A stretch of 64,000 bases of DNA from a virus (taxonomy: Duplodnaviria; Heunggongvirae; Uroviricota; Caudoviricetes). This document shows, piece after piece, positions 1 to 64,000 of this stretch. The stretch spans positions 1 to 64,000 of IMG/VR virus record IMGVR_UViG_3300012007_000008. One strand, 5' to 3'. The position numbers and the translations under genes were made by a program. Below the pieces are notes generated by a model. That model ran no database searches. It was not told where the DNA came from and saw only the letters and a program-made list of their open reading frames with translations. The first letter of the stretch is position 1. Each line of letters opens with the position of its first letter.

Positions 1-50
1 AGGAGCCGCTTCATGTATGGTAAGAATGGAGAAGGGAGGATGGTGATTAG

Positions 51-302
51 ATGGATGAAGAACGCTTCAAGCGTGAATGCGAAGAAGTCAAACGGCTTGG
101 CGATCAAATCGGATATGGAAACATGATGACGATTGCATCGGCATTATGGGCGAAGATATTAATTGATAAAGGATTGACAGATAGCGGAGCGTTTTATCCA
201 ACTATTTTGTCAAACATGAAACCCGGCGATTTGACAGTTTATGCCATGAAAGAGCGGGCGACATGCCTTCAGTTGTTCAAAAAATGGGAGGGCAGCGAAT
301 GA
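51..302 (+). CDS. hypothetical small early protein
   Basis: 83-aa ORF, ATG start, overlaps the next gene as in packed phage early operons. Confidence 0.4.
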   Translation: MDEERFKRECEEVKRLGDQIGYGNMMTIASALWAKILIDKGLTDSGAFYPTILSNMKPGDLTVYAMKERATCLQLFKKWEGSE

Positions 303-532
303 GCGATAAATATCATGTCGGTCTTGGCGTATTCGGGATTTACGCCGGGACTCTCAAAAACAAGGAAGAATGGAAGGATAAAAGCGAAGTCACGAGAGAG
401 GCGATTGATGCGGTTGCAGGATTCCTCTTGATTAACGAGAAGGAAAGCCGTTTTGAGTGGCAGGGCAAGAAATATGTTATGAGGGTAGAAGAATATCAGG
501 AGGACACCGATGTTAATGTTAAGAAAGGATGA
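263..532 (+). CDS. hypothetical protein
   Basis: 89-aa ORF; its 3' end encodes the conserved AGGAGGACACCGATG junction. Confidence 0.35.
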   Translation: MPSVVQKMGGQRMSDKYHVGLGVFGIYAGTLKNKEEWKDKSEVTREAIDAVAGFLLINEKESRFEWQGKKYVMRVEEYQEDTDVNVKKG

Positions 533-759
533 GAATGATCTGCATAAGAACGGGAATGAAAAGACTCCCTGAATACTGTGAAGATTGCCAGTGGTACAGC
601 ATCAGACCGCATCCGCATAAGGGATGGTCAGAATTATGTGAGTTGATGAGTCACTGCATGGATGATGATCAGCCGGAGGAATGGATATATGACGGGAACG
701 GCAGACCGAAAGCATGTCCGTTAGTTGAGGTAAAGGAGGACACAGATGAAGATAGGTGA
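529..759 (+). CDS. hypothetical Cys/His-rich protein
   Basis: 76-aa ORF with several Cys/His pairs; a short alternative frame from ATG 509 cannot be excluded. Confidence 0.35.
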   Translation: MRMICIRTGMKRLPEYCEDCQWYSIRPHPHKGWSELCELMSHCMDDDQPEEWIYDGNGRPKACPLVEVKEDTDEDR

Positions 760-1066
760 CAGAGTTTACGTCCACGGTTATAAGGAGATAGGAATGCGAA
801 CGAAGATATTTATGATTGCCATCTTAACATTTTGCCTATTTTTAACAGGGTGCGGAGCAAAAAAGGAGTCGGTGGCAGATTTAGATGTTAGCAATAAGTC
901 AATGTTTGTCATCGTAGAAAATGGAATGGATTACGAGATAGTATATCATCGCGACACGAAAGTGATGTATGCGATTTCTTACGGCGCCTATAACGCTGGA
1001 TATTTCACGGTGATGGTTGATAAATACGGAAAACCTCTTCTTTATCAGGAGGACACAGATGATTGA
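746..1066 (+). CDS. putative lipoprotein (alternative start at 794)
   Basis: SD AAAGGAGGA then ATG at 746; internal Met at 794 begins a signal peptide with lipobox LTGC. Confidence 0.45.
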   Translation: MKIGDRVYVHGYKEIGMRTKIFMIAILTFCLFLTGCGAKKESVADLDVSNKSMFVIVENGMDYEIVYHRDTKVMYAISYGAYNAGYFTVMVDKYGKPLLYQEDTDD

Positions 1067-1214
1067 TTTTGGAACCGAAAAGAAACAGTGTTTTGATGAC
1101 AACGAAAATGGATCACTAATAATGTCTGATGACAAGTGTAACGATTGTGAACATAAATATGAGTGCAGATTTATGAAAGCTGCAATGGACGAGGTGGTTT
1201 ATGGAGATGATTGA
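1059..1214 (+). CDS. small Cys-rich protein
   Basis: ATG five nt after the repeated AGGAGGACACAGATG junction; CxxC pairs. Confidence 0.35.
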   Translation: MIDFGTEKKQCFDDNENGSLIMSDDKCNDCEHKYECRFMKAAMDEVVYGDD

Positions 1215-1440
1215 CCGACAGGCGGCGATTGATTTATGGGAGAAATACCATCCCACAATATCCGTAGATGCGATGCAATATGATGCGGAATTAAGGCAGT
1301 TGCCACCCGCACAGCCTGAGCGGAAGAAAAGAAGATGGATAGTCTATTATGAATGTCCTAAGTGTGGTGAAATCACAAAGGATTTTACGGAATATTGTCC
1401 GTTTTGTAATGCTGATATGAGAGGTGAGAAAGATGGATGA
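1201..1440 (+). CDS. zinc-ribbon protein
   Basis: CPKCG...CPFC motif; N-terminal RQAAID motif shared with the next gene. Confidence 0.4.
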   Translation: MEMIDRQAAIDLWEKYHPTISVDAMQYDAELRQLPPAQPERKKRRWIVYYECPKCGEITKDFTEYCPFCNADMRGEKDG

Positions 1441-1909
1441 TTATATCAGCAGACAAGCGGCGATTGATGCGCTTGGTGAAGAACCAGAAGTGTGGACGGA
1501 AAATGATGAATATGCGCAAGGATTGAATAATCAGTGGTGGTATGATGTTAATGCACTTAAAGCATTGCAATCCGCACAGCCTGACACATATGAAGCCCTA
1601 CGGATATTAGATGCCATACGTTCAAGTGGAAGACTTGATTATGGTGATTATTGTGATCTACATGATGCAATCTCGGAGATTGGAGGGTGCAAAGAGGATG
1701 CAGTTGAACCTTATAAGGTCGGCCACTGGGTTGAAGTCCATGGCTATGTGACCCCGGGTGGTGATCCGGTCTGGGCTTGCTCTGAATGCGGAAAGGGCAT
1801 CCATGTGTACGGTATCGAACATGGGACTTATGGTGCGGATGTTTCCGATGGTCAGTGGGTAAGCTGCCCGAATTGTGGGACTGTAATGATAAACGAGAAA
1901 GGAAATTGA
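1424..1909 (+). CDS. zinc-ribbon protein, N-terminal paralog of the previous gene
   Basis: SRQAAIDALG N-terminus; C-terminal CSECG...CPNCG. Confidence 0.45.
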   Translation: MRKMDDYISRQAAIDALGEEPEVWTENDEYAQGLNNQWWYDVNALKALQSAQPDTYEALRILDAIRSSGRLDYGDYCDLHDAISEIGGCKEDAVEPYKVGHWVEVHGYVTPGGDPVWACSECGKGIHVYGIEHGTYGADVSDGQWVSCPNCGTVMINEKGN

Positions 1910-1912
1910 AAT

Positions 1913-2311
1913 ATGCTATTAGGAGAAAAGATTTTCGTTGGAACTATTGCAGCAATTGAGACTGCTTTGGTAATCATAGCTCAGATAGAAGCAAGAGATT
2001 ACAGAGCCGAAGTAGAGCGCAACGGAGTTGCTCAGGTGAGAGAGTATTACTGTAATGAGCTTACTTCCGACATCTTGGAGAACCGCGGCGACGACATCAT
2101 AATCGAGAAAATCATCGGCGTCTGCGAGAACCGGAACCGAGATGGTCGTATCTTGAATGTGGCGGACCCTGAATATGACTATATTAGCTATAGGGGAGTC
2201 AAGGATGTCGACCACGGCGATGTAGTGCTGAGTGTTTGTATTTACCAGCCGGGAAACAGATATACAGATGATATTGCAGATAGGTTTGATTATATCATTT
2301 CTGCAGAGTAA
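1913..2311 (+). CDS. hypothetical protein
   Basis: 132-aa ORF followed by a terminator hairpin. Confidence 0.4.
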   Translation: MLLGEKIFVGTIAAIETALVIIAQIEARDYRAEVERNGVAQVREYYCNELTSDILENRGDDIIIEKIIGVCENRNRDGRILNVADPEYDYISYRGVKDVDHGDVVLSVCIYQPGNRYTDDIADRFDYIISAE

Positions 2312-2340
2312 AACCGAATAAAACTTAATATCTTGTTCTC

Positions 2341-2383
2341 AAAGATCTGATATTCTCAGGTCTTTTTTTATTGCCTTGGAGGT
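2341..2383 (+). terminator. intrinsic terminator
   Basis: hairpin AAGATC...GGTCTT followed by TTTTTTTATT. Confidence 0.45.
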
Positions 2384-2389
2384 GAACAT

Positions 2390-3160
2390 ATGTACGAAAA
2401 TCAGATTGTCGATGCGCGTTGGAACTTTAAGGGAAATACGAAAGTGGGCAACATTGCTACCTGGTCAACTCTTCCGTCCGACATGGTTTTTGTCTCTGAA
2501 AGATACGGCAAAGTGAAAGGGACTTGCTCAGATTGCTGCGAACATTGTGGGCATATCATAAAAGACGGAAAACGGCCGCCTTGCTATGTCTTTAAAAGTC
2601 ACAGATATCCGTCGGTGGTTGACTCTCAGGCTCGCAATACTCTTTCCATCAGGAATGATCCCGAGAAGGCGTTCCGCCAGCTCTCAGATTCTCTGAGTAG
2701 AAAGCGAAATCCGATTGTCGCTGCGCGTTTCGACCAATCCGGGGAGATCGAGAATAAAGTTCAGCATAACGGCATGTGTATGGTAGCAAGTGAGCATACA
2801 GAGACTCCTTTCTATATCTATTCTAAGAAGTATGGAGTGATAACTCCTGCTCTCGAAGCTGGTACTGTCCCTAAGAATTTCACTCATCTGTACTCGATCT
2901 GGCATGAACAAGGGATCAAGGAATTTCTTAAGGTAGCTCATCTGCCGAATGTCAAAGCATTTGTCTACTGCGATAAAAATATCGATCCCACCAACGGATG
3001 GGGCGTTGAAGAGTACGCCGCTCACGGTATCATCATTCAAACATTCTGCAAGGCATATGGAACGGACGGGAAAATGAACCATGATATCGTCTGTGAGAAG
3101 TGCAAGAAGTGTTTCAACAGAAGCAAGAAAGCAAAAGTGATTGGATGTCTATCTCATTAA
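2390..3160 (+). CDS. Cys-rich hypothetical protein
   Basis: 256-aa ORF, SD GGAGGTGA, cluster CSDCCEHCGH. Confidence 0.5.
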   Translation: MYENQIVDARWNFKGNTKVGNIATWSTLPSDMVFVSERYGKVKGTCSDCCEHCGHIIKDGKRPPCYVFKSHRYPSVVDSQARNTLSIRNDPEKAFRQLSDSLSRKRNPIVAARFDQSGEIENKVQHNGMCMVASEHTETPFYIYSKKYGVITPALEAGTVPKNFTHLYSIWHEQGIKEFLKVAHLPNVKAFVYCDKNIDPTNGWGVEEYAAHGIIIQTFCKAYGTDGKMNHDIVCEKCKKCFNRSKKAKVIGCLSH

Positions 3161-3395
3161 AGAAAGGAGGATAATTATGCGTATTAGATTTGAAACCGCG
3201 ACTCTACCTGACATTCCGGGCGGGAAAGTTCTGTTTATTCAAGGAGCGCACATAGTCGCATTTGAAGAATCAAGGATTGGAGGCAAGGATGCAACTGCTA
3301 TTTATCTGGATGGCGGGCATTGCTTTCATGTGAAAGGAAATGTTTTTGAAATAAACCGTAAATTGCAGAAACGAGGAGGTAACTATAGTGGCTGA
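3141..3395 (+). CDS. hypothetical protein
   Basis: 84-aa ORF, start overlaps upstream gene. Confidence 0.35.
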   Translation: MDVYLIKERRIIMRIRFETATLPDIPGGKVLFIQGAHIVAFEESRIGGKDATAIYLDGGHCFHVKGNVFEINRKLQKRGGNYSG

Positions 3396-3675
3396 TATAA
3401 ACAATTATTTCACGCTTGACGATATCAACGATGTTATCGAGACATTCGAAGATTTTCTCGAAAGATATAGCACGAGGATCCTGGCGTCCGATGAGGAATT
3501 GGCGGATAACGGAGAAACTCCGTACACGAATGACGCGAGGATTTACGGAACAGTATACGGAGATTTACAGGGAAGTTTGCTGGAACTATTCGAGAGAAAG
3601 GCGCTTGCCGGGAAGGTAAAGCCTGTAGTTAAAAGCTGGGAATCAGAAGTAGAAGAATGGATGGTAGAAAAATGA
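3388..3675 (+). CDS. hypothetical acidic protein
   Basis: 95-aa ORF. Confidence 0.35.
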   Translation: MADINNYFTLDDINDVIETFEDFLERYSTRILASDEELADNGETPYTNDARIYGTVYGDLQGSLLELFERKALAGKVKPVVKSWESEVEEWMVEK

Positions 3676-3995
3676 GATATGTAATACTGCAGCTTCCGCC
3701 GTCTCATAATGCGAAATATATGCATTACGACTACGTAAAGAAAAATGGATACGTGCCAAACCGGGAAGATTATGTCCTGGTTTATGTTGGACAGATGTGG
3801 GGAGAAAGCAGAGATGTAGAAAGCGAACTGGAACATATTTTCTGTAGACTCAACGCAGATGATCGGACCTATGACTATAGAGTTTGGAGTCCGTCAGTTA
3901 GCGATGTGATTGGTTTAGAAACCGCAAATGATCAATGGGAGTTTTATTACATAGACATGATCGGATTTAAGAAAATTTGGGAGGAAAACTTATGA
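3657..3995 (+). CDS. hypothetical protein
   Basis: 112-aa ORF. Confidence 0.4.
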   Translation: MDGRKMRYVILQLPPSHNAKYMHYDYVKKNGYVPNREDYVLVYVGQMWGESRDVESELEHIFCRLNADDRTYDYRVWSPSVSDVIGLETANDQWEFYYIDMIGFKKIWEENL

Positions 3996-4198
3996 AATAC
4001 GAACTGATTGTTAACGGAAACACTGGTTATTATCATTTGAACATTGACGGCGTCTATGCGATAGCGACGCACAATCTTGGATTGAATTTTCAACTCTACA
4101 GGGAAAACGAAGAACATACCAAAATTGCGGAAGGGATTTTGTCTTGGGACGCCCTCGATGAATGCATGAGGTGGGAGAGAAGAAGGTTTGCGGCGTGA
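3977..4198 (+). CDS. hypothetical protein
   Basis: 73-aa ORF. Confidence 0.35.
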   Translation: MGGKLMKYELIVNGNTGYYHLNIDGVYAIATHNLGLNFQLYRENEEHTKIAEGILSWDALDECMRWERRRFAA

Positions 4199-4210
4199 AA
4201 AGAGGATGAG

Positions 4211-4444
4211 ATGAACAAATCGAGAAGAGAAAGATTGAAAGATAGTATCCCTATGATCTCAAAATTAATGGATGTTATAGAGTCAATACGAGACGAAGAG
4301 CAGGAATCGTTAGATTCGCTACCGGGCAATCTATCAGAATCTGAAAGAGCCATGAGAATGGAAGAGATTATAGATTCACTTGATGAGGCGTGTAATAATC
4401 TTGATGACATAAATGCTACTATTAATGATATAATATATGGGTAA
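4211..4444 (+). CDS. hypothetical acidic protein
   Basis: 77-aa ORF. Confidence 0.35.
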   Translation: MNKSRRERLKDSIPMISKLMDVIESIRDEEQESLDSLPGNLSESERAMRMEEIIDSLDEACNNLDDINATINDIIYG

Positions 4445-4507
4445 GGAGGTGACTTAAATCTGAATTGACCAACTAAGAAAACAAACAAATAAAGGGAGGA
4501 CATAATT

Positions 4508-4729
4508 ATGTTCAAAAAAGTTAACGGAAATATATATGAATCCGATAACGGGTATGTCGTAGAGTTTCAGACGGTCGAAGGGAGCAAAGCCGCTTTGGTC
4601 GGGAAGAAGGCGGACAACGGAAGCACGAGGTTGCTGTTTATTGTTTCTGCGGAAGGGATTACGAGAAATAAGTTTTTGACACATTTAGAAGAGAATTTTG
4701 ATCAGTATTTAGATAAATATGCTAAATAA
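4508..4729 (+). CDS. hypothetical protein
   Basis: 73-aa ORF, SD AAGGGAGGA; followed by GC hairpin GGCCGG...CCGGCC at 4750-4775. Confidence 0.4.
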   Translation: MFKKVNGNIYESDNGYVVEFQTVEGSKAALVGKKADNGSTRLLFIVSAEGITRNKFLTHLEENFDQYLDKYAK

Positions 4730-4789
4730 TGATTGAAAAACTAGGCATAGGCGGGCCGGGATTCATAGTGATTCCGGCCTAAATAATAT

Positions 4790-5782
4790 TTGGAGGTGAA
4801 TATATTGACAATCCAAACAGGGAAAGCAGAGCATAGAGCAGAATCTGTGAAGAAAATTAAGGAGATGTTAAAAGACAAGCCAGATTTCGTGACTGGGTTT
4901 TATTATTACATGGTAAATTCAGGCAAGACCGCAAGTTATAGAACCCATGAGGCTTATTTGAAATACGTGATTTTATTCCTGAAAGATATAGATAAAGATA
5001 TATCTACAATTAATATGGATGATATTAGCAGATATCTTGCAGGCAAAGCATATAAAGACGACGGAACGGAAACGAGCGGCAGTTATAGGGTCGCCGTTTA
5101 TAGTGCGTTGAAAAAGTTCTTTTATTACTTGAATATTAGTGGTAAAATAAATAGTAACCCAATAGAGAATATTGAACGCCCAAAACCAAAAGCAGCGAGC
5201 CTTGTAGAGAGAACTTATCTTAAGCCGGACGAGATACAAAAATGCTTTGCATATGTCGGCAAGAGAGGGGGAACCTGGGAAAAGCGGAACAAAGCGATGC
5301 TTGTTATGTATTTCGCTACAGGCATCAGAAACACATGTCTCACTGAGATAAATGTTGACAACGTAGATTTCGAGAACAGGTGCGTCTACGTTATAGACAA
5401 AGGAACGAAGCCAAACACCGTTTATCTCGATGAAGAGAAAATGAATGTCTTAAGGGAGTGGATCGCGGACAGGGCAGAAAAGATGGTCGGGCACGCTCAT
5501 ACGAATGCTTTATTTATCAATAAAGAATACAAGAGAATCGAACCGGGAGGGGCGGCTTGGGTAATTAAGAATATTACTAAGAATATCGGACACAAAATCT
5601 CTCCACATAAAGCAAGAGCCTCATTCCTCACTAATGCATATAATTCGGGTATACCGCTTGATGTGGTGTCGAAGCTCGCAAACCACTCATCAACAAAAGT
5701 AACTTCAGATTGTTATATTCAGGGTCAAGATGAAAGGGTTAAAGAAGCTGGAATCAAGGCAACTGAATATCTTAAAATCTAA
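4790..5782 (+). CDS. tyrosine recombinase/integrase (true start possibly TTG 4805)
   Basis: C-terminal catalytic signature HKARASF (HxxR), LANHSS, and Tyr in DCYIQ; N-terminal SAM-like domain. Confidence 0.8.
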   Translation: MEVNILTIQTGKAEHRAESVKKIKEMLKDKPDFVTGFYYYMVNSGKTASYRTHEAYLKYVILFLKDIDKDISTINMDDISRYLAGKAYKDDGTETSGSYRVAVYSALKKFFYYLNISGKINSNPIENIERPKPKAASLVERTYLKPDEIQKCFAYVGKRGGTWEKRNKAMLVMYFATGIRNTCLTEINVDNVDFENRCVYVIDKGTKPNTVYLDEEKMNVLREWIADRAEKMVGHAHTNALFINKEYKRIEPGGAAWVIKNITKNIGHKISPHKARASFLTNAYNSGIPLDVVSKLANHSSTKVTSDCYIQGQDERVKEAGIKATEYLKI

Positions 5783-5796
5783 AGAGAGGTGATTGT

Positions 5797-6465
5797 ATGA
5801 GTCGTTTTAATATGACGATTCTTAGTACCAAAGAGATTTTATCTGGTTTGACAGAATTAAGAACCGGAATGAAGAAAGATGAATATTTAGACAAAGAATT
5901 CTCGGCCATATTAGAAGACTCAGAGAGAAGGATAAGATCTTGTGAATGGCGTGATTATACAAAAGAGAGGCCAAAAGAAAATATAAAAGTAGTCTTCAAG
6001 ATACCAGATTCTATATTTAATTCTCGTTGGGTCGGGGATTTTTTTGAGGATGATGCGCAAATTAAGAAGGACTGCGAAGAAGATGGCTACACTTATAAAG
6101 AAGGAGAACTACTATGGAAACCGTTTGAAACAGAATCTAAACTTTCTTTTGATCTTGTTTGGCGGAAAATGTTTATCCTAGAAAAAGGATTTAATGAAGA
6201 TGAATATATGAGAAATAAATACTCGAATTTGATTACCAATATAATGGAACGTGTTAATTCTGGAGAATGGAGAAATCTTAGGGGGTATAGGCCTGTTGAA
6301 AAAATGCCTGTAATCTATAAAGCTCTATATAAACATTGTGATGATTACTATAAGTACGGAGTATCTATGTATTATCCAGATTGTAATAAGATTATGGAGA
6401 TAAGTGACAAAAATCTCTTTCGTACCATCAAATGGAAACCGCTGGAAATAGAGGAGATTATATAA
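5797..6465 (+). CDS. hypothetical protein, tandem paralog A
   Basis: 222 aa; first ~110 nt of coding sequence ~95% identical at DNA level to the paralog at 6493. Confidence 0.55.
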   Translation: MSRFNMTILSTKEILSGLTELRTGMKKDEYLDKEFSAILEDSERRIRSCEWRDYTKERPKENIKVVFKIPDSIFNSRWVGDFFEDDAQIKKDCEEDGYTYKEGELLWKPFETESKLSFDLVWRKMFILEKGFNEDEYMRNKYSNLITNIMERVNSGEWRNLRGYRPVEKMPVIYKALYKHCDDYYKYGVSMYYPDCNKIMEISDKNLFRTIKWKPLEIEEII

Positions 6466-6492
6466 TACGAGAAGATTATAAGAGGTAATAAT

Positions 6493-7146
6493 ATGACTGT
6501 TCTTAGCACAGGAGAGATTTTGTCCGGGTTAAATATGTTCAGAACCGGAATGAAGAAAGATGAATTTTTAGATAAAGAATTCTCGGCCATATTAGAAGAC
6601 TCAGAGAGAAGGATAAGGTCTTGCGAATGGCGCGATTACATGATAGAAAAGCCCGAAGAAGGCACGAAGATTATTTTCAACTGCCCTAAATATTTATATA
6701 AGAAAGCTTATTTTTATGATGTTTATAAAAATAAATGTATGATGGAACAATATGCAAAATTTAACGGCCGTACATGTAAAGAAGGAGATTTGCTATGGAA
6801 ACCATTTGAGACAGAATATAGAATTCCTTTTGAAACAGTTCAGAGAAAACTGCTTATTATGAAAAGTATATTTGACGAAGATGAGTATATGCGAAACAAA
6901 TACTCGAATTTGGTTACAAATATAATAGAGCGCGTTAATTCTGGAGAATGGAAGATCCTTAGAGAATACATACCAGTTAAAGATATGTATATAATGTTTA
7001 AGGCATTGTATAAAAATAGTGATGACCGTTGGATGTATGGTGCGTCTTTGTATGTTGCAAAACAAAATAGGATTCTGAGTGTGGAAAGAAAAATAGATTT
7101 TCAGGTTATCAAATGGAAGCCATTAGAAATAGAGGAGCTTATATAA
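6493..7146 (+). CDS. hypothetical protein, tandem paralog B
   Basis: 217 aa; shared blocks EFSAILEDSERRIRSCEWRDY, LLWKPFETE, YMRNKYSNL, WKPLEIEE. Confidence 0.55.
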   Translation: MTVLSTGEILSGLNMFRTGMKKDEFLDKEFSAILEDSERRIRSCEWRDYMIEKPEEGTKIIFNCPKYLYKKAYFYDVYKNKCMMEQYAKFNGRTCKEGDLLWKPFETEYRIPFETVQRKLLIMKSIFDEDEYMRNKYSNLVTNIIERVNSGEWKILREYIPVKDMYIMFKALYKNSDDRWMYGASLYVAKQNRILSVERKIDFQVIKWKPLEIEELI

Positions 7147-7147
7147 T

Positions 7148-7744
7148 ATGCCGGGTAATACAGAAAACAAACTATTTTGGTGTATAGTTGCCTCGTTGAT
7201 TTTAATGTTTTTAAAAGGTGGATTTGTAGTAATAGCTGTATTGTGGGCGGTCTTTTTTCTATATATGCTACCAAAAGAAATAAAGATGAAAAACCACGCA
7301 GATGAAATCGCTGAGCTTAAAAAGAATCCAAATAAATTTAAAGCTGCCTTACTAAATGCGAAGGATATTTGCGATAAAGATATACATTTTGAGAGCAGTA
7401 GAGCAAATGCCGGACATTGGTGGTTTGAAGAGTTAGATCCAGAAACACGAGAATATATACGAAAAACTCCTTATTATGATCATCGTCTCTTTAAAAAAAT
7501 AAAATCGGCAGATCAATATATAACGGACCAAGATAAAAAATATATTAAAGCAGTTGAAATGTACGGAAAAGCGAATATTGATGCCGCAATATACGCTAAA
7601 AGAATCATAAACCGCGAAGTCGTTCTGTCTGACTATGAGAAAAGAAAATGGTGGTGGGATAAACTCACTCCGGAAGAGAGACGTTTTATACAGAGACTCG
7701 GTTATTGTAAAAACCCAGCATTTGATTGTATTATGAATTATTAG
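7148..7744 (+). CDS. membrane protein
   Basis: N-terminal TM segment; ends with TAG immediately followed by TGA. Confidence 0.5.
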   Translation: MPGNTENKLFWCIVASLILMFLKGGFVVIAVLWAVFFLYMLPKEIKMKNHADEIAELKKNPNKFKAALLNAKDICDKDIHFESSRANAGHWWFEELDPETREYIRKTPYYDHRLFKKIKSADQYITDQDKKYIKAVEMYGKANIDAAIYAKRIINREVVLSDYEKRKWWWDKLTPEERRFIQRLGYCKNPAFDCIMNY

Positions 7745-7876
7745 TGAGACGATGGTATATGATCTATCATCAGAATTGCGGGAACTCAATAACTAGTAGA
7801 TGAGTTAATCTTTCAAGAAAAACTGTATTTTACAACTATAATTCGGATTACAGGATATAAATAATAGCAAGAAATT

Positions 7877-7912
7877 ACCGTGGATCCGCCGGCCGGGTTC
7901 ACGGTTTTTTGT
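7877..7912 (+). terminator. intrinsic terminator
   Basis: GC-rich hairpin ACCGTGGATCCGCCGGCCGGGTTCACGGT followed by TTTTTT. Confidence 0.55.
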
Positions 7913-7944
7913 TACAGAAAATTAAAAATCCTGTAACATTTCTC

Positions 7945-7973
7945 TTGACACGAACAAATGTTCGTATTATAGT
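7945..7973 (+). promoter_or_regulatory. sigma70-type promoter with embedded operator palindrome
   Basis: -35 TTGACA, 17-nt spacer, -10 TATAGT; spacer holds perfect inverted repeat ACGAAC-AAAT-GTTCGT (7950-7965). Confidence 0.55.
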
Positions 7974-7980
7974 GGAAAAC

Positions 7981-8075
7981 GTAAAAGAGAGATCCATTAT
8001 AGGGCCGCCACCCTAGGATCTCTCACGAGTAAGAGCTGAAACGTGCCCAGCTCGTATGTTCATCATAGCATATCT
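7981..8075 (+). promoter_or_regulatory. structured 5' leader upstream of the sigma-like gene
   Basis: nested hairpins GAGAGATCC...GGATCTCTC around TAGGGCCGCCACCCTAG, and GAGCTG...CAGCTC. Confidence 0.3.
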
Positions 8076-8210
8076 GAGCACGTCTTTTCAACTCGTAATT
8101 CTCTACTTTCTAAACGAAAATAAAGCGTTTAGTCTACTTAGTTTGTCTCTATTTTTAGAAGATATAACTATAGATCCTTTTTGTTCACCAGAAAGAAGGA
8201 GGTCGAGATA

Positions 8211-9944
8211 ATGCCGAACATAGGCCTAGATGAAGTAACAGTGCAACCAGAAGATTGGGAAAAGTTCAAAACCGACACCCTTTTGCATTATTTTGGAAAT
8301 GGAGGAGCCGAAATAGCCAGGGTTTCTGACAGTATTCTCCGGAGCATTCACTACCACCCGAACGGAAGCAAGGAACTCGACGAATTCTATTCTCTCGCCG
8401 GGGCATTGTTCGAGGGAATTCTGGATAGTTGGGATAGAAAACATAAATTTGAATCGTTCTTATATATTTGCCTGTCAAACAGATTTAAGACATATCTTAC
8501 GGAGTTAACGGCCCAGAAGAGAGGAGGGAGGCAGATTGATAGGTCGCTATATGAGGAGGTTGGGGATGGATTAGTTCTTCAAGATACTATAGGCGGAGAA
8601 ATGGATTTTGATTTTTTGAGTCCAGAGTTGACGGACTATATCGGGAAACTTTCTGCAACACAGAAAAAGATTTTTTATATGTTGTATGAAGGATATTCGG
8701 CGTTTGAAATCCAGAAAGAGTTGGGTATTTCAGCAAAGAAATATCAAGAACTAATCCGGAATGCCAAACAGTATAAGAAGATCAAGTCGATTGTCAACGT
8801 AACCAACAAAAAGGTCGATGTAAAAACTAACAACGAGGAAGGTAAAGAGTTTATGCAGACAACTGAGACATCTAAAAGTGCAATCAAAACCGCGGCTCGT
8901 ATGGCAGAAGATCTTAATGATGAGACTATCCGCGATGATAACCAGATTCAGCGTGATTTTGTCTGGACCAATGTCATGATGGGGAACCTTATCGTAACAA
9001 CGCTTCTTGGTTATCTGATTCCGCCTGTAGTTATAGCAGAACAGAAATTGGATAATGGCTCCATCAAGTGGCTTCTCGACGGAAAACAGCGCTTGACTAC
9101 ACTCTCGATGTATCTTGCAAACGCATTTAGGATCTCAAAGAAAGTTGAGCATCCGTTTATTAGTTATCAGACAGTCAAGACGGATGAGAACGGAAATAAG
9201 GTTTACGACGAGAATAGACTTCCGGTTTATGAGGAGAAAACTTTCGACGTGCGTAACAAGAGATTCGGAGATCTCCCAAGAGAATTGCAGAAGAGGATCG
9301 AAGATTACGGAATCCGTTACGATCTTTATCTTGGATGTACGGCAAGCGAGATCGAGAGTCACATTCGCAGGTATAACACGTCAAGATCTATGAATCACAG
9401 CCAGAGAGGACTTACCTTCCTCGGATTGGATCTCGGCCTTAATTTGCGTGGAATTCAGAGAAAGAGTTTCTTTGCCAAAACATATAAGGAAAAAGATTTC
9501 TCGAATGGCGCCGTCCAGAGAATCATCATGGAATCCATTATGCTTATTGGATATCAGGATGCGTGGAAGTCTTCACCAGAAAAAATCGGAGAATATCTGA
9601 GTAAGAATGCAGATGGAAGTGATTTTGTCGAGTTTGCGGAATACGTAGATCGTATTGATGATATTCTTGACGACAAAACAAGAGAAATGTTCACGACGAA
9701 AGACTCGTTCCTGTGGTTCAAAATCTTCTCAGATTTCTCAGATCTCGGATACCCGGATGAAATGTTCAATGATTTTCTCAAAGCGTTTGATTCTCTTAAG
9801 AACACCAATATTGATGGAGAGACATTTGAATCCTTAAATTCAAGGTCTACCAAGATGGCATCGGTGATCGAGAAAAAGATTTCATATATTGAGGAGTTGA
9901 TGTTGCGGTATTTGGATAGTCAGAATAAAGAAAAAGCTTCGTAA
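8211..9944 (+). CDS. fusion protein: sigma-70-like regions 2 and 4 (N-terminal) plus DUF262/ParB-like domain
   Basis: region-4 HTH LSATQKKIFYMLYEGYSAFEIQKELGIS; DUF262 hallmarks IQRDFVW and LLDGKQRLTTL; SD AAGGAGG before ATG 8211. Confidence 0.6.
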   Translation: MPNIGLDEVTVQPEDWEKFKTDTLLHYFGNGGAEIARVSDSILRSIHYHPNGSKELDEFYSLAGALFEGILDSWDRKHKFESFLYICLSNRFKTYLTELTAQKRGGRQIDRSLYEEVGDGLVLQDTIGGEMDFDFLSPELTDYIGKLSATQKKIFYMLYEGYSAFEIQKELGISAKKYQELIRNAKQYKKIKSIVNVTNKKVDVKTNNEEGKEFMQTTETSKSAIKTAARMAEDLNDETIRDDNQIQRDFVWTNVMMGNLIVTTLLGYLIPPVVIAEQKLDNGSIKWLLDGKQRLTTLSMYLANAFRISKKVEHPFISYQTVKTDENGNKVYDENRLPVYEEKTFDVRNKRFGDLPRELQKRIEDYGIRYDLYLGCTASEIESHIRRYNTSRSMNHSQRGLTFLGLDLGLNLRGIQRKSFFAKTYKEKDFSNGAVQRIIMESIMLIGYQDAWKSSPEKIGEYLSKNADGSDFVEFAEYVDRIDDILDDKTREMFTTKDSFLWFKIFSDFSDLGYPDEMFNDFLKAFDSLKNTNIDGETFESLNSRSTKMASVIEKKISYIEELMLRYLDSQNKEKAS

Positions 9945-10030
9945 AAAGGACGGGGTTTCCGAAAAAATCTTGACTTAGATGTAACGGAAATCCCGTAGTT
10001 ATTATTATCAAGAAAAGGAGGAACCTAAAT

Positions 10031-10363
10031 ATGGCAAAGCCTAATAAAAATCGGCAGAGATTCTACGATGCGTATCAGAAACAGAATCGCAGAGAGAAGA
10101 ATGCCGAACGTAAGAAAGCAAAAAATTTGAAACATCAGGAGGAACTTAAAGCCCGCAGCACCGATCCTGTGATTCAGGAAAGGATGAAAGAAGCTCACGA
10201 TGTTCGGAAAGCAGACGCAAAAGCGCTGGGAAATGAACTGCGGACTCCACCAATGACTAGCAGGATAGGCGGTTTTAGAAGAATTATGGATCGTCTTAGT
10301 CACAAGCAGGAACTTGAAGAGAAAAAGAATAAGAAGCTTAAAGATAAACTCGAAAGGAGATAA
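10031..10363 (+). CDS. highly basic K/R/E-rich protein
   Basis: 110 aa, strong SD AAGGAGGAAC; coiled-coil-like charged sequence. Confidence 0.45.
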   Translation: MAKPNKNRQRFYDAYQKQNRREKNAERKKAKNLKHQEELKARSTDPVIQERMKEAHDVRKADAKALGNELRTPPMTSRIGGFRRIMDRLSHKQELEEKKNKKLKDKLERR

Positions 10364-10366
10364 ATA

Positions 10367-10810
10367 ATGGTACTCTGTGCGTCTGATATTATGAATTCTG
10401 TAAATGGTTTGGATTTTTTCAACACTATTAATACATGTTTGAGCAAGATCGTTTCTGTAAATATTATTAAAGAAGGTAAAGTAATCAGTTGCAAGTTCGC
10501 CGATGGAGATGAACAGAAGGCGGTATGTGACGACCATGATCATTATTCTTTAGAAAACGGAATCGCCGTTTGCGTTGCAAAACACGCGATGGGCGGATCA
10601 AGTGCATATAACAGAGCGATCCGCCAGGGTGTTCGTGTGTTTGAAGAGCAGGAAAAGAAGAAGGCAGATCTGGAAGAGCGGAAGAGAATCGAAGAAAACC
10701 ATAAGAGAAAGCACGATCGCTATATCGAGCGGAAGAGGAAAAGAGCGAGGGATGCCAGGGTTCAGGAAATGGCAGAGGCTTTCAAGCTGGCTCTGAAAGA
10801 GATGACTTGA
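10367..10810 (+). CDS. hypothetical protein with basic C-terminal tail
   Basis: 147-aa ORF. Confidence 0.4.
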   Translation: MVLCASDIMNSVNGLDFFNTINTCLSKIVSVNIIKEGKVISCKFADGDEQKAVCDDHDHYSLENGIAVCVAKHAMGGSSAYNRAIRQGVRVFEEQEKKKADLEERKRIEENHKRKHDRYIERKRKRARDARVQEMAEAFKLALKEMT

Positions 10811-10826
10811 ATGCAGGAGGGACATC

Positions 10827-11366
10827 ATGAAAAGAACGGTTAGAAACGGAATATTTGAAACAAATTCTTCGTCTGTTCACGTAATCGCTATTAGTAAAGA
10901 TGAGCCGAAAAAGCTGCCGATTTCCATTGCGTTCGGGCATGGGGAATTCGGATGGGAATTTCGTTATTATAATAATCCTTATTCAAAGGCAGATTATTTC
11001 AACGAAGCTATCCAGGCGATGTGTGGAAATAAATATTGGAACGATGAAGAAAAAAGAAAAGAAGAAGTCAAGGCGATACGGGACAAAATAATTGCTTGCC
11101 TCGCAGAAAGAGGAATCGAAGCCGTGTTTGAGCCTGATATATATGAGCAGTACGATTCTACGCGTTATTATGCAAGTGGTTATATCGATCATGGAACAGA
11201 ACTGATTGGCTGGGTTAATGAACTGTTGGAAGATACAGATAAACTAATTAGATTCCTGTTTTCAAGTGATTCATATGTAGAAACCGGTAATGATAATGTT
11301 GATTCGGAAGATATCCCTAAGGCTCCGGATGAAGATAAATATGACGTGTATGAAAAATGGAATTAA
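10827..11366 (+). CDS. hypothetical protein
   Basis: 179-aa ORF, SD GGAGGGA. Confidence 0.45.
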   Translation: MKRTVRNGIFETNSSSVHVIAISKDEPKKLPISIAFGHGEFGWEFRYYNNPYSKADYFNEAIQAMCGNKYWNDEEKRKEEVKAIRDKIIACLAERGIEAVFEPDIYEQYDSTRYYASGYIDHGTELIGWVNELLEDTDKLIRFLFSSDSYVETGNDNVDSEDIPKAPDEDKYDVYEKWN

Positions 11367-12275
11367 ATGAAAGGCGGCCGGATGGACAACGAAATTCTTT
11401 CAAAATATAAAAACGGAAACGTGTCTGTAACTCTAATGGCGGATGGATCGAAGATTCGGGAGACTGTTGACGATGAATTCCGTCCAGATTTTGCAGAGAA
11501 TATAGATATTACGATTAGCACAAGATGTTCTCATGGCTGCGATTATTGTTATGCTGGGTGTACTCCGAATGGGAAAGCCGCCAGCTTGGAAGATTATAAA
11601 ATTTTCGATACGATTCCAAAAGGAACGGAAATTGCTATTAATATAAATAGTGAGTTCCTTCCGGGATTCGAGAAATTCTTGGAACACATGAAAAATCAGG
11701 GAGTATTCGTCAACGCTACGATCCGTCAAGATGATTTCGAAGAGAATTACAACAGAATAATTCAATATTGCAAGAAAAAATTGCTGAGAGGAGTTGGTAT
11801 TTCACTTTTGAATCCGACTCCTTTGTTTATCCGGAGGGCATTATCTATTCCAAACGCTGTAGTTCACGTAATAAACGGAATTGTTACGAAAAAACAACTT
11901 GATCGGATGGCGGATATAGGATTGAAATTACTGATTCTTGGTTACAAAAATGTTGGGCGCGGAGTTGGATACCAGAAAAAACAAGTTGTAGAAATCAGGA
12001 ATAATTACGACTGGCTGAAAAAGAATTTGGACGAATATATTCCAAAGTTTAAAGTGGTCGCATTCGACAATTTGTCACTTGAACAACTTGAAGTAAGAAA
12101 TCGTCTTAGTGAAGAAGAGTGGGAAAGCTTCTATCAGGGAGACGAAGGAACATCGACATTCTTTCTGAATCTGGCAGAGGGATACTTTGCAAGAGACTCT
12201 TTGTCTAAGGTTCATTATCCGATCAGAGGAACTGTTATTGATATGTTTCATGTAATTCAAGATGCAAATAGATAA
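11367..12275 (+). CDS. radical SAM enzyme, substrate unknown
   Basis: CxxxCxxC motif CSHGCDYC. Confidence 0.6.
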   Translation: MKGGRMDNEILSKYKNGNVSVTLMADGSKIRETVDDEFRPDFAENIDITISTRCSHGCDYCYAGCTPNGKAASLEDYKIFDTIPKGTEIAININSEFLPGFEKFLEHMKNQGVFVNATIRQDDFEENYNRIIQYCKKKLLRGVGISLLNPTPLFIRRALSIPNAVVHVINGIVTKKQLDRMADIGLKLLILGYKNVGRGVGYQKKQVVEIRNNYDWLKKNLDEYIPKFKVVAFDNLSLEQLEVRNRLSEEEWESFYQGDEGTSTFFLNLAEGYFARDSLSKVHYPIRGTVIDMFHVIQDANR

Positions 12276-12492
12276 TCAGATTTACGTGTTTCCTTCAGTT
12301 TTTGTTATTTTCCGAAAAATAGAGGGGATAGATTATTACTTAACTGAGAATGTAATGTTGACAAGAGATATTCGTGAAGCGAAATTGTTTGATGCCGAGT
12401 CGGCAGGAGAAACCTCAGCGGCTTTGGATATTCTGTACGGAAAGGGAGTTTTTGAAACGGCGATTATGCGATCCGTATGGCGGCTGCAATAA
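12262..12492 (+). CDS. hypothetical protein
   Basis: 76-aa ORF. Confidence 0.3.
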   Translation: MQIDNQIYVFPSVFVIFRKIEGIDYYLTENVMLTRDIREAKLFDAESAGETSAALDILYGKGVFETAIMRSVWRLQ

Positions 12493-12595
12493 ATAACCAT
12501 CAGATGGGGCTGGTGTTTTAAATAGAGTTAATTCAATTACCGCCTTAGGGCGTTTATATATATGAAACTAAAAATATAGATAAGGAGATAACTTT

Positions 12596-13540
12596 ATGGC
12601 TTTTAAGAAAGCGAAGAGAGAGCAAGTATGGCTAAAGATACTTCTTACTGGACCCTCTGGATCAGGCAAGTCGTACAGTGCGCTTAGGCTTGCAACAGGG
12701 TTAGCACAGAAGTGTGGGTCAGATATTGCATACATTGGAACTGAGGGTTCGAGGGATAAGTATTACGCAAACGAGTTTCAATATGATCTAAATCAGTTAA
12801 GCAAAGATGGAAATCCGAGAACATATGAAGATTTCTCTCCGGAATCATATATTCACAATATCGAAGAGGCTGTTAATGGCGGGTACAAGGTCATAGTGAT
12901 CGATTCACTTTCACCAGAATGGACTTATATCAATGAAGTTCATGATGCGATGAAAGGAAATTCGTTCCAGAATTGGGGCCGTGTCAAGCCGCGCCATGCG
13001 ATGCTCATGGAGTATATTATGACAAGTCCAATTCATATTGTTGCTTGTGCAAGAGGGAAAGATGCATGGGTTCTTGAAGATAACAACGGGAAACAAGTAC
13101 CTCGAAAGGTCGGAATGGGAGCACAGCAAGACAAAGATTTGGTCTACCAGTACACCGTGTCATTTACTCTAAACGATCAAGACAAACATACATTCGAGTG
13201 TGATAAAGATAATACCCACCTTTTTAGTGGAATATTTGGAAAGCAGCTTACCGAGAAAGATGGAGAGGCTCTTTATGATTGGGCGAATGATTCTGATGTA
13301 CCAGCAACTGTGAGTGAACCGAAAAAGTTTGAGGCTGCGCAGATCAGCGACGATGAAAAGCTTACCACCGCAAAACAGACGATTGTATCTATGGCGGTTC
13401 AGCTTGGCGGGACGAAAAACGCTGCACTGATGGCGGAGCTTAAGAAGGTAGCACCCAACGGAAATCCGAATGCAATCAAGGATCTTGCCACCGCGGAAGC
13501 AGTAATTAAGGCGCTAAATAGCATCCAGCCGATTGGCTGA
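12596..13540 (+). CDS. phage AAA/RecA-like ATPase (Sak4-type)
   Basis: Walker A GPSGSGKS; sits directly upstream of SSB as in phage recombination/replication modules. Confidence 0.65.
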   Translation: MAFKKAKREQVWLKILLTGPSGSGKSYSALRLATGLAQKCGSDIAYIGTEGSRDKYYANEFQYDLNQLSKDGNPRTYEDFSPESYIHNIEEAVNGGYKVIVIDSLSPEWTYINEVHDAMKGNSFQNWGRVKPRHAMLMEYIMTSPIHIVACARGKDAWVLEDNNGKQVPRKVGMGAQQDKDLVYQYTVSFTLNDQDKHTFECDKDNTHLFSGIFGKQLTEKDGEALYDWANDSDVPATVSEPKKFEAAQISDDEKLTTAKQTIVSMAVQLGGTKNAALMAELKKVAPNGNPNAIKDLATAEAVIKALNSIQPIG

Positions 13541-13561
13541 TCATAAAAGGAGATAGAAAAT

Positions 13562-14038
13562 ATGAACGTTGTAGCACTTGTAGGACGTCTCGTGGGTGAT
13601 CCCGAGATTAGATATAGCCAGGGCGCGAATAGTACAGCCTTCGGGAATTTCACTATTGCGGTCGACAGAAACGTAAAGAGAGATCCCAATAACCCCGATC
13701 AGGTTACTGCGGATTTTCCGAGAATTCGCGTATTCGGGAAGACGGCAGAGTTTGTGCAGAACTACTTCCACAAGGGAATGAGGATTGGAATTACAGGCAG
13801 AATTCAGACCGGAAAGTACACGGACAAGAATGGACAGACGGTTTATACAACCGATGTCGTGGCTGACAGAGTCGAATTCGTCGAGAATAAGAATGGAGAC
13901 GGCGGCGGGAACCAGTTTAATCAGCAGCCACAACAGAATAACGTTTATGGCCGCCAGAATGATCCAGGAAACAATTATTATAACGGTGGGTTTACAAATA
14001 TCCCTGATGGAGTAGACGAGCAACTTCCGTTTAATTGA
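13562..14038 (+). CDS. ssb: single-stranded DNA-binding protein
   Basis: OB-fold N-terminus, Gly/Gln/Asn-rich linker, acidic tail DEQLPFN. Confidence 0.85.
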   Translation: MNVVALVGRLVGDPEIRYSQGANSTAFGNFTIAVDRNVKRDPNNPDQVTADFPRIRVFGKTAEFVQNYFHKGMRIGITGRIQTGKYTDKNGQTVYTTDVVADRVEFVENKNGDGGGNQFNQQPQQNNVYGRQNDPGNNYYNGGFTNIPDGVDEQLPFN

Positions 14039-14093
14039 TATTGAGAAGTAATAGGAGAGGCCAAAACCTCTCCTATAATTTTAAGGAGTAATT

Positions 14094-14561
14094 ATGAAGT
14101 GTAAGTATAGTCATTGTAAACATAAAACAAAGGAAATCCCGAAAGGCGAAGAAATCTTGGTAGGAAAGTCCTCATACTACCATCAAGATTGTTATGAGGA
14201 AATAGAGACAATAAAAAATATTATAGATACATATGTTAAAAAGGTTGATTCTCATCCAATAATGTCTTTGCTTAGAAAAGTTATCAATGAGATTATATAC
14301 AAGCATAATGTTGATGCAAATTTTTTGCTGTTTGCTCTTAATTACTGTATCGATCAGGGCTGGAATATAAGATACCCTCAGGGATTATACTATGTTGTAA
14401 AAAACAAGGAAGCAAATCAGAAATGGAAACAAATGATTTCATCGGAGTACAAGAGTCGTATTAAAAAAATGAAGAATGATATGAAAGATATTAATGAGGA
14501 AGAAAATACGTTTGAGTACCGAATGCAGAAAGCAGTAGGCTTCGATGATATTTTAAGATAA
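14094..14561 (+). CDS. hypothetical protein with N-terminal Cys/His cluster
   Basis: 155-aa ORF, CKYSHCKHK...HQDC. Confidence 0.4.
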   Translation: MKCKYSHCKHKTKEIPKGEEILVGKSSYYHQDCYEEIETIKNIIDTYVKKVDSHPIMSLLRKVINEIIYKHNVDANFLLFALNYCIDQGWNIRYPQGLYYVVKNKEANQKWKQMISSEYKSRIKKMKNDMKDINEEENTFEYRMQKAVGFDDILR

Positions 14562-14574
14562 AGGAGGTGAATAA

Positions 14575-15933
14575 ATGGACGTGAGCGATATTAATGACAT
14601 TCAGGCTGAGGCCGGTGTAATTGCGACATTGATATATCACCCAGATTTTATCCTTCATTCGGATTATTTGAAGCCGGGATACTTTTATAACGTTGAGAAC
14701 GGATGCCTTTATTGGGCAATTCAAGAATTAAGCAAAGCAGGAATTGAAAATATTGACGCATTAAACCTCACAAGTGTGATAAATAGCAATAGGGCAGTCA
14801 AAAGGAAACTAGATGAATATAATATCGTAAATTTGCAAGAGTATATAAATATGGCGCAGTATGCGGCCAGGCACACTCTTGAGGAATATAAATTACTGGT
14901 CAATATCGTAGTTGAAAATAGTTTTAAAAGAGATCTGATTAAGGCGACAACGGAAATCCAGCGTGAGTGTCATAACGAGGAAATTGATTTATCAAAACTA
15001 AATCAGATTTCAAATGACAAAATGACTTCACTGACGGAAAAGTATATAACGGGGAAGGAAGTAAAACTTCTTGGCGAACAGATAGATGAAATTTGGGATA
15101 AGATAGAGAATCAAGATCTTTCAAGGCGGCTACCATCAAAATTTGATTTGTTCAATAAATATTTTTGCTTTGAACCCGGAGAGTTGATATTGTTGACGGC
15201 ACGTTATAAAACTGGAAAATCTGTGTACCAAATGAATGAATTGATACATAAACTAAAGGCGGGTGTGCCATCTTTGTATATAGATACGGAAATGAGCACG
15301 ATTACGTTTACAAAAAGGCTGATTTCAAGTGTAACAGGAATTCCGTTTGAAGTAATTCGAGATAAAACATATAACGATCAACAAAATGAATTAATTCACA
15401 AGTGTCTGAATTGGATTAAGACTCTTCCGTTAGTTCACATGTATTTACCGGATCCTAACATGAATGAAGTATATTCCGTCTGCAAAATTTTAAAATATAA
15501 AATGAATCTTGCATTTGTGGTTTACGATTACCTTAAATCATACAACGAAGACGCTTATACCAATTCTGCTTTGTTAGGGCAAATGGCAGATTTCTTAAAA
15601 AATAAAATTGCCGGGGAACTAGATTTGGCAGTCCTCTCGGCGGCTCAGCTAAATAGAGACGACATGATAGCCAACTCCGATAATATAGCAAAGGCAATTT
15701 CAACTGGCATTTATTGGAGATTCAAAACTCCCGAAGAAATCATGAATGATGGCGGTCTGGATGCCGGAAACATAATTGCTTATATAAATATCAACAGAAA
15801 TGGGCCGCAGACAGACGAGGATGAAGCAATCTTCTTTAATTTTGACGGAGATAGGCAAAGGATTACTCAGGCAAAGATACAGAAAAAAGATATTCAGAGG
15901 ACACCTTTTGACAGAAACAAATCGGGAGGATAA
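14575..15933 (+). CDS. DnaB-family replicative helicase
   Basis: DnaB N-terminal domain; Walker A GELILLTARYKTGKS; RecA-like C-terminal domain. Confidence 0.85.
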   Translation: MDVSDINDIQAEAGVIATLIYHPDFILHSDYLKPGYFYNVENGCLYWAIQELSKAGIENIDALNLTSVINSNRAVKRKLDEYNIVNLQEYINMAQYAARHTLEEYKLLVNIVVENSFKRDLIKATTEIQRECHNEEIDLSKLNQISNDKMTSLTEKYITGKEVKLLGEQIDEIWDKIENQDLSRRLPSKFDLFNKYFCFEPGELILLTARYKTGKSVYQMNELIHKLKAGVPSLYIDTEMSTITFTKRLISSVTGIPFEVIRDKTYNDQQNELIHKCLNWIKTLPLVHMYLPDPNMNEVYSVCKILKYKMNLAFVVYDYLKSYNEDAYTNSALLGQMADFLKNKIAGELDLAVLSAAQLNRDDMIANSDNIAKAISTGIYWRFKTPEEIMNDGGLDAGNIIAYININRNGPQTDEDEAIFFNFDGDRQRITQAKIQKKDIQRTPFDRNKSGG

Positions 15934-15935
15934 TC

Positions 15936-16952
15936 GTGAGTAACATCGATCATGATGCTCTTCAAGAGATGTGCGACAAGGTTGATCTACTGGACTACGC
16001 AAGTCAGTCTTTTGAATTCAGGCGGAAGGGAGACGAGTATTATACTTCATGTCCGTTGCATTCTGATTCCGATCCATCCCTCTCAATAAATCCAAATAAG
16101 AACTTATTCTACTGCCGCTCATGTCATAAGGGCGGCAATATCATTAACTGGATGATGGTTTATGAAGGGAAGACTTTTAACGATGCCGTAGATGCAGTGT
16201 CAAAAATTACAGGAACCAAAGTCCACAATCTGAAAACTTGCGATTCTCTAAAGTTTTTCAAGAATTTGAGCCGTATGAAGGCTAAGTCGGAACCGGAAGA
16301 GATTGAAAGAGATATTCTACCAGATTCTTATATGAATCAGTTTAAGATATCTTCGCCTATTGAATGGGAAGAAGAAGGGATTTCTCCTTCCGTTATGAAA
16401 AATTACGGGGTATGTATAGACGAGGCATCTAACAGAATCTGTTACCCGATCTATGATGCTGAAGATCGGCTAATCGGAGTTAAAGGAAGAACCAGATATA
16501 AAAGATATAAAGAGATGAGAATCTCGAAGTATATGAATTATTCGAAGATTAAGACTATGAACAGTTTTGTCGGATTGAAACAGAACAGGAAAAAGATCCA
16601 GGAGCTACATTCCGCGATTTTGTTCGAAGGTATTAAGAGTGGATTAAAACTTCTAAGCTGGGGATTCCCTAATAACTGGCTGTCTGTAGAAACCAGTAGG
16701 ATCAACGAAGAGCAAGTGAAATTGCTTCTATCTATGAAGCTAAACGAAGTTACGATCGCATTTGACAGAGATGTTAATTATGCGGACATACAGAAATGTA
16801 CAGTAATGCTCAGACATTTTACAAATGTTTACGCAGTCCGCGACAGATACAGAGAGGAAGACAGATTGCTCCCAGGAGATAAAGATAGTCCGGTAGATGC
16901 CGGAAAGGAAGTCTGGGAAACTCTGTATAGCGAAAGGAAAAGAGTTTATTAA
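15936..16952 (+). CDS. DnaG-type DNA primase
   Basis: CHC2 zinc finger CPLH...CRSCH; Toprim EG and DRD motifs. Confidence 0.8.
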   Translation: MSNIDHDALQEMCDKVDLLDYASQSFEFRRKGDEYYTSCPLHSDSDPSLSINPNKNLFYCRSCHKGGNIINWMMVYEGKTFNDAVDAVSKITGTKVHNLKTCDSLKFFKNLSRMKAKSEPEEIERDILPDSYMNQFKISSPIEWEEEGISPSVMKNYGVCIDEASNRICYPIYDAEDRLIGVKGRTRYKRYKEMRISKYMNYSKIKTMNSFVGLKQNRKKIQELHSAILFEGIKSGLKLLSWGFPNNWLSVETSRINEEQVKLLLSMKLNEVTIAFDRDVNYADIQKCTVMLRHFTNVYAVRDRYREEDRLLPGDKDSPVDAGKEVWETLYSERKRVY

Positions 16953-17002
16953 AGAAAGGTTGGACTATGACGAGGGAGGAGGAGCAGTTCTTAATAAGTA
17001 CG

Positions 17003-17815
17003 ATGACGTGGAGCTTTTCGCGGCTAAATTCGTATTCGACTTGCCCATATGAATGGCACGAGAAATATCTGTAGAATAGCCAAGGAGAAGGGTCATTTTA
17101 CGCTGATTTCGGGAGTTTGTTGCATAAGTGCATAGAAGTATATGCCAAGGGAGAAGCGCCCAGAGAAATGCTTCCAGACGTCTTTGAAGCGCTTTGGGGC
17201 GAATATATACAGAACGATTTATATAAGGATGGCGAGGTGAATTATGCAAAAGAGGAGGAGTATTACGAACAGGGACTGAAATATCTTCGGGAACAAATTC
17301 TGGATTTATCTTCCTACGAGATTCTTGGTGTCGAAAAGGAAATAAATTTTCAGTTGACGGACGAAGAAGGATCCTATCCGATGATTGGGTACATCGATTT
17401 ACTCTTAAAAGATAAGGAGACAGGTGAGATCACTATCATGGATAATAAATCGGCTTCCATCAAGTTTAAGAAGAACGGAGATCCTTATAAAGCCGACGAA
17501 CAACATTGGTTGGAATTTAAAAGACAGTTGTACCTATATTCAGTTCCGTTCGTTGAAAATGGAGAAGAGATTTCTTATCTTTCTTGGAACCTGTTCCGGC
17601 TTGGAATCGTGAAGACTATACCATGGAACGCGGAGGAGTATAACGAAGCGAAGAAGTGGGCAATAGATACGATTCGCGAGATTGAAATGGAAAAGGAATG
17701 GGGTTATAAAGAAGATTTCTTTTATTGCCATAACCTTTGTTCGCTACGAGGGGAATGTGCGATGAATATTTCTCAAAGACAAAAAGGAGAATTTGATTCC
17801 TACTATGACTATTGA
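17003..17815 (+). CDS. PD-(D/E)xK Cas4/RecB-like nuclease with one in-frame TAG at 17072-17074
   Basis: N-terminus MTWSFSRLNSYSTCPYEW reads in frame through TAG into the 17117 ORF; core IGYIDLL...DNK; C-terminal Cys cluster CHNLC...C. Confidence 0.6.
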
Positions 17816-20800
17816 TAAAGACATACTTTACGATGCTTCAGATCAGGCGTCAAAACGATTAAAGTTCAAGTTTCCTTACGATATTCGTGATTGGATTGAA
17901 AATAGAAACATGGTAATTGAAAATTATCATCGCCATGATGCTCTAAGTAATTTTTATACCACCGCCGATTCAGCTACGACTCCAGAACAGTTCTTAGAGT
18001 ATTCTAAAAATTATGGTTGTAGATTAATGTTTTCAACGCAACATGGATTCCAGGGGCCGTGGATGGAGATCTATGATCTGTGTAAAGATTCCGATTTAAA
18101 ATTCAGATACGGAGTCGAAGCTTATTGGGTAAAAGACAAAGATAGAGTGTTTGTCGAGGAGTATGAAGATAAGAAGCATAATAAAAAGACTCGTGAATTA
18201 AAAGACAGAACAAACTGTCATATGGTGTTAATCGCCAGGAATTATACTGGTGTCCGTAAGCTTAATTATATCCTGTCTGAGGCCGCTCAGAATGGATTTT
18301 ATTACCGCCCTCGTATAGATCTTAACCTATTATTTACATTGTCTCCAGAGGACGTATACGTGACCTCTGCGTGCATTGCAGGATGGCTATATCCAGATGC
18401 GGAAGAGATTTGGCTTAAAATCTGGAAACATTTCGGAGATAGTTTTTTCTTGGAGTATCAGGCTAACAATACGGAAAAACAAAAAGAACTAAATAGTAAA
18501 ATCTATAGAATGTCAAAGCAATTCGGAATTCAAACTATAATTGGACTTGATACTCACTATCTTAATGAAGAGGACAGAATAAAAAGAGAAAATCTTCTGC
18601 AGAGAAAGAAAATTTCCTATCCTGAAGAAGAGGGCTGGTATATGGATTTCCCCAAAGGAACGGTTGTCTTGAAGAGAATGCAGGAGCAAGATGTCCTTCC
18701 TCTTGATGAGATAATTTATTCCATGATGAATACGCATGTTTTTATAAACGGCTGCAAAGATTTTGAGTTGGATACAGATTTCAAAATCCCTATTGAACCG
18801 AAACTTGTTAATTACACATATGACGAAAGATCAAAGGTATTACAGAATATATTGAATTCTCAATATCTTAAAGAACAAAATAAGTCAAAAGAAAGGATTG
18901 ACGGAATCCGCTATGAATTTGGAGAAATATATGGAAGCGGAACTGTCGATTATTTTATAGATAATTATGACATTATTAAACTCGCTACTTCTCCTAAATA
19001 TGGCGGTCAGTTGACTACCACGTCAAGAGGGTCGGCTGCGTCTTACTACTGTAGTAAACTTTTGGGTTTTACGACAATGGATCGTTTTGAAGTTGATGTC
19101 CCGATTTATCCAGAAAGATTTATAACAAAGGATCGAATATTGGCGTCTCATCAAATGCCGGACGTGGATCTGAATACAAGTTCTCAAGAGCCATTCGTAA
19201 AAGCTTCAAGGGAAATAATAGGAGAACATTCATGTTATCCGTTACTTGCAATTGGAACTCTTGGTGAAAAATCTGGATTTAAATTATATGCCAGCATAAA
19301 GGGAATTGAGCCAACAGTTGCAAATGATATTTCTAAATGCATAGATCAGTATAACGAAGCGTTAAAACAAGCAGAAGATGATGAAAAAGAAGATATCCGC
19401 ATCGAAGATTTCATAAAAAATGCTGAATATCTAAAAATATTTAATGAGTCAAAGCCGTATCAGGGAATTCCTGAAAATGCGAAAGTTCATGCTTGCGGAC
19501 ATATTCTCTTCAATGGAAATATTCGTCAGAAGGACGTTGTAGGGTATGGAGATATTCGTTATGAAATAGGGCTGATGAGATGTGTTTCTGAAAGCACCGG
19601 GAAATCTGTGGTTGTTGCGTGTGTTGAAGGAAGTCTTCTTGATAGCTACGGGTACGTAAAGTCGGATTTTCTGATCGTGGATGTTGTCAGCATAATCAAT
19701 AAACTATACTCAAGTATAGGAAAACCAGTTCCAACGACAACAGAGCTTCGCAAGATGGTTGAAAACGATTCTAAGACATGGAAGTTATATGAAATAGGAG
19801 CTACATGTTGTTTGAATCAATGTGAAAAATCTTCTACGACAAAAAAAGCGATGCAGTATAAACCTAAATCAATAAAAGAACTATCGGCGTTTATTGCTGG
19901 TATTAGACCAGGGTTTAAGTCACATATTGATAATTTTCTTGCACGAAAGCCATATACGAACGGAGAACCAGCGATAGATGATTTATTGTCGGGCTGTTTT
20001 AATTATATGATTTATCAAGAGGCGGTAATGAAGATCTTTGCCTATCTCGGAATTCCGATGAAGGATTCTTATGATACGATTAAGAAGATAAGTAAAAAGA
20101 AACTGAAAGGAGCCGCATTAAAACATGTTGAAGATACCTTAAAAGAACATTGGCTTGCGAACATTGGGAATACCGATAATTTTGATCCTGTATATCAGGT
20201 TGTGAAGGACTCGGCTCGCTATGCTTTTAATGCACCGCATGCCTTTGCTATGGCAAACGATAGTTTGTATGAAGCGTGGATGAAAGCTCATTACACAAGC
20301 AAATTTTATGAAGTGACATTAAATCATTATGCTGAAAAAGGAGATAAAAACAAAGTTGCGAAACTGGAAGAGGAAGCCAGACGTGTTTTTGGATATGAAA
20401 TTGGAACGTACGGATATGGACAGGATAATAGTAGGTTTCATGTTGATGATGAGAAGAAAATAATATACCCAAATTTAGGTTCCGTTAAGGGAATCGGAGC
20501 GAAAGCAGTTGAGGACTTATATCAAATATCGAAAAGTGGATATACCAATTTTGTTGATGTTTATATTGCAACTGCAAAAAGCAATGTTAACAAAACCGTT
20601 TTTACAAATCTGATTAAAATTGGATATTTTGAAAAATTTGGGTCTATTAAGAAACTACTTAGAGAAGTAGATATTGTAAATGAATGGAGTGGAGACTCAT
20701 GGAAAGGGCGTAAAGTATTATCTAAATCAGAATTGAATAAATATGATCTAACGGATGAGGAAATTAGAAGATTTGCGAGCGATATAACACCTAAAGGGAA

Positions 20801-21245
20801 TATAAGTAATACAAGATATACGATTACCGATTGGAAGGGAATTGCAAAACTACTTGCATCAAAAGTTCCAGAAGATGAATTCCCTCTTTCTGTTCTGATT
20901 AAATTTCAAATTGAGATCTTGCAATATATTGAATACAAGAATCCGAATTTGCCGAATAATTATGTTGCTATTACTAATCTTGATACTACTTATTCACCAA
21001 AATTTAATGCGTATCGCTTAATGGACGGTAAAATTGCTGAAATGAAGATCCATAAAAGATTGGATTTTCGGAATAAGAACATAAAAAAGTCTTTTGCAGA
21101 TAGCCCAGTGACAAATGGTGATATTATCAGGATCAATAAATGTGATAAAGAGCCTAAAAAGAGAAAAGGGCCTGATGGATGGGTCTCTGTTCCTGGCATG
21201 TTCGACTGGTGGATAGATGATTATTGTATTGTAAATACATTATGA
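17793..21245 (+). CDS. DNA polymerase III alpha subunit (DnaE-type); start may be ATG 17805
   Basis: PHP domain; catalytic core SRGSAASYYCSKLLGFT...PDVDLN. Confidence 0.85.
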   Translation: MIPTMTIDKDILYDASDQASKRLKFKFPYDIRDWIENRNMVIENYHRHDALSNFYTTADSATTPEQFLEYSKNYGCRLMFSTQHGFQGPWMEIYDLCKDSDLKFRYGVEAYWVKDKDRVFVEEYEDKKHNKKTRELKDRTNCHMVLIARNYTGVRKLNYILSEAAQNGFYYRPRIDLNLLFTLSPEDVYVTSACIAGWLYPDAEEIWLKIWKHFGDSFFLEYQANNTEKQKELNSKIYRMSKQFGIQTIIGLDTHYLNEEDRIKRENLLQRKKISYPEEEGWYMDFPKGTVVLKRMQEQDVLPLDEIIYSMMNTHVFINGCKDFELDTDFKIPIEPKLVNYTYDERSKVLQNILNSQYLKEQNKSKERIDGIRYEFGEIYGSGTVDYFIDNYDIIKLATSPKYGGQLTTTSRGSAASYYCSKLLGFTTMDRFEVDVPIYPERFITKDRILASHQMPDVDLNTSSQEPFVKASREIIGEHSCYPLLAIGTLGEKSGFKLYASIKGIEPTVANDISKCIDQYNEALKQAEDDEKEDIRIEDFIKNAEYLKIFNESKPYQGIPENAKVHACGHILFNGNIRQKDVVGYGDIRYEIGLMRCVSESTGKSVVVACVEGSLLDSYGYVKSDFLIVDVVSIINKLYSSIGKPVPTTTELRKMVENDSKTWKLYEIGATCCLNQCEKSSTTKKAMQYKPKSIKELSAFIAGIRPGFKSHIDNFLARKPYTNGEPAIDDLLSGCFNYMIYQEAVMKIFAYLGIPMKDSYDTIKKISKKKLKGAALKHVEDTLKEHWLANIGNTDNFDPVYQVVKDSARYAFNAPHAFAMANDSLYEAWMKAHYTSKFYEVTLNHYAEKGDKNKVAKLEEEARRVFGYEIGTYGYGQDNSRFHVDDEKKIIYPNLGSVKGIGAKAVEDLYQISKSGYTNFVDVYIATAKSNVNKTVFTNLIKIGYFEKFGSIKKLLREVDIVNEWSGDSWKGRKVLSKSELNKYDLTDEEIRRFASDITPKGNISNTRYTITDWKGIAKLLASKVPEDEFPLSVLIKFQIEILQYIEYKNPNLPNNYVAITNLDTTYSPKFNAYRLMDGKIAEMKIHKRLDFRNKNIKKSFADSPVTNGDIIRINKCDKEPKKRKGPDGWVSVPGMFDWWIDDYCIVNTL

Positions 21246-21254
21246 GGTAGTTTA

Positions 21255-21821
21255 ATGTTAAAAGAATTTAGATACTCCGAAACATAGAAAAAATAGATCA
21301 TCAAGAGTATGACTATTCTCCATGACACGAGATAGAAGTGCAACGAGCATATACTTGATTATTTTGACAGGAAAGGAATTCCGCATAAAGAACGTGCGTT
21401 AGAGCAAGGCGATTATTCTTTTATGATTCCTAAAAACGAGAAACTATCTATCTTAAGAGACTTGATATTTGACAAGTAGATAGTTATAGAAAGGAAAAGA
21501 AACCTTGATGAAATCGCCGGGAATCTCACAAATAAAAAAGATAAAAAGACCGGAGAGATATTAGACCATCGAGACAGATTTGAAAAGGAACTAACCTTAG
21601 CTCCGCATAATAAAATACTTCTCATAGAGAATGCAGATTATGAAGACTTGTCAGAAGCCAGATATCGTAGCGAATACAATAATCAGGCTTTTATGGCAAG
21701 CCTTCATACGTTCTGGTGGAGATATAATCTGCCGATATTCTTTATGAAGAATGATAAATATTCTGGAGAATTTATTTATAAAACATTTGGATACTATTTT
21801 AAAACAGTAATTTTGAGGTAA
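21255..21821 (+). CDS. ERCC4/XPF-like nuclease, possible resolvase, with five in-frame TAG codons
   Basis: hand translation gives GDYSF...IVIERKRNLDEIAGNL (ERK motif); missed by the ORF track because of the TAGs. Confidence 0.55.
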
Positions 21822-21823
21822 AT

Positions 21824-22630
21824 ATGGATAGAGATTTTAAGAGAAAAGTATTTGGCCTTATGGCTGACAAGTTTGAAACTGATGCATTTCGAGATTACTT
21901 CCTCGATCTATGTGCCGAACTTCCTGATTATGTATTCACAATACCGAGTTCAACATCCAAGAAATACCATTCTAAGCAACAATGTGTTACTCCTGGCGGC
22001 CAGATAATTCATGTATATCTGTTCAGTAGTATTCTGAATCACTTGCTTAGGCTTGAACATAATAGGGAAATCTTCGGTACGCCGGAGATCCGCGATGCAA
22101 TGAGAGTCGTCCCAATGGCTCACGACGCTATTAAGTGTGGCTGGAATGGCAGCAAATATACTGTTCCGAATCACCCTAAGCTGGCGGCGGAATGGATCTT
22201 AACAGTAAAAACGGAACACGACATCCCCAAGAGGTACAAGGAAGCTATTGCTGGGATGTGCGAAGCTCACTCTGGCGAATGGAATAAAGACCGCTCTGGC
22301 AACGAAATCATGAAAAAGCCAGAGAATCAAATGGAATTCCTGATACACGAATGCGATATCTTAGCGAGCCGTTCAGACATTATCTGGGATGTACCAAGAG
22401 AACTATCTGAAATAATGCACTTTGGTGAAGATGATGATCCTGGTTATGAGAAGATCACATGGAAGAATTATACCCTTCCATTTGGAAAGTATAAGGGAAA
22501 GACGTGGGAACAGATCGACAACGATGATCCAGGTTATATACAGTGGGCGCTTGATAAATTGGAAGCGACGAACGTAAAGAAATATCTTATTGATTATATT
22601 AAACTGAAGGAAGTAGCAAATAAGTCATGA
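21824..22630 (+). CDS. HD-domain phosphohydrolase with DUF3820-like C-terminal domain
   Basis: His...HD (PMAHDAIK) motifs; C-terminal PFGKYKGKTWEQIDNDDPGYIQWAL. Confidence 0.55.
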   Translation: MDRDFKRKVFGLMADKFETDAFRDYFLDLCAELPDYVFTIPSSTSKKYHSKQQCVTPGGQIIHVYLFSSILNHLLRLEHNREIFGTPEIRDAMRVVPMAHDAIKCGWNGSKYTVPNHPKLAAEWILTVKTEHDIPKRYKEAIAGMCEAHSGEWNKDRSGNEIMKKPENQMEFLIHECDILASRSDIIWDVPRELSEIMHFGEDDDPGYEKITWKNYTLPFGKYKGKTWEQIDNDDPGYIQWALDKLEATNVKKYLIDYIKLKEVANKS

Positions 22631-22842
22631 ACAGAAAAAATTTTGAATGGGATGAATAGAACGGACAGTGGGAAGGATGCGGAAATTTGGACGATTACGA
22701 TTGTATAGAACTTTGGAATACTTGCTCTCACTGCGACCATTGTTACTTAGAAAATGATAATACGATGGTTTGCGAATTGGACGATCATATAGTAAGTGTA
22801 GATACTATTTGTGATTATAATATGAAAAGTGAATTGCTATAA
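22627..22842 (+). CDS. small Cys-rich protein with one in-frame TAG
   Basis: ATGA overlap with upstream gene; CxxC motifs. Confidence 0.4.
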
Positions 22843-22922
22843 TGATTTCATAATTTTCGGACTTTGTTCAAGTGTAAATTTAGAAGTATATAAGGCAATA
22901 AAATATAGGAAGGGAAAGATAA

Positions 22923-23132
22923 ATGAATTACGATGACGTTAGAAATACGATCATGAAGAGGATTGATGAGAAAAAACAGGCTGTTATAGAACACATAAAT
23001 TCGGCGGCTAAACTCGAAGATTGGGAAGAGATTAAGGATGAGATCGAATTTATCCTCCAGGCCCATGGCGCAGTGATGGTAATCGACCACACACGAGAGA
23101 TCGGAGAAAAAGCTACCGAATCATCCAATTAA
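22923..23132 (+). CDS. hypothetical protein
   Basis: 69-aa ORF, SD AGGAAGGGAAAG. Confidence 0.4.
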   Translation: MNYDDVRNTIMKRIDEKKQAVIEHINSAAKLEDWEEIKDEIEFILQAHGAVMVIDHTREIGEKATESSN

Positions 23133-23157
23133 CATGTATATACAAAAGGAGGAACTT

Positions 23158-23415
23158 ATGGCAAGAAGAAGAGGAAAGAAGAAGCCCGTCGAGAAGAAGA
23201 ATAATGTTCAGACAATCAAGAAGAAGGGAAACGGATCCGACTTGAAGCCGACACGTTGTTCGCTTTGCCGTTTTGCAACGGATTCGAGAGGCAATGTCTG
23301 TTATGCCAGAGCAAGACTTCTTCCTGAATTCGAGAAGGTAGATTGTGTTCCGGCATTGATTCATTACTCTGATATGCAGCTAGAGACATTGATCTCCGAA
23401 AGGAGGTTTTCATGA
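23158..23415 (+). CDS. basic zinc-ribbon protein
   Basis: MARRRGKKKP...CSLC...C; SD AAGGAGG. Confidence 0.45.
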   Translation: MARRRGKKKPVEKKNNVQTIKKKGNGSDLKPTRCSLCRFATDSRGNVCYARARLLPEFEKVDCVPALIHYSDMQLETLISERRFS

Positions 23416-23663
23416 AGCTGCGGAATTTGGACAAAGATGATCTATACAGATTCTTCAAAGTCGTTGATAAATGCGAGGAAGATGTTGAACTCGTCGTTAA
23501 AGACGAGATGAGACTGAACCTGAAGAGCAAGCTCAGCCAGTTTGTTTCTCTCGTTGGACTTTTCTCACAGGTAAAAGTGCCGGAAATTGAGATTTACTGT
23601 AAGTCTAACCGCGACGTAAACAGGCTGGTTGATTTTCTTGTCGCAGACGGAGGGACGTATTGA
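23412..23663 (+). CDS. hypothetical protein
   Basis: 83-aa ORF, ATGA overlap. Confidence 0.4.
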   Translation: MKLRNLDKDDLYRFFKVVDKCEEDVELVVKDEMRLNLKSKLSQFVSLVGLFSQVKVPEIEIYCKSNRDVNRLVDFLVADGGTY

Positions 23664-23666
23664 ATT

Positions 23667-23900
23667 ATGAATATGCATATCAGGCTGGACTATGAAAATC
23701 CTGACATTTTTAAGGAGTTTTCTTCCGACGTAAATTCATTCAAGTCTGACATTGATGCAAAATCCGGGAGTATCCACGTAGACGCGAAAAGCCTTCTCGC
23801 TATTGTGGCTCTCGGAAAACCTGAATTCGATGTAACTATTGTTAGCTCAGACGCCGCTGAAATAGCGAGGTTTAAGAAAGTGATGGAGAAGTATACGTGA
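23667..23900 (+). CDS. hypothetical protein
   Basis: 77-aa ORF. Confidence 0.4.
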   Translation: MNMHIRLDYENPDIFKEFSSDVNSFKSDIDAKSGSIHVDAKSLLAIVALGKPEFDVTIVSSDAAEIARFKKVMEKYT

Positions 23901-24568
23901 AATTTGAAAACTGGCAGTGCTTCAATTTTATTGGGGCAATACAAGGCGCAAGAAATCCTTTTAACTCTTGGGAGAGGATGGATTCTTATGAACAAAACGG
24001 AAACGATGTTGCCGATTAGATTGAACCTAATAACATAATTATCGGGCCAAATGACCTGAAATTATGTCAGAATTTGTTGAAATCAGCAACAAAAGATCAT
24101 AGAGATTCACATTCAAAATTCTTACGGCAAATTATGGTGAGTGTTGATGTAACAGCGCCACTTTACTTTTTCAAGGAATGGGACACCTACAAGGTGGCGA
24201 CCACAACCAACTCCACGTCAACAATGTGGAAGCTTGCCTCTACCCCTATTACAAGAGAATGCTTTGAATTCGGTGATTATTCAGAAAACGAGGGTCTCGA
24301 TGACTTCTGGAGTGAATTGATAAATTATCTGGAACTTATCAGACAAACATTTAATAAAACAAAAGACAAGGCTGATTGGAAGGAATTGATCCGCCTTTTG
24401 CCGGAATCGTGGTTACAGACCAGACACTGGACTGGAAACTATCAGGTTCTGCGCAACATGTATTTTGACAGACGCAATCACAAGCTCACTGAATGGAACA
24501 AGGATTTTGTCGGTTGGGTTGAGCAACTTCCTTATGCAAAGGAACTCATCATGTACGAAGGAGACTAA
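23897..24568 (+). CDS. hypothetical protein with one in-frame TAG; GTG start
   Basis: SD GGAGAAG before GTG 23897; continues through TAG into the 24074 ORF. Confidence 0.45.
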
Positions 24569-24624
24569 ACAGTGAATGGATGTAACATAAAGCATATAGA
24601 AGAAACCGGCAAGGAGGAAGAGAA

Positions 24625-25218
24625 GTGTTTGTGATCATTGGCCGTAGCTGCTCCGGTAAGGACACTGTAGCTAAGGAGCTGGAGCGCCGTGGATACTTCC
24701 GTTACCGGACATACACGACTCGTCCTCAGCGTCCAGGGGAGCCGGATGATGCCTACAAGTTCGTTTCAGAACCTGTGTTTCTTGACATGGTTGGTCACGA
24801 CGAGTTCATGGAATATCGCAAATACACCGTCGCAGATGGCAGTGTATGGTACTACGGTTCAGAATGGCCTGTTGTAGGCAAAACTGACAACAAAAACTTT
24901 ATCATTCTTACACCGGACGGTTATCTGAACGCAAAGGATAAACTACCGGATGGATCTTACTGTATCTTGATCGACTGTAATAATGCAACGATTTTGAAGA
25001 GGTTTAAAAAGCGAGGAGATAGCCGGGAGGAATCTACCAGAAGATTTGAGACTGACGTTAAAGATTTTCAGAAAGCGTACCACATTGCAGATCACGTTTT
25101 CTATAACAATGACGGAAGGGATATCGAAGAACTGGCGGATGAGATAGAGGGATTCCTAGAGACAGAAAAGACTCAGGTTCGCGGGATTTATCCTCACGAC
25201 GGTTATCCACATGATTGA
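24625..25218 (+). CDS. P-loop nucleotide kinase, guanylate-kinase-like
   Basis: Walker A GRSCSGKDT; Gmk signature YTTRPQRPGE...YKFVS. Confidence 0.6.
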   Translation: MFVIIGRSCSGKDTVAKELERRGYFRYRTYTTRPQRPGEPDDAYKFVSEPVFLDMVGHDEFMEYRKYTVADGSVWYYGSEWPVVGKTDNKNFIILTPDGYLNAKDKLPDGSYCILIDCNNATILKRFKKRGDSREESTRRFETDVKDFQKAYHIADHVFYNNDGRDIEELADEIEGFLETEKTQVRGIYPHDGYPHD

Positions 25219-25423
25219 GGAGGTTGGTATGGCGGGCATGTCTATGTGTCAAAGTAAAACATGTAAGAAACGTTACTATTGCTATCGTTATAAGGCAGTT
25301 CCAGATAGACTCCAAGGATATTCTGTTGATGATCCGTCAGACCCCAAGGATGGATGTGATTTTTTCTGGGACATGAGACCTTCGGAGGAAAAGAATGACG
25401 GAATACAATTATAGAGGGTTTAA
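25211..25423 (+). CDS. Cys-rich hypothetical protein; terminal TAG read through for 2 codons
   Basis: 67-aa ORF ends TAG AGG GTT TAA. Confidence 0.35.
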
Positions 25424-25577
25424 GGCGATCATCCGGTTTGACGAAAAGGAAAATCTTTATGTCGGAAGAGTGGTCGGTACAGAAATTCATTTTGAGGGTG
25501 CCACTGAAGACTTAGCTAAGTCTCATTGTAGGCGCTCTATTAACGCTTTTATCGACTTCAGAAATGAAGGTCGATAA
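25395..25577 (+). CDS. hypothetical protein, HicB/UPF0150-like fold suspected
   Basis: 60-aa ORF. Confidence 0.3.
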   Translation: MTEYNYRGFKAIIRFDEKENLYVGRVVGTEIHFEGATEDLAKSHCRRSINAFIDFRNEGR

Positions 25578-25608
25578 TTTGTAATATTAAAGAAGGAGGT
25601 AGTAGTTT

Positions 25609-28600
25609 ATGAGGGTAATCAAGAGAGACGGAAGAAAAGTTGAATTTCAAGAAGACAAGGTAAAAATAGCCGTCTTAAAAGCCTTCAAGCAAATAGACGG
25701 AGAAACAACAGAGTATGCCAGAGATAAAGCTGATGCCATAGCCAAATATATAAAAAGCATGGATAAGGATCTGAATGTTGAAGAAATCCAGGATATTGTA
25801 GAATCAAAGCTGATGGCTTGTAACCGTAAAGACGTCGCAAAGGCATATATTATATATAGAAACGACAGAAGCCGAGAGCGTGAGAAGAATAGCTCTTTGA
25901 TGAAAAAAGTTGGCGTAAAGATTAAGGCCGCTAATATTCAGAACCAGAATGCCAACGTTGATGAAAAGTCGTTTGGTGGAAGGATCGGAGAGGCCAGCGG
26001 GGAACTCCTTCGTCAGTATGCTATCGACAATCTTTTATCTGACCTTTCCCGGAATAATCATTTGAACAATGAAATCTATATTCATGACCTAGATCATTAC
26101 GCGGTTGGTGATCATAATTGTTTGTCGATTCCATTTGATAAGCTTTTAGCGGAGGGATTCAATACTAGACAGACAGACGTCCGTCCGGCTCAATCGGTAA
26201 ATACGGCTTTTCAGTTGGTTGCCGTGATCTTCCAGCTACAGTCTCTTCAGCAATTTGGCGGAGTATCTGCCACGCATATAGATCACACAATGGTGCCTTA
26301 TGTCAGGAAGAGCTTTTATAAGCATTATGTCACCGAATATTTGAAGCGCACAAAAGAGTTTCTTGATCTGGATCTGATGAATTATCTCTTTGATACGTAT
26401 GAAGATGAAATCGGGGTTGTCAGGAACAGATTCGACGATTGGGTCGAAGAACATAAAGACGAATTCACTGAGAAGACCGGACTTAGATTTGAGGATTTTA
26501 CTCTCGACAATAAAAATGGTCTTAATCAAGAGCTATTCCAAGCAGCTTTATTCGACACGATCAATGAAACATATCAGGCAGTTGAAGGAATGTATCACAA
26601 CCTAAAAATATTTGGGCGACTCAATAGTGATGTTGAGAACATAGCTGCCTAAACGGGGGAACTCTCACGGAGACAATCCCGTGCTAAATTTGCATCGTTA
26701 TAAAGCGGATACCATTTGAAATATTATAACGATACACTAAACGCCTAACGACTATCCACATGAAACGTGGAGTACACCCAAGCGGGTGGAAATGGCAGCC
26801 TCCTATTTTATAGGATGAAGATATAGTCTAATCTTTATGACAACATAAAGAAGTTCATAAGAGAACTGCATAGGAGTAGCGAACCTATGTGAATATTAAT
26901 GAAATACATTGCAAAGCAGATCAGGGAATCAATTGCCATTCACTTCTATTAATTACGGTACATGCATAACCCCGGAAGGGCGTATGGTAACAAAAGCAAT
27001 TTTAGATGTTTCAATTAAGGGTATTGGTGTGTTGCATAAAACGTCGATCTTCCCATGTGGAATATTCCAGTGTATGAAAGGTGTAAACCGTAAACCGGGT
27101 GATCCAAATTATGATCTGTTTAGGTTGGCGCTTAAATCAACGGCGCGACGTCTCTATCCAAATTATGCCAACGTAGACTGGTCTGGAAACGCCGGATACG
27201 ATCCGAATGATCCGAAAACTTATTTCTCAACGATGGGTAGGTGTAAGCTACAGCTCATCTAAAATCTTTTGAACCCCGCCCGGGGGTGTCGCAAAAGCGG
27301 CTAACGGTTAGGACTCATTGAGTTGAGACCGTGCTAAATAATCAAGAATGGTAAGTAACTAGGAGATGGTATTTTGGTTATTTACAAAATTACAAATATT
27401 ATAAATGGTAAAATTTATGTTGGTAAAACAACAAGATCTCTGAAAGATAGATGGAATCGACATATATACGACGCACTTTCGAATCGTCTTGATACACATT
27501 TTAGTAGAGCAATACGAAAATATGGCCCAGAAAACTTTTAGACTTAGATAATTGATTCTGCAAAATCAGATGAAGAGTTATCTAAAAAAGAAAAATACTG
27601 GATAAATTATTTTAACTCGTGTGAGAACGGATACAATGAAACGATAGGTGGGGACGGTGGAAATACATATATGTCGAAGACCACAGAAGAGATGGATAAA
27701 ATAAAACAGAAGATACGTTCTACGAAAATCGGAAAAGATAATCCAATGGCAAGACCAATCAAATTATTAAGCATGAAAACAGGCGAGGAACTTCATTTTG
27801 GGAGTGCAGCGTAGGTAAGAGATTATTTTGGTGAATCAAACCATAATTTTGTCACCAGAAGAGTAAAACGTTAGATTAAATATTTGTTTAAAGGCGAATG
27901 GAATATAGCATACGAAGAAGATGAATACCCTACGGATGTTAGGTTTGATAAATCAATAAGAAAAAGTTGCCACATCCTTGTATAGGATTTGTATACTGGA
28001 GAAGTCGGTGAATTTGTAAGTTATGCATCTGCGGAAAGACATTTTGGCGTTCGAAACAAAAAGTTTAGTGGAAAAGCTTACAAACACACGTGTAAAGAAT
28101 TTGTTGTTGAAAGTAGATATAAAATTACCATTCTTGATTAAAAGTGTATCGACTATCCCTGATGAATGTATGGGAGTAGGGCTGGAGATAGGCACCAGCG
28201 ATGTTTTAGGAAACGAAGCGTCTGAAAACCGAAGCGGAAGACTGCGGAGAAATCCTGCGAAAGCATAAATGAATTAACATTTAGTAGAAGATATAGTCAG
28301 TTCCTCTGGCGATAGAGGAGGGAAACGTGTAGAACTGTGAATGGGGCAGACATCAACGCCGAACCTGGAACAAACCCTCAAACGAAAGACGGGCGCGGTA
28401 ACATCTGTCCTGTGACAATTATTATGCCTACATTGGCCATGGAGGCGTCTGGAGAAGTAGGCGACAAGGACATCAATTCTTTCATGGAAATTCTCGACCA
28501 GAAAATCCATGAGGCAAAAGATATGCTCATTGAAAGGTATGAGTACATCTGTAGTCAGTCGCCGGATTCGGCTAAATTCATGTATGAGAATGGTACAATG

Positions 28601-29323
28601 CTTGGCTATAAACCAGAAGAAGGAATCCGTTCAGCTTTGAGGCACGGCACAATCGTAATAGGGCAGCTTGGCCTTGCTGAAACTCTTCAGATTTTGATTG
28701 GCTGTGACCATACTACAGATAAAGGTATGAAATTGGCAAAGGAGATCGAACAGCTTTTTAAAGATCGCTGTGCTCAGTTTAAGAAAGAATATCGCTTAAA
28801 CTTTGGTGTGTACTATACACCCGCTGAGAATCTTTGTTACACGGCCATGCAGAAATTCAGGGACCGGTACGGAATAATTGAGAATATTTCAGATAAAGAT
28901 TTCTTTACGAACTCGATACATGTTCCAGTTTGGGTTAACATGAATCCGTTTGAAAAGATCGATATTGAATCTCAACTGACGGGATATAGCAATGCGGGTT
29001 GTATTACATACACAGAGGTTGAGGGATCCGTTAAAAACAACATTGATGCTCTTGAAGAGATTGTGAACTATGCTATGGATCATGACATTCCGTATTTTGC
29101 TGTAAACGTGCCGAACGACACATGTATGGATTGTGGATACTGTGATGAAATCAATGATAAATGTCCAAAATGTGGTGGCACTAATATTCAGAGATTACGC
29201 AGAGTCACAGGCTATCTTACAGGAAATTACACTACAGCTTTCAATAAAGGCAAACAGCAAGAAGTGAATATGAGGGTGAAGCATTGGACATCAGATATGA
29301 AACTCCCTGATAACTGGGAATGA
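25609..29323 (+). CDS. nrdD: anaerobic ribonucleoside-triphosphate reductase NrdD, split gene: join(25609..26603,26902..27238,28328..29323)
   Basis: ATP-cone N-terminus; junctions restore HNL|NTLQSRSGNQLPFTSINYG and STMG|CRT...DGRGN; Gly-radical RVTGYL and CxxC..CxxC at C-terminus; exon lengths sum to 2328 nt in frame. Confidence 0.8.
26604..26901 (+). other. group I intron 1 in nrdD, no ORF
   Basis: 5' exon ends in U paired to G in P1 (CCU|AAA / UUUGGG); intron ends in G; R element AACGACTA (26747-54), S element AAGATATAGTC (26818-28). Confidence 0.6.
27239..28327 (+). other. group I intron 2 in nrdD, carrying a GIY-YIG HEG
   Basis: 5' exon ends ...GGU, intron ends G before TGT(Cys); R-like TCGACTA (28149-55), S AAGATATAGTC (28288-98). 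Confidence 0.6.
27374..28141 (+). CDS. GIY-YIG homing endonuclease, intron-encoded, five in-frame TAG codons
   Basis: SD AGGAGATGG, TTG start; MVIYKITNIINGKIYVGKTT...KYGPENF[TAG]T[TAG]IIDS...KYWINYF...GYNETIGG; NUMOD-like C-terminus. Confidence 0.65.
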
Positions 29324-29829
29324 GATACGCGGGAATAAACCCGGCCGATATTGTCTGCGGAACTGGCGTAGGTGTTTCTGTTTATGTTCAGGGGTGCGAT
29401 TTTCATTGCAAAGGATGCTTTAATCCCCAAACTTGGAGTTTCAATGGGGGAAAAGTCTGGAACGAAGAAATGAATCGTGAGTTTCTGAATGGTATAAACA
29501 AACCTTATATTAAGAGGCTTTCTATCTTAGGAGGAGAGCCTCTTCATCCGAAAAATCTCAAAGGTGTTGACGGATTGATAAACGAAGCAGATAATGTTAA
29601 ACCTCTGACTAAATGGATCTTCTCAGGATATACGTGGGAAGAGATAATGTCTGACGATTCAGAAGCCGGAGAATTGAGAAAACACATCATCAGTAAAATA
29701 GATTATCTGATTGAGGGGCGATTTGAACAAGAGCTTAGAGATGTAACTCTGAAGTTCCGCGGCTCTTCAAATCAGCGCATTATCGATGTAAAGAAAACTT
29801 TAGAAAAAGGAGAAGTGGTGACGATATGA
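29320..29829 (+). CDS. nrdG: anaerobic RNR activating protein NrdG
   Basis: GCDFHCKGCFN CxxxCxxC radical SAM motif; directly downstream of nrdD. Confidence 0.85.
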   Translation: MRYAGINPADIVCGTGVGVSVYVQGCDFHCKGCFNPQTWSFNGGKVWNEEMNREFLNGINKPYIKRLSILGGEPLHPKNLKGVDGLINEADNVKPLTKWIFSGYTWEEIMSDDSEAGELRKHIISKIDYLIEGRFEQELRDVTLKFRGSSNQRIIDVKKTLEKGEVVTI

Positions 29830-30410
29830 TCGAAACAATCAGAAAAGAGATTCTTGCCGGACTTTTAATCGGAATCGGCGGATTCGCGTTTCTTTCGGTT
29901 GATAACAAGTACGTAGGGGCATTCCTGTTCTCGGTTGGACTGATTTCCGTAATCTTGCTCGGCGCGTTTCTATATACAGGAAAAGTCGGCTACGTCAGGA
30001 CAATTCACAGCGCGGTGCTAATGCTTCCTATGTGTTTACTGAATATGATAGGCGCGGTGTTGTTTGGCATTGTTACACAACCTTTGGTTAGAGATCAGGC
30101 AATACGATCTGTCGGCAATAAACTTGCGAAAGAACCGCTAAATGTCTTTATATCAGCCGCGATTTGTGGAGCACTGATCTACCTAGCGGTGGAACTGTTT
30201 AAGAGAAGCAAGAATATACTGGCGGTCATCATTCCGGTATTTGCGTTTGTGGCCGCCGGGACTGACCACTGTATAGCAAATGCGTATTACTTCGCTGCGG
30301 CGGGAGAGTTTACTTCAGACGCTTTGCTTTATTTGGTTATATGTATCTTTGGGAACGCGACCGGATCTCTGGTTGTTTCACTTCTTCAGGGAGAGAAGAA
30401 ATAGCCATGA
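29826..30410 (+). CDS. polytopic membrane protein
   Basis: 5-6 predicted TM helices; ends AAA TAG CCA TGA. Confidence 0.5.
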
Positions 30411-30435
30411 TTATAGAAGAAACGGAATGGCAAAT

Positions 30436-30463
30436 AGAGAGACTTCGGTCTCTCTTTTTTTTA
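30436..30463 (+). terminator. intrinsic terminator
   Basis: AGAGAGAC-TTCG-GTCTCTCT followed by T8. Confidence 0.6.
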
Positions 30464-30570
30464 TGCCTATATCTAAAGACTTTCCTACTTTTCAAAAAAA
30501 CTAGGTTTAGTTTGCTGAATAAATCAGAATGTATATATAGACACATGCAGTGTATAGAAAAGGAGGTAAT

Positions 30571-31041
30571 TTGGGAAAGTTAATAAATTCGTTACTATTG
30601 GTCGCGATTTTCGCGGTGTACATGCTTCTGTATATTTCTCCTGCTCGGGCGGCGGACGCTTTGGCTGGATACGGAAGTGAAGATGCACCATACTCAGCGG
30701 ATGATTTCTATGAACTAAGTCACGTCATCCAGGCGGAGGCTGGTTACTGTAAGCGTGAGATGATGATCGGCGTTGGGTCAGTAGTTCTAAACAGGGTAAA
30801 ACACTCCGCGTTCCCTGACACCATTTATGAAGTGATCCACCAGCCGGGGCAGTACAGCACAGTTTTGTTTCTGGATGCACAGGTCCCGACCGCCTTGGTA
30901 GAAGAGGTGACGGATTATCTTCTCAGAAATGGAAGTGAGTATCCGGCGGACGTTGTCTATCAGGCTAACTTTCCCCAGGGATCCGCTATCTATTTAACAC
31001 TCAGTACAAGTTACTCGACGATGTACTTCTGCTATGGGTAA
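30571..31041 (+). CDS. secreted cell-wall hydrolase, SleB/CwlJ (Hydrolase_2)-like
   Basis: signal peptide; HVIQAEAG...IGVGSVVLNRVKHSAFPDTIYEVIHQPGQY. Confidence 0.55.
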   Translation: MGKLINSLLLVAIFAVYMLLYISPARAADALAGYGSEDAPYSADDFYELSHVIQAEAGYCKREMMIGVGSVVLNRVKHSAFPDTIYEVIHQPGQYSTVLFLDAQVPTALVEEVTDYLLRNGSEYPADVVYQANFPQGSAIYLTLSTSYSTMYFCYG

Positions 31042-31078
31042 TGGGACGGCGGAAAGATTGGAGAGAAAAGAGGCGTTT

Positions 31079-31252
31079 ATGAATCCGGTATTTGTATTTT
31101 TGGTACTGATTGCGGCGTTCTTGATATGGGTCGTGTTGTCAACGCTGTTTAAGGCAACAGGCAAATTCATAGACAATGTCGCGATGAATGTAAAGAAAAA
31201 CATAGAGGATAACGAAATTAAGGAGGAAGAAAAAAATGATAGAGAATCATAA
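31079..31252 (+). CDS. small single-TM membrane protein
   Basis: MNPVFVFLVLIAAFLIWVVLSTLF then charged tail. Confidence 0.35.
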   Translation: MNPVFVFLVLIAAFLIWVVLSTLFKATGKFIDNVAMNVKKNIEDNEIKEEEKNDRES

Positions 31253-32195
31253 AGGATTGATTGGTGCAATAGCAATCGGGGTAGTAATCATCATAGTATT
31301 GATTATCGGCTTTTCGTGTGCAGTAAAGGTTCCGGCGGGCTACGTCGGAATACAGTACGAAATGAGTGGGGGAATTTCCGAAAAAGTACTTACACAAGGT
31401 TGGCATGTCATTTCTCCGACAAAGCAGGTGACTCTATACTCAATCGGTATTGAGCAGTCATATCTGACATCAGGAGATAACGGGGATTCGGAAAAGGATG
31501 ATTCGTTCGAGGTACCAACTTCGGACGGTAAAGGGCTTAAGGTAGATCTGACTTTTACCTATCGGTATGACCAGAACAAAGTGACGGAACTGTTCACTAA
31601 ATTTAAGGGGCAGTCAGGAAAGGAAGTCAGAGACTCATTTATCAAGCCAAACATTATTTCATGGGTAAAGGAAGTAACTGCAAAATATCCGGTAACGGAA
31701 ATCCTTGGTGATGAGAGAGCGAATCTGAACATTGCGGTAAGCGAATATATCCATGACAAATTCCTCCCATACGGGATCATCGTTGAAAATGTAAGCTTGA
31801 TTGATATTTCCGCAGATGATGAAACCCGCGCATCAGTGCAGCGGAAAGTGAATGCGCAACAGGAACTTGAACTTGCCCAGATTGAACAAAAGACGGCAAA
31901 CGTCCAGGCGCAGAAGGATAAAGAAGTTGCACTGGTCAAAGCAGAGCAAGACAAAGAAACGGCAGAGATTAACGCCGAACAGGCAAAGATAAAGGCTCAA
32001 GGCGAAGCGGACGCTATAAAGATTAAGGCTGAAGCGGAAGCTAATGCGAACAAGATGATCGCAGATTCGCTCACGCCCGAACTGATCGAGAATAATAAGA
32101 TCCGTAAGTGGAAAGGAGAAGTACCAACAGTATCCGGCAGTGGTGCAACAATTGTGGATGTTGGGAACGTAACTTCAACAACAACTGAAGGATAA
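31236..32195 (+). CDS. SPFH/Band-7 (prohibitin/HflK-like) membrane protein
   Basis: N-terminal TM, SPFH core, long Ala/Glu/Lys/Gln coiled-coil. Confidence 0.7.
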   Translation: MIENHKGLIGAIAIGVVIIIVLIIGFSCAVKVPAGYVGIQYEMSGGISEKVLTQGWHVISPTKQVTLYSIGIEQSYLTSGDNGDSEKDDSFEVPTSDGKGLKVDLTFTYRYDQNKVTELFTKFKGQSGKEVRDSFIKPNIISWVKEVTAKYPVTEILGDERANLNIAVSEYIHDKFLPYGIIVENVSLIDISADDETRASVQRKVNAQQELELAQIEQKTANVQAQKDKEVALVKAEQDKETAEINAEQAKIKAQGEADAIKIKAEAEANANKMIADSLTPELIENNKIRKWKGEVPTVSGSGATIVDVGNVTSTTTEG

Positions 32196-32243
32196 GATCA
32201 TTGGAATTCTGCTTTCCGACAGATTTTTGAACAGGAGGGAAAA

Positions 32244-32861
32244 ATGAAACACAGGATGACGGCAACGGCCTTTGCTATGGTCATTATCGCGGCATCTCTG
32301 GTATTCAGGACAGGGGCATAGGGCAACAAGCCTAAGATGCTCCTGGCCGGAAGTTCATCGATGCGAAGGTGGAAAGATGCGAAAACGGTCTTCAGTGATT
32401 TCAAGGTAATCAATAAAGCCATCGGCGGAACAACGGTCACTGACTGGCTGAGGCTATATAAGAAAAGGATCGTAGATCAGAAACCTGACGTGATCCTTTT
32501 TTATTGCGGCGCGAACGACATCCAGGACGGTGGCGGGATTACGGGCTTAGAGAACGCCGAAAATACGAAAGTATTATTAGAATCAATCAGAAAGAAATTG
32601 AAGAAAACGAAGATTTTCTATATTTCGATCAACCATTGCATAAGAAATCCTCATGCGTGGGGAGAAATAGATGCATCGAATGAAGCAATGAAACGGTATT
32701 GCGAAAAGAAAAAGAATATCTACTACGTGGATATAGTGGCTGTTTCCTTGCTTCCTGACGGAACACCGAACCCGGCATTGTTTAGGGAAGACGGGATTCA
32801 TCCGACAAAACAAGGGTTTAAGGTGTGGAATAGAGTTATAGGTAAAAAGGTAAATCGTTAA
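32244..32861 (+). CDS. secreted SGNH/GDSL-family hydrolase with one in-frame TAG at 32319
   Basis: signal peptide; blocks LLAGSSS, CGANDI, DGIHPT. Confidence 0.55.
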
Positions 32862-32874
32862 AAGGGAGGTATTT

Positions 32875-33681
32875 ATGTCTGTACATGATGAGCTCGGAAA
32901 ACGGATGAAAGAGTATTACGAACAGATTCCGAAAACAAAACTAATGAGACGTTGCCCTACGGTTGTGAGACTAGACGGCCGGTCGTTCCATAGCTTTACA
33001 AAAGGGTTTAAGCGTCCATTCGATGATCTTCTTATCAGGTCAATGCAAGAAACCATGAAGTATCTCTGTAAAAATGTCCAGGGATGTGTGATGGGATATC
33101 AGCAATCGGATGAAATCAGTTTGCTTCTTGTCGATTATCAGAAATTGACTTCTCAGGCGTTTTTCGACTACGAAGTACAGAAAGTATGTAGCATAACAGC
33201 ATCGATGACCACGATGATTTTCAACAAAATATTCTCAGAGAGAGTAAGGGGAATACAGTATTGCTCAGAGCATTATGATTGGTTTGATGGAAATAATGAG
33301 AAATATATTGATACCATAATTAAAGCGATGAATAAAGGGGCAATGTTTGATAGCCGCTGTTTCAATATCCCAAAAGAGGAAGCTACAAATTACTTCTACT
33401 GGAGACAGTTGGATGCAGTACGTAATTCGATCCAGATGGTAGGGCAAGCGAATTTCTCTCATAAGGAACTGTATCAGAAGACATGTAATAACATTCAAGA
33501 TATGCTTCATGAGCAGAAAGGTATTAACTGGAATGATTTCCCGACCCATAAAAAAAGAGGATCTTGCTGTATTAAGAAAAAGGAAATTATTGACGGAATT
33601 GAGAGATCTAAATGGGTGATCGATACAGAGATCCCAAACTTTGTAGATGAAGGTCGGGAATATATAGAAAGGTTGATCTGA
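32875..33681 (+). CDS. Thg1-like protein (tRNA-His guanylyltransferase family, 3'-5' nucleotidyltransferase)
   Basis: VRLDGRSFHSFTK...RPFDD...YQQSDEISLLL matches Thg1 signatures. Confidence 0.7.
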   Translation: MSVHDELGKRMKEYYEQIPKTKLMRRCPTVVRLDGRSFHSFTKGFKRPFDDLLIRSMQETMKYLCKNVQGCVMGYQQSDEISLLLVDYQKLTSQAFFDYEVQKVCSITASMTTMIFNKIFSERVRGIQYCSEHYDWFDGNNEKYIDTIIKAMNKGAMFDSRCFNIPKEEATNYFYWRQLDAVRNSIQMVGQANFSHKELYQKTCNNIQDMLHEQKGINWNDFPTHKKRGSCCIKKKEIIDGIERSKWVIDTEIPNFVDEGREYIERLI

Positions 33682-33691
33682 AAAATGGAAA

Positions 33692-33904
33692 ATGCGGAAT
33701 GAAAGGATAAACCGGATGAAGTTTATAGTTAACCAGATGCCAAAGAGTAAAAAGGAATGTCCGTTCTCAAAATATGAACAACCAAAAAATGGAATCAGAT
33801 TTAGTTCTGATTACTATAAGTGTAAGCTTGATAAAAAACGATGCAATTTAGATGAAGACTATCCAACCACATGTATGCCGTGTAGATGGCTGAAAGTACA
33901 ATGA
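33692..33904 (+). CDS. small Cys-rich protein
   Basis: 70 aa; preceded by ATGAAAGGAT junction motif. Confidence 0.4.
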   Translation: MRNERINRMKFIVNQMPKSKKECPFSKYEQPKNGIRFSSDYYKCKLDKKRCNLDEDYPTTCMPCRWLKVQ

Positions 33905-33916
33905 AAGGGTTATTTT

Positions 33917-34120
33917 ATGAATCTTAAAATTTGTCCTTTTTGTGGCGGAGACTCTAAAATTGAAAAGATTAGTTATGTAGATGGAAACTGCCATTATTTT
34001 GATTGGAACATATCATGTAATTCTTGCCCCGCAACTATGCGAATCGCAGCCGACTGCTACTATGGTAGAGAATATTTTACAGAAGAAGAAGCAATCGGAT
34101 TCTGGAATAGGAGAAAATAA
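33917..34120 (+). CDS. Lar-family restriction-alleviation-like zinc ribbon
   Basis: CPFCGG...C..C...EEAIGFWNRR. Confidence 0.5.
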   Translation: MNLKICPFCGGDSKIEKISYVDGNCHYFDWNISCNSCPATMRIAADCYYGREYFTEEEAIGFWNRRK

Positions 34121-34135
34121 TGAAAGGATTCTTTA

Positions 34136-34357
34136 ATGGATTATAAAGAATTTGCAAAAACACTTTTTGATTCTGATGATCAAATGTTCCCGAATGGTAC
34201 AGATGCTCAGACCTGTGTAAATATTTTAGCGGAACACTTTTTGGGAAAAGATTTGGTTTTGACCTATCCCGGATGTGGAACACAATGGAATTCTGAAGTA
34301 GTACATGAAATTCTAAGAAAATATCCATCTGGAAAAATCAGAAGGATACATAAATAA
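34136..34357 (+). CDS. hypothetical protein
   Basis: 73 aa; preceded by junction motif. Confidence 0.4.
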   Translation: MDYKEFAKTLFDSDDQMFPNGTDAQTCVNILAEHFLGKDLVLTYPGCGTQWNSEVVHEILRKYPSGKIRRIHK

Positions 34358-34370
34358 AGAGGTTATTTAA

Positions 34371-34472
34371 TGGATAGATGTGATTACTGCCGTTATAAAA
34401 ATACATGGGATTGCGAAGATGGTTGGAATCGTGTACGAAATGACAAAATTTGTGATGATTTTTGTACTTGAA
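34371..34472 (+). CDS. tiny Cys-rich ORF (33 aa)
   Basis: MDRCDYCRYKNTWDCEDGW; below ORF-track threshold. Confidence 0.25.
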
Positions 34473-34554
34473 TTTAACTTCTTATCCAAGAAGCAGCAGA
34501 AGCAGATTCAGAAAATCTTGATGCATCAAGACTAATGAAAGGATTATTTAATAA

Positions 34555-34732
34555 ATGAAACAAGAATTTAATTGTAGTAAATGCGAATCAAGATTTCATT
34601 GTAATGACAGAGATTATGTCGATGAGGCATTATCAAAAATGGAAACACGAGAAGATAACATTTATAATCCTGGATCATTTATTTATTTGATGAGATGTTC
34701 TAATTATAAATATGACGAAAATATACTTTGAT
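34555..34732 (+). CDS. small Cys-rich protein (58 aa)
   Basis: preceded by AATGAAAGGATTATTTAATAAATG junction. Confidence 0.35.
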
Positions 34733-34764
34733 GCAGATAAAACGATTCTTTCATCGGAGGTAAT

Positions 34765-35007
34765 ATGTGGGGAGATTCTGTAAAGATACAAGATTTCGAA
34801 ACGAGCGAGGATATATGGAATAATTCTGTTTATGTTATCGATAGAAATACTCAAAAAATCAAAGTACCAAAATCAGTTGATGATTGGATACACTGCAAGA
34901 CAGTATTAGTCTATAATGTGCCAGGACATGAGAGCAATGGCGAAGATAGATTTTTAATAAAAGCTGGTACAATGTGTCGTTGTTGGCGTATATGGATACA
35001 ATTTTGA
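34765..35007 (+). CDS. hypothetical protein
   Basis: 80-aa ORF. Confidence 0.35.
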   Translation: MWGDSVKIQDFETSEDIWNNSVYVIDRNTQKIKVPKSVDDWIHCKTVLVYNVPGHESNGEDRFLIKAGTMCRCWRIWIQF

Positions 35008-35224
35008 TGATGGTTATTTTATATGAGGTAATGTGATGACAGAAGAAAAAGCGCTTGAAGCGTTTAAAAATCTATATAACGACATAGATAAAGATAATCA
35101 TCTGTTTGTTGGAACGATTAATCCCGAGATGGTTATAGCTGCTATTGAAGCATTGGAATACAAGATTGGCACAAGAATCATTACAGATAGTATAACGATA
35201 GAATGAGTTTTTGATGGAGGATAT

Positions 35225-35608
35225 ATGAGAATTAATCCTAAAATGGATTTGGGCAATATGGCACAAATTTTTGTAAATGGAACAGACGGATATTTATATT
35301 TCGATATTGCATTAAGGGCAATAAATGATAATTGTCTGAACGAAATATTGAATGATACACAATCGATGCATATTTTCGCTAGAAACAATCAAGTTCCGGT
35401 CAAATGTGGTATTTGGATCGAAAACAATGAGTGGTATCCAATTATAAGATTCTCCACAGACCAAAAATTCTGTCTTATAGATGGCGATTGGATATTTGAA
35501 GAGAAGCTTAAAGGAGAGCCTGACGAGATTGAATATATCCATAATCAATTAAAATCATGTATGATGCTTGCAGATATTATCGAAAATACGACTGTAATGA
35601 CTTTTTGA
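35225..35608 (+). CDS. hypothetical protein
   Basis: 127 aa; upstream TTTTGATGGAGGATAT junction. Confidence 0.4.
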   Translation: MRINPKMDLGNMAQIFVNGTDGYLYFDIALRAINDNCLNEILNDTQSMHIFARNNQVPVKCGIWIENNEWYPIIRFSTDQKFCLIDGDWIFEEKLKGEPDEIEYIHNQLKSCMMLADIIENTTVMTF

Positions 35609-35621
35609 TGAGGATTATATT

Positions 35622-36104
35622 ATGAGTAAATCTTTGGATTTTTGTAAAAATAGAGCATCTAACCCAGAAATTTCAGGCTATGCTGACCGCGATTGGAATA
35701 ATGCGGTTGAACAGAATATAACTGATTGTTTGGATTTTATTATAAAAGGTGCGAGAAGCTATAAACTCACAGGGCATTTAGATGATGGTACAGAAGTATT
35801 CTATAATGTTAATTTAGAAATAAATCCAGATGCTGACTTTGATTATTTTATATCTGATTCTTTTATATGCGATGGGACATTAATATTTCTTGCTGAGTCA
35901 GTTGATAAGATGCTGCGAATAATTCTTAGCCTTGGGACATATAATAAAATTTTAGGCAAGCCTCCCAATGGTTGCACCGTAAATTTTATTATTGGCAACG
36001 CCGTTATTCTTGCGGAATATGATGGTGACTGGATACCAAAAGATAAACAATGGATGCGTGAAAGGAATACTGTACTAATACCTTTGAAGGTTTGGTACGA
36101 ATAA
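35622..36104 (+). CDS. hypothetical protein
   Basis: 160 aa; same junction type. Confidence 0.4.
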   Translation: MSKSLDFCKNRASNPEISGYADRDWNNAVEQNITDCLDFIIKGARSYKLTGHLDDGTEVFYNVNLEINPDADFDYFISDSFICDGTLIFLAESVDKMLRIILSLGTYNKILGKPPNGCTVNFIIGNAVILAEYDGDWIPKDKQWMRERNTVLIPLKVWYE

Positions 36105-36130
36105 AAAGATTATTTGAATGAGGTATCAAT

Positions 36131-36550
36131 ATGGAATTGTTATTAAACGGTTTTCTAACTAAAGACTATTACGATCATCCATCTTTAATAGAAGCGGCAA
36201 CATCACGTCAATGCTTTGCAGAATCAATTCCCAGAGAAATACAGTATAAATTTGGAAAAAAATATTATGATATTGGTCTTGGAAAAGATATTAGTTACAT
36301 CCCAGATTGCTGCATGAGTATTTGGTATACGAATGAAAAATGTACATTTGATGAAGCCCAGGAAGCTTTATGTAATTATTTAGATGGTTTTATGACAGTT
36401 GAAGTAGCGTACCAAGGCTATTCTGAATGGACGATCACTGGATTGGATTTAGAAGAATTCAGAATTGGTGGACACGATTTAAAGAAAGAACTCGAAGATC
36501 ATATTGGAGAATACTGCTGGATAAGAATAACAGGAAAGGATAATAATTAA
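36131..36550 (+). CDS. hypothetical protein
   Basis: 139-aa ORF. Confidence 0.4.
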   Translation: MELLLNGFLTKDYYDHPSLIEAATSRQCFAESIPREIQYKFGKKYYDIGLGKDISYIPDCCMSIWYTNEKCTFDEAQEALCNYLDGFMTVEVAYQGYSEWTITGLDLEEFRIGGHDLKKELEDHIGEYCWIRITGKDNN

Positions 36551-37467
36551 TGACACAAAAACATTTTATGGATATAGAAAATCTGAGAGAGAACGATACT
36601 GATCTGAGACGCGGCAATGGTTATGGATTCGAAAAAGGTGATATTGTCAGCATTACGGAGAAAATCGACGGAAGTAATGCTTCTATAAAATATGACCCTG
36701 AAACAGATAGGCTCGTTGCTTTTTCAAGAAAACAAGAACTATCCTTTAATCGTACTCTTCAAGGATTTTGGAATTATGTACAGACTCTCGATATAAAGCC
36801 TTTCAAAGATCATCCATCATGGTTTGTATTCGGTGAGCAAAATGGAACAAATAAAATCCATTACAGGCCGGAGTATGTCAAGAAATGGATTGTATATGAT
36901 ATCTATGATGCTGATACAGAGCAGTGGCAGTCACAGGATGTCGTAAAGAAGTTCTGTGAAGATTATAACTTCCCGTATATTAATGAGCTATATTATGGTC
37001 CATTTATTTCATGGGATCACGTTCGTACTTTCTTGCATAGCCCTGGCTACGGTGATAGACAGGAAGGAATTGTGGTAAAGAATCAGACAAAGCTCAACAG
37101 TCCAGATTCAAGACTTCCGTTTTATTTGAAGATCGTGAATGAAGACTTCAAGGAATCCATGAAAACGAAAGAGAGAGTTATCGATCCTGAGAAAGAAGCA
37201 GCAAAAGCAGAAGCGCAAAGAATTGTTGAATCTATTGTAACAAAAAACAGAGTGGAGAAAGAATTATTTAAGATGCGTGATGAGGGTATCCTTCCAGCGA
37301 AACTCCAGCCAAGCGATATGAGACTCGTAGCACAGAATCTTCCGAAGAGAATTTATGATGACTGCATGAAAGAAGAGAAGGAATTAGTCATGGCAGCCGG
37401 TGAGCACTTTGGGAAGTTGTGTGGGTCATATACTATGAAATTAGCGAGAGAAGTGGTTTTGGGCTGA
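36550..37467 (+). CDS. ATP-dependent RNA ligase, Rnl2-like
   Basis: motif I KIDGSN, motif IV EGIVVK, motif V LKIVNEDFK. Confidence 0.6.
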   Translation: MTQKHFMDIENLRENDTDLRRGNGYGFEKGDIVSITEKIDGSNASIKYDPETDRLVAFSRKQELSFNRTLQGFWNYVQTLDIKPFKDHPSWFVFGEQNGTNKIHYRPEYVKKWIVYDIYDADTEQWQSQDVVKKFCEDYNFPYINELYYGPFISWDHVRTFLHSPGYGDRQEGIVVKNQTKLNSPDSRLPFYLKIVNEDFKESMKTKERVIDPEKEAAKAEAQRIVESIVTKNRVEKELFKMRDEGILPAKLQPSDMRLVAQNLPKRIYDDCMKEEKELVMAAGEHFGKLCGSYTMKLAREVVLG

Positions 37468-37480
37468 AGGGAATATAAAA

Positions 37481-37717
37481 ATGGCTGAAGAAATTAGAAA
37501 ATGTCCTGTTTGTGGAAAAGATAACAAATATACGAGTTATTCAGAATGGGAGTTCGGAATTGTTGAGCAATATTACTGGTGTCCAAGATGCACTTACTTT
37601 GTAGATCAATGCTATAGCGGAGTATATAAAGGAATCAGCACGGATTGTCCGGAAGAATATCTGAGAAGATCCGAAGAGCTTGAGCTAAATTTTTGTAAAC
37701 CAGAGGAGATACCGTGA
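37481..37717 (+). CDS. zinc-ribbon protein
   Basis: CPVCG...CPRC. Confidence 0.4.
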   Translation: MAEEIRKCPVCGKDNKYTSYSEWEFGIVEQYYWCPRCTYFVDQCYSGVYKGISTDCPEEYLRRSEELELNFCKPEEIP

Positions 37718-37720
37718 ATC

Positions 37721-38047
37721 ATGATTGACTTCAGATTTGGGACGGCATTTAGAAATAATTTAACCGATGAAGAAGAAGCTGCTATGGATCACCTGTTAGA
37801 TATGATGACTGCTATAAAACAACAAATTCTTTTAAGAAGGGCAATGAAACGCGAAACTTACTCAAACGAGGAAAAACATATGTGGGATCCCGAGAAAGAT
37901 GCTTGTGAATATTGCTTTGATTGTAAATGCTTTTTAGATGATTATCAGAACTGTCAGGGCGACGTAGAACCTTGTTTTGAGTTTCTCCCGAAGACAAGTT
38001 CTAAATTGAAAAAGGTTGATATTGAAGTAGATAATAGGAGAGATTAA
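37721..38047 (+). CDS. hypothetical protein
   Basis: 108-aa ORF. Confidence 0.35.
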   Translation: MIDFRFGTAFRNNLTDEEEAAMDHLLDMMTAIKQQILLRRAMKRETYSNEEKHMWDPEKDACEYCFDCKCFLDDYQNCQGDVEPCFEFLPKTSSKLKKVDIEVDNRRD

Positions 38048-38475
38048 TGAAGGTTGCAATTACTGGACATCGACCAGGAAGAATTGCTGGTCAGGAACAA
38101 AATATAAAGAAGTGGATTGAAGATTATCTTGCGGGAGTGGACTGTACGGAAGCGTATTCTGGCATGGCTATGGGAACTGATCAGATCTTTGCCAGAGTTG
38201 TTGAAGAGATGGGAATTCAGTTGATTTGCTGCTATCCGTATAGAAGAGATAGATTTCATCCAGCTGAGGAGCAGATTAATGCCAAGGCGAAAGATGTGCG
38301 TTTTATCTCAGAACAATATAGCAAGAAAGCATATTGGATAAGAGATAAATATATGGTTGATAACTGTGATGTTCTTCTGGCTGTATTTGATGGCGAGAAA
38401 GTGGGCGGGACATGGATCACAGTTGATTATGCACAGAGGATTGGAAAGCCTGTAGTGTTTTATGAGTTTAGATAA
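38047..38475 (+). CDS. SLOG/YpsA (DUF1273)-like protein
   Basis: MKVAITGHRP N-terminus. Confidence 0.4.
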   Translation: MKVAITGHRPGRIAGQEQNIKKWIEDYLAGVDCTEAYSGMAMGTDQIFARVVEEMGIQLICCYPYRRDRFHPAEEQINAKAKDVRFISEQYSKKAYWIRDKYMVDNCDVLLAVFDGEKVGGTWITVDYAQRIGKPVVFYEFR

Positions 38476-38506
38476 AACAAGTCTTTGATTAGGAAATTAG
38501 ATTTAA

Positions 38507-38854
38507 TTGGAGGAAAATATGAGTTACAACGAGAACGGTATTTGTAAAATCGCAATAGAACGAGAAAACAGTTGTGGTTCGCATCGACATTATCCGTTAC
38601 AGCTGGTGGCAAGAATAGATGTTGACGACCTGGTAAAGCTATTCGATGAAGCCCCGACAAATTTTGATGGTGAGAACCCAATTTGTAAAGTAAAAGATCC
38701 AATTAAATTTACGGAGTTTGTTATCAGGAGATTATGGGACGATGCACCATATGAAGCCGATGACGTTGTTTGGGCACAACCGTTTACTTATATCTTTGAA
38801 CAATTATTGGAAGATTATAAGCCAGAGTTTCTTGAGTATTTTGAGGAGGAGTAA
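38507..38854 (+). CDS. hypothetical protein
   Basis: 115-aa ORF. Confidence 0.4.
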   Translation: MEENMSYNENGICKIAIERENSCGSHRHYPLQLVARIDVDDLVKLFDEAPTNFDGENPICKVKDPIKFTEFVIRRLWDDAPYEADDVVWAQPFTYIFEQLLEDYKPEFLEYFEEE

Positions 38855-38859
38855 AGAAT

Positions 38860-39066
38860 ATGGTTAAAGTATTTACAACAAACAGTGATGGTAAAATCGA
38901 ATTTACCAAAGACGAATTAGAGAAAGTATTAAATGAAGTGTGGCAAGACGGTCGTAATTCTTGTTACTGGTGGTCATCGCCGACGACGATTACGAGTGAT
39001 AAAATAACAGCAACACCGTATTATACAGATAAATCTGTGGTGGTTACTTGTGATTCGGGAAAATGA
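38860..39066 (+). CDS. hypothetical protein
   Basis: 68-aa ORF. Confidence 0.35.
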   Translation: MVKVFTTNSDGKIEFTKDELEKVLNEVWQDGRNSCYWWSSPTTITSDKITATPYYTDKSVVVTCDSGK

Positions 39067-39254
39067 AATTGAGGTTTGATATGACTAATTTTGAAAAATA
39101 TGCGAATAGCTTAGCACAAGATAAATTTATAGATTCAATGATATTGAATTGTGATGGTTGCCCAGCATATCCGTGTAATACTGAATATGTCACAGAAGAC
39201 AATGGACTTGATTGCGAAGAAAAACTTCGTGATTGGTGTGAAACTGAAAACTAA
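39063..39254 (+). CDS. hypothetical Cys-containing protein
   Basis: 63-aa ORF. Confidence 0.35.
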   Translation: MKLRFDMTNFEKYANSLAQDKFIDSMILNCDGCPAYPCNTEYVTEDNGLDCEEKLRDWCETEN

Positions 39255-39257
39255 ATT

Positions 39258-39515
39258 TTGAAGGAGAAGTATATGGATAAAAAAGCGATAAATATTGTAT
39301 TAAACTATATCTCTGAACATCTGGATAAGTCTGACCCGTCAGTTGAGTTCGCGGCGTATATAGTTTGGAAATGTAAGACTTTACAGAACTGGAAGTACTT
39401 GATTGGCAGTGATCTTCCAGACGGAATGTACTATGAATTAACTTATAATGGGGACAAGAAAGAGTGGTATCTGGATGCTTACAAGAAATTTGAAAATAGA
39501 GTAATTACGGATTGA
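39258..39515 (+). CDS. hypothetical protein
   Basis: 85-aa ORF. Confidence 0.4.
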   Translation: MKEKYMDKKAINIVLNYISEHLDKSDPSVEFAAYIVWKCKTLQNWKYLIGSDLPDGMYYELTYNGDKKEWYLDAYKKFENRVITD

Positions 39516-39699
39516 ATATTTGATCTGACGTGGCGGAATGGGGATAAACGCTAAAGTGTGGCTTCTTATAGATTGGTTGGATTCGACAGGTGTGATCCGT
39601 AAAAAGGTAACAACGAGTCAGCTAAACTCCATCGTAGCAAAAATCGTGGAGTAGATAAATAGCAGGGGGTAATACGCAGAATAACTCAAAACTCCAATC

Positions 39700-39727
39700 A
39701 TGTGAGGTTCGAATCCTCACCGCCAGA
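39700..39727 (+). other. tRNA-like 3' fragment (T-arm plus 3' acceptor strand) inside a 245-nt ORF-free gap
   Basis: canonical T-arm TGAGG-TTCGAAT-CCTCA (G53/C61, T54 T55 C56, A58) then CCGCCAG-A; no complete cloverleaf found upstream; nearest complementary 5' strand TGGCGG lies ~190 nt upstream (39528-33). Confidence 0.35.
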
Positions 39728-39761
39728 TTACAATAAAATAAGTATTTAATATGGAGGAGTT

Positions 39762-39953
39762 ATGGTTAATAAAGAAATTGACAACAGATTTAAATTGAGA
39801 AAATGTGTCTGTGGCGGGACCGTAACACTTTGGGGAGGTATCCCATCATATCAGGGATATAAAATATTTTGTGAGAAATGTGGTGGGAAATGGGAATTCC
39901 CCAATATTTATTCCCCAGTAGAAGTAGCTGAAAGATGGGGAATAGAAAACTGA
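39762..39953 (+). CDS. Lar-like zinc ribbon
   Basis: CVCGG...CEKCGG...VAERWGIEN. Confidence 0.4.
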   Translation: MVNKEIDNRFKLRKCVCGGTVTLWGGIPSYQGYKIFCEKCGGKWEFPNIYSPVEVAERWGIEN

Positions 39954-40101
39954 TTTCATGCCCTCCGGGCTTGCGGACTGTCGGTGAAAGCTCGCTTTTG
40001 CGGAAGAATGAGAAAGGCTTTATTTAAGGAGGTATATGAGAACAATTTATATCGCAGATGACGGAACTCAATTCGATGTCAAGTATAAAGGTAGGTAAAC
40101 A

Positions 40102-40434
40102 ATGACAAATTGCCCAAACTGCGGAGCGCCGATTGAGCCGTATAAATGTAAGTGCGAATATTGCGGCACTTGGTATTTCGACTTTACGGCTTTTGATATG
40201 AGCGATAATAAGCCGTATTACGTTAAGTTCAGGAGTCCGTATGGAATAATAACAACATTGGCGCGACCCGAACTACAGACTATCGAAGTAAATAGCGATT
40301 ATGTTGATTGTTGCGATTCTGTGGGAAACGTAATCACTAGATTTGCGACGAATAGAACTTGCGATCTTGAGGTGGTTTTTCACGCGCAGCCTAATCCTGA
40401 AACCAAGGAATTGTATAGATTGGAGGTACAGTGA
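40102..40434 (+). CDS. zinc-ribbon protein
   Basis: CPNCG...CKCEYCG. Confidence 0.4.
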   Translation: MTNCPNCGAPIEPYKCKCEYCGTWYFDFTAFDMSDNKPYYVKFRSPYGIITTLARPELQTIEVNSDYVDCCDSVGNVITRFATNRTCDLEVVFHAQPNPETKELYRLEVQ

Positions 40435-40586
40435 TGACTAAACAAGAATTAGTAGACATGTTAGTAAGCATAGATCCTCTGCTCGTAACAGATGAGCTTG
40501 AAAAGCTAGGGATCTATCCTTGGGAACGTGATTTTATTTTTGTTTGGAAAGATATTCAAGAACTATATAAAACGTTACAAGAATAA
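40434..40586 (+). CDS. small ORF (50 aa), TGATG overlap
   Basis: below ORF-track threshold. Confidence 0.25.
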   Translation: MTKQELVDMLVSIDPLLVTDELEKLGIYPWERDFIFVWKDIQELYKTLQE

Positions 40587-40606
40587 AATTAAGGATGTGT
40601 TAGATA

Positions 40607-40918
40607 ATGAACCAAGACAGCATAGCTTTTCTGAAGTTAATGAATAGAGACTCTGGTCGCGTTTCTATTGATGAAGACAAAGTTCGTCTAGCGAGAGAAA
40701 TGAGGAATAGACAAATGGGCGGGAAAGAAAAGAATCCGAAACAGGTATTGATCGATTGGGTAAAGAATGTGAATTATGCAGCTACTTGTGGGAAAAATGC
40801 TCTTCACGCTAATAATGGATTATCAAAGGAAAAGAAATTCGATGTTGCTTCTGGTCAATTTGAAAGGATCCTTGGTCAGTGCGAAGCGATGATGACGGTA
40901 CTGGATAATTCGGATTAA
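40607..40918 (+). CDS. hypothetical protein
   Basis: 103-aa ORF. Confidence 0.4.
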   Translation: MNQDSIAFLKLMNRDSGRVSIDEDKVRLAREMRNRQMGGKEKNPKQVLIDWVKNVNYAATCGKNALHANNGLSKEKKFDVASGQFERILGQCEAMMTVLDNSD

Positions 40919-40970
40919 GTTTTTTACAGTTGGAATAGATTGAGGTATACCTGAAGAAAGGAAAGACTTT

Positions 40971-41243
40971 ATGAGCGTAATAATTCGCGGTGTGGATATA
41001 CCAGAAACTTGCTACGAATGCCCTTGTTGGTGGGAGGATGGTGAGTGTTGGGCTACCTCTTATTGTCAGGCTGGAAGTGAATATGTGGAAAATCCGATGG
41101 ATGATAATGAGCAAACCAAGCGCCCGGATGATTGTCCTATTCTTGATTTCGATGAGGTCATGATGAAACATTATAAACAAGGTAGGCTCGATGAAACTGC
41201 CGAAAGAGAAGGTCGGCTAATGCAGTCGTTTAGCCCAGATTGA
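40971..41243 (+). CDS. Cys-rich protein, paralog of 41254
   Basis: shared V.I.G..MP..C.EC...CPL.D...IDFD pattern. Confidence 0.45.
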   Translation: MSVIIRGVDIPETCYECPCWWEDGECWATSYCQAGSEYVENPMDDNEQTKRPDDCPILDFDEVMMKHYKQGRLDETAEREGRLMQSFSPD

Positions 41244-41253
41244 GAGGAATTGT

Positions 41254-41517
41254 ATGGGAGTGTACATCAAAGGCATGAAGATGCCGGATCATTGTTGGGA
41301 ATGCTGGCTGATGCGGAACATGATATGTGGTGCGAGTGGTGAGTTGATTCCGTCATCAGGGAAGCGGAAGTATTGTCCTCTTGTCGATCTTGGAAAGCAT
41401 GGAGGGCTGATCGATTTTGATGCTCTGATAGAAAAATATTGGGATGGAAACAGCATGACGATAACAGCGAGGGATTTAAAAGATATCAAGGCAGTAATCG
41501 AAGCGGAGGGAAAGTGA
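41254..41517 (+). CDS. Cys-rich protein, paralog of 40971
   Basis: see the 40971 gene. Confidence 0.45.
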   Translation: MGVYIKGMKMPDHCWECWLMRNMICGASGELIPSSGKRKYCPLVDLGKHGGLIDFDALIEKYWDGNSMTITARDLKDIKAVIEAEGK

Positions 41518-41681
41518 TGAACAAAGTATACGATGTTTTCGCTGACGAATACATAGATGTGGAAGAGATAGATCCGATTGCGCCGCCAGAACGATACAAG
41601 GAAATTACACCTGATCTTCTCATCAAGAACGCTACACGATGGTTGCGCGAAGGATTGAAAGAAGCGGAGGACGGAACATGA
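41517..41681 (+). CDS. small acidic protein (54 aa)
   Basis: ATGA overlap. Confidence 0.3.
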   Translation: MNKVYDVFADEYIDVEEIDPIAPPERYKEITPDLLIKNATRWLREGLKEAEDGT

Positions 41682-41771
41682 CAATAGATGATTATAACAA
41701 GGCAAGAGATTTGGTGATCGAAATAGAAAGAATATTAAGTATCTCAGCTATGTAAGCGTGATGGATGGATA

Positions 41772-41960
41772 ATGCAGACGATGGACGAAAGCGAAGGAGG
41801 ACGAGTGATGACTATAGAAGAGTGGGAAGAGGAACGTGCCGATTGGTGTTACGAATGCACTGGGTATGGTGATGATTACTATTACGATAAAGAAACTGGA
41901 GAATATGTCAGCGCCTGTGATGGTTGTCCGTGGAATGAAGAGCAAGAAATATATGATTGA
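41772..41960 (+). CDS. small Cys-rich protein
   Basis: CYEC...CDGC. Confidence 0.35.
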   Translation: MQTMDESEGGRVMTIEEWEEERADWCYECTGYGDDYYYDKETGEYVSACDGCPWNEEQEIYD

Positions 41961-41997
41961 TGAGAACTGGAACGACAGTGATATAGGAGGTATAAAT

Positions 41998-42960
41998 ATG
42001 AGAGCAATAACTAAAACACATACGGGAATGATTGTTTCTGACGATGAATTAAAATTAGAATATCTTTATGTCGGAGATTATGGCAAGGAAAACAACATAA
42101 AGGCAGACTTTCTTGGCTACACAAAGAGAATTGAAAAGGTCAAGCATAAGGATGTAGATATAACAGACAAACTTGTTGTAACTGTATCTTCACAAAAAGG
42201 ATGTCCTATGGACTGTGACTTCTGCGATTGTCCCAAGTATGGTTTTCATGGAAATTGTTCAGTCGTCGAGCTTATTTCAGAGATTACAACCGGAATAGCA
42301 TTGTCTGGAATCAAACACGGAAAAAGACTTAATGTACACTTTGCCCGTATGGGAGAACCCACATTTAATTCCGATGTTATAAAGGCTGCCTCCATCATAG
42401 CTACTATGGTGGAGCCGGGGAATACCGTAAGTTTTGATGAATATCACCCGGTAGTATCTACTATGATGCCTAAAAGCAACAGCCATCTTGAAAACTTTTT
42501 GCAAGAATGGGTTAAGTGGGGCAAAACATACGGTGGAGAGGATGGTTTTGGACTTCAGTTCTCTATCAATACTCTCAATGAAACGGACAGAAACCAAATG
42601 TTTAGAAACAGATCTCTTTCCTTATGGGAGATAGCTGACATTATCCAAAGGCTTCCTGCTCCAGGAAAAAGGAAGTATACCCTTAATTTTGCGGTAACAA
42701 GCAAGAGCGACCTAAATCCTGATCTTATGAATCAGTTTTTTGATAAAGAGAAGTGTATTGTTAAGATTACGCCTATCCATGAAACTCATGAGGCTGTAAA
42801 TCAGGGGTATGAAATCATCAAGAATTTTGATGTCTATGAAAAATTTGAAAGACCTCTTGTTGAAGCAGGATGGGAAGTCATCGTGTTTGTACCGTCCGAA
42901 GAGGAAGATAAAGACAGGATTACCTGTGGAAACTCACTGATTGCAAAAGCCTCAAAATAA
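41998..42960 (+). CDS. radical SAM enzyme, substrate unknown
   Basis: SD ATAGGAGG; CPMDCDFC motif; GEPTF. Confidence 0.6.
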   Translation: MRAITKTHTGMIVSDDELKLEYLYVGDYGKENNIKADFLGYTKRIEKVKHKDVDITDKLVVTVSSQKGCPMDCDFCDCPKYGFHGNCSVVELISEITTGIALSGIKHGKRLNVHFARMGEPTFNSDVIKAASIIATMVEPGNTVSFDEYHPVVSTMMPKSNSHLENFLQEWVKWGKTYGGEDGFGLQFSINTLNETDRNQMFRNRSLSLWEIADIIQRLPAPGKRKYTLNFAVTSKSDLNPDLMNQFFDKEKCIVKITPIHETHEAVNQGYEIIKNFDVYEKFERPLVEAGWEVIVFVPSEEEDKDRITCGNSLIAKASK

Positions 42961-43207
42961 CGATGAAAGCCCTTGTCAGAATCATATAGGGAGGAATGAT
43001 ACGACAAACGCTGAAGCAATCGAATACATCAAAAAGAATTGTTATGGAGAATGGTGAGAAGATGATTGGCGAGAAGCTATGGATATGGCTATTAAGGCTC
43101 TGGAATCACCATCACCATGCGACCTGTGCGCATACAATCCGCCATCAAGGTATTGGAAACCGTGTAATTGTTGTCCGGCGGAACCAATGATAGATAATAT
43201 GTAAATT

Positions 43208-43241
43208 AACCGGGTAATTATCACCCGGTTTTATTTTTTTT
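43208..43241 (+). terminator. strong intrinsic terminator
   Basis: AACCGGGT-AATTATC-ACCCGGTT followed by a T-rich run. Confidence 0.65.
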
Positions 43242-43308
43242 AAAGCTTTGAGTAGGCGGATATTCAGAAGTAATAACTGTAAGCGGAAAATCCAGAAAAG
43301 GAGAACAC

Positions 43309-43431
43309 ATGAAAAAATTAGATATTCTGATAATTTCTATTTATGGGGCAATTGTATTTTGTGTCATTAGGAAGATTATTGCAAAGAAGCGGAGAAAGTA
43401 TACTACTGTCCGAAGGAAGATCTTGGTATGA
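43309..43431 (+). CDS. holin-like small membrane protein (40 aa)
   Basis: one TM then basic tail; SD AAAGGAGAAC; upstream of endolysin. Confidence 0.35.
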   Translation: MKKLDILIISIYGAIVFCVIRKIIAKKRRKYTTVRRKILV

Positions 43432-43736
43432 ACGATTACTATGTTAACCCAGATGTTACCGTTAAAATGATGAGAAAAAATAGATTTGTCGAATACGGAG
43501 ACAGATGGGAATATGTTTCAGACTTAATTAACGGATTCGTGTATGTCAGAATCATTATATATAAGGACGATTTAAGCATAATAGATAATGTGATGACGGC
43601 CGGGACGAATAGTTCCTATATCGCGTTTTATAACGAACTGTTTTATAAAAACAATCTTGTCGCTCAGAAGGCAAAGAAAAAATATAATCGGATTTTGTCA
43701 AGACTGGCAAATAACGAAATCCTAATTCATAAATAA
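43428..43736 (+). CDS. hypothetical protein
   Basis: 102-aa ORF, ATGA overlap. Confidence 0.4.
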   Translation: MNDYYVNPDVTVKMMRKNRFVEYGDRWEYVSDLINGFVYVRIIIYKDDLSIIDNVMTAGTNSSYIAFYNELFYKNNLVAQKAKKKYNRILSRLANNEILIHK

Positions 43737-43810
43737 TGGGATTAGTTAACGCTTGGATCTAGAATATGTTATTGCAGGATGATTAATTTTAACAGAGAAA
43801 GGAGTTAAAA

Positions 43811-44584
43811 GTGACAAATGCTGAAAAATTTATATCTACGCTAAAAGAGATGAATAAACTCTTTAAGTAGGATATTGCGAAAGGCCATAAGTGGTGCTAC
43901 ACAAACAAGACATCTCGGAAGGCGAAGACTTTTGATAACGCCCTGAAGTACGGGAAATACTGGTGTAATTGCGTCGATGGCGTTCAATGGGCGCTTAAGA
44001 GATCGGGACTTGCGGAGTCAGATGGTCTCGCCTGGTACGGTTCAGAAGGATCCGGCATGAACTGGATCGGGTCTAACTCTAAGAAGAATGCCGAGAAATA
44101 CCTGAAAGTGAAGAAAATCGGGAACAAGACGGTCGGACAACTAAAGGCTTCCGGCCAACTTCGTCCCGGCGACATCGTAACCTATATGACGTTTAGCCAT
44201 ACAAACGTATTTCTGGGCGGTAATAAATGGTTCGACTCAGGTCACGCCACTTGTACTCAATCAACGGGAGATGGCGTTCCGTATAAAAAATCTGGCTGGA
44301 TCTGTACGAGAAAACTCGACAATTATAGGGTGGGTTACATCCTGAGAGTAAAAGAGACGGTCTCCTATCGCGTTAGAGTTGGAATCTATTCAGTAAGAGA
44401 AAATGCGGACGCTAAGCTCGCAAGTTTGGCGGCGGTAGGGTTAGACGGCTTCCTGGAATCTCAGAAGGATGGGCTTCATGTGTATAGTGGAAAGACTTAC
44501 TCAAAGAAGCCTAACGCTCAGGCTCGAATGAAGGAACTGGCAGATAAGAAGATTGCCGCCGTGATCGAGACTGTGAAGGTATAA
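43811..44584 (+). CDS. endolysin: Cys/His peptidoglycan hydrolase (CHAP/Amidase_5-like) plus C-terminal SPOR domain; one in-frame TAG at 43868
   Basis: SD AAAGGAG, GTG start; GHKWCY...CNCVDGVQWAL, FDSGHATC; SPOR-like YRVRVGIYS...AKLASLAAVGLDGFL...HVYSG. Confidence 0.6.
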
Positions 44585-44635
44585 GATATGAAATTTAGAA
44601 ATTTTAGAAGAAATAGAAAGAAAAGGAGAAAAGTT

Positions 44636-45145
44636 ATGAGTGATACAACTGTTAATAAGAATCTGTCAATTTCCGCTCCGTGGGTCACGTACTATCACCA
44701 GGTCAATGCTCTGTTTGATGAGGACCCGAATGTTTCTGTTGTTTACGATGAGGAGAACAACGTAATCAAGCTTTATGTTGACGGAACCGATAAGGCAGAG
44801 GCTCTTAGTAGACTTCTTCCGACAGAGAAGAACTTTGGCGGAGTATCTGTCAAGGTCGAGATCATTCCGGCAAACAAGACGGAAAGCATAGCCGACACTC
44901 TGGCTGCTGCGTTTGATGGGAATCCGAACTTTGTAGAAGTTGTTGAGGCACATTCTAGCTACGGCGAGCCGACATTCATCTATTGCGCGTTCGCCGCGAA
45001 GGTCGCACAGTACTGGAATGACAATCTCCACGATCTTCATGGAAATACTTCGACTCTTTACGAGGATCTTGCTCGCGAAGTAATCGGAGAAGAAATCGGC
45101 GTGTGTTTCTGTACTGACGAGATCGTGAAGGAAGAGACGGAATAA
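44636..45145 (+). CDS. hypothetical acidic protein
   Basis: 169 aa, SD GAAAAGGAGAAAAG. Confidence 0.45.
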   Translation: MSDTTVNKNLSISAPWVTYYHQVNALFDEDPNVSVVYDEENNVIKLYVDGTDKAEALSRLLPTEKNFGGVSVKVEIIPANKTESIADTLAAAFDGNPNFVEVVEAHSSYGEPTFIYCAFAAKVAQYWNDNLHDLHGNTSTLYEDLAREVIGEEIGVCFCTDEIVKEETE

Positions 45146-45221
45146 TATAAGGTAGACATAACGGCAACTGTTGACTTGTTCAGTAGTTGCCGTTTCTATT
45201 CGAGAGAATTTGGTGGAATAC

Positions 45222-45428
45222 ATGGGAATTTATAAATACTCTCCTGGTGACTATGTGTGGTTTACCGCATGGGATCCGAATGAACATGGGGATGTTAGGA
45301 AAATCGGAAGAGTTGTAGAAGCATATCCGGCGACTGAACGGCCGGGTATTCAGGATTTATACATTGCGTACGAAAGACTGGTTTATACTCGGCAGTCTGA
45401 CGAAGTTGAAAGTATAAGAAAGAAGTAA
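45222..45428 (+). CDS. hypothetical protein
   Basis: 68-aa ORF. Confidence 0.35.
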   Translation: MGIYKYSPGDYVWFTAWDPNEHGDVRKIGRVVEAYPATERPGIQDLYIAYERLVYTRQSDEVESIRKK

Positions 45429-45430
45429 AA

Positions 45431-46156
45431 ATGAAGATTAAAGTTTTGAACGAACAACCTTTGACGCGAGTGAAAAATGTGTATGGATGTACGAATTTCG
45501 GTGGGTTAGAAATCGTTGGGAAGAAAATGTATACGATTAAAACCAAATCAGACAATCAACTTTCCGTTATTTCTGTGTATCCAGATTACACAAAGCCTGA
45601 AAGAACAAATCATAAGTATGCCTGTTGCATGTGGCATGGCAATGACCTCGCATACAATAACGGCCTTCTGTATGTTGCCCCGTGTGACAAATTTGTTGAG
45701 GTAGTGAACACTGGAGATTGGTCGCATCAGAGACTTGATTGTAATATTTTCATTTCCGCAATCGCCCATGTTTCTGGAAATCAGTTTGTAGGGTTGTCGC
45801 AGAATTACGGTGACTCACTTGGGCTTGCGGTATTGGAACATCGTGGCTACCGGATGGAAGTGCTGAGTGAATGGAATTTGAGAAATCCAAAATCTAAAGA
45901 TGGCTATCTGGTTACTCAAGGGATTGGGTTTAAGAAGAATAACAACTCAATCTTTCTTGTTATTTCAAAAAATGATTTTCATAGAAATATTCTACTGAGA
46001 TGCAAGATCGGCGACCAAGAACCCGATTATTGTTTCAGATCTAAGAAATCAACTGGGCGTTACGAGTTTGAGGGAATTAGTTTTACGAAGTCGGGACAGA
46101 AAGTCATTGGTAGTAACTTGCCGAACGGACAGGACAAAATTTTTATTGCCGCATAA
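45431..46156 (+). CDS. hypothetical protein
   Basis: 241-aa ORF. Confidence 0.45.
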   Translation: MKIKVLNEQPLTRVKNVYGCTNFGGLEIVGKKMYTIKTKSDNQLSVISVYPDYTKPERTNHKYACCMWHGNDLAYNNGLLYVAPCDKFVEVVNTGDWSHQRLDCNIFISAIAHVSGNQFVGLSQNYGDSLGLAVLEHRGYRMEVLSEWNLRNPKSKDGYLVTQGIGFKKNNNSIFLVISKNDFHRNILLRCKIGDQEPDYCFRSKKSTGRYEFEGISFTKSGQKVIGSNLPNGQDKIFIAA

Positions 46157-46286
46157 TGAACGAATTTTTTGGACTTAAGTCATTGAGAAATTCTGAAGAG
46201 AATAAAGGAGGACATAATCTCTGCGATTGGGGAGACGGGCTGCTCCGATCTCCTTACTCGCCATTTGTAAAGACCGAGGTAAAAGA

Positions 46287-46823
46287 ATGTTAAAACCAGC
46301 GATATCGTACAAGGAAGAACTTGAAGATTTATTCTCCCAGGAAATATATACAGAGAACTACTTCCTCTACTCAGGATATGCATACTGTCACGAATTGCCG
46401 AAGATTGGGGCGGAAGATAACCATTTTCAGTGGGCGATTGTTAACAGCCAGGAAGAAGTGATTGGCTATATGGCATATCAGGTAGATCCTGGAAGTGATA
46501 CTGTGAAAAACTTTGGACTGTATTCGTTCGATCATAGTAACCCAACAATTGGGAGAGACCTGTTTACAAAAATGGAAGAACTGGTCGCCAGATATCGAAG
46601 AATTGAGTGGGGGATGATCGGCGGGAACCCGGTCAAGAAACACTACGACCGTTTTTGTAAGAAGCATGGTGGGAATTGTGTAAAACTGAATCAAGTGACA
46701 AGAGATGAAGCAGGAAATTACCGTGATGTATATATCTATGAGATTGTGAGGGATTTAGAATGTCAGATTACAAAGAACCCAGAATCGGTCAGCGTTGTTT
46801 CTTCGCATTTCGCGCAGGAATAA
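46287..46823 (+). CDS. possible GNAT-family acetyltransferase
   Basis: 178 aa; weak acyl-CoA-binding-like block RIEWGMIGGNP. Confidence 0.3.
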   Translation: MLKPAISYKEELEDLFSQEIYTENYFLYSGYAYCHELPKIGAEDNHFQWAIVNSQEEVIGYMAYQVDPGSDTVKNFGLYSFDHSNPTIGRDLFTKMEELVARYRRIEWGMIGGNPVKKHYDRFCKKHGGNCVKLNQVTRDEAGNYRDVYIYEIVRDLECQITKNPESVSVVSSHFAQE

Positions 46824-46933
46824 ATCAGTTTGGAAATATTATAGCCATTGAAGATGATGGAACTCGGATACAGATTCGCGGCGATGACGGAAGAATATAT
46901 GCCGGTTGGACTAAGGACGTGGTTCTACTGTGA
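46760..46933 (+). CDS. small ORF (57 aa) overlapping the end of the 46287 gene
   Basis: MSDYKEPRIGQR...; lies at the left border of the TnpB element. Confidence 0.2.
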   Translation: MSDYKEPRIGQRCFFAFRAGINQFGNIIAIEDDGTRIQIRGDDGRIYAGWTKDVVLL

Positions 46934-47031
46934 GTCTAATTTGTGGAAATACTGGCGCTCCAGTTGGTAAAAACTGTGTTTTGTCCACGCTACAGAAGAA
47001 AAATATTCAATATCCCTGGATAGGTGGTAAT

Positions 47032-48123
47032 ATGAATAAAGGTGTTAAATTTAGAGCGTACCCAAATAAGGATCAACAAAACTTAATAAATCAAACATTC
47101 GGATGTTGTAGATTGATTTATAATAAAGGTCTCGCGATGCGAAACGATGCTTTTGAGAACGGTCAAAAGGTTGGATATACGCAGACATCTTCAATGCTTA
47201 CCGATCTTAAGAAGCAAGATGAATATTCATTCTTGAGAGATGTCGATTCGATTGCTCTGCAACAGTCATTAAGGGATTTGGATCGTGGATTCAAGAATTT
47301 CTTCGAGAAACGGACGAAGCATCCGAGATTTAAGAGCAAACATAATAATAGACAGTCGTATAGGACAATTAACCAAAAGGATAATATACGTATTGTTGGA
47401 AAATATATCAAGTTACCAAAGATAGGATATGTGAAGATTAAACAGTCAATGGATGTTGGACATATCAATAACGTGACTATTGAGAAGACTCCCACTGACA
47501 AATATTATGTAGTTCTGAATGTCGATTTCGAACCAGAGTTTCGTCAGAATGATGGATGTATGATTGGTATAGATGTCGGTATAAAGGAATTCTATTCTGA
47601 CAGTAATGGGAATATTATTGAAAACCCAAAATACCTTGAGAAGTCCTCACGTAAACTCCGCAGGGAACAAAGAAGACTCTCTCGGAAGCAGAAAGGAAGT
47701 AGTAATAGGAATAAACAGCGGATCAGGGTTGCCAGAATGCATGAGAAGATTACAAATCAAAGAAATGATTTTTTACAGAAGCAGACAACTATGCTTGTGC
47801 GTGAAAACCAAACCATCTGCATAGAGGATCTGAACGTAAGAGGGATGCTTCGTAACCATAGGCTTGCGAAGTCAATATCAAGTGCATCTTGGTCGAAATT
47901 TTTTACAATATTGGAGTATAAAGCGATGTGGTACGGAAATGATATAATTAGAGTACCGACCATGTATCCAAGTAGTCAGACTTGTTCTTGTTGTGGATAT
48001 AAAAATCCATTAGTAAAGAATCTGGCAGTCAGAGAATGGGAGTGCCCAAGATGTCATACCATACATGGCAGAGATAAGAACGCTGCGATTAATATTTTGA
48101 ACAAAGGGCTGTCAGTAGCCTAA
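47032..48123 (+). CDS. tnpB: IS200/IS605-family TnpB (OrfB); no TnpA present
   Basis: RuvC-I IGIDVGIKEF, RuvC-II ICIEDLNV, zinc finger CSCCGY...CPRCH, RuvC-III RDKNAAINI. Confidence 0.8.
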   Translation: MNKGVKFRAYPNKDQQNLINQTFGCCRLIYNKGLAMRNDAFENGQKVGYTQTSSMLTDLKKQDEYSFLRDVDSIALQQSLRDLDRGFKNFFEKRTKHPRFKSKHNNRQSYRTINQKDNIRIVGKYIKLPKIGYVKIKQSMDVGHINNVTIEKTPTDKYYVVLNVDFEPEFRQNDGCMIGIDVGIKEFYSDSNGNIIENPKYLEKSSRKLRREQRRLSRKQKGSSNRNKQRIRVARMHEKITNQRNDFLQKQTTMLVRENQTICIEDLNVRGMLRNHRLAKSISSASWSKFFTILEYKAMWYGNDIIRVPTMYPSSQTCSCCGYKNPLVKNLAVREWECPRCHTIHGRDKNAAINILNKGLSVA

Positions 48124-48334
48124 GAAACTGATAAATACCGTAGGGCATACGGGAATATACGCTTGTGGAGATCGTGTAAGACTAAATCCTTGTGATGATG
48201 CAGTGGTCGTTGAAGCAAGAATCCCATGACTAAAGTTGTGTGGAGTGTCAACCTAATGGTGAATGGAAAAAGTCTGGAAGAACAGATTCCGTCTCATGGC
48301 AAGTGTGGCTTTCGGAGCAATATGATGCTGAGGA
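48124..48334 (+). ncRNA. putative omegaRNA/right-end region of the TnpB element
   Basis: ~210 nt non-coding directly 3' of tnpB; hairpin CCGTA-GGGCA-TACGG at 48141. Confidence 0.35.
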
Positions 48335-48349
48335 TTGGAGAGAAGAGGA

Positions 48350-48796
48350 ATGAAAATTTTATTCACTGATGTGGATGGTGTTCTAAACGATGAAGCAACG
48401 ACAGCCAAAAGTCCGTGCGGTTATACCGGAATCATGGATTCTAAGGTTAAGCTACTGAAAAAGATAATTGATGTAACTGGAGCAAAGATAGTTCTTAGTT
48501 CTGACTGGCGTTTGTGTGATGAGGACGACCCTGATTATAAGTACCTCCTAAATAAACTCCGGTATAAGGGTGGAATTGGTATCTATGATAAAACGCCGGA
48601 TCTCAGTTGGCAAAGACGTGGATTGGAAATTGAAACATGGTTGAAATGTCATCCTGAAGTCGAAGCATGGGTTGTGTTGGATGACATTGATTTTAGTGAT
48701 TTTAATGAAATAACGGATCATGTTGTGTTGACGGATGGATATTACGGGCTTCAGGAGGCCGATGTTGAGAAGGCGATTGAAATATTGAAAGGATGA
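48350..48796 (+). CDS. HAD-superfamily phosphatase
   Basis: motif I FTDVDGVLN; motif III/IV region VVLDDIDFSD. Confidence 0.55.
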   Translation: MKILFTDVDGVLNDEATTAKSPCGYTGIMDSKVKLLKKIIDVTGAKIVLSSDWRLCDEDDPDYKYLLNKLRYKGGIGIYDKTPDLSWQRRGLEIETWLKCHPEVEAWVVLDDIDFSDFNEITDHVVLTDGYYGLQEADVEKAIEILKG

Positions 48797-48805
48797 AGAA
48801 TAGTT

Positions 48806-49240
48806 ATGAATTATAAAAGATTAACTGACAACGCGAAACTGCCAACCCGTGCAGACGAAGGATCCGCTGGGTATGATCTGTACGGTAACAACACTTACAG
48901 AATTGAAATCCAACCACACAAAACCGTGAAGATCGGAACAGGGATCTGTATTGAAACGCCGCGTGGATGCATGGCCGCCATTTTTGCTCGTTCAGGGATT
49001 TCAACAAAAAGAGGATTACGCCCGGCAAATTGTGTAGGCGTGGTAGACCCATCTTATCGGGGAGAACTGATCGTGCCTCTTCACAACGACACTGACGAAC
49101 CTCAGTACGTAGAACCTGAAGAACGTATCGCTCAGCTTGTATTCCTGAGCTTCGGAGTTATTCGTGAGTGGAACGAAGTAGATGAACTCTCTGAGACAGA
49201 GCGCGGAACTGGTGGATTTGGCTCTTCGGGCACAACATAA
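48806..49240 (+). CDS. dut: dUTP pyrophosphatase
   Basis: GSAGYDL, RSG, GVVDPSYRGE trimeric dUTPase motifs. Confidence 0.85.
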   Translation: MNYKRLTDNAKLPTRADEGSAGYDLYGNNTYRIEIQPHKTVKIGTGICIETPRGCMAAIFARSGISTKRGLRPANCVGVVDPSYRGELIVPLHNDTDEPQYVEPEERIAQLVFLSFGVIREWNEVDELSETERGTGGFGSSGTT

Positions 49241-49250
49241 GGAGATAAGT

Positions 49251-49751
49251 ATGATAAGTTACGACGAATTCCGGGCGGCAATGCTCCGCTCGGATGATCC
49301 TGAGGATAAAGAACGGAATAAAGCACTGGTTGAGCGCTACCCCTTCCTTCTTCCGCGATACGAATGGTCTCAGGAACCTCTGGAAGGCTACGACTATGGG
49401 TTTACCAATTTTGATGATCTTCCGAGAGGCTGGATTAAGGCGTTCGGCATTCAGATGTGCGAGGAACTCCGAGATATTCTGATCGATGGCGATTACCTTG
49501 ACAATTACAGGATCCTTCAGTGGAAAGAAAAGTTCGGCCAACTCAGAATCTACTCAAACGGCATCCCCAAGAAGATTGCGGATCAATACTATGCCTGGGA
49601 GGCTAAGTACGAGAAACTTTCAGGCGAAACCTGTTACAGTTGCGGTAAGCCAGGCCATCTGATGAAAACCGGATGGATTCTTCCGTATTGTGAAGAGTGC
49701 TTCCGTGAGACACATCCTGGGCAGGATTATGAAAAGTGGAGGATTGAATGA
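49251..49751 (+). CDS. hypothetical protein with C-terminal Cys cluster
   Basis: 166 aa; CYSCGKPGH...CEEC. Confidence 0.45.
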   Translation: MISYDEFRAAMLRSDDPEDKERNKALVERYPFLLPRYEWSQEPLEGYDYGFTNFDDLPRGWIKAFGIQMCEELRDILIDGDYLDNYRILQWKEKFGQLRIYSNGIPKKIADQYYAWEAKYEKLSGETCYSCGKPGHLMKTGWILPYCEECFRETHPGQDYEKWRIE

Positions 49752-50320
49752 CAAAGGATCAATTTGATGAGTTTATGGCCGACATAGCTGCGCTGAAGGA
49801 AAAATATAACGTAAAGGAAAGCGATGTTTCGCGGGCATTTAGTCAAACCATTAGAAACTCTGCGCATATGGGAATAATACAGAAAGCAAAAGAGAACAAA
49901 AAATACGTCGGCAAATACTATGTCATGAGAGTAAAACCTCAGGGCGGCATGTTTCCTGAAATGAACCGTTACTACAAAGTTATCTCTTATCAGTCATCGA
50001 ATGAGTATCATGTTGAAACGCTTGCCTTTGACGAACACCCCACATACTTCTTCGATTATCACAGTTCTATGATTGGGGAGCCGGGCGATTATTTCCTGGG
50101 AAATTTCTCCTTTGAAGGTTTTAATGTTGAAGACATCTTCGTCCAGACACTGCTCATGTCGGCGAAAGAAATTTCCGAAGAAGAGTATTGGTCGGCGGCT
50201 GAAAAGTACCTCTCTGAACTCAGAGAAACACCTTGGTATGCCGATCATTATAGATGTGGAGGAAAACTTCCGACTGATCCCGGGTGGGTAAGTAAAGGGG
50301 TTAAGAAAGACGCAAACTGA
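49748..50320 (+). CDS. hypothetical protein
   Basis: 190-aa ORF. Confidence 0.45.
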   Translation: MTKDQFDEFMADIAALKEKYNVKESDVSRAFSQTIRNSAHMGIIQKAKENKKYVGKYYVMRVKPQGGMFPEMNRYYKVISYQSSNEYHVETLAFDEHPTYFFDYHSSMIGEPGDYFLGNFSFEGFNVEDIFVQTLLMSAKEISEEEYWSAAEKYLSELRETPWYADHYRCGGKLPTDPGWVSKGVKKDAN

Positions 50321-50347
50321 GAAGTAATTCTCAGAAAGGAGGCCGCT

Positions 50348-50686
50348 ATGGACAGTAAGACAATAGAAAAGATTCGGGAATACTTGATCGACTGTGGACT
50401 GAATGACCACGATAAATTCAGCTGTGGTGACACGATCATGTACACGCCATCAGAGGTCGCGGATCTATTGAAGAAAATGCCTGAGGATAAACCGCCGCTT
50501 GGCGTAAGGCCGTTCGAGATTGTTTTCAGTGAAAGGATCTGCGAACTGGCGACGGCGATTACCATATACTCAGATCGTTGTACGACAAACGCTGACACAA
50601 TAAAGCTCTGGGCGCAAGAAATCGAAGAACTTTGTAACATCATTTGGTACTTGAAACAGACAAAGGAGGAAATGAACAATGGCTGA
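50348..50686 (+). CDS. hypothetical protein
   Basis: 112 aa, SD AAAGGAGG. Confidence 0.45.
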   Translation: MDSKTIEKIREYLIDCGLNDHDKFSCGDTIMYTPSEVADLLKKMPEDKPPLGVRPFEIVFSERICELATAITIYSDRCTTNADTIKLWAQEIEELCNIIWYLKQTKEEMNNG

Positions 50687-50859
50687 AGTAGTAAAGAAAT
50701 CAACGGTAAGGGATGACATTGCCTTAGTGGACGATATTTACGAGATTCTGAGGAAAGTAGGGGGAGAACTGAAGGCTCCCGGCACGACAAACCCGGCCTT
50801 GCTGGAATCCTACGACTCTCTCATGAACACCTACCTCGACATTGCAGTGAGTGAGTAAA
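50680..50859 (+). CDS. small protein (59 aa)
   Basis: ATGGCTGA overlap with upstream stop. Confidence 0.3.
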
Positions 50860-50860
50860 T

Positions 50861-51109
50861 ATGGGTAAGCTGATAGATTCAGAGGCCCTGAAGGAAAGCT
50901 TGGGCTATTATCCGATGCTAACAGACCTGATGATCAGGATGTTCACTCGGATCATTAACGAACAAGAAGAAGCAGATGTTCCGGCGGTCAGGACAGGCCG
51001 CTGGATCCCTGAAGGGAAAAATTTTGAGTGTTCACGCTGTTGGGGCGTAAGTAAGAAGGCGACCTTGTTTTGTCCGTACTGCGGAAGCCGGAATAAGGAG
51101 GAAAAATGA
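50861..51109 (+). CDS. zinc-ribbon protein
   Basis: CSRC...CPYCG. Confidence 0.4.
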   Translation: MGKLIDSEALKESLGYYPMLTDLMIRMFTRIINEQEEADVPAVRTGRWIPEGKNFECSRCWGVSKKATLFCPYCGSRNKEEK

Positions 51110-51315
51110 GAGATCCGAATAGACTGGATGGTTTTTATGACGAGTTGAAGAGTATTCACAAGAAGTATTTTCCCGACTGGAGATTTGGACAACTTTGTTC
51201 AAACTTCTTCGGTTGGCTGATGTCAAAGAAGAAAATGGATCTGTTTTTCCCGGAGGAAGACCAGATGATCAAGTATTTCAGGGAGTACGTAGGAGGAGAG
51301 TCTTGTGACGAATGA
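51106..51315 (+). CDS. hypothetical protein
   Basis: 69-aa ORF. Confidence 0.35.
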   Translation: MRDPNRLDGFYDELKSIHKKYFPDWRFGQLCSNFFGWLMSKKKMDLFFPEEDQMIKYFREYVGGESCDE

Positions 51316-51487
51316 TAGGGCTATTGAGATTCTGAACGACGAACGCGAGATATGGCGTAGGATTGTGAACGTGTTCGATGAAAAGTCGGAGTGGTTCAAA
51401 GACGGGATTGAGAAGATCGAGGCTTTTAGGTGGGCGATTGATGCCCTAATTAAGAGGAAGGAAAATGAAGAGAGAAGAGCTGATTGA
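51305..51487 (+). CDS. hypothetical protein
   Basis: 60-aa ORF. Confidence 0.3.
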   Translation: MTNDRAIEILNDEREIWRRIVNVFDEKSEWFKDGIEKIEAFRWAIDALIKRKENEERRAD

Positions 51488-51620
51488 GCTGCTTCTAAAA
51501 GAAGAGGAGAAGGAAAATGTTTGATCTGGTTCAGTTTTTAGATACGTATAAGGCTGATATTTGTTTCGTGGCATTGTTGGTGATCTTTATTGCGTGTCTG
51601 ATAAAAGAAATGAGGTAAAA

Positions 51621-51899
51621 ATGGAGAAGTTTAAAAAGAACTGGAAAAAGGTAGAGGTATGTCTTGATTTTGTCTCGATGGTATGCTCTCTTATATTGAT
51701 GATAGCTGGTCTGGTTTTCGTGTTTCAGCGAAAATACGACAGTTCGGCATGCTGTTTTCTTATGGCGTTCATTTCGACGTGGTCGAATGATAAAAAGTAT
51801 AGCGTGGATCCGTTGATCAAAAGAGTCAATAAGCTCCTGGATAACGCGAACCAGATCGACATCTATAAGGAGTCGGAAGAAGAATCAGAGGAAGGGTAA
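51621..51899 (+). CDS. small membrane protein
   Basis: TM helix VCSLILMIAGLVFVF; followed by hairpin AGAGAGCC...GGCTCTCT at 51903-51930. Confidence 0.4.
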   Translation: MEKFKKNWKKVEVCLDFVSMVCSLILMIAGLVFVFQRKYDSSACCFLMAFISTWSNDKKYSVDPLIKRVNKLLDNANQIDIYKESEEESEEG

Positions 51900-52048
51900 A
51901 CAAGAGAGCCGGGAGACTGGCTCTCTTTGTAACGGAAGGAGACAAAATGGCACAAGAAGCAATACAGGAAAACCTGTGGGGATGTTTATAGAAGTTGCGC
52001 CAGATAGAAATCGATGGTATAATTGAACCAGAAGCGGCGCAAACATTA

Positions 52049-53233
52049 ATGGCAAGTAAGAAAGAGAGGATCCTTAAGCAATACCCACCTAGGCAAGCAG
52101 CGGATGGTTCATGGTACGTAAACATCAGGTTTGCCCCAGGGCCAAACGGCAGGAAGGCAATAAGGAAGGGGAGTAAAGAAACCCTTGAAAAGGCGATTAT
52201 AGAATTCGTCGGGGAAAACTTGAAGCCAAAAGAAAAGAAAGGCACTCATTTAAGACTCAACTATAAGGATGCTTTTGAAAGATGGATCAGAGCACAACAG
52301 TACAGAAACAAGAATACAGAGGGTAGGAATCGCCGGGAATATCGCAGGTTTTTTGAGAAATTTGAATTAGGCCGTGAAATAGCTAAAATGGACATAAGGG
52401 CGATCACGTCCTTCCAGATCGAGCAGTTCATGAGCCAAGCGATCCAGGAATATGACCTGACGGCAAGAAAGGCGCTGGAAAACTACAGGATGTTTTTTGA
52501 GTTCGTGTACCGTCAGGCTGTGGTAGACAGGGTCGTTAAACCTGATGAAAATCCTTGTACGTATATCATCGAAAATAGATTCCTCCAGTTCGGAAGGTCT
52601 GAGTCCGATAGGAAAGAAGAATCAAGGACTATTGATCCTGACACAATGAGCATCCTTGACATAGCAATCAGAAAGGACCATGAGAGAAAAGAGGATTACA
52701 TGCCACCATACGCCTGTGAACTTGCGTTTCTGACTGGCATGAGGGTCGGGGAACTTAGCGGATTAACCTGGGACCACATCGATATGGACAAAGGCGCTAT
52801 CTATATAGTTCAGAGCATGAAATACGACTTGGCTACCAAAGAGTACTACATCTCTTCAACGAAAAACAAAAAGAAACGTGTGTTCCCTATCACGGATGAT
52901 ATTCGCGAACTCCTGGAAAGGATTATGTCAATTCAGGATAAGTATGGCAAAACAGAAAACTATGTCTTTTCTACGGCAAAGAAAGCATCAACGAATAGAC
53001 AGCTTAGTGACTACCTTATGAACAAGAGGAAGCAGTACGGTATCACGATTCCGGTAAGCATTCATGCAGCGAGAAGGACGCTTAACAGCAACATGGCGGC
53101 CCAGGGCGTGTCCGTGGACCTCAGGGCGTCCCTCCTCGGTCATATCCCGAGGGTAAATGAAACGAATTACACTTACGATTTGGTATCCTTGGAGGAAAAA
53201 ACAAAAGTGGTTGCAAAAGCTGGGAAACGGTGA
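52049..53233 (+). CDS. tyrosine integrase (second copy)
   Basis: TGMRVGEL box I; HAARRT (HxxR); LLGH; catalytic Tyr in NYTYD. Confidence 0.8.
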   Translation: MASKKERILKQYPPRQAADGSWYVNIRFAPGPNGRKAIRKGSKETLEKAIIEFVGENLKPKEKKGTHLRLNYKDAFERWIRAQQYRNKNTEGRNRREYRRFFEKFELGREIAKMDIRAITSFQIEQFMSQAIQEYDLTARKALENYRMFFEFVYRQAVVDRVVKPDENPCTYIIENRFLQFGRSESDRKEESRTIDPDTMSILDIAIRKDHERKEDYMPPYACELAFLTGMRVGELSGLTWDHIDMDKGAIYIVQSMKYDLATKEYYISSTKNKKKRVFPITDDIRELLERIMSIQDKYGKTENYVFSTAKKASTNRQLSDYLMNKRKQYGITIPVSIHAARRTLNSNMAAQGVSVDLRASLLGHIPRVNETNYTYDLVSLEEKTKVVAKAGKR

Positions 53234-53239
53234 TATAAA

Positions 53240-53480
53240 TGCCATATCCCCGCAAATAACAGTGGGGAAAAAGATGCGTTGGGTGGCTGAAATATCGCCT
53301 GAAACACTCAGGCTGAAACATCAAAAAACCCAGCAAATTCAATACTTTAAGTCTTCAGGATGAGGTGAGATTCCCTAATCTAAAGGCCAAAAATCCAGTA
53401 AAATCAAGGTGTTTCAGGGTATGGAAGACTGAAACATCTGAAACATATGCAGATGCAAAGATAAAAATTACATAGGAAGG
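53240..53480. repeat. attP-like region with at least five TGAAACA arm-type repeats
   Basis: CCTGAAACACTCAGG, GCTGAAACATC, GTGTTTCAGGG, GACTGAAACATCTGAAACATATG directly 3' of integrase. Confidence 0.35.
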
Positions 53481-53487
53481 ATTTCAA

Positions 53488-53530
53488 AGAAAGGAGAGTG
53501 TGCCGCTTCGTCCTTTCTTTTTTTTATTTG
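53488..53530 (+). terminator. intrinsic terminator, plus strand
   Basis: GAAAGGA...TCCTTTC hairpin then T8. Confidence 0.5.
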
Positions 53531-53544
53531 AACAATGCTTCGAG

Positions 53545-53585
53545 ACGAAAAAATAGGGTCGTCCTTTCGGATAACCCTTTTTTTG
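53545..53585. terminator. bidirectional terminator hairpin
   Basis: GGGTCGTCCTTTCGGATAACCC flanked by A6 on one side and T7 on the other. Confidence 0.5.
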
Positions 53586-53589
53586 TTTC

Positions 53590-54696
53590 TTACCGCTTTC
53601 TCAGCATTTCCACTGAACTCTTCAGTTTCTTGATCGCATAATCCAAATCTTCCTGCGTAGTATCTCTGCCTAACGTCAGGCGCAGAGAGCCGTTTGCTTC
53701 TTCTTCACTCAGCCCTATCGCGGTAAGGACATGGCTTGGTTCTCCACTTCCGGTCTCACAGGCCGATCCTGAAGAGCAGTAGATGTCGTACATAGAGAGC
53801 AGTTCAACCAGTTCTTCTCCGCGGATCCCGTCAAAGACGAAGCTGGCGTTGTTTGGCAACCTGTATACAGGATCTCCGGTCAGCTTACTGCCAGGGATCT
53901 CGGTTAAGACATTCTTGATCAGGTGTGACCTTAGTTCGATCAACCGTGGGGATTCAGTATGGATGGCGGCACAGGATATCTCAGCCGCCTTAGCCATCGC
54001 AACGATCCCGAATACGTTCTCGGTTCCGGCGCGGAGTCCTCGTTCCTGACGACCGCCCTGAAGAAGAGGATGTAGGTCGGTATCCTTTCTGACATACAGG
54101 AAGCCGACGCCCTTAGGCCCGCCGAACTTATGAGCGGAGGCAGAGATAAAGTCTACCTTGATCTCATTTACGTTCAGGATCTGATGTCCATAATACTGCG
54201 TCGCGTCAGTATGGAATTTAACGCCAAAATCGCGGCATAGAGCGGCGATCTCCTTTATAGGTTCCACAGTACCTATTTCGTTGTTGGCCGCCATAACGGA
54301 CACGAGAGGCGTGTATACGTGGCTCTCAATCGTCCTCTTTACATCGTCAGGATCTACTAGACCAGTCTCACTGACGGGTAGCGAATATATCCCTACTTCA
54401 CACGCTGGCATAAGTATCGCGTGGTGTTCGATTGGCGTAGTAATCACGTTGTCGAATGACTGGATCACTGTGTTGTTCGCCTCAGTAGCCCCTGAAGTAA
54501 AGAATATCTCTTCAGGCTCAGCACCGAGAGTATCCGCGATTGTCTACCGCGCTTGTTCTATAGCCGCCCTGGCTTCAATCCCCGGCACATAAGCAGCGGA
54601 AGGATTGTGCCAGTGTTCATATAGATACGGCAGACCCGCCTCTATCGCTTCTGGATAAGGACGGGTAGTTGCCGCATTGTCTAAATATACGTTCAT
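53590..54696 (-). CDS. cysteine desulfurase (IscS/NifS/DndA-like, class V aminotransferase) with in-frame TAG at 54544-54546
   Basis: rebuilt N-terminus MNVYLDNAATTRPYPEAIEAG...EQAR[TAG]TIADTLGAEPEEIFFTSGATEANN; PLP region SASAHKFGGPKGVGFLYV. Confidence 0.75.
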
Positions 54697-54731
54697 TATC
54701 CTTTATTCCTTTCAAACAAACATCGGAGAGA

Positions 54732-56585
54732 TCAGTTTCGCCTGTTCCTAATCACGTAAGCGAGAACCACCAACACCGCGAAAGAGAGCAGTAGGGCGCA
54801 TACAAACCTCATGATCGGAGAGTCATCGCCGGTCTTCGGTATCACGACAAGCTCTTCCGTGGCGGCCTTGATGGCCACTTCGGTGTCTCTGTTGGCACCT
54901 TTAACTTCGCTGATCTTCTTGGTTCTATGTGTTTCTTCGGTCTTTTTTCCCCGGCTTTCGCCCATGGCTCCGCCATCCTGTTTCTTCGTTTCTTCTTCCG
55001 GCGGAAGAGTTTCGTTAGGCGTTGTTTCCTTGGCCGGGATATAGACGGGGACATAGGACGGGTTATTGACTACGGGGATAGGAGAGGTAGGCGTTTCTGT
55101 CACGTTAACTTCTGTAGGCAAGATAACCGTTTCAGTTTCCGTGGTGAGAGATATCTGAGACTCTGTGATTGATATCTGAGGCTCTGTGATTGATATCTCA
55201 GTCTCTCTGAGCGATATTTGGGTCTCAGGTATAAGTTCAGAGATCGGTGGATCTGTCTCTTCCGTTTCGACAAGTTTTGGTTCCGTTTCTATCACGGGCT
55301 GTTCTGTTTCAATAACCGTCACGGGCTGTTCTGTTTCAATAACCGTGATATCAGTTTCGATTAACGGGATCTCTGTTGGTTGTTCGGTTTGAACCGGCTC
55401 AGTCTGCCTCGGCTCAGTATCAGGGATCACAATCTCTTCGGTTTCTATGATCGGAATGATTTCTGACTGTGTTTCCGACTGCTCTGAGATAAGTTCCGAT
55501 TCCTCCGACTGTGTTTCCGGTTCTTCCGACTGTGTTTCCGGTTCCGGTTCAGGGATCCGGGTAGATCCTTGGTAAGGCCACATATGTCCCTCAGCGAGAG
55601 TAGAGATATTCTGACCGAATAAACAGCCATTCGTATTGCCGCCGTTGATCTGAATATCGGCGTAAGGCGCGAGGACACACCCGATCTCTGGCGTCAGTTC
55701 CGTAGGTATCACTACTGTATTAGCGTTCGGATAGACGATACAGATCGGTTCGCTGCCGCCGTTTTCTTCACCCTGGGATAGCCCTACAACCTGAGGGTTC
55801 AGTACGGTTCCTGAGTCGAGTACGTTTATAATAGTACCTTCTCCAGTCGGGTTCCCGGTAAGCCGGATTTTTACAAAATTTCCCTGAACTAGAAGATTAG
55901 TGATAGTACCGCGCTGGATCTCTATTTCTTGCCAGTTCCAGTCTGGCTTAACAGTTGGTGCGAGAGAAGATAGGTTCTGAATACGATAGACTTCAGATGT
56001 TGCCGCCTCGTAGATCCGCGCCCAGTCCACGTAATTGTCCGTAACGATGATCGGATCGTCATGGTTGTACCAGTTCATCCCGTTCAGGGTGGTTCCGTCG
56101 ACAGTATTGGAAGAGCCGACGTAGAGTGGGATCCCGCTGTATTTGGATCTTCCGTTAGGGCCTCCTGGCTTACTCACGTATCCGGCGATGTAGCTCGGAG
56201 CGACAGTATAGGGTGAGTCTGCGAAGTTGTTATAGTTCCCGGACAGGTCGCCCTGAACTAGAAGATTGCCCATACAGTGCTGGTTGATGTCGGCGTTGCC
56301 TAAGGCTATCACACCGTAGTAGTTCATGAGATAGTCGAGAGAGTAGTCCTGAAGAGTAGGATTATCAGGAGTTTCTTCAATCAGATTCTCTGGTAATGTT
56401 TCTTCTTCGGGAGGGGTTTCGTAGTAATTATCGGGAACGATTTCTTCGTAAGGCTCAGTCTACGCCGCTTCGGTTACATACGGAATCGCAACCTTGAACA
56501 TCAGGATCAGGGTCAGGATACCGATTAAACAGATCACCGCAGACGGCACGATTTCCTTCAGGAATTCGGTCACCTTCTTTATCAT
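54732..56585 (-). CDS. LPxTG-type (IPKTG) cell-wall-anchored surface protein with Thr/Glu/Gln-rich repeats and in-frame TAG at 56460-56462
   Basis: SD AAGGAGGTGA; signal peptide MIKKVTEFLKEIVPSAVICLIGILTLILMF; C-terminal IPKTG then hydrophobic stretch then RNRRN; DNA tandem repeats 55140-55560. Confidence 0.65.
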
Positions 56586-56586
56586 C

Positions 56587-56760
56587 TTAATCACCTCCTT
56601 CGTAATTGTCCCTCACTTTCTTTTCTGAAAATTTATCCTGTTTTCTCTTTTTGCTACGGTCTTTCACTTTGATTCCGTATTCGCGGAGAGCGTAATCATT
56701 ACCATCCTATTCGGAAAAATCGAAAGCGTAGCTGGTATAGTTTCGGGTTTCTTTCTTCAT
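56587..56760 (-). CDS. small basic protein (57 aa) with one in-frame TAG
   Basis: SD AGGAGAATAACAG; stop overlaps SD of the surface-protein gene. Confidence 0.35.
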
Positions 56761-56997
56761 CTGTTATTCTCCTAAAATAAAAAAGAGCAAGAGCGCGAGG
56801 CTCCTGTGGTGTTGAGTTAATAGCATGTAATTCTCTAATAATAAATGCCTGACTAAACAGGCATTAAAATATGAGCGACGCCCCAGCTACCTGAGGATGT
56901 TGTCTATGGTATATTTAATGACCCCCAATCGGGTGTACGGGTCGCTCCTTCCGCCTTTACTTCGACTTTCGTCAGGCATTTCTCCTAAGCTAATGGC

Positions 56998-58224
56998 TTA
57001 TTCTGTACAAGAAGCAGGTCTTGTGCCAAGATTGGTTAGATCGATCTCTTCTAGACATAGTTCGTCTTTAAGAGCGAGGTATTGGTCTTCATAGACCCAG
57101 ATGTCTCCGTAGGAATAGTGGGTTTTGGCTTCAACCGCATATTGGACTGAACCTCCATACTTATCAATAGCCACCTTTAAGTATGGTAGTTTTTCTATAA
57201 ATTTACCATCGTGAAAACGTAACACTGGGCGTAGTCTTTTGTTCTTCCACGGTTCAACATCTTTCCCATGTGTTTCTTCGTCATAGTAGAATAAGAATCC
57301 TTTCATATGATGGTATATGTTCTTACTATTACACGCGTGTTCAATACTTCTTGGTGACACATTTGTATATTCTGAAGCGGCGTCACTATTCTGAAATGTT
57401 TGAATTAACTTCCCGGACATATCGTAAACACAGACCTTTTTCCGATTGGGATTTTTCTTTGGACCAAATTTTCTATTGATAAGCTTTTGAACGGCTTCCT
57501 CACTGTAGTCCGGTTCGAAAAACCAGAAAAACCCATACGCAGATATGCTAGTGCCACAACAGCATTGTCTGATTTGTTCGTATTCTTTTGGCGTATAACC
57601 ATCGATTTTATGAAGGTCGTCATATATTTGTATTAGTGTGCCATCATAATCAACTTTATACACTTTAGGATATTTTTTAACAGTATTTCCTGGAAATCCT
57701 GTATATGGTGGCATCTTGTCAACTTTTTCAAAAGACCACTGAAAACCATGAGCTTGTTTCCGATTCTTACTAGCTGCTTCACCAATCTTTTTCCCTTTTA
57801 TATGAAGAGTTTCCGCCGCCTCACTAATTGTACCCCATTCTTTGACAAAATCTCCCTACCAAGTATACTGGAATACGGATTTACTCATAGGGTGTTCTAC
57901 TCCATATAATCCATTTCCTGTGTCTCCACCTTTTGCAATATTGTATGCGATATCTGGATTTCTTAGGTCAAATTTGGCAATTAAATAAATCTATATCATC
58001 TTGGCTTGTTCTTTCTCCAGATTTTCAATAAGAATAACATGATCAAAGTTATCCCAGCCGTATTTTTGAATTGCTTTCCAAAAGTGATGAGAACCTACGT
58101 ATTGTCTTCCATTTGAACTCCATCTTTGTTTTGTGTTCTTTGAAATTCCGACATAATATTTCCCGTTAATTTTATTTCTGTGATAGTAAACACACCACCT
58201 ATTTTCACTAATATAATGTTCCAT
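56998..58224 (-). CDS. free-standing GIY-YIG homing endonuclease with two in-frame TAG codons
   Basis: N-terminus WCVYYHRNKINGKYYVGISKNTKQRW...KYGWDNF; reads through TAG into the NUMOD-like C-terminal ORF (56998-57714); RBS region is the AATGAAAGGATTATATTATG motif. Confidence 0.6.
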
Positions 58225-58253
58225 AATATAATCCTTTCATTTGACCCGTATAA

Positions 58254-58451
58254 TTATAATGGGTTTCTTTTGCAAAAATCTTTGTAATCATTCATGGCTC
58301 TTCTAATATCAGGAGTATCCTTAAAGAAGAATACATTTCTCCCAGACCCTTCACGATCAGGACGCATCCCGGCAAGAACAAACCCGCGTAGAAGAAGATA
58401 ACCAGTCATACGTTGACCAAAGATTGTTAACGTTTTTGTATCCATTTCCAT
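58254..58451 (-). CDS. hypothetical protein (65 aa)
   Basis: ATG start with SD AAAAAGGATAG. Confidence 0.4.
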   Translation of the reverse strand: MEMDTKTLTIFGQRMTGYLLLRGFVLAGMRPDREGSGRNVFFFKDTPDIRRAMNDYKDFCKRNPL

Positions 58452-58466
58452 CTATCCTTTTTGTTA

Positions 58467-58862
58467 TCATTCCTGTTTCGGCGGCTCGGTAGGTAATTCA
58501 ACAATTTTATTCGCAATTTGCGCTATTACCCCGTTTCCATTATCGGCGCGATAGGCCTACCACATCTCGTGAAAAACTTCTCTTTCCTCCGGAGAGTAGA
58601 AACCTTTCTAAACACAGGATTTGTAATTGTCCAGTAACATCATGCGTGCAATTCCAAGAGTCAATCTATCATTCGCTTCATCTCTGATACGTCGCTTCTC
58701 AGCCTCTGCGTCTTCTTTTTGTTCACGTTCCCTACGATATTCTCTGTTCTCGTCTGAAAATTTTTGCAAGCGGTGAGACAAATATCCCGTCAAAACAGAA
58801 ACAACAATTCCTACAATCGTTGTTAAAATTGCATATATCTCTGGTGTAATAACCATCTTCAT
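58467..58862 (-). CDS. membrane protein (131 aa) with two in-frame TAG codons
   Basis: SD GAAGGAGG; MKMVITPEIYAILTTIVGIVVSVLTGYL TM; TAG at 58608-58610 read through to TGA at 58467. Confidence 0.45.
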
Positions 58863-58877
58863 TTTCCTCCTTCTAAA

Positions 58878-58903
58878 TAAAGAAGACCGGGCGTTAACCC
58901 GGC
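58878..58903 (-). terminator. terminator hairpin, minus strand
   Basis: GACCGGGCGTTAACCCGGTC then TTCTTTATTT on the minus strand. Confidence 0.4.
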
Positions 58904-58934
58904 CTCTCAATCAACCCTCAGTCGGTGCCGTATC

Positions 58935-59351
58935 TTATTCGGCAGAAGTTTCCTCCTTCTTTTCCGGCTCAGGTCTTTCCACCAAATACGTGTCGATCAC
59001 CGCGAAGTCCGACATCGTCAGGTCGGCATCGGCGAACTTTTCAAGCGCATCCTCTGAAATCTGATACAGGTCAACCTCTTCAGTCTGGATAAGGATCTCA
59101 GTGATCTCTTCGACAAACTTAGGGTAGTTCTCTGACCCCTTCCTGACGACAGTCTGTTCTCCATCTTTTTCCCCGTACTTGAGAATAAGTTCATTTCTCG
59201 CCTTCTCGAAATCATCTGCAATCTTAGCTACATTTGAGAGGTTTCTGTATGCCAGGTATGCGGGTTTTCCGGTCAGTCCGGCATTTGCCATCTTCTTAAG
59301 GGTATCAGCCAGAGTGACGATCTCGTTTGTGGTCAAAACAAAGTGTTTCAT
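58935..59351 (-). CDS. hypothetical acidic protein
   Basis: 138-aa ORF. Confidence 0.45.
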   Translation of the reverse strand: MKHFVLTTNEIVTLADTLKKMANAGLTGKPAYLAYRNLSNVAKIADDFEKARNELILKYGEKDGEQTVVRKGSENYPKFVEEITEILIQTEEVDLYQISEDALEKFADADLTMSDFAVIDTYLVERPEPEKKEETSAE

Positions 59352-59393
59352 ATCAATTACTTCCTTTCTTCATAAAATCCTAACGCTCTGATA

Positions 59394-59549
59394 TCAGAGC
59401 CTTTCCCAATAACAGTTCTCGTCGTATTCTATCCCGAGATACTTCGAGAATAACTTCTTTATTTCTTCGTCCGTGATATCATCAGGGACATCTACGGTTA
59501 CTTCATTACGCCCAACGAACTGAGCGTCGATAATTAGTTTCAATCTCAT
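59394..59549 (-). CDS. small ORF (51 aa)
   Basis: SD GGAAGGGGAAACAG; below ORF-track threshold. Confidence 0.25.
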   Translation of the reverse strand: MRLKLIIDAQFVGRNEVTVDVPDDITDEEIKKLFSKYLGIEYDENCYWERL

Positions 59550-59748
59550 CTGTTTCCCCTTCCGGAAACCCTTATTATCGGCAGTTACAGTTTAATTACC
59601 TGACCAGTAGACAAACACCATTCATAAAAACAGATGATTCTCCTGATCAGGTTGATAACGGAACTACTAATATCCGGTATTCTTTCTGGACTTTTGATTT
59701 TTATCTCCGTCATATCCTTACCTCCCGAGCCACTCAGAACTTTCCCCA

Positions 59749-59991
59749 TCATACTTCCTCCATTGCTCTAACAATCGTCGCCCGGTATTCCTGAAGCAGA
59801 GAAATCAGGTTGTCCCTGATCGCCGAACCGATCCCGATGTTTACATTTCCGCAAGAAGCGCGGGTGTTCAGTGTGATGCTACTATACTGTTTGATGTTCT
59901 TCAGGGCTTCGTCTACCTTATTCAACTCATATTCGTAGCTTTGGTACTTCGCCGCCCGTTCTTTTACTTGTGTATATTCTTCCTTCGTCAT
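59749..59991 (-). CDS. hypothetical protein
   Basis: 80 aa, SD GGAGGTATCC. Confidence 0.4.
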   Translation of the reverse strand: MTKEEYTQVKERAAKYQSYEYELNKVDEALKNIKQYSSITLNTRASCGNVNIGIGSAIRDNLISLLQEYRATIVRAMEEV

Positions 59992-60059
59992 CGTGGATAC
60001 CTCCTTTCCTATACTTACTTCTCAAAACAGAAGAGAAGTAAACCCTCAATCTATCGAGT

Positions 60060-60088
60060 TGACAAATTCAATTTGCAGGAATAAGATA
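60060..60088 (+). promoter_or_regulatory. sigma70-like promoter
   Basis: TTGACA, 17-nt spacer, TAAGAT. Confidence 0.35.
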
Positions 60089-60099
60089 GGAAATGGCAG

Positions 60100-60993
60100 A
60101 TGTTTGAACTAATCCTGAAGGGAGAGAAGGGTATGAAGAGTAAGAGAAGATTGCTACTGGCGGCGTTACTGATGGTGATCTTGACGGTACTGTTAGCCGT
60201 ACCAGTCTTAGCGAAGCCGAAACTGGACGAGAAGAAGGATGAAAAATCAAATCTACAATTACATGCCGCTATATCTGTAATGAATGGAAAGTATGCAGAT
60301 ATTTATTTACCTCAAGATCATGCAACCTATCATCAGGGCGATATTTTCAAATACCACTTCTCAGTTCAAGACACATGGTCAACTTTATACACGCGAGCTT
60401 TATTCGGAATTATGGATGAAGAAGGAAATTTCCAATTCTTTAATTATACGGAAGTTATTCCAAAAAATTCCACAAAAGAATTTTCAGGAGAAGTATTAAC
60501 AAATGATATTCCTGTTGGGAAATATACATTTGGAGTATGTAACTATTGTTTTGAGGATGCTGCTGGAAATAGAGAATCATGGCGTGTAAATGTAGATGAT
60601 CTTCCGTATGTAGAGGTTGAGATTGAAATTTTACCTCCGTTACCACCGGAACCAGCACCAGAACCGGAACCAACACCTGAACCAGTTAGTTCTCCTGGCG
60701 CAGATACTATACAGAGAGAAACACCGTCCATATTTAATGTGAAAGCTAAAAAGAACAGGATTTTTGTCTTTTGGGAAAAAGTTAAAACCCCGACTCAGAT
60801 GAAATCTATTGAAATTGAATATGCTACAAATCCAAAGTTTACTAAAAATGTTAGTATAGTATCTGTTAATCCAAATAAAACGAGAACAACATTGAAATTG
60901 AAAAGAAAAAAGACATACTATATCCGAATTCGATATAAATGGAGCGACGGGGTGTCTGCGTGGAGTGCGAATAAGAAAGTTAGAACAAAATAA
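60100..60993 (+). CDS. secreted protein with Pro-rich linker and C-terminal fibronectin-III/Ig-like domain
   Basis: signal peptide MKSKRRLLLAALLMVILTVLLAVPVLA; linker LPPLPPEPAPEPEPTPEP. Confidence 0.55.
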   Translation: MFELILKGEKGMKSKRRLLLAALLMVILTVLLAVPVLAKPKLDEKKDEKSNLQLHAAISVMNGKYADIYLPQDHATYHQGDIFKYHFSVQDTWSTLYTRALFGIMDEEGNFQFFNYTEVIPKNSTKEFSGEVLTNDIPVGKYTFGVCNYCFEDAAGNRESWRVNVDDLPYVEVEIEILPPLPPEPAPEPEPTPEPVSSPGADTIQRETPSIFNVKAKKNRIFVFWEKVKTPTQMKSIEIEYATNPKFTKNVSIVSVNPNKTRTTLKLKRKKTYYIRIRYKWSDGVSAWSANKKVRTK

Positions 60994-61161
60994 AAAATAG
61001 CCATAAAAACTTTGAAAAGACTAAAGAAAACATCGGGTCGGCGTATATCGAGGGTTATTTGCGATAACCGGAAGCGGAATGCTTTGCGGTAGTAATACAC
61101 GTGAATAAAGTTTTCCGTAACCCGACCAGTCTGATCCTGTTATTCCTTCCTTACTAGCAAA

Positions 61162-61497
61162 GTGTTATCATATTGTAGCAATAGCAATACGACAACATGC
61201 TTTAACAGTAAGGAGGAATGTGCTATGGACGAACAGACTATGTTCAAGCTACTGGAAATCTACAACGCGACGCAGGATATCTGGAAGATCCAGGAGATGC
61301 TGATCGGAATCCCTTGCGACGTAGGATACGGCGAGGGCATCCTGGGTGAGCTGGACTACACTCAGGAAATCATCTCGAAGTTCTCGCCGGTTTACGATCC
61401 GACAGAAGATTACGAAGAATCAAAATTCTGGCAGATCCTGGACAACCGGGAGATAGATAATCATGTGAAAGCTCGGCTCCTTTTGGGGCTTGTGTGA
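61162..61497 (+). CDS. hypothetical acidic protein
   Basis: 111 aa, SD TAAGGAGGAA. Confidence 0.45.
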   Translation: MLSYCSNSNTTTCFNSKEECAMDEQTMFKLLEIYNATQDIWKIQEMLIGIPCDVGYGEGILGELDYTQEIISKFSPVYDPTEDYEESKFWQILDNREIDNHVKARLLLGLV

Positions 61498-61613
61498 GTG
61501 GGTTTTATTGGGCGGCATCTGCTTCGGCGGGTGCCGTTTCCGTATAGATTCCGAAAAGATGAGTTTTCGGAAGAAATAAAAAAGACCCTCGCGAAGAGAG
61601 CCTTTCTTACTGT

Positions 61614-61835
61614 TCAGTTCTTCAGCATTTCCAGGACTTCCTCAACCGTCTTGCCGGATTCCCTGACGGCTGCCATGAGTGTCGTTATCTGTTCGGCTTC
61701 TTTCTCCTTCAGGAGTCCTTTGAGTTCGTCCTTCTTTTCCTTGACGGTTTCGTTGAGTTCCTTCAGTTCGGCTTCGAGATTCTCGATCCTCTGGTCCAAC
61801 GTGAGTTCGTCTTTTCTTTTACGTCCTCTGGGCAT
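61614..61835 (-). CDS. small basic coiled-coil protein (73 aa), divergent from the cassette locus
   Basis: SD GGAAGGAG; MPRGRKRKDELTLDQRIENLEAELKEL; preferred over the low-complexity plus-strand ORF 61498-61857. Confidence 0.45.
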   Translation of the reverse strand: MPRGRKRKDELTLDQRIENLEAELKELNETVKEKKDELKGLLKEKEAEQITTLMAAVRESGKTVEEVLEMLKN

Positions 61836-61893
61836 GGCAAACACTCCTTCCTTTTGAGTTATGGTTTTGCCATAATAATAAGGGAGGAGAGAG

Positions 61894-62175
61894 GTGCGTG
61901 TCAACTGGTTAAATTCCAGTATTTCAAATCTAAACTCAAAGGGTATAATAACTAGTAGTACGCAACTTTCTGTATCTCTACAGCCTAATGAGGTCAAATA
62001 TTATGAGACAGTTAAACCAGATGGGTTATACGCGTGGATCATGTACGGTATAGATACTGGAACCTGGGCTATTTGTGCTAATGATTTTAGTAATTATGGG
62101 TTAAGAGTAAAAAATAATAATGCCACACAGAGTTCTACTAGCAACATAAGAATGTGGTGGTTTAGATTTGGTTAA
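61894..62175 (+). CDS. expressed copy (cassette 1) of a cassette-family protein
   Basis: only cassette with RBS AAGGGAGGAGAGAG and GTG start; codons 5-8 are a variant junction TTAAATTCCAGTATT. Confidence 0.5.
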   Translation: MRVNWLNSSISNLNSKGIITSSTQLSVSLQPNEVKYYETVKPDGLYAWIMYGIDTGTWAICANDFSNYGLRVKNNNATQSSTSNIRMWWFRFG

Positions 62176-62212
62176 ACTCTTGCTTTGTATTCTTTGTTGA
62201 AAAGTATAATAA

Positions 62213-62490
62213 ATTCCAGAATAACTCCTATGTTTCAAAAGAGGAGAGTTACATTACATGGAGATGGAGAGAGTAAAACAGGATTCGTATACCATTATGG
62301 TAATGCCCCATCTATAAGTGGATATACACCAGTAGGAATTGTAGGGTATAACTGTGGTGGAGGATCTGCTTTCGGACTAAATATGTTTGATTGTTATTGT
62401 AACCCTGAGGGTAGGTTTGCTATAAATACACAGGGTTCAATAGGTTCTAGCCTATCCATTGATGTTGAGATCTTGTATCTCCGTAATTAA
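62213..62490 (+). other. silent cassette 2 (~92 codons, no RBS)
   Basis: opens NSRITPMFQKRR..., ends TAA inside the next repeat. Confidence 0.45.
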
Positions 62491-62783
62491 ATTCCAGAAT
62501 AAACAGCAATAACTCAGATATAATTGCAATAAATGATACAAGATATTATAAATCTAATGATCTAAATTTGATTGGAGAATTAAAAAGTGGAATATATGCA
62601 TACTCTTCTGATTCGTCTAATGCGCCTACGACAAATGGAGGAGTAGTGTTACACGCAAGAACCTTTGCTGACGGAGCGCAAGGATTTCAAATTGCGCATG
62701 CTAACAACCAAACCTTCTTAAGTGTTAGACTTCTTAACGCTGGTTCATGGAAACCATGGATGAAATTTACTATTGCTACTTAA
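62490..62783 (+). other. silent cassette 3
   Basis: NSRINSNNSD...KFTIAT then TAA-repeat. Confidence 0.45.
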
Positions 62784-63274
62784 ATTCCAGAACAAAAGGG
62801 TTTTTTAATTCTGAATCTTCCCCGAACCATAACGGTATAAAGATAGACTTTGCCTACAGAGAGAAGGAATACTCTTTGCAGTTTCATGTTGATAGAAATA
62901 ACTCGAATACTTGGATGACAATGTATGAACTGCCAGGGTATACAGCCATATGGACATTGACGAATCCGGCACTTGTAACGAGTGGCAGTCTAAATTATGC
63001 AATATCAGTCAAAACACCTGAATGGCAATGTATATGGCGTCGTATGGGAAAACTGGTAGTCATTAGTGGTTATTTCAACCCAATAAATGAAGTGGCAATG
63101 CATACAACCTTAGTAAACCTACCATTCTCCATTTCAGGAGAATACTTCGAATCCCCTAATTCATCGGGTGCGAGTCCCGGAAGACTTCATATTGTCAGTT
63201 CAAAACTCTAGAACGAATACGTGCTTAAGGCTGGGCAGTTCTATAGCTATACAATAATTGGATTCACGGCTTGA
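62783..63274 (+). other. silent cassette 4 (contains in-frame TAG at 63209)
   Basis: NSRTKGFF...HIVSSKL[TAG]NEYVLKAGQFYSYTIIGFTA then TGA. Confidence 0.4.
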
Positions 63275-63285
63275 TGAATCAATGA

Positions 63286-63630
63286 AATTCCAGAATAGAG
63301 CCTATAGATGTGTCTGACCAATATACGAAAGTAACGACAAACGTATCATTTTCCGCATTACGCGCATATAAGTTTGGAAGATTGATACTATTGGACGTTG
63401 CTTTTGACTGTTCAAAGATATCAGGAGATACAAACCTCTTCTCACCAAACAACAATTCTGTGACACCAGTTGCTTCAACTTATATAGCTTTTGGAACGGG
63501 GCAGCATTCTTCGTTTTCAAATAAGAACTGTTATTTTACATATTATCAAGGTTTTTTCATGGTTGGCAATGGAGCGGGCGAAACGGGAGTGAGCTATAGA
63601 GTTCATACGTCATATGTCTCGCTTCAATAA
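63286..63630 (+). other. silent cassette 5
   Basis: NSRIEPIDVSDQ...YVSLQ then TAA-repeat. Confidence 0.45.
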
Positions 63631-63953
63631 ATTCCAGAAAAATGGAAGCATCGTTTCTCTATAAAGCCAACAGATCAACTGGTTCTTAGAGAGTGGTTTC
63701 TTTTATTGTTAATGCCGGAGTAAGTGATACAGATAAGAAAGTATATATGTTCTTTTCACACGGAAATGGTCATGCTACTATCGGATCTGTAATGTGCGTC
63801 GGAAAATATCCAACTGGCCATTGTTCTTTAGTATCAATGGTTTACAACAATGCATTTTCTGTTACAGCAACTTACGATGGAGGAACTACCTTATCTATTT
63901 CTACTACACCCTGGGACAGAGTATTTCTATTATCCCCGTATTATTGTGCATAA
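63630..63953 (+). other. silent cassette 6 (contains in-frame TAG)
   Basis: NSRKMEASFLYKANRSTGS[TAG]RVVSF...SPYYCA then TAA-repeat. Confidence 0.45.
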
Positions 63954-64000
63954 AATTCCAGAATAACCAACACCAATTCGAAGGTTAATACATTCTATAT
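63954..64000 (+). other. silent cassette 7, truncated by window end
   Basis: NSRITNTNSKVNTFY... Confidence 0.35.

Follow-up and report, generated by a model that had tools for sequence, protein, structure and literature searches.

The 64,000-nt stretch of DNA analysed here (the window) ends within a locus that we read, with a probability of roughly 0.85, as a multiple-inversion shufflon that swaps a small tail-fibre tip among 16 versions. At that same confidence, this ~6.7-kb shufflon lies in the tail-fibre module, and its distal 2.1 kb, a silent part, fall inside the window. The carrier is a phage of at least 175 kb that uses TAG as a sense codon, and its host is probably a Gram-positive gut bacterium, Lachnospiraceae-like. 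The original prediction, made from the window, had described silent C-terminal cassettes switched by recombination at an in-frame repeat, by analogy with shufflons, and this is borne out by fusions to a conserved N-terminus and by isomers found in relatives. The mechanisms it offered, deletion or gene conversion, are probably wrong.

The array is built on the exact 9-mer AAATTCCAG, which occurs seven times in the 64 kb window where ~0.5 copies are expected (positions 61911, 62211, 62489, 62782, 63285, 63629 and 63953, all on the plus strand) and is absent elsewhere in the window on either strand. Six of the seven copies read AAATTCCAGAA, and the copy within the open reading frame at 61894-62175 reads AAATTCCAGTA. 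Each copy opens a stop-free frame, confirming that these are repeat-bounded coding cassettes lacking starts, and the frame AAT-TCC-AGx gives Asn-Ser-Arg or Asn-Ser-Ser at each site, in keeping with the in-frame N-S-R reading proposed before. The features at this end of the window are as follows.

61614..61835, minus strand: open reading frame for a 73-aa basic coiled-coil protein, bordering the fixed distal shufflon end
61836..61910, no strand: fixed distal flank, outer limit of all DNA predicted to be invertible
61911..61921, plus strand: recombination site 1, the distal terminal site, AAATTCCAGTA
61912..62175, plus strand: cassette 1, open frame of 87 codons and a stop, now joined to the distal flank
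62211..62221, plus strand: recombination site 2, AAATTCCAGAA
62212..62490, plus strand: cassette 2, open frame of 92 codons, its TAA overlapping site 3
62489..62499, plus strand: recombination site 3
62490..62783, plus strand: cassette 3, 97 codons, predicted tail-fibre knob-type beta-sandwich domain (homologues, AlphaFold model)
62782..62792, plus strand: recombination site 4, AAATTCCAGAAC
62783..63274, plus strand: cassette 4, open frame of 163 codons, in-frame TAG at 63209-63211, TGA end
63285..63295, plus strand: recombination site 5
63286..63630, plus strand: cassette 5, open frame of 114 codons, its TAA overlapping site 6
63629..63639, plus strand: recombination site 6, AAATTCCAGAAA
63630..63953, plus strand: cassette 6, open frame of 107 codons, one in-frame TAG
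63953..63963, plus strand: recombination site 7
63954..64000, plus strand: start of cassette 7, truncated by the end of the window; its full length on the source contig is 97 codons

Over 44 distinct junctions the site has the asymmetric consensus T-A-AAATTCCAG-(A/T)-A-T, that is TAAATTCCAG(A/T)AT, making it a short (~11 bp) crossover site directly 5′ of each variable C-terminal cassette, with crossover limited to the invariant 9 bp. Every repeat had been said to overlap the TAA of the preceding cassette; this is true of four of the six downstream window sites, and the sites at 62211 and 63285 have no such overlap, their preceding frames ending at 62175 and at TGATGA 63272-63277, respectively.

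In the frame AAT-TCC-AGx the six complete window cassettes run for 87, 92, 97, 163, 114 and 107 codons without a TAA or TGA; either of the two remaining frames is interrupted by 2-10 TAA/TGA codons per stretch. The window sites are followed by no consistent start codon or ribosome-binding site. Two complete cassettes contain one in-frame TAG each (63209-63211 and within 63630-63953), supporting the proposal that the cassettes share the TAG-sense code of the phage, and no tRNA or suppressor tRNA was found in the window. Also upheld is their description as mutually dissimilar, with no blastp match between them at E<1e-4 and only 9-15 bp of common sequence, and as rich in Asn, Ser, Thr, Gly and Tyr (43%, compared to 28.5% in the window's replication genes). 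Neither Pfam nor PHROG scans gave a significant match for the six cassettes or their neighbours, cassette 4 having a weak match to phrog_35499. The first 58 residues of cassette 4 are 45% identical to the cassette occupying the expression site of a related phage (L008), and residues 1-10 of cassette 1, NSSISNLNSK, match exactly the start of the variable part of P0142, after the constant N-terminus, in another phage.

The window shows direct repeats only because it ends mid-locus. It is identical over a 13.9 kb overlap to the public contig ERZ964371 k127_265126 (L001; window position = L001 position + 50099), which carries 16 sites, 12 on the plus strand (seven of them in the window) and four on the minus strand, placing both orientations in one locus. 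Matches to the 11-mer on L001 number 18, with 1.03 expected. The inverted partner sites lie 3-4.5 kb beyond the window end, across a recombinase gene, and the last of them falls inside a tail-fibre gene. In L001 coordinates these features are:

14152-15681, plus strand: five further sites and cassettes
15771-16772, minus strand: PF00589 tyrosine recombinase gene, between the two site sets
sites 17189, 17716 and 18043, minus strand: three silent cassettes
18052-18543, minus strand: expressed 163-aa tail-fibre gene, with site 18396 after codon 46

Relative to its site, each of the 16 cassettes is open in one and the same frame, and the startless ones span 84-175 codons. The 163-aa gene has its own ribosome-binding site and ATG, and its first 46 codons encode a conserved N-terminus, GPVRLSD...AASQKALYDAYNSL, that runs directly into the site read Asn-Ser-Ser/Arg. 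In 23 proteins, drawn from many samples, this N-terminus is unchanged as far as L46 N47 S48, past which the sequences show no similarity; judged from its sequence, it forms the attachment and neck part of the tail fibre. The silent minus-strand cassette at L001 17725 matches, at 81% identity across the whole of its 175 residues, the part of P0134 directly after the constant N-terminus.

A polycistron read by termination and reinitiation, or a generic host-family repeat between genes, would agree with the stop codons that overlap four of the six downstream window repeats. However, the repeat is confined to the locus, lies on both strands around the recombinase and is always in one reading frame, the cassettes have no starts or ribosome-binding sites, the repeat is the point where a conserved N-terminus is fused to unrelated C-termini, and rearranged isomers (described below) break at it. 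Both versions are rejected on these grounds, and we give them almost no credence.

The sole recombinase of the locus is a tyrosine-class protein (PF00589) of about 333 aa, arm-less and Xer-like. Xer models align to residues 61-329, with profile scores of 206.8 bits for the XerA type, 180.8 for XerC and 153.1 for XerD, and its precomputed Pfam domains are PF13495 and PF00589 only. Its best matches in deposited phage genomes reach ≤35% identity and are annotated as integrases. A Din-family serine invertase system was rejected given the tyrosine class of this enzyme, as was a diversity-generating retroelement (DGR), there being no reverse transcriptase and no template/variable repeat pair.

In the proposed mechanism, the recombinase would bring together two sites of opposite orientation, one of them the expression-site copy or another site on its side of the locus; strands would be exchanged inside the invariant 9 bp, and all intervening DNA would invert. 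This would join a different cassette in frame to the constant N-terminus and park the one before it; the junction between the constant N-terminus and a window cassette would read ...TACAATTCACTAAATTCCAGAATAACTCCTATG. The repertoire would be 16 alternative fibre tips, and 2 x 15! DNA isomers if all arrangements are reachable.

The isomer evidence comes from a relative whose identical recombinase, P0016, is encoded on contigs from different samples in two segment arrangements, A-B-C-D-E-F-G (L003, L004) and A-B-D-C(inverted)-F-E-G (L005-L007). The segments are 99.7-100% identical, with none lost or duplicated; each break lies precisely at AAATTCCAG, and the polymorphic -2 and +1 bases remain with their own flanks. 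Inverted partner sites together with rearrangement without segment loss point to site-specific inversion, as opposed to deletion or RecA-type gene conversion, and inversion is the chemical route we infer. Since the isomers exist at the DNA level, ribosomal hopping, frameshifting or an RNA-level splice site are unnecessary. The two isomers are connected by at least four inversions between oppositely oriented sites, and a 6-site relative was modelled as having 240 isomers. At least four inversions between the two is many for near-identical genomes.

The same site and layout, with plus sites 5′ of the recombinase and minus sites 3′, were found in nine further related-phage loci whose recombinases are 70-95% identical. 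Searches elsewhere came back empty: blastn of 60000-64000 and tblastn of the constant N-terminus against GenBank phages, scans of IMG/VR for the cassette junction, the recombinase and the expression-site junction, and a JGI metagenome scan for relatives. The phage lineage is visible solely in ENA and Logan assemblies. Logan assemblies consist of k=31 contigs (PMC12424806). In SRR948090, the sample the window comes from, a Logan contig breaks off precisely at the G of the L001 15426 site. In a different sample a Logan contig begins precisely 30 nt (k-1) ahead of the G at the expression-site junction, and a further contig stops a single base beyond a site core. Close homologues of the recombinase are mostly found on contigs of 1.1-2 kb. 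The single contig end from the window's own sample suggests that junctions are heterogeneous there as well.

In each of the seven assemblies that contain both, the recombinase and the constant gene point the same way. This co-orientation is not what simple, unbiased inversion predicts, as each inversion has to turn the recombinase segment round. A parity-biased toggle, in which recombinase expression is strong only in the flipped orientation and that state is therefore short-lived, would fit the co-orientation; integron-like excision and re-insertion of cassettes would fit it equally.

A mechanism of that second kind, using the same locus and recombinase, would move cassettes chiefly as circles that are excised between direct repeats and re-integrated at another site, or by intermolecular exchange between replicating genomes. 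Besides the co-orientation in 7 of 7 assemblies, where inversion would flip the recombinase, it could draw on the L003-to-L005 change, which can be described by two such cycles without a recombinase flip compared to four inversions, on the long direct-repeat runs in the window, which are a substrate for excision, and on the best NCBIfam model for the recombinase, named 'tyrosine recombinase/integron integrase'. On the other hand, the sites either side of the recombinase point in opposite directions in 11 of 11 related-phage loci holding it, an arrangement needed for inversion and unexplained by excision, and we saw no isomer with a lost or duplicated segment. Integron-integrase models proper fall far under their cut-offs (72 and 53 bits, with cut-offs of 265 and 435), and attC-like structured sites were not found. 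Integrons resemble the locus in that cassettes are mobilised by a tyrosine recombinase, but the extra domain of IntI and the structured attC and attI are absent here; with the same model scores, sites of 9-15 bp and no attC-like imperfect palindromes, an integron proper was rejected. We regard excision and re-integration as very unlikely, and the multiple-inversion shufflon remains the preferred reading.

The open reading frame at 61894-62175 had been taken as the expressed copy, its body replaced by direct-repeat deletion or pilE/pilS-like gene conversion. Its upstream region does bear out the strong ribosome-binding site and GTG start claimed for it: an SD-like GGGAGGAG (GGAGG) is followed by a 6-nt spacer and the in-frame GTG 61894, six codons 5′ of the Asn codon of site 1, and an in-frame GTG or ATG lies 2-6 codons 5′ of the distal-site Asn codon in L010, L012 and L013 as well as in L001. 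The promoter-like region did not hold up, as the promoter scan found no plus-strand promoter upstream of 61894. The match is on the minus strand, where a sigma-70-like promoter (TTGACA 61904-61899, 18-nt spacer, TATTAT 61880-61875; 11/12) is the best in the whole locus and is oriented towards the divergent 73-aa gene, to which it belongs. In the related phages L003 and L005-L007 a 73-aa gene of 75% identity occupies the same place beside the distal site; the family matches of the window's 73-aa gene are weak only.

In L003, of the closest well-sampled lineage, the TGTCAAC and ATAATAATAA blocks of the distal flank are kept, but the in-frame codon is GTA, leaving no in-frame start. Moreover, the conserved expression site, with its 46-aa tail-fibre N-terminus, is at the other end of the locus, and a 6-residue leader has no fibre attachment part. 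Deletion is irreversible and would erode the array, yet relatives retain all segments, and the 9-15 bp shared between cassettes is too little for homologous gene conversion. Neisseria pilE/pilS is similar in that silent promoterless cassettes serve one expression site, but exchange there is RecA-dependent over shared conserved blocks; no such blocks beyond the site exist between window cassettes (E<1e-4), and gene conversion of this type was rejected. The expression and deletion model is largely refuted and we consider it highly improbable; the assignment of 61894-62175 as the expressed copy is probably wrong. In the shufflon, this frame is most simply the cassette currently lying against the fixed distal flank. 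An exact-protein look-up of it gave no match because gene callers skip the frame.

Weak expression from the 61894 start is conceivable, with the in-frame starts in L010, L012 and L013 pointing faintly that way. As an addition to the shufflon, the distal flank could be a second, weak expression site that yields a free knob domain with a 2-6-residue leader, which we think rather unlikely. The in-frame GTG/ATG codons within 2-6 codons in L001, L010, L012 and L013 speak for it, as does the distal flank of L008, where an ATG lies just within the cassette, after an SD run. Against it, the start is out of frame in L003/L005, there is no plus-strand promoter, and roughly one random flank in four would have an in-frame start within six codons; the distal purine run is also the minus-strand promoter spacer, so its conservation is otherwise explained. 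That the whole is a two-ended, self-regulating shufflon, more than a big Rin-like one, with a distal flank that may express the parked knob, is an unlikely extension.

We also examined the fold of cassette 3. It has 27 homologues at E<=1e-3, several of which are the extreme C-terminus of small proteins, and it also occurs inside proteins matching PHROG tail-fibre families. Its AlphaFold model (pLDDT 80.4, pTM 0.69) best matches the phi812 baseplate protein, R1/R2 pyocin fibres, phage K gp144 and the Mu fibre. The suggested structural comparison with tail-fibre tips, run on cassette 3, thus returned a fold like the knobs of pyocin and phage fibres, and with its tail-fibre homologues this one modelled cassette agrees with the idea that the cassettes are tip-domain-like. 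The model of the full-length 163-aa fibre protein was poor (pLDDT 51) and unusable. The genes upstream encode tail-fibre proteins, and fold and genomic context together suggest that the cassettes may bind receptors and that switching them may change host range.

The closest known system is the Rin shufflon of Bifidobacterium breve and B. longum prophages (Mavrich et al. 2018, PMC6109161). Both are phage-encoded and use an arm-less tyrosine recombinase that is XerD-like in organisation (PMC6109161), both fuse a constant N-terminal part of the receptor-binding protein (Rc) to one of several dissimilar small C-terminal cassettes (Rv), and both have an asymmetric site of ~11 bp directly upstream of each cassette. 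They differ in site (AAATTCCAGAA here, TTCCCTAACCC, or rix, in Rin), in host phylum and in number, with 16 sites here and 'several' small Rv genes in Rin. The recombinase here lies between opposed arrays, inside invertible DNA, whereas rin flanks its array, and the carrier here is a TAG-recoded phage of at least 175 kb; the two recombinases are compared by organisation only.

The R64 shufflon has seven sfx sites and four segments. R64/IncI shufflons (Rci, sfx, pilV) resemble the locus in multiple tyrosine-recombinase inversions at partly conserved asymmetric sites, with in-frame exchange of an adhesin C-terminus, and sfx is 31 nt with a conserved block of 13 nt (PMC11852207). In R64, however, the target is a plasmid pilus tip adhesin and rci lies outside the segments; the present enzyme scores Xer-like with no Rci-specific evidence and is set apart by its profile scores. 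With a site unrelated to sfx and a tail-fibre target in addition, the locus is not classed as an R64-type shufflon.

The Min (plasmid-prophage p15B), Gin (Mu), Cin (P1) and Pin (e14) systems likewise exchange a tail-fibre C-terminus by inversion and change host range, but with serine invertases, an enhancer and Fis, as opposed to the tyrosine recombinase here. Min has six crossover sites and 240 isomers, the same number as the 6-site relative modelled here. BV01-like Phocaeicola phages have an active tail-fibre shufflon of three cassettes and six isoforms, with configurations seen in read data (preprint PMC13596623). Like the present locus, that system is encoded by the phage and shuffles multiple cassettes at a tail-fibre gene's distal end, using a directional motif of 10 bp and a recombinase at its flank, but its motif is TGGGAGAACT and its host belongs to Bacteroidota (PMC13596623).

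Simple tail-fibre invertons with a recombinase 43-57% identical occur in Lachnospiraceae prophages, for example in Acetatifactor muris DSM 23669 (L029). They share the recombinase family and have short inverted 10-mers flanking the recombinase, and neighbouring ORFs match tail-fibre PHROGs, including the same knob family, phrog_3971. They differ in usually having four (up to eight) alternating sites of another sequence. No description of them was found in the literature searched. Reading the bacterial recombinase homologues as hsdS (type I R-M) invertases was rejected, the one locus checked (L029) having tail-fibre-like neighbours.

The type of system is already known, and the locus is an unusually large new example of it. 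To our knowledge, no natural shufflon with a larger repertoire than these 16 interchangeable tips of one fibre gene has been described. For annotation, ~4 kb of DNA that gene callers leave 'gene-free' is a coding reserve, and the shufflon structure explains the shattered metagenome assemblies at such loci. The 9-bp core and its compact Xer-like invertase are predicted to be a new orthogonal site/enzyme pair; such pairs are wanted for synthetic shuffling tools (PMC11852207). The Lachnospiraceae prophage invertons suggest that fibre switching by tyrosine recombinases is common in phages of gut Firmicutes, and, with host-range switching as the likely function, a single huge gut phage would hedge across many host surface variants.

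The original prediction had described startless coding cassettes delimited by a direct repeat, and this description is accurate with respect to the sites, the single open frame and the composition. AAATTCCAG occurs in seven exact copies, all on the plus strand (61911, 62211, 62489, 62782, 63285, 63629 and 63953), with no further copy on either strand in the remainder of the 64 kb, in which about 0.5 copies of a 9-mer are expected by chance. Six of the seven copies read AAATTCCAGAA, and the first, found within ORF 61894–62175, reads AAATTCCAGTA. After each site the frame AAT-TCC-AGx is free of TAA and TGA, for 87, 92, 97, 163, 114 and 107 codons, and the remaining two frames of these stretches carry 2–10 such stops. 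The overlap of the repeats with the upstream TAA, proposed as a general rule, holds for four of the six downstream sites. The cassettes lack an RBS and a consistent start codon, and blastp detected no similarity between one cassette and another. Their N+S+T+G+Y content is 43% versus 28.5% in the replication genes of the window, and two complete window cassettes do contain in-frame TAG, as had been stated.

The window stops mid-feature. Through a neighbouring protein (60100–60993) we reached the source contig, ERZ964371 k127_265126, a 174,889-bp gut metagenome sequence. A stretch of this contig, L001, is identical to the window across 13.9 kb (window coordinate = L001 + 50099) and carries the rest of the locus.

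Features of the complete locus (L001 coordinates)
11812–15426, plus strand, 12 sites, the array running past the window end
15771–16772, minus strand, tyrosine recombinase gene (333 aa, PF00589) between the two sets of sites
17189, 17716, 18043 and 18396, minus strand, four inverted sites
18052–18543, minus strand, 163-aa gene with its own RBS and ATG, the last inverted site (18396) inside it

Matches to the 11-mer site on L001 number 18, with 1.03 expected, and an open cassette of 84–175 codons follows every site in the same frame (16/16). Gene callers left almost all of the 4 kb array uncalled.

ORF 61894–62175 had been taken for the expressed copy, but the real expression site is the 163-aa gene outside the window, where the conserved 46-aa constant part sits instead. 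The product of this gene starts with MRFNMLGDANHAGPVRLSDTYDKEVGGA(TAG)TGIAASQKALYDAYNSL, after which come NSS and a variable part of 114 residues. A database search found the constant N-terminus to be common to 23 proteins, which are invariant through L46-N47-S48 and share no sequence beyond. The gene is the last in a tail-fibre protein operon whose members include a 794-aa protein rich in fibre-type repeats, a 624-aa Laminin_G_3 protein and a 3960-aa giant. The silent cassette at L001 17725 (minus strand) matches P0134, a protein of another phage, with 81% identity across its full 175 residues, in the region of P0134 immediately behind the constant N-terminus. Cassette 4 of the window shares 45% identity over 58 residues with the cassette in the expression site of a related phage (L008), and the first ten residues of cassette 1 are those that start the variable part of P0142, another phage protein with the same N-terminus. 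Two paralogous acidic proteins of ~100 aa are encoded directly upstream of the target gene (L001 18533–19185, minus strand, outside the window) and could be fibre assembly or adaptor factors.

ORF 61894–62175 is a cassette now abutting the fixed distal flank of the locus. Its SD and in-frame GTG are real. The promoter-like region credited to it is not borne out, as a promoter scan found no plus-strand promoter for this ORF and the best sigma-70-type match of the locus (TTGACA-18-TATTAT, 11/12, 61904–61875) is on the minus strand, where it is predicted to serve the divergent 73-aa gene; the purine run before the GTG is the spacer of that promoter. In the related-phage loci L003 and L005 the codon corresponding to the GTG is GTA, and a nearby ATG is out of frame. 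Since in-frame starts adjoin the distal site in L010, L012 and L013 and stand just inside the cassette in L008, the distal flank could act as a weak second expression site, which we consider unlikely. The 73-aa coiled-coil gene is conserved in its place: L003 has a 75% identical copy, and the gene always stands beside the distal site. Its near-consensus sigma-70 promoter (61875–61904, minus strand) lies within the distal flank and is conserved in L003. In L013 (~4180–4235) a tRNA-like T-arm sequence (GGATTCGAACCC) stands beside the distal site on the opposite strand, and therefore the distal neighbourhood is not conserved across the family.

A search with cassette 3 (62490–62780) returned 27 homologues (E ≤ 1e-3); several of them form the very C-terminal end of small proteins, and others are embedded in proteins with hits to PHROG tail-fibre families. 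Its AlphaFold model is a small beta-sandwich (pLDDT 80.4, pTM 0.69), to which the closest solved structures are the phi812 baseplate protein, R1/R2 pyocin fibres, phage K gp144 and the Mu fibre; the top predicted viral matches include annotated tail fibres, with many lacking a name. Because the homologues and the modelled fold of cassette 3 match fibre proteins, the cassettes are probably fibre knob modules, in line with the receptor-binding tip domains first proposed.

The sites do undergo recombination. An identical recombinase, P0016 (76% identity to that of the window phage), was found on contigs from different samples, with the segment order A-B-C-D-E-F-G in L003 and L004 and A-B-D-C(inverted)-F-E-G in L005, L006 and L007. 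The seven segments are 99.7–100% identical between both arrangements, none is lost, and all breakpoints are at AAATTCCAG. The bases at −2 and +1 of the site move together with their own flanks, so exchange does not extend beyond the invariant 9 bp, a length that accommodates the 6–8-bp overlap region of a tyrosine recombinase. A breadth-first search connected both isomers by four inversions between oppositely oriented sites. For a six-site locus of the same design we computed 240 isomers; the same calculation for 16 sites gives 2 x 15! potential isomers, with 16 variants that could be expressed.

Junction heterogeneity in the window's own phage is seen indirectly, in Logan assemblies, which are k=31 de Bruijn contigs (PMC12424806). 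In its own sample (SRR948090) the Logan contig stops precisely at the G of the L001 15426 site. Another sample yielded a contig, with a recombinase 95% identical, whose first base is exactly 30 nt (k−1) ahead of the G in the expression-site junction, the mark of a node that has several successors. One further contig ends one base past the site core, and most close recombinase homologues are on contigs of 1.1–2 kb. Nine further related-phage loci (recombinase 70–95% identical) have the same core, with plus sites upstream of the recombinase, minus sites downstream, and 1 to 8 sites per contig.

Judged by its sequence, the recombinase is arm-less and Xer-like, scoring 206.8 bits against the XerA-type model (just under the cut-off of 220), 180.8 against XerC and 153.1 against XerD; integron-integrase models scored far below their cut-offs. 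Homologues with 43–57% identity in Lachnospiraceae genomes have alternating inverted 10-mers on their flanks; across Lachnospiraceae and other Clostridia (36–54% identity) these number 4–8 copies, with a 10-mer specific to each locus (L029, L021, L022, L024, L028, L040, L042, L048–L050, L052, L054, L057, L059 and L062). In L029, from Acetatifactor muris DSM 23669 (NZ_JANJZD010000039.1, 13408–26394), the flanks hold tail-fibre-like ORFs, including the same knob family. Such loci resemble prophage-borne fibre invertons of a simpler kind, served by a tyrosine recombinase, and given the flanking 10-mers and the A. muris ORFs, the enzyme family seems dedicated to fibre switching in prophages of the Lachnospiraceae group.

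The best explanation for the locus is a multiple-inversion shufflon. The recombinase would pair the site in the expressed gene, or any same-side site, with an oppositely oriented one, and strand exchange within AAATTCCAG would invert the DNA between them, thereby joining a new cassette in frame to the 46-aa constant part. Inversion would be the route and host-range switching the presumed purpose. The core intuition of the original prediction, cassette switching of a receptor-binding tip, was right; the deletion or gene conversion read from the window alone probably gives way to inversion, which the opposed site arrays around the recombinase fit instead. The recombinase segment (L001 15426–17199, window-equivalent 65525–67298, outside the window) separates all plus sites from all minus sites, and no inversion can therefore occur without flipping the recombinase gene. 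However, in each of the seven assemblies holding both (L001, L003, L005 and L008–L011) the recombinase gene points the same way as the constant fibre gene, which does not fit simple inversion and suggests either a parity bias in orientation or a route other than inversion. Possible causes are state-dependent recombinase expression, selection, assembler choice of the dominant isomer, or excision and re-insertion. Excision of cassettes and their re-insertion would agree with this co-orientation, but it leaves the opposed arrays, universal in the family and required by inversion, unexplained; we give it a low probability and retain the multiple-inversion shufflon.

TAG is a sense codon in this phage. 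It is read through in the constant N-terminus of the fibre (L001 18457–18459) and in NifS-like, GIY-YIG and adhesin-like genes, and is translated as Q in public gene calls.

Window genes with in-frame TAG (products include a NifS-like cysteine desulfurase, an adhesin-like protein and a GIY-YIG endonuclease)
53590–54696, minus strand
54732–56585, minus strand
56998–58224, minus strand

The NifS-like gene has a conserved N-terminal YLDNAATT motif upstream of the TAG. No tRNA gene was found in the window. A NrdD-like anaerobic ribonucleotide reductase ORF (25609–26652, plus strand) spans only profile positions 1–243 of 718, and the ORF downstream of it (27359–28141, plus strand), with five in-frame TAGs, may be its continuation; recoding, an insertion or both may have split the gene. 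The 617-aa pAdhesive_15 protein (54732–56585, minus strand) has long acidic ETEQP-type repeats and ends in IPKTGDDS, a hydrophobic stretch and RNRRN, a putative phage-carried sortase LPXTG-like wall anchor that points to a Gram-positive host. In addition to the shufflon recombinase, this phage region carries a second integrase, of canonical type (phrog_1, 51995–53233), and an IS-type transposase (phrog_506, 46930–48123), both on the plus strand; the integrase suggests a temperate lifestyle.

Related logic is known from the R64 shufflon (Rci/sfx) and from Min, Gin and Cin, which are serine-invertase systems. It is also found in the tail-fibre shufflon of BV01-like phages (PMC13596623), and the closest known system is the Rin shufflon of Bifidobacterium prophages, which combines a constant Rc part and Rv cassettes with a XerD-like tyrosine invertase and rix, an asymmetric site of 11 bp (PMC6109161). 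Compared with these systems, the window phage has a new site, a new lineage, 16 sites, probably a different host, and a recombinase embedded between two opposed arrays. Its genome is TAG-recoded and measures at least 175 kb. No relatives were found in the GenBank phages, IMG/VR and JGI metagenomes searched. In mechanism as well as in expression site, the locus departs from what could be read out of the window by itself. It is a genuine finding with biological meaning, and represents a new, exceptionally large case of an already described type of system rather than a new principle.
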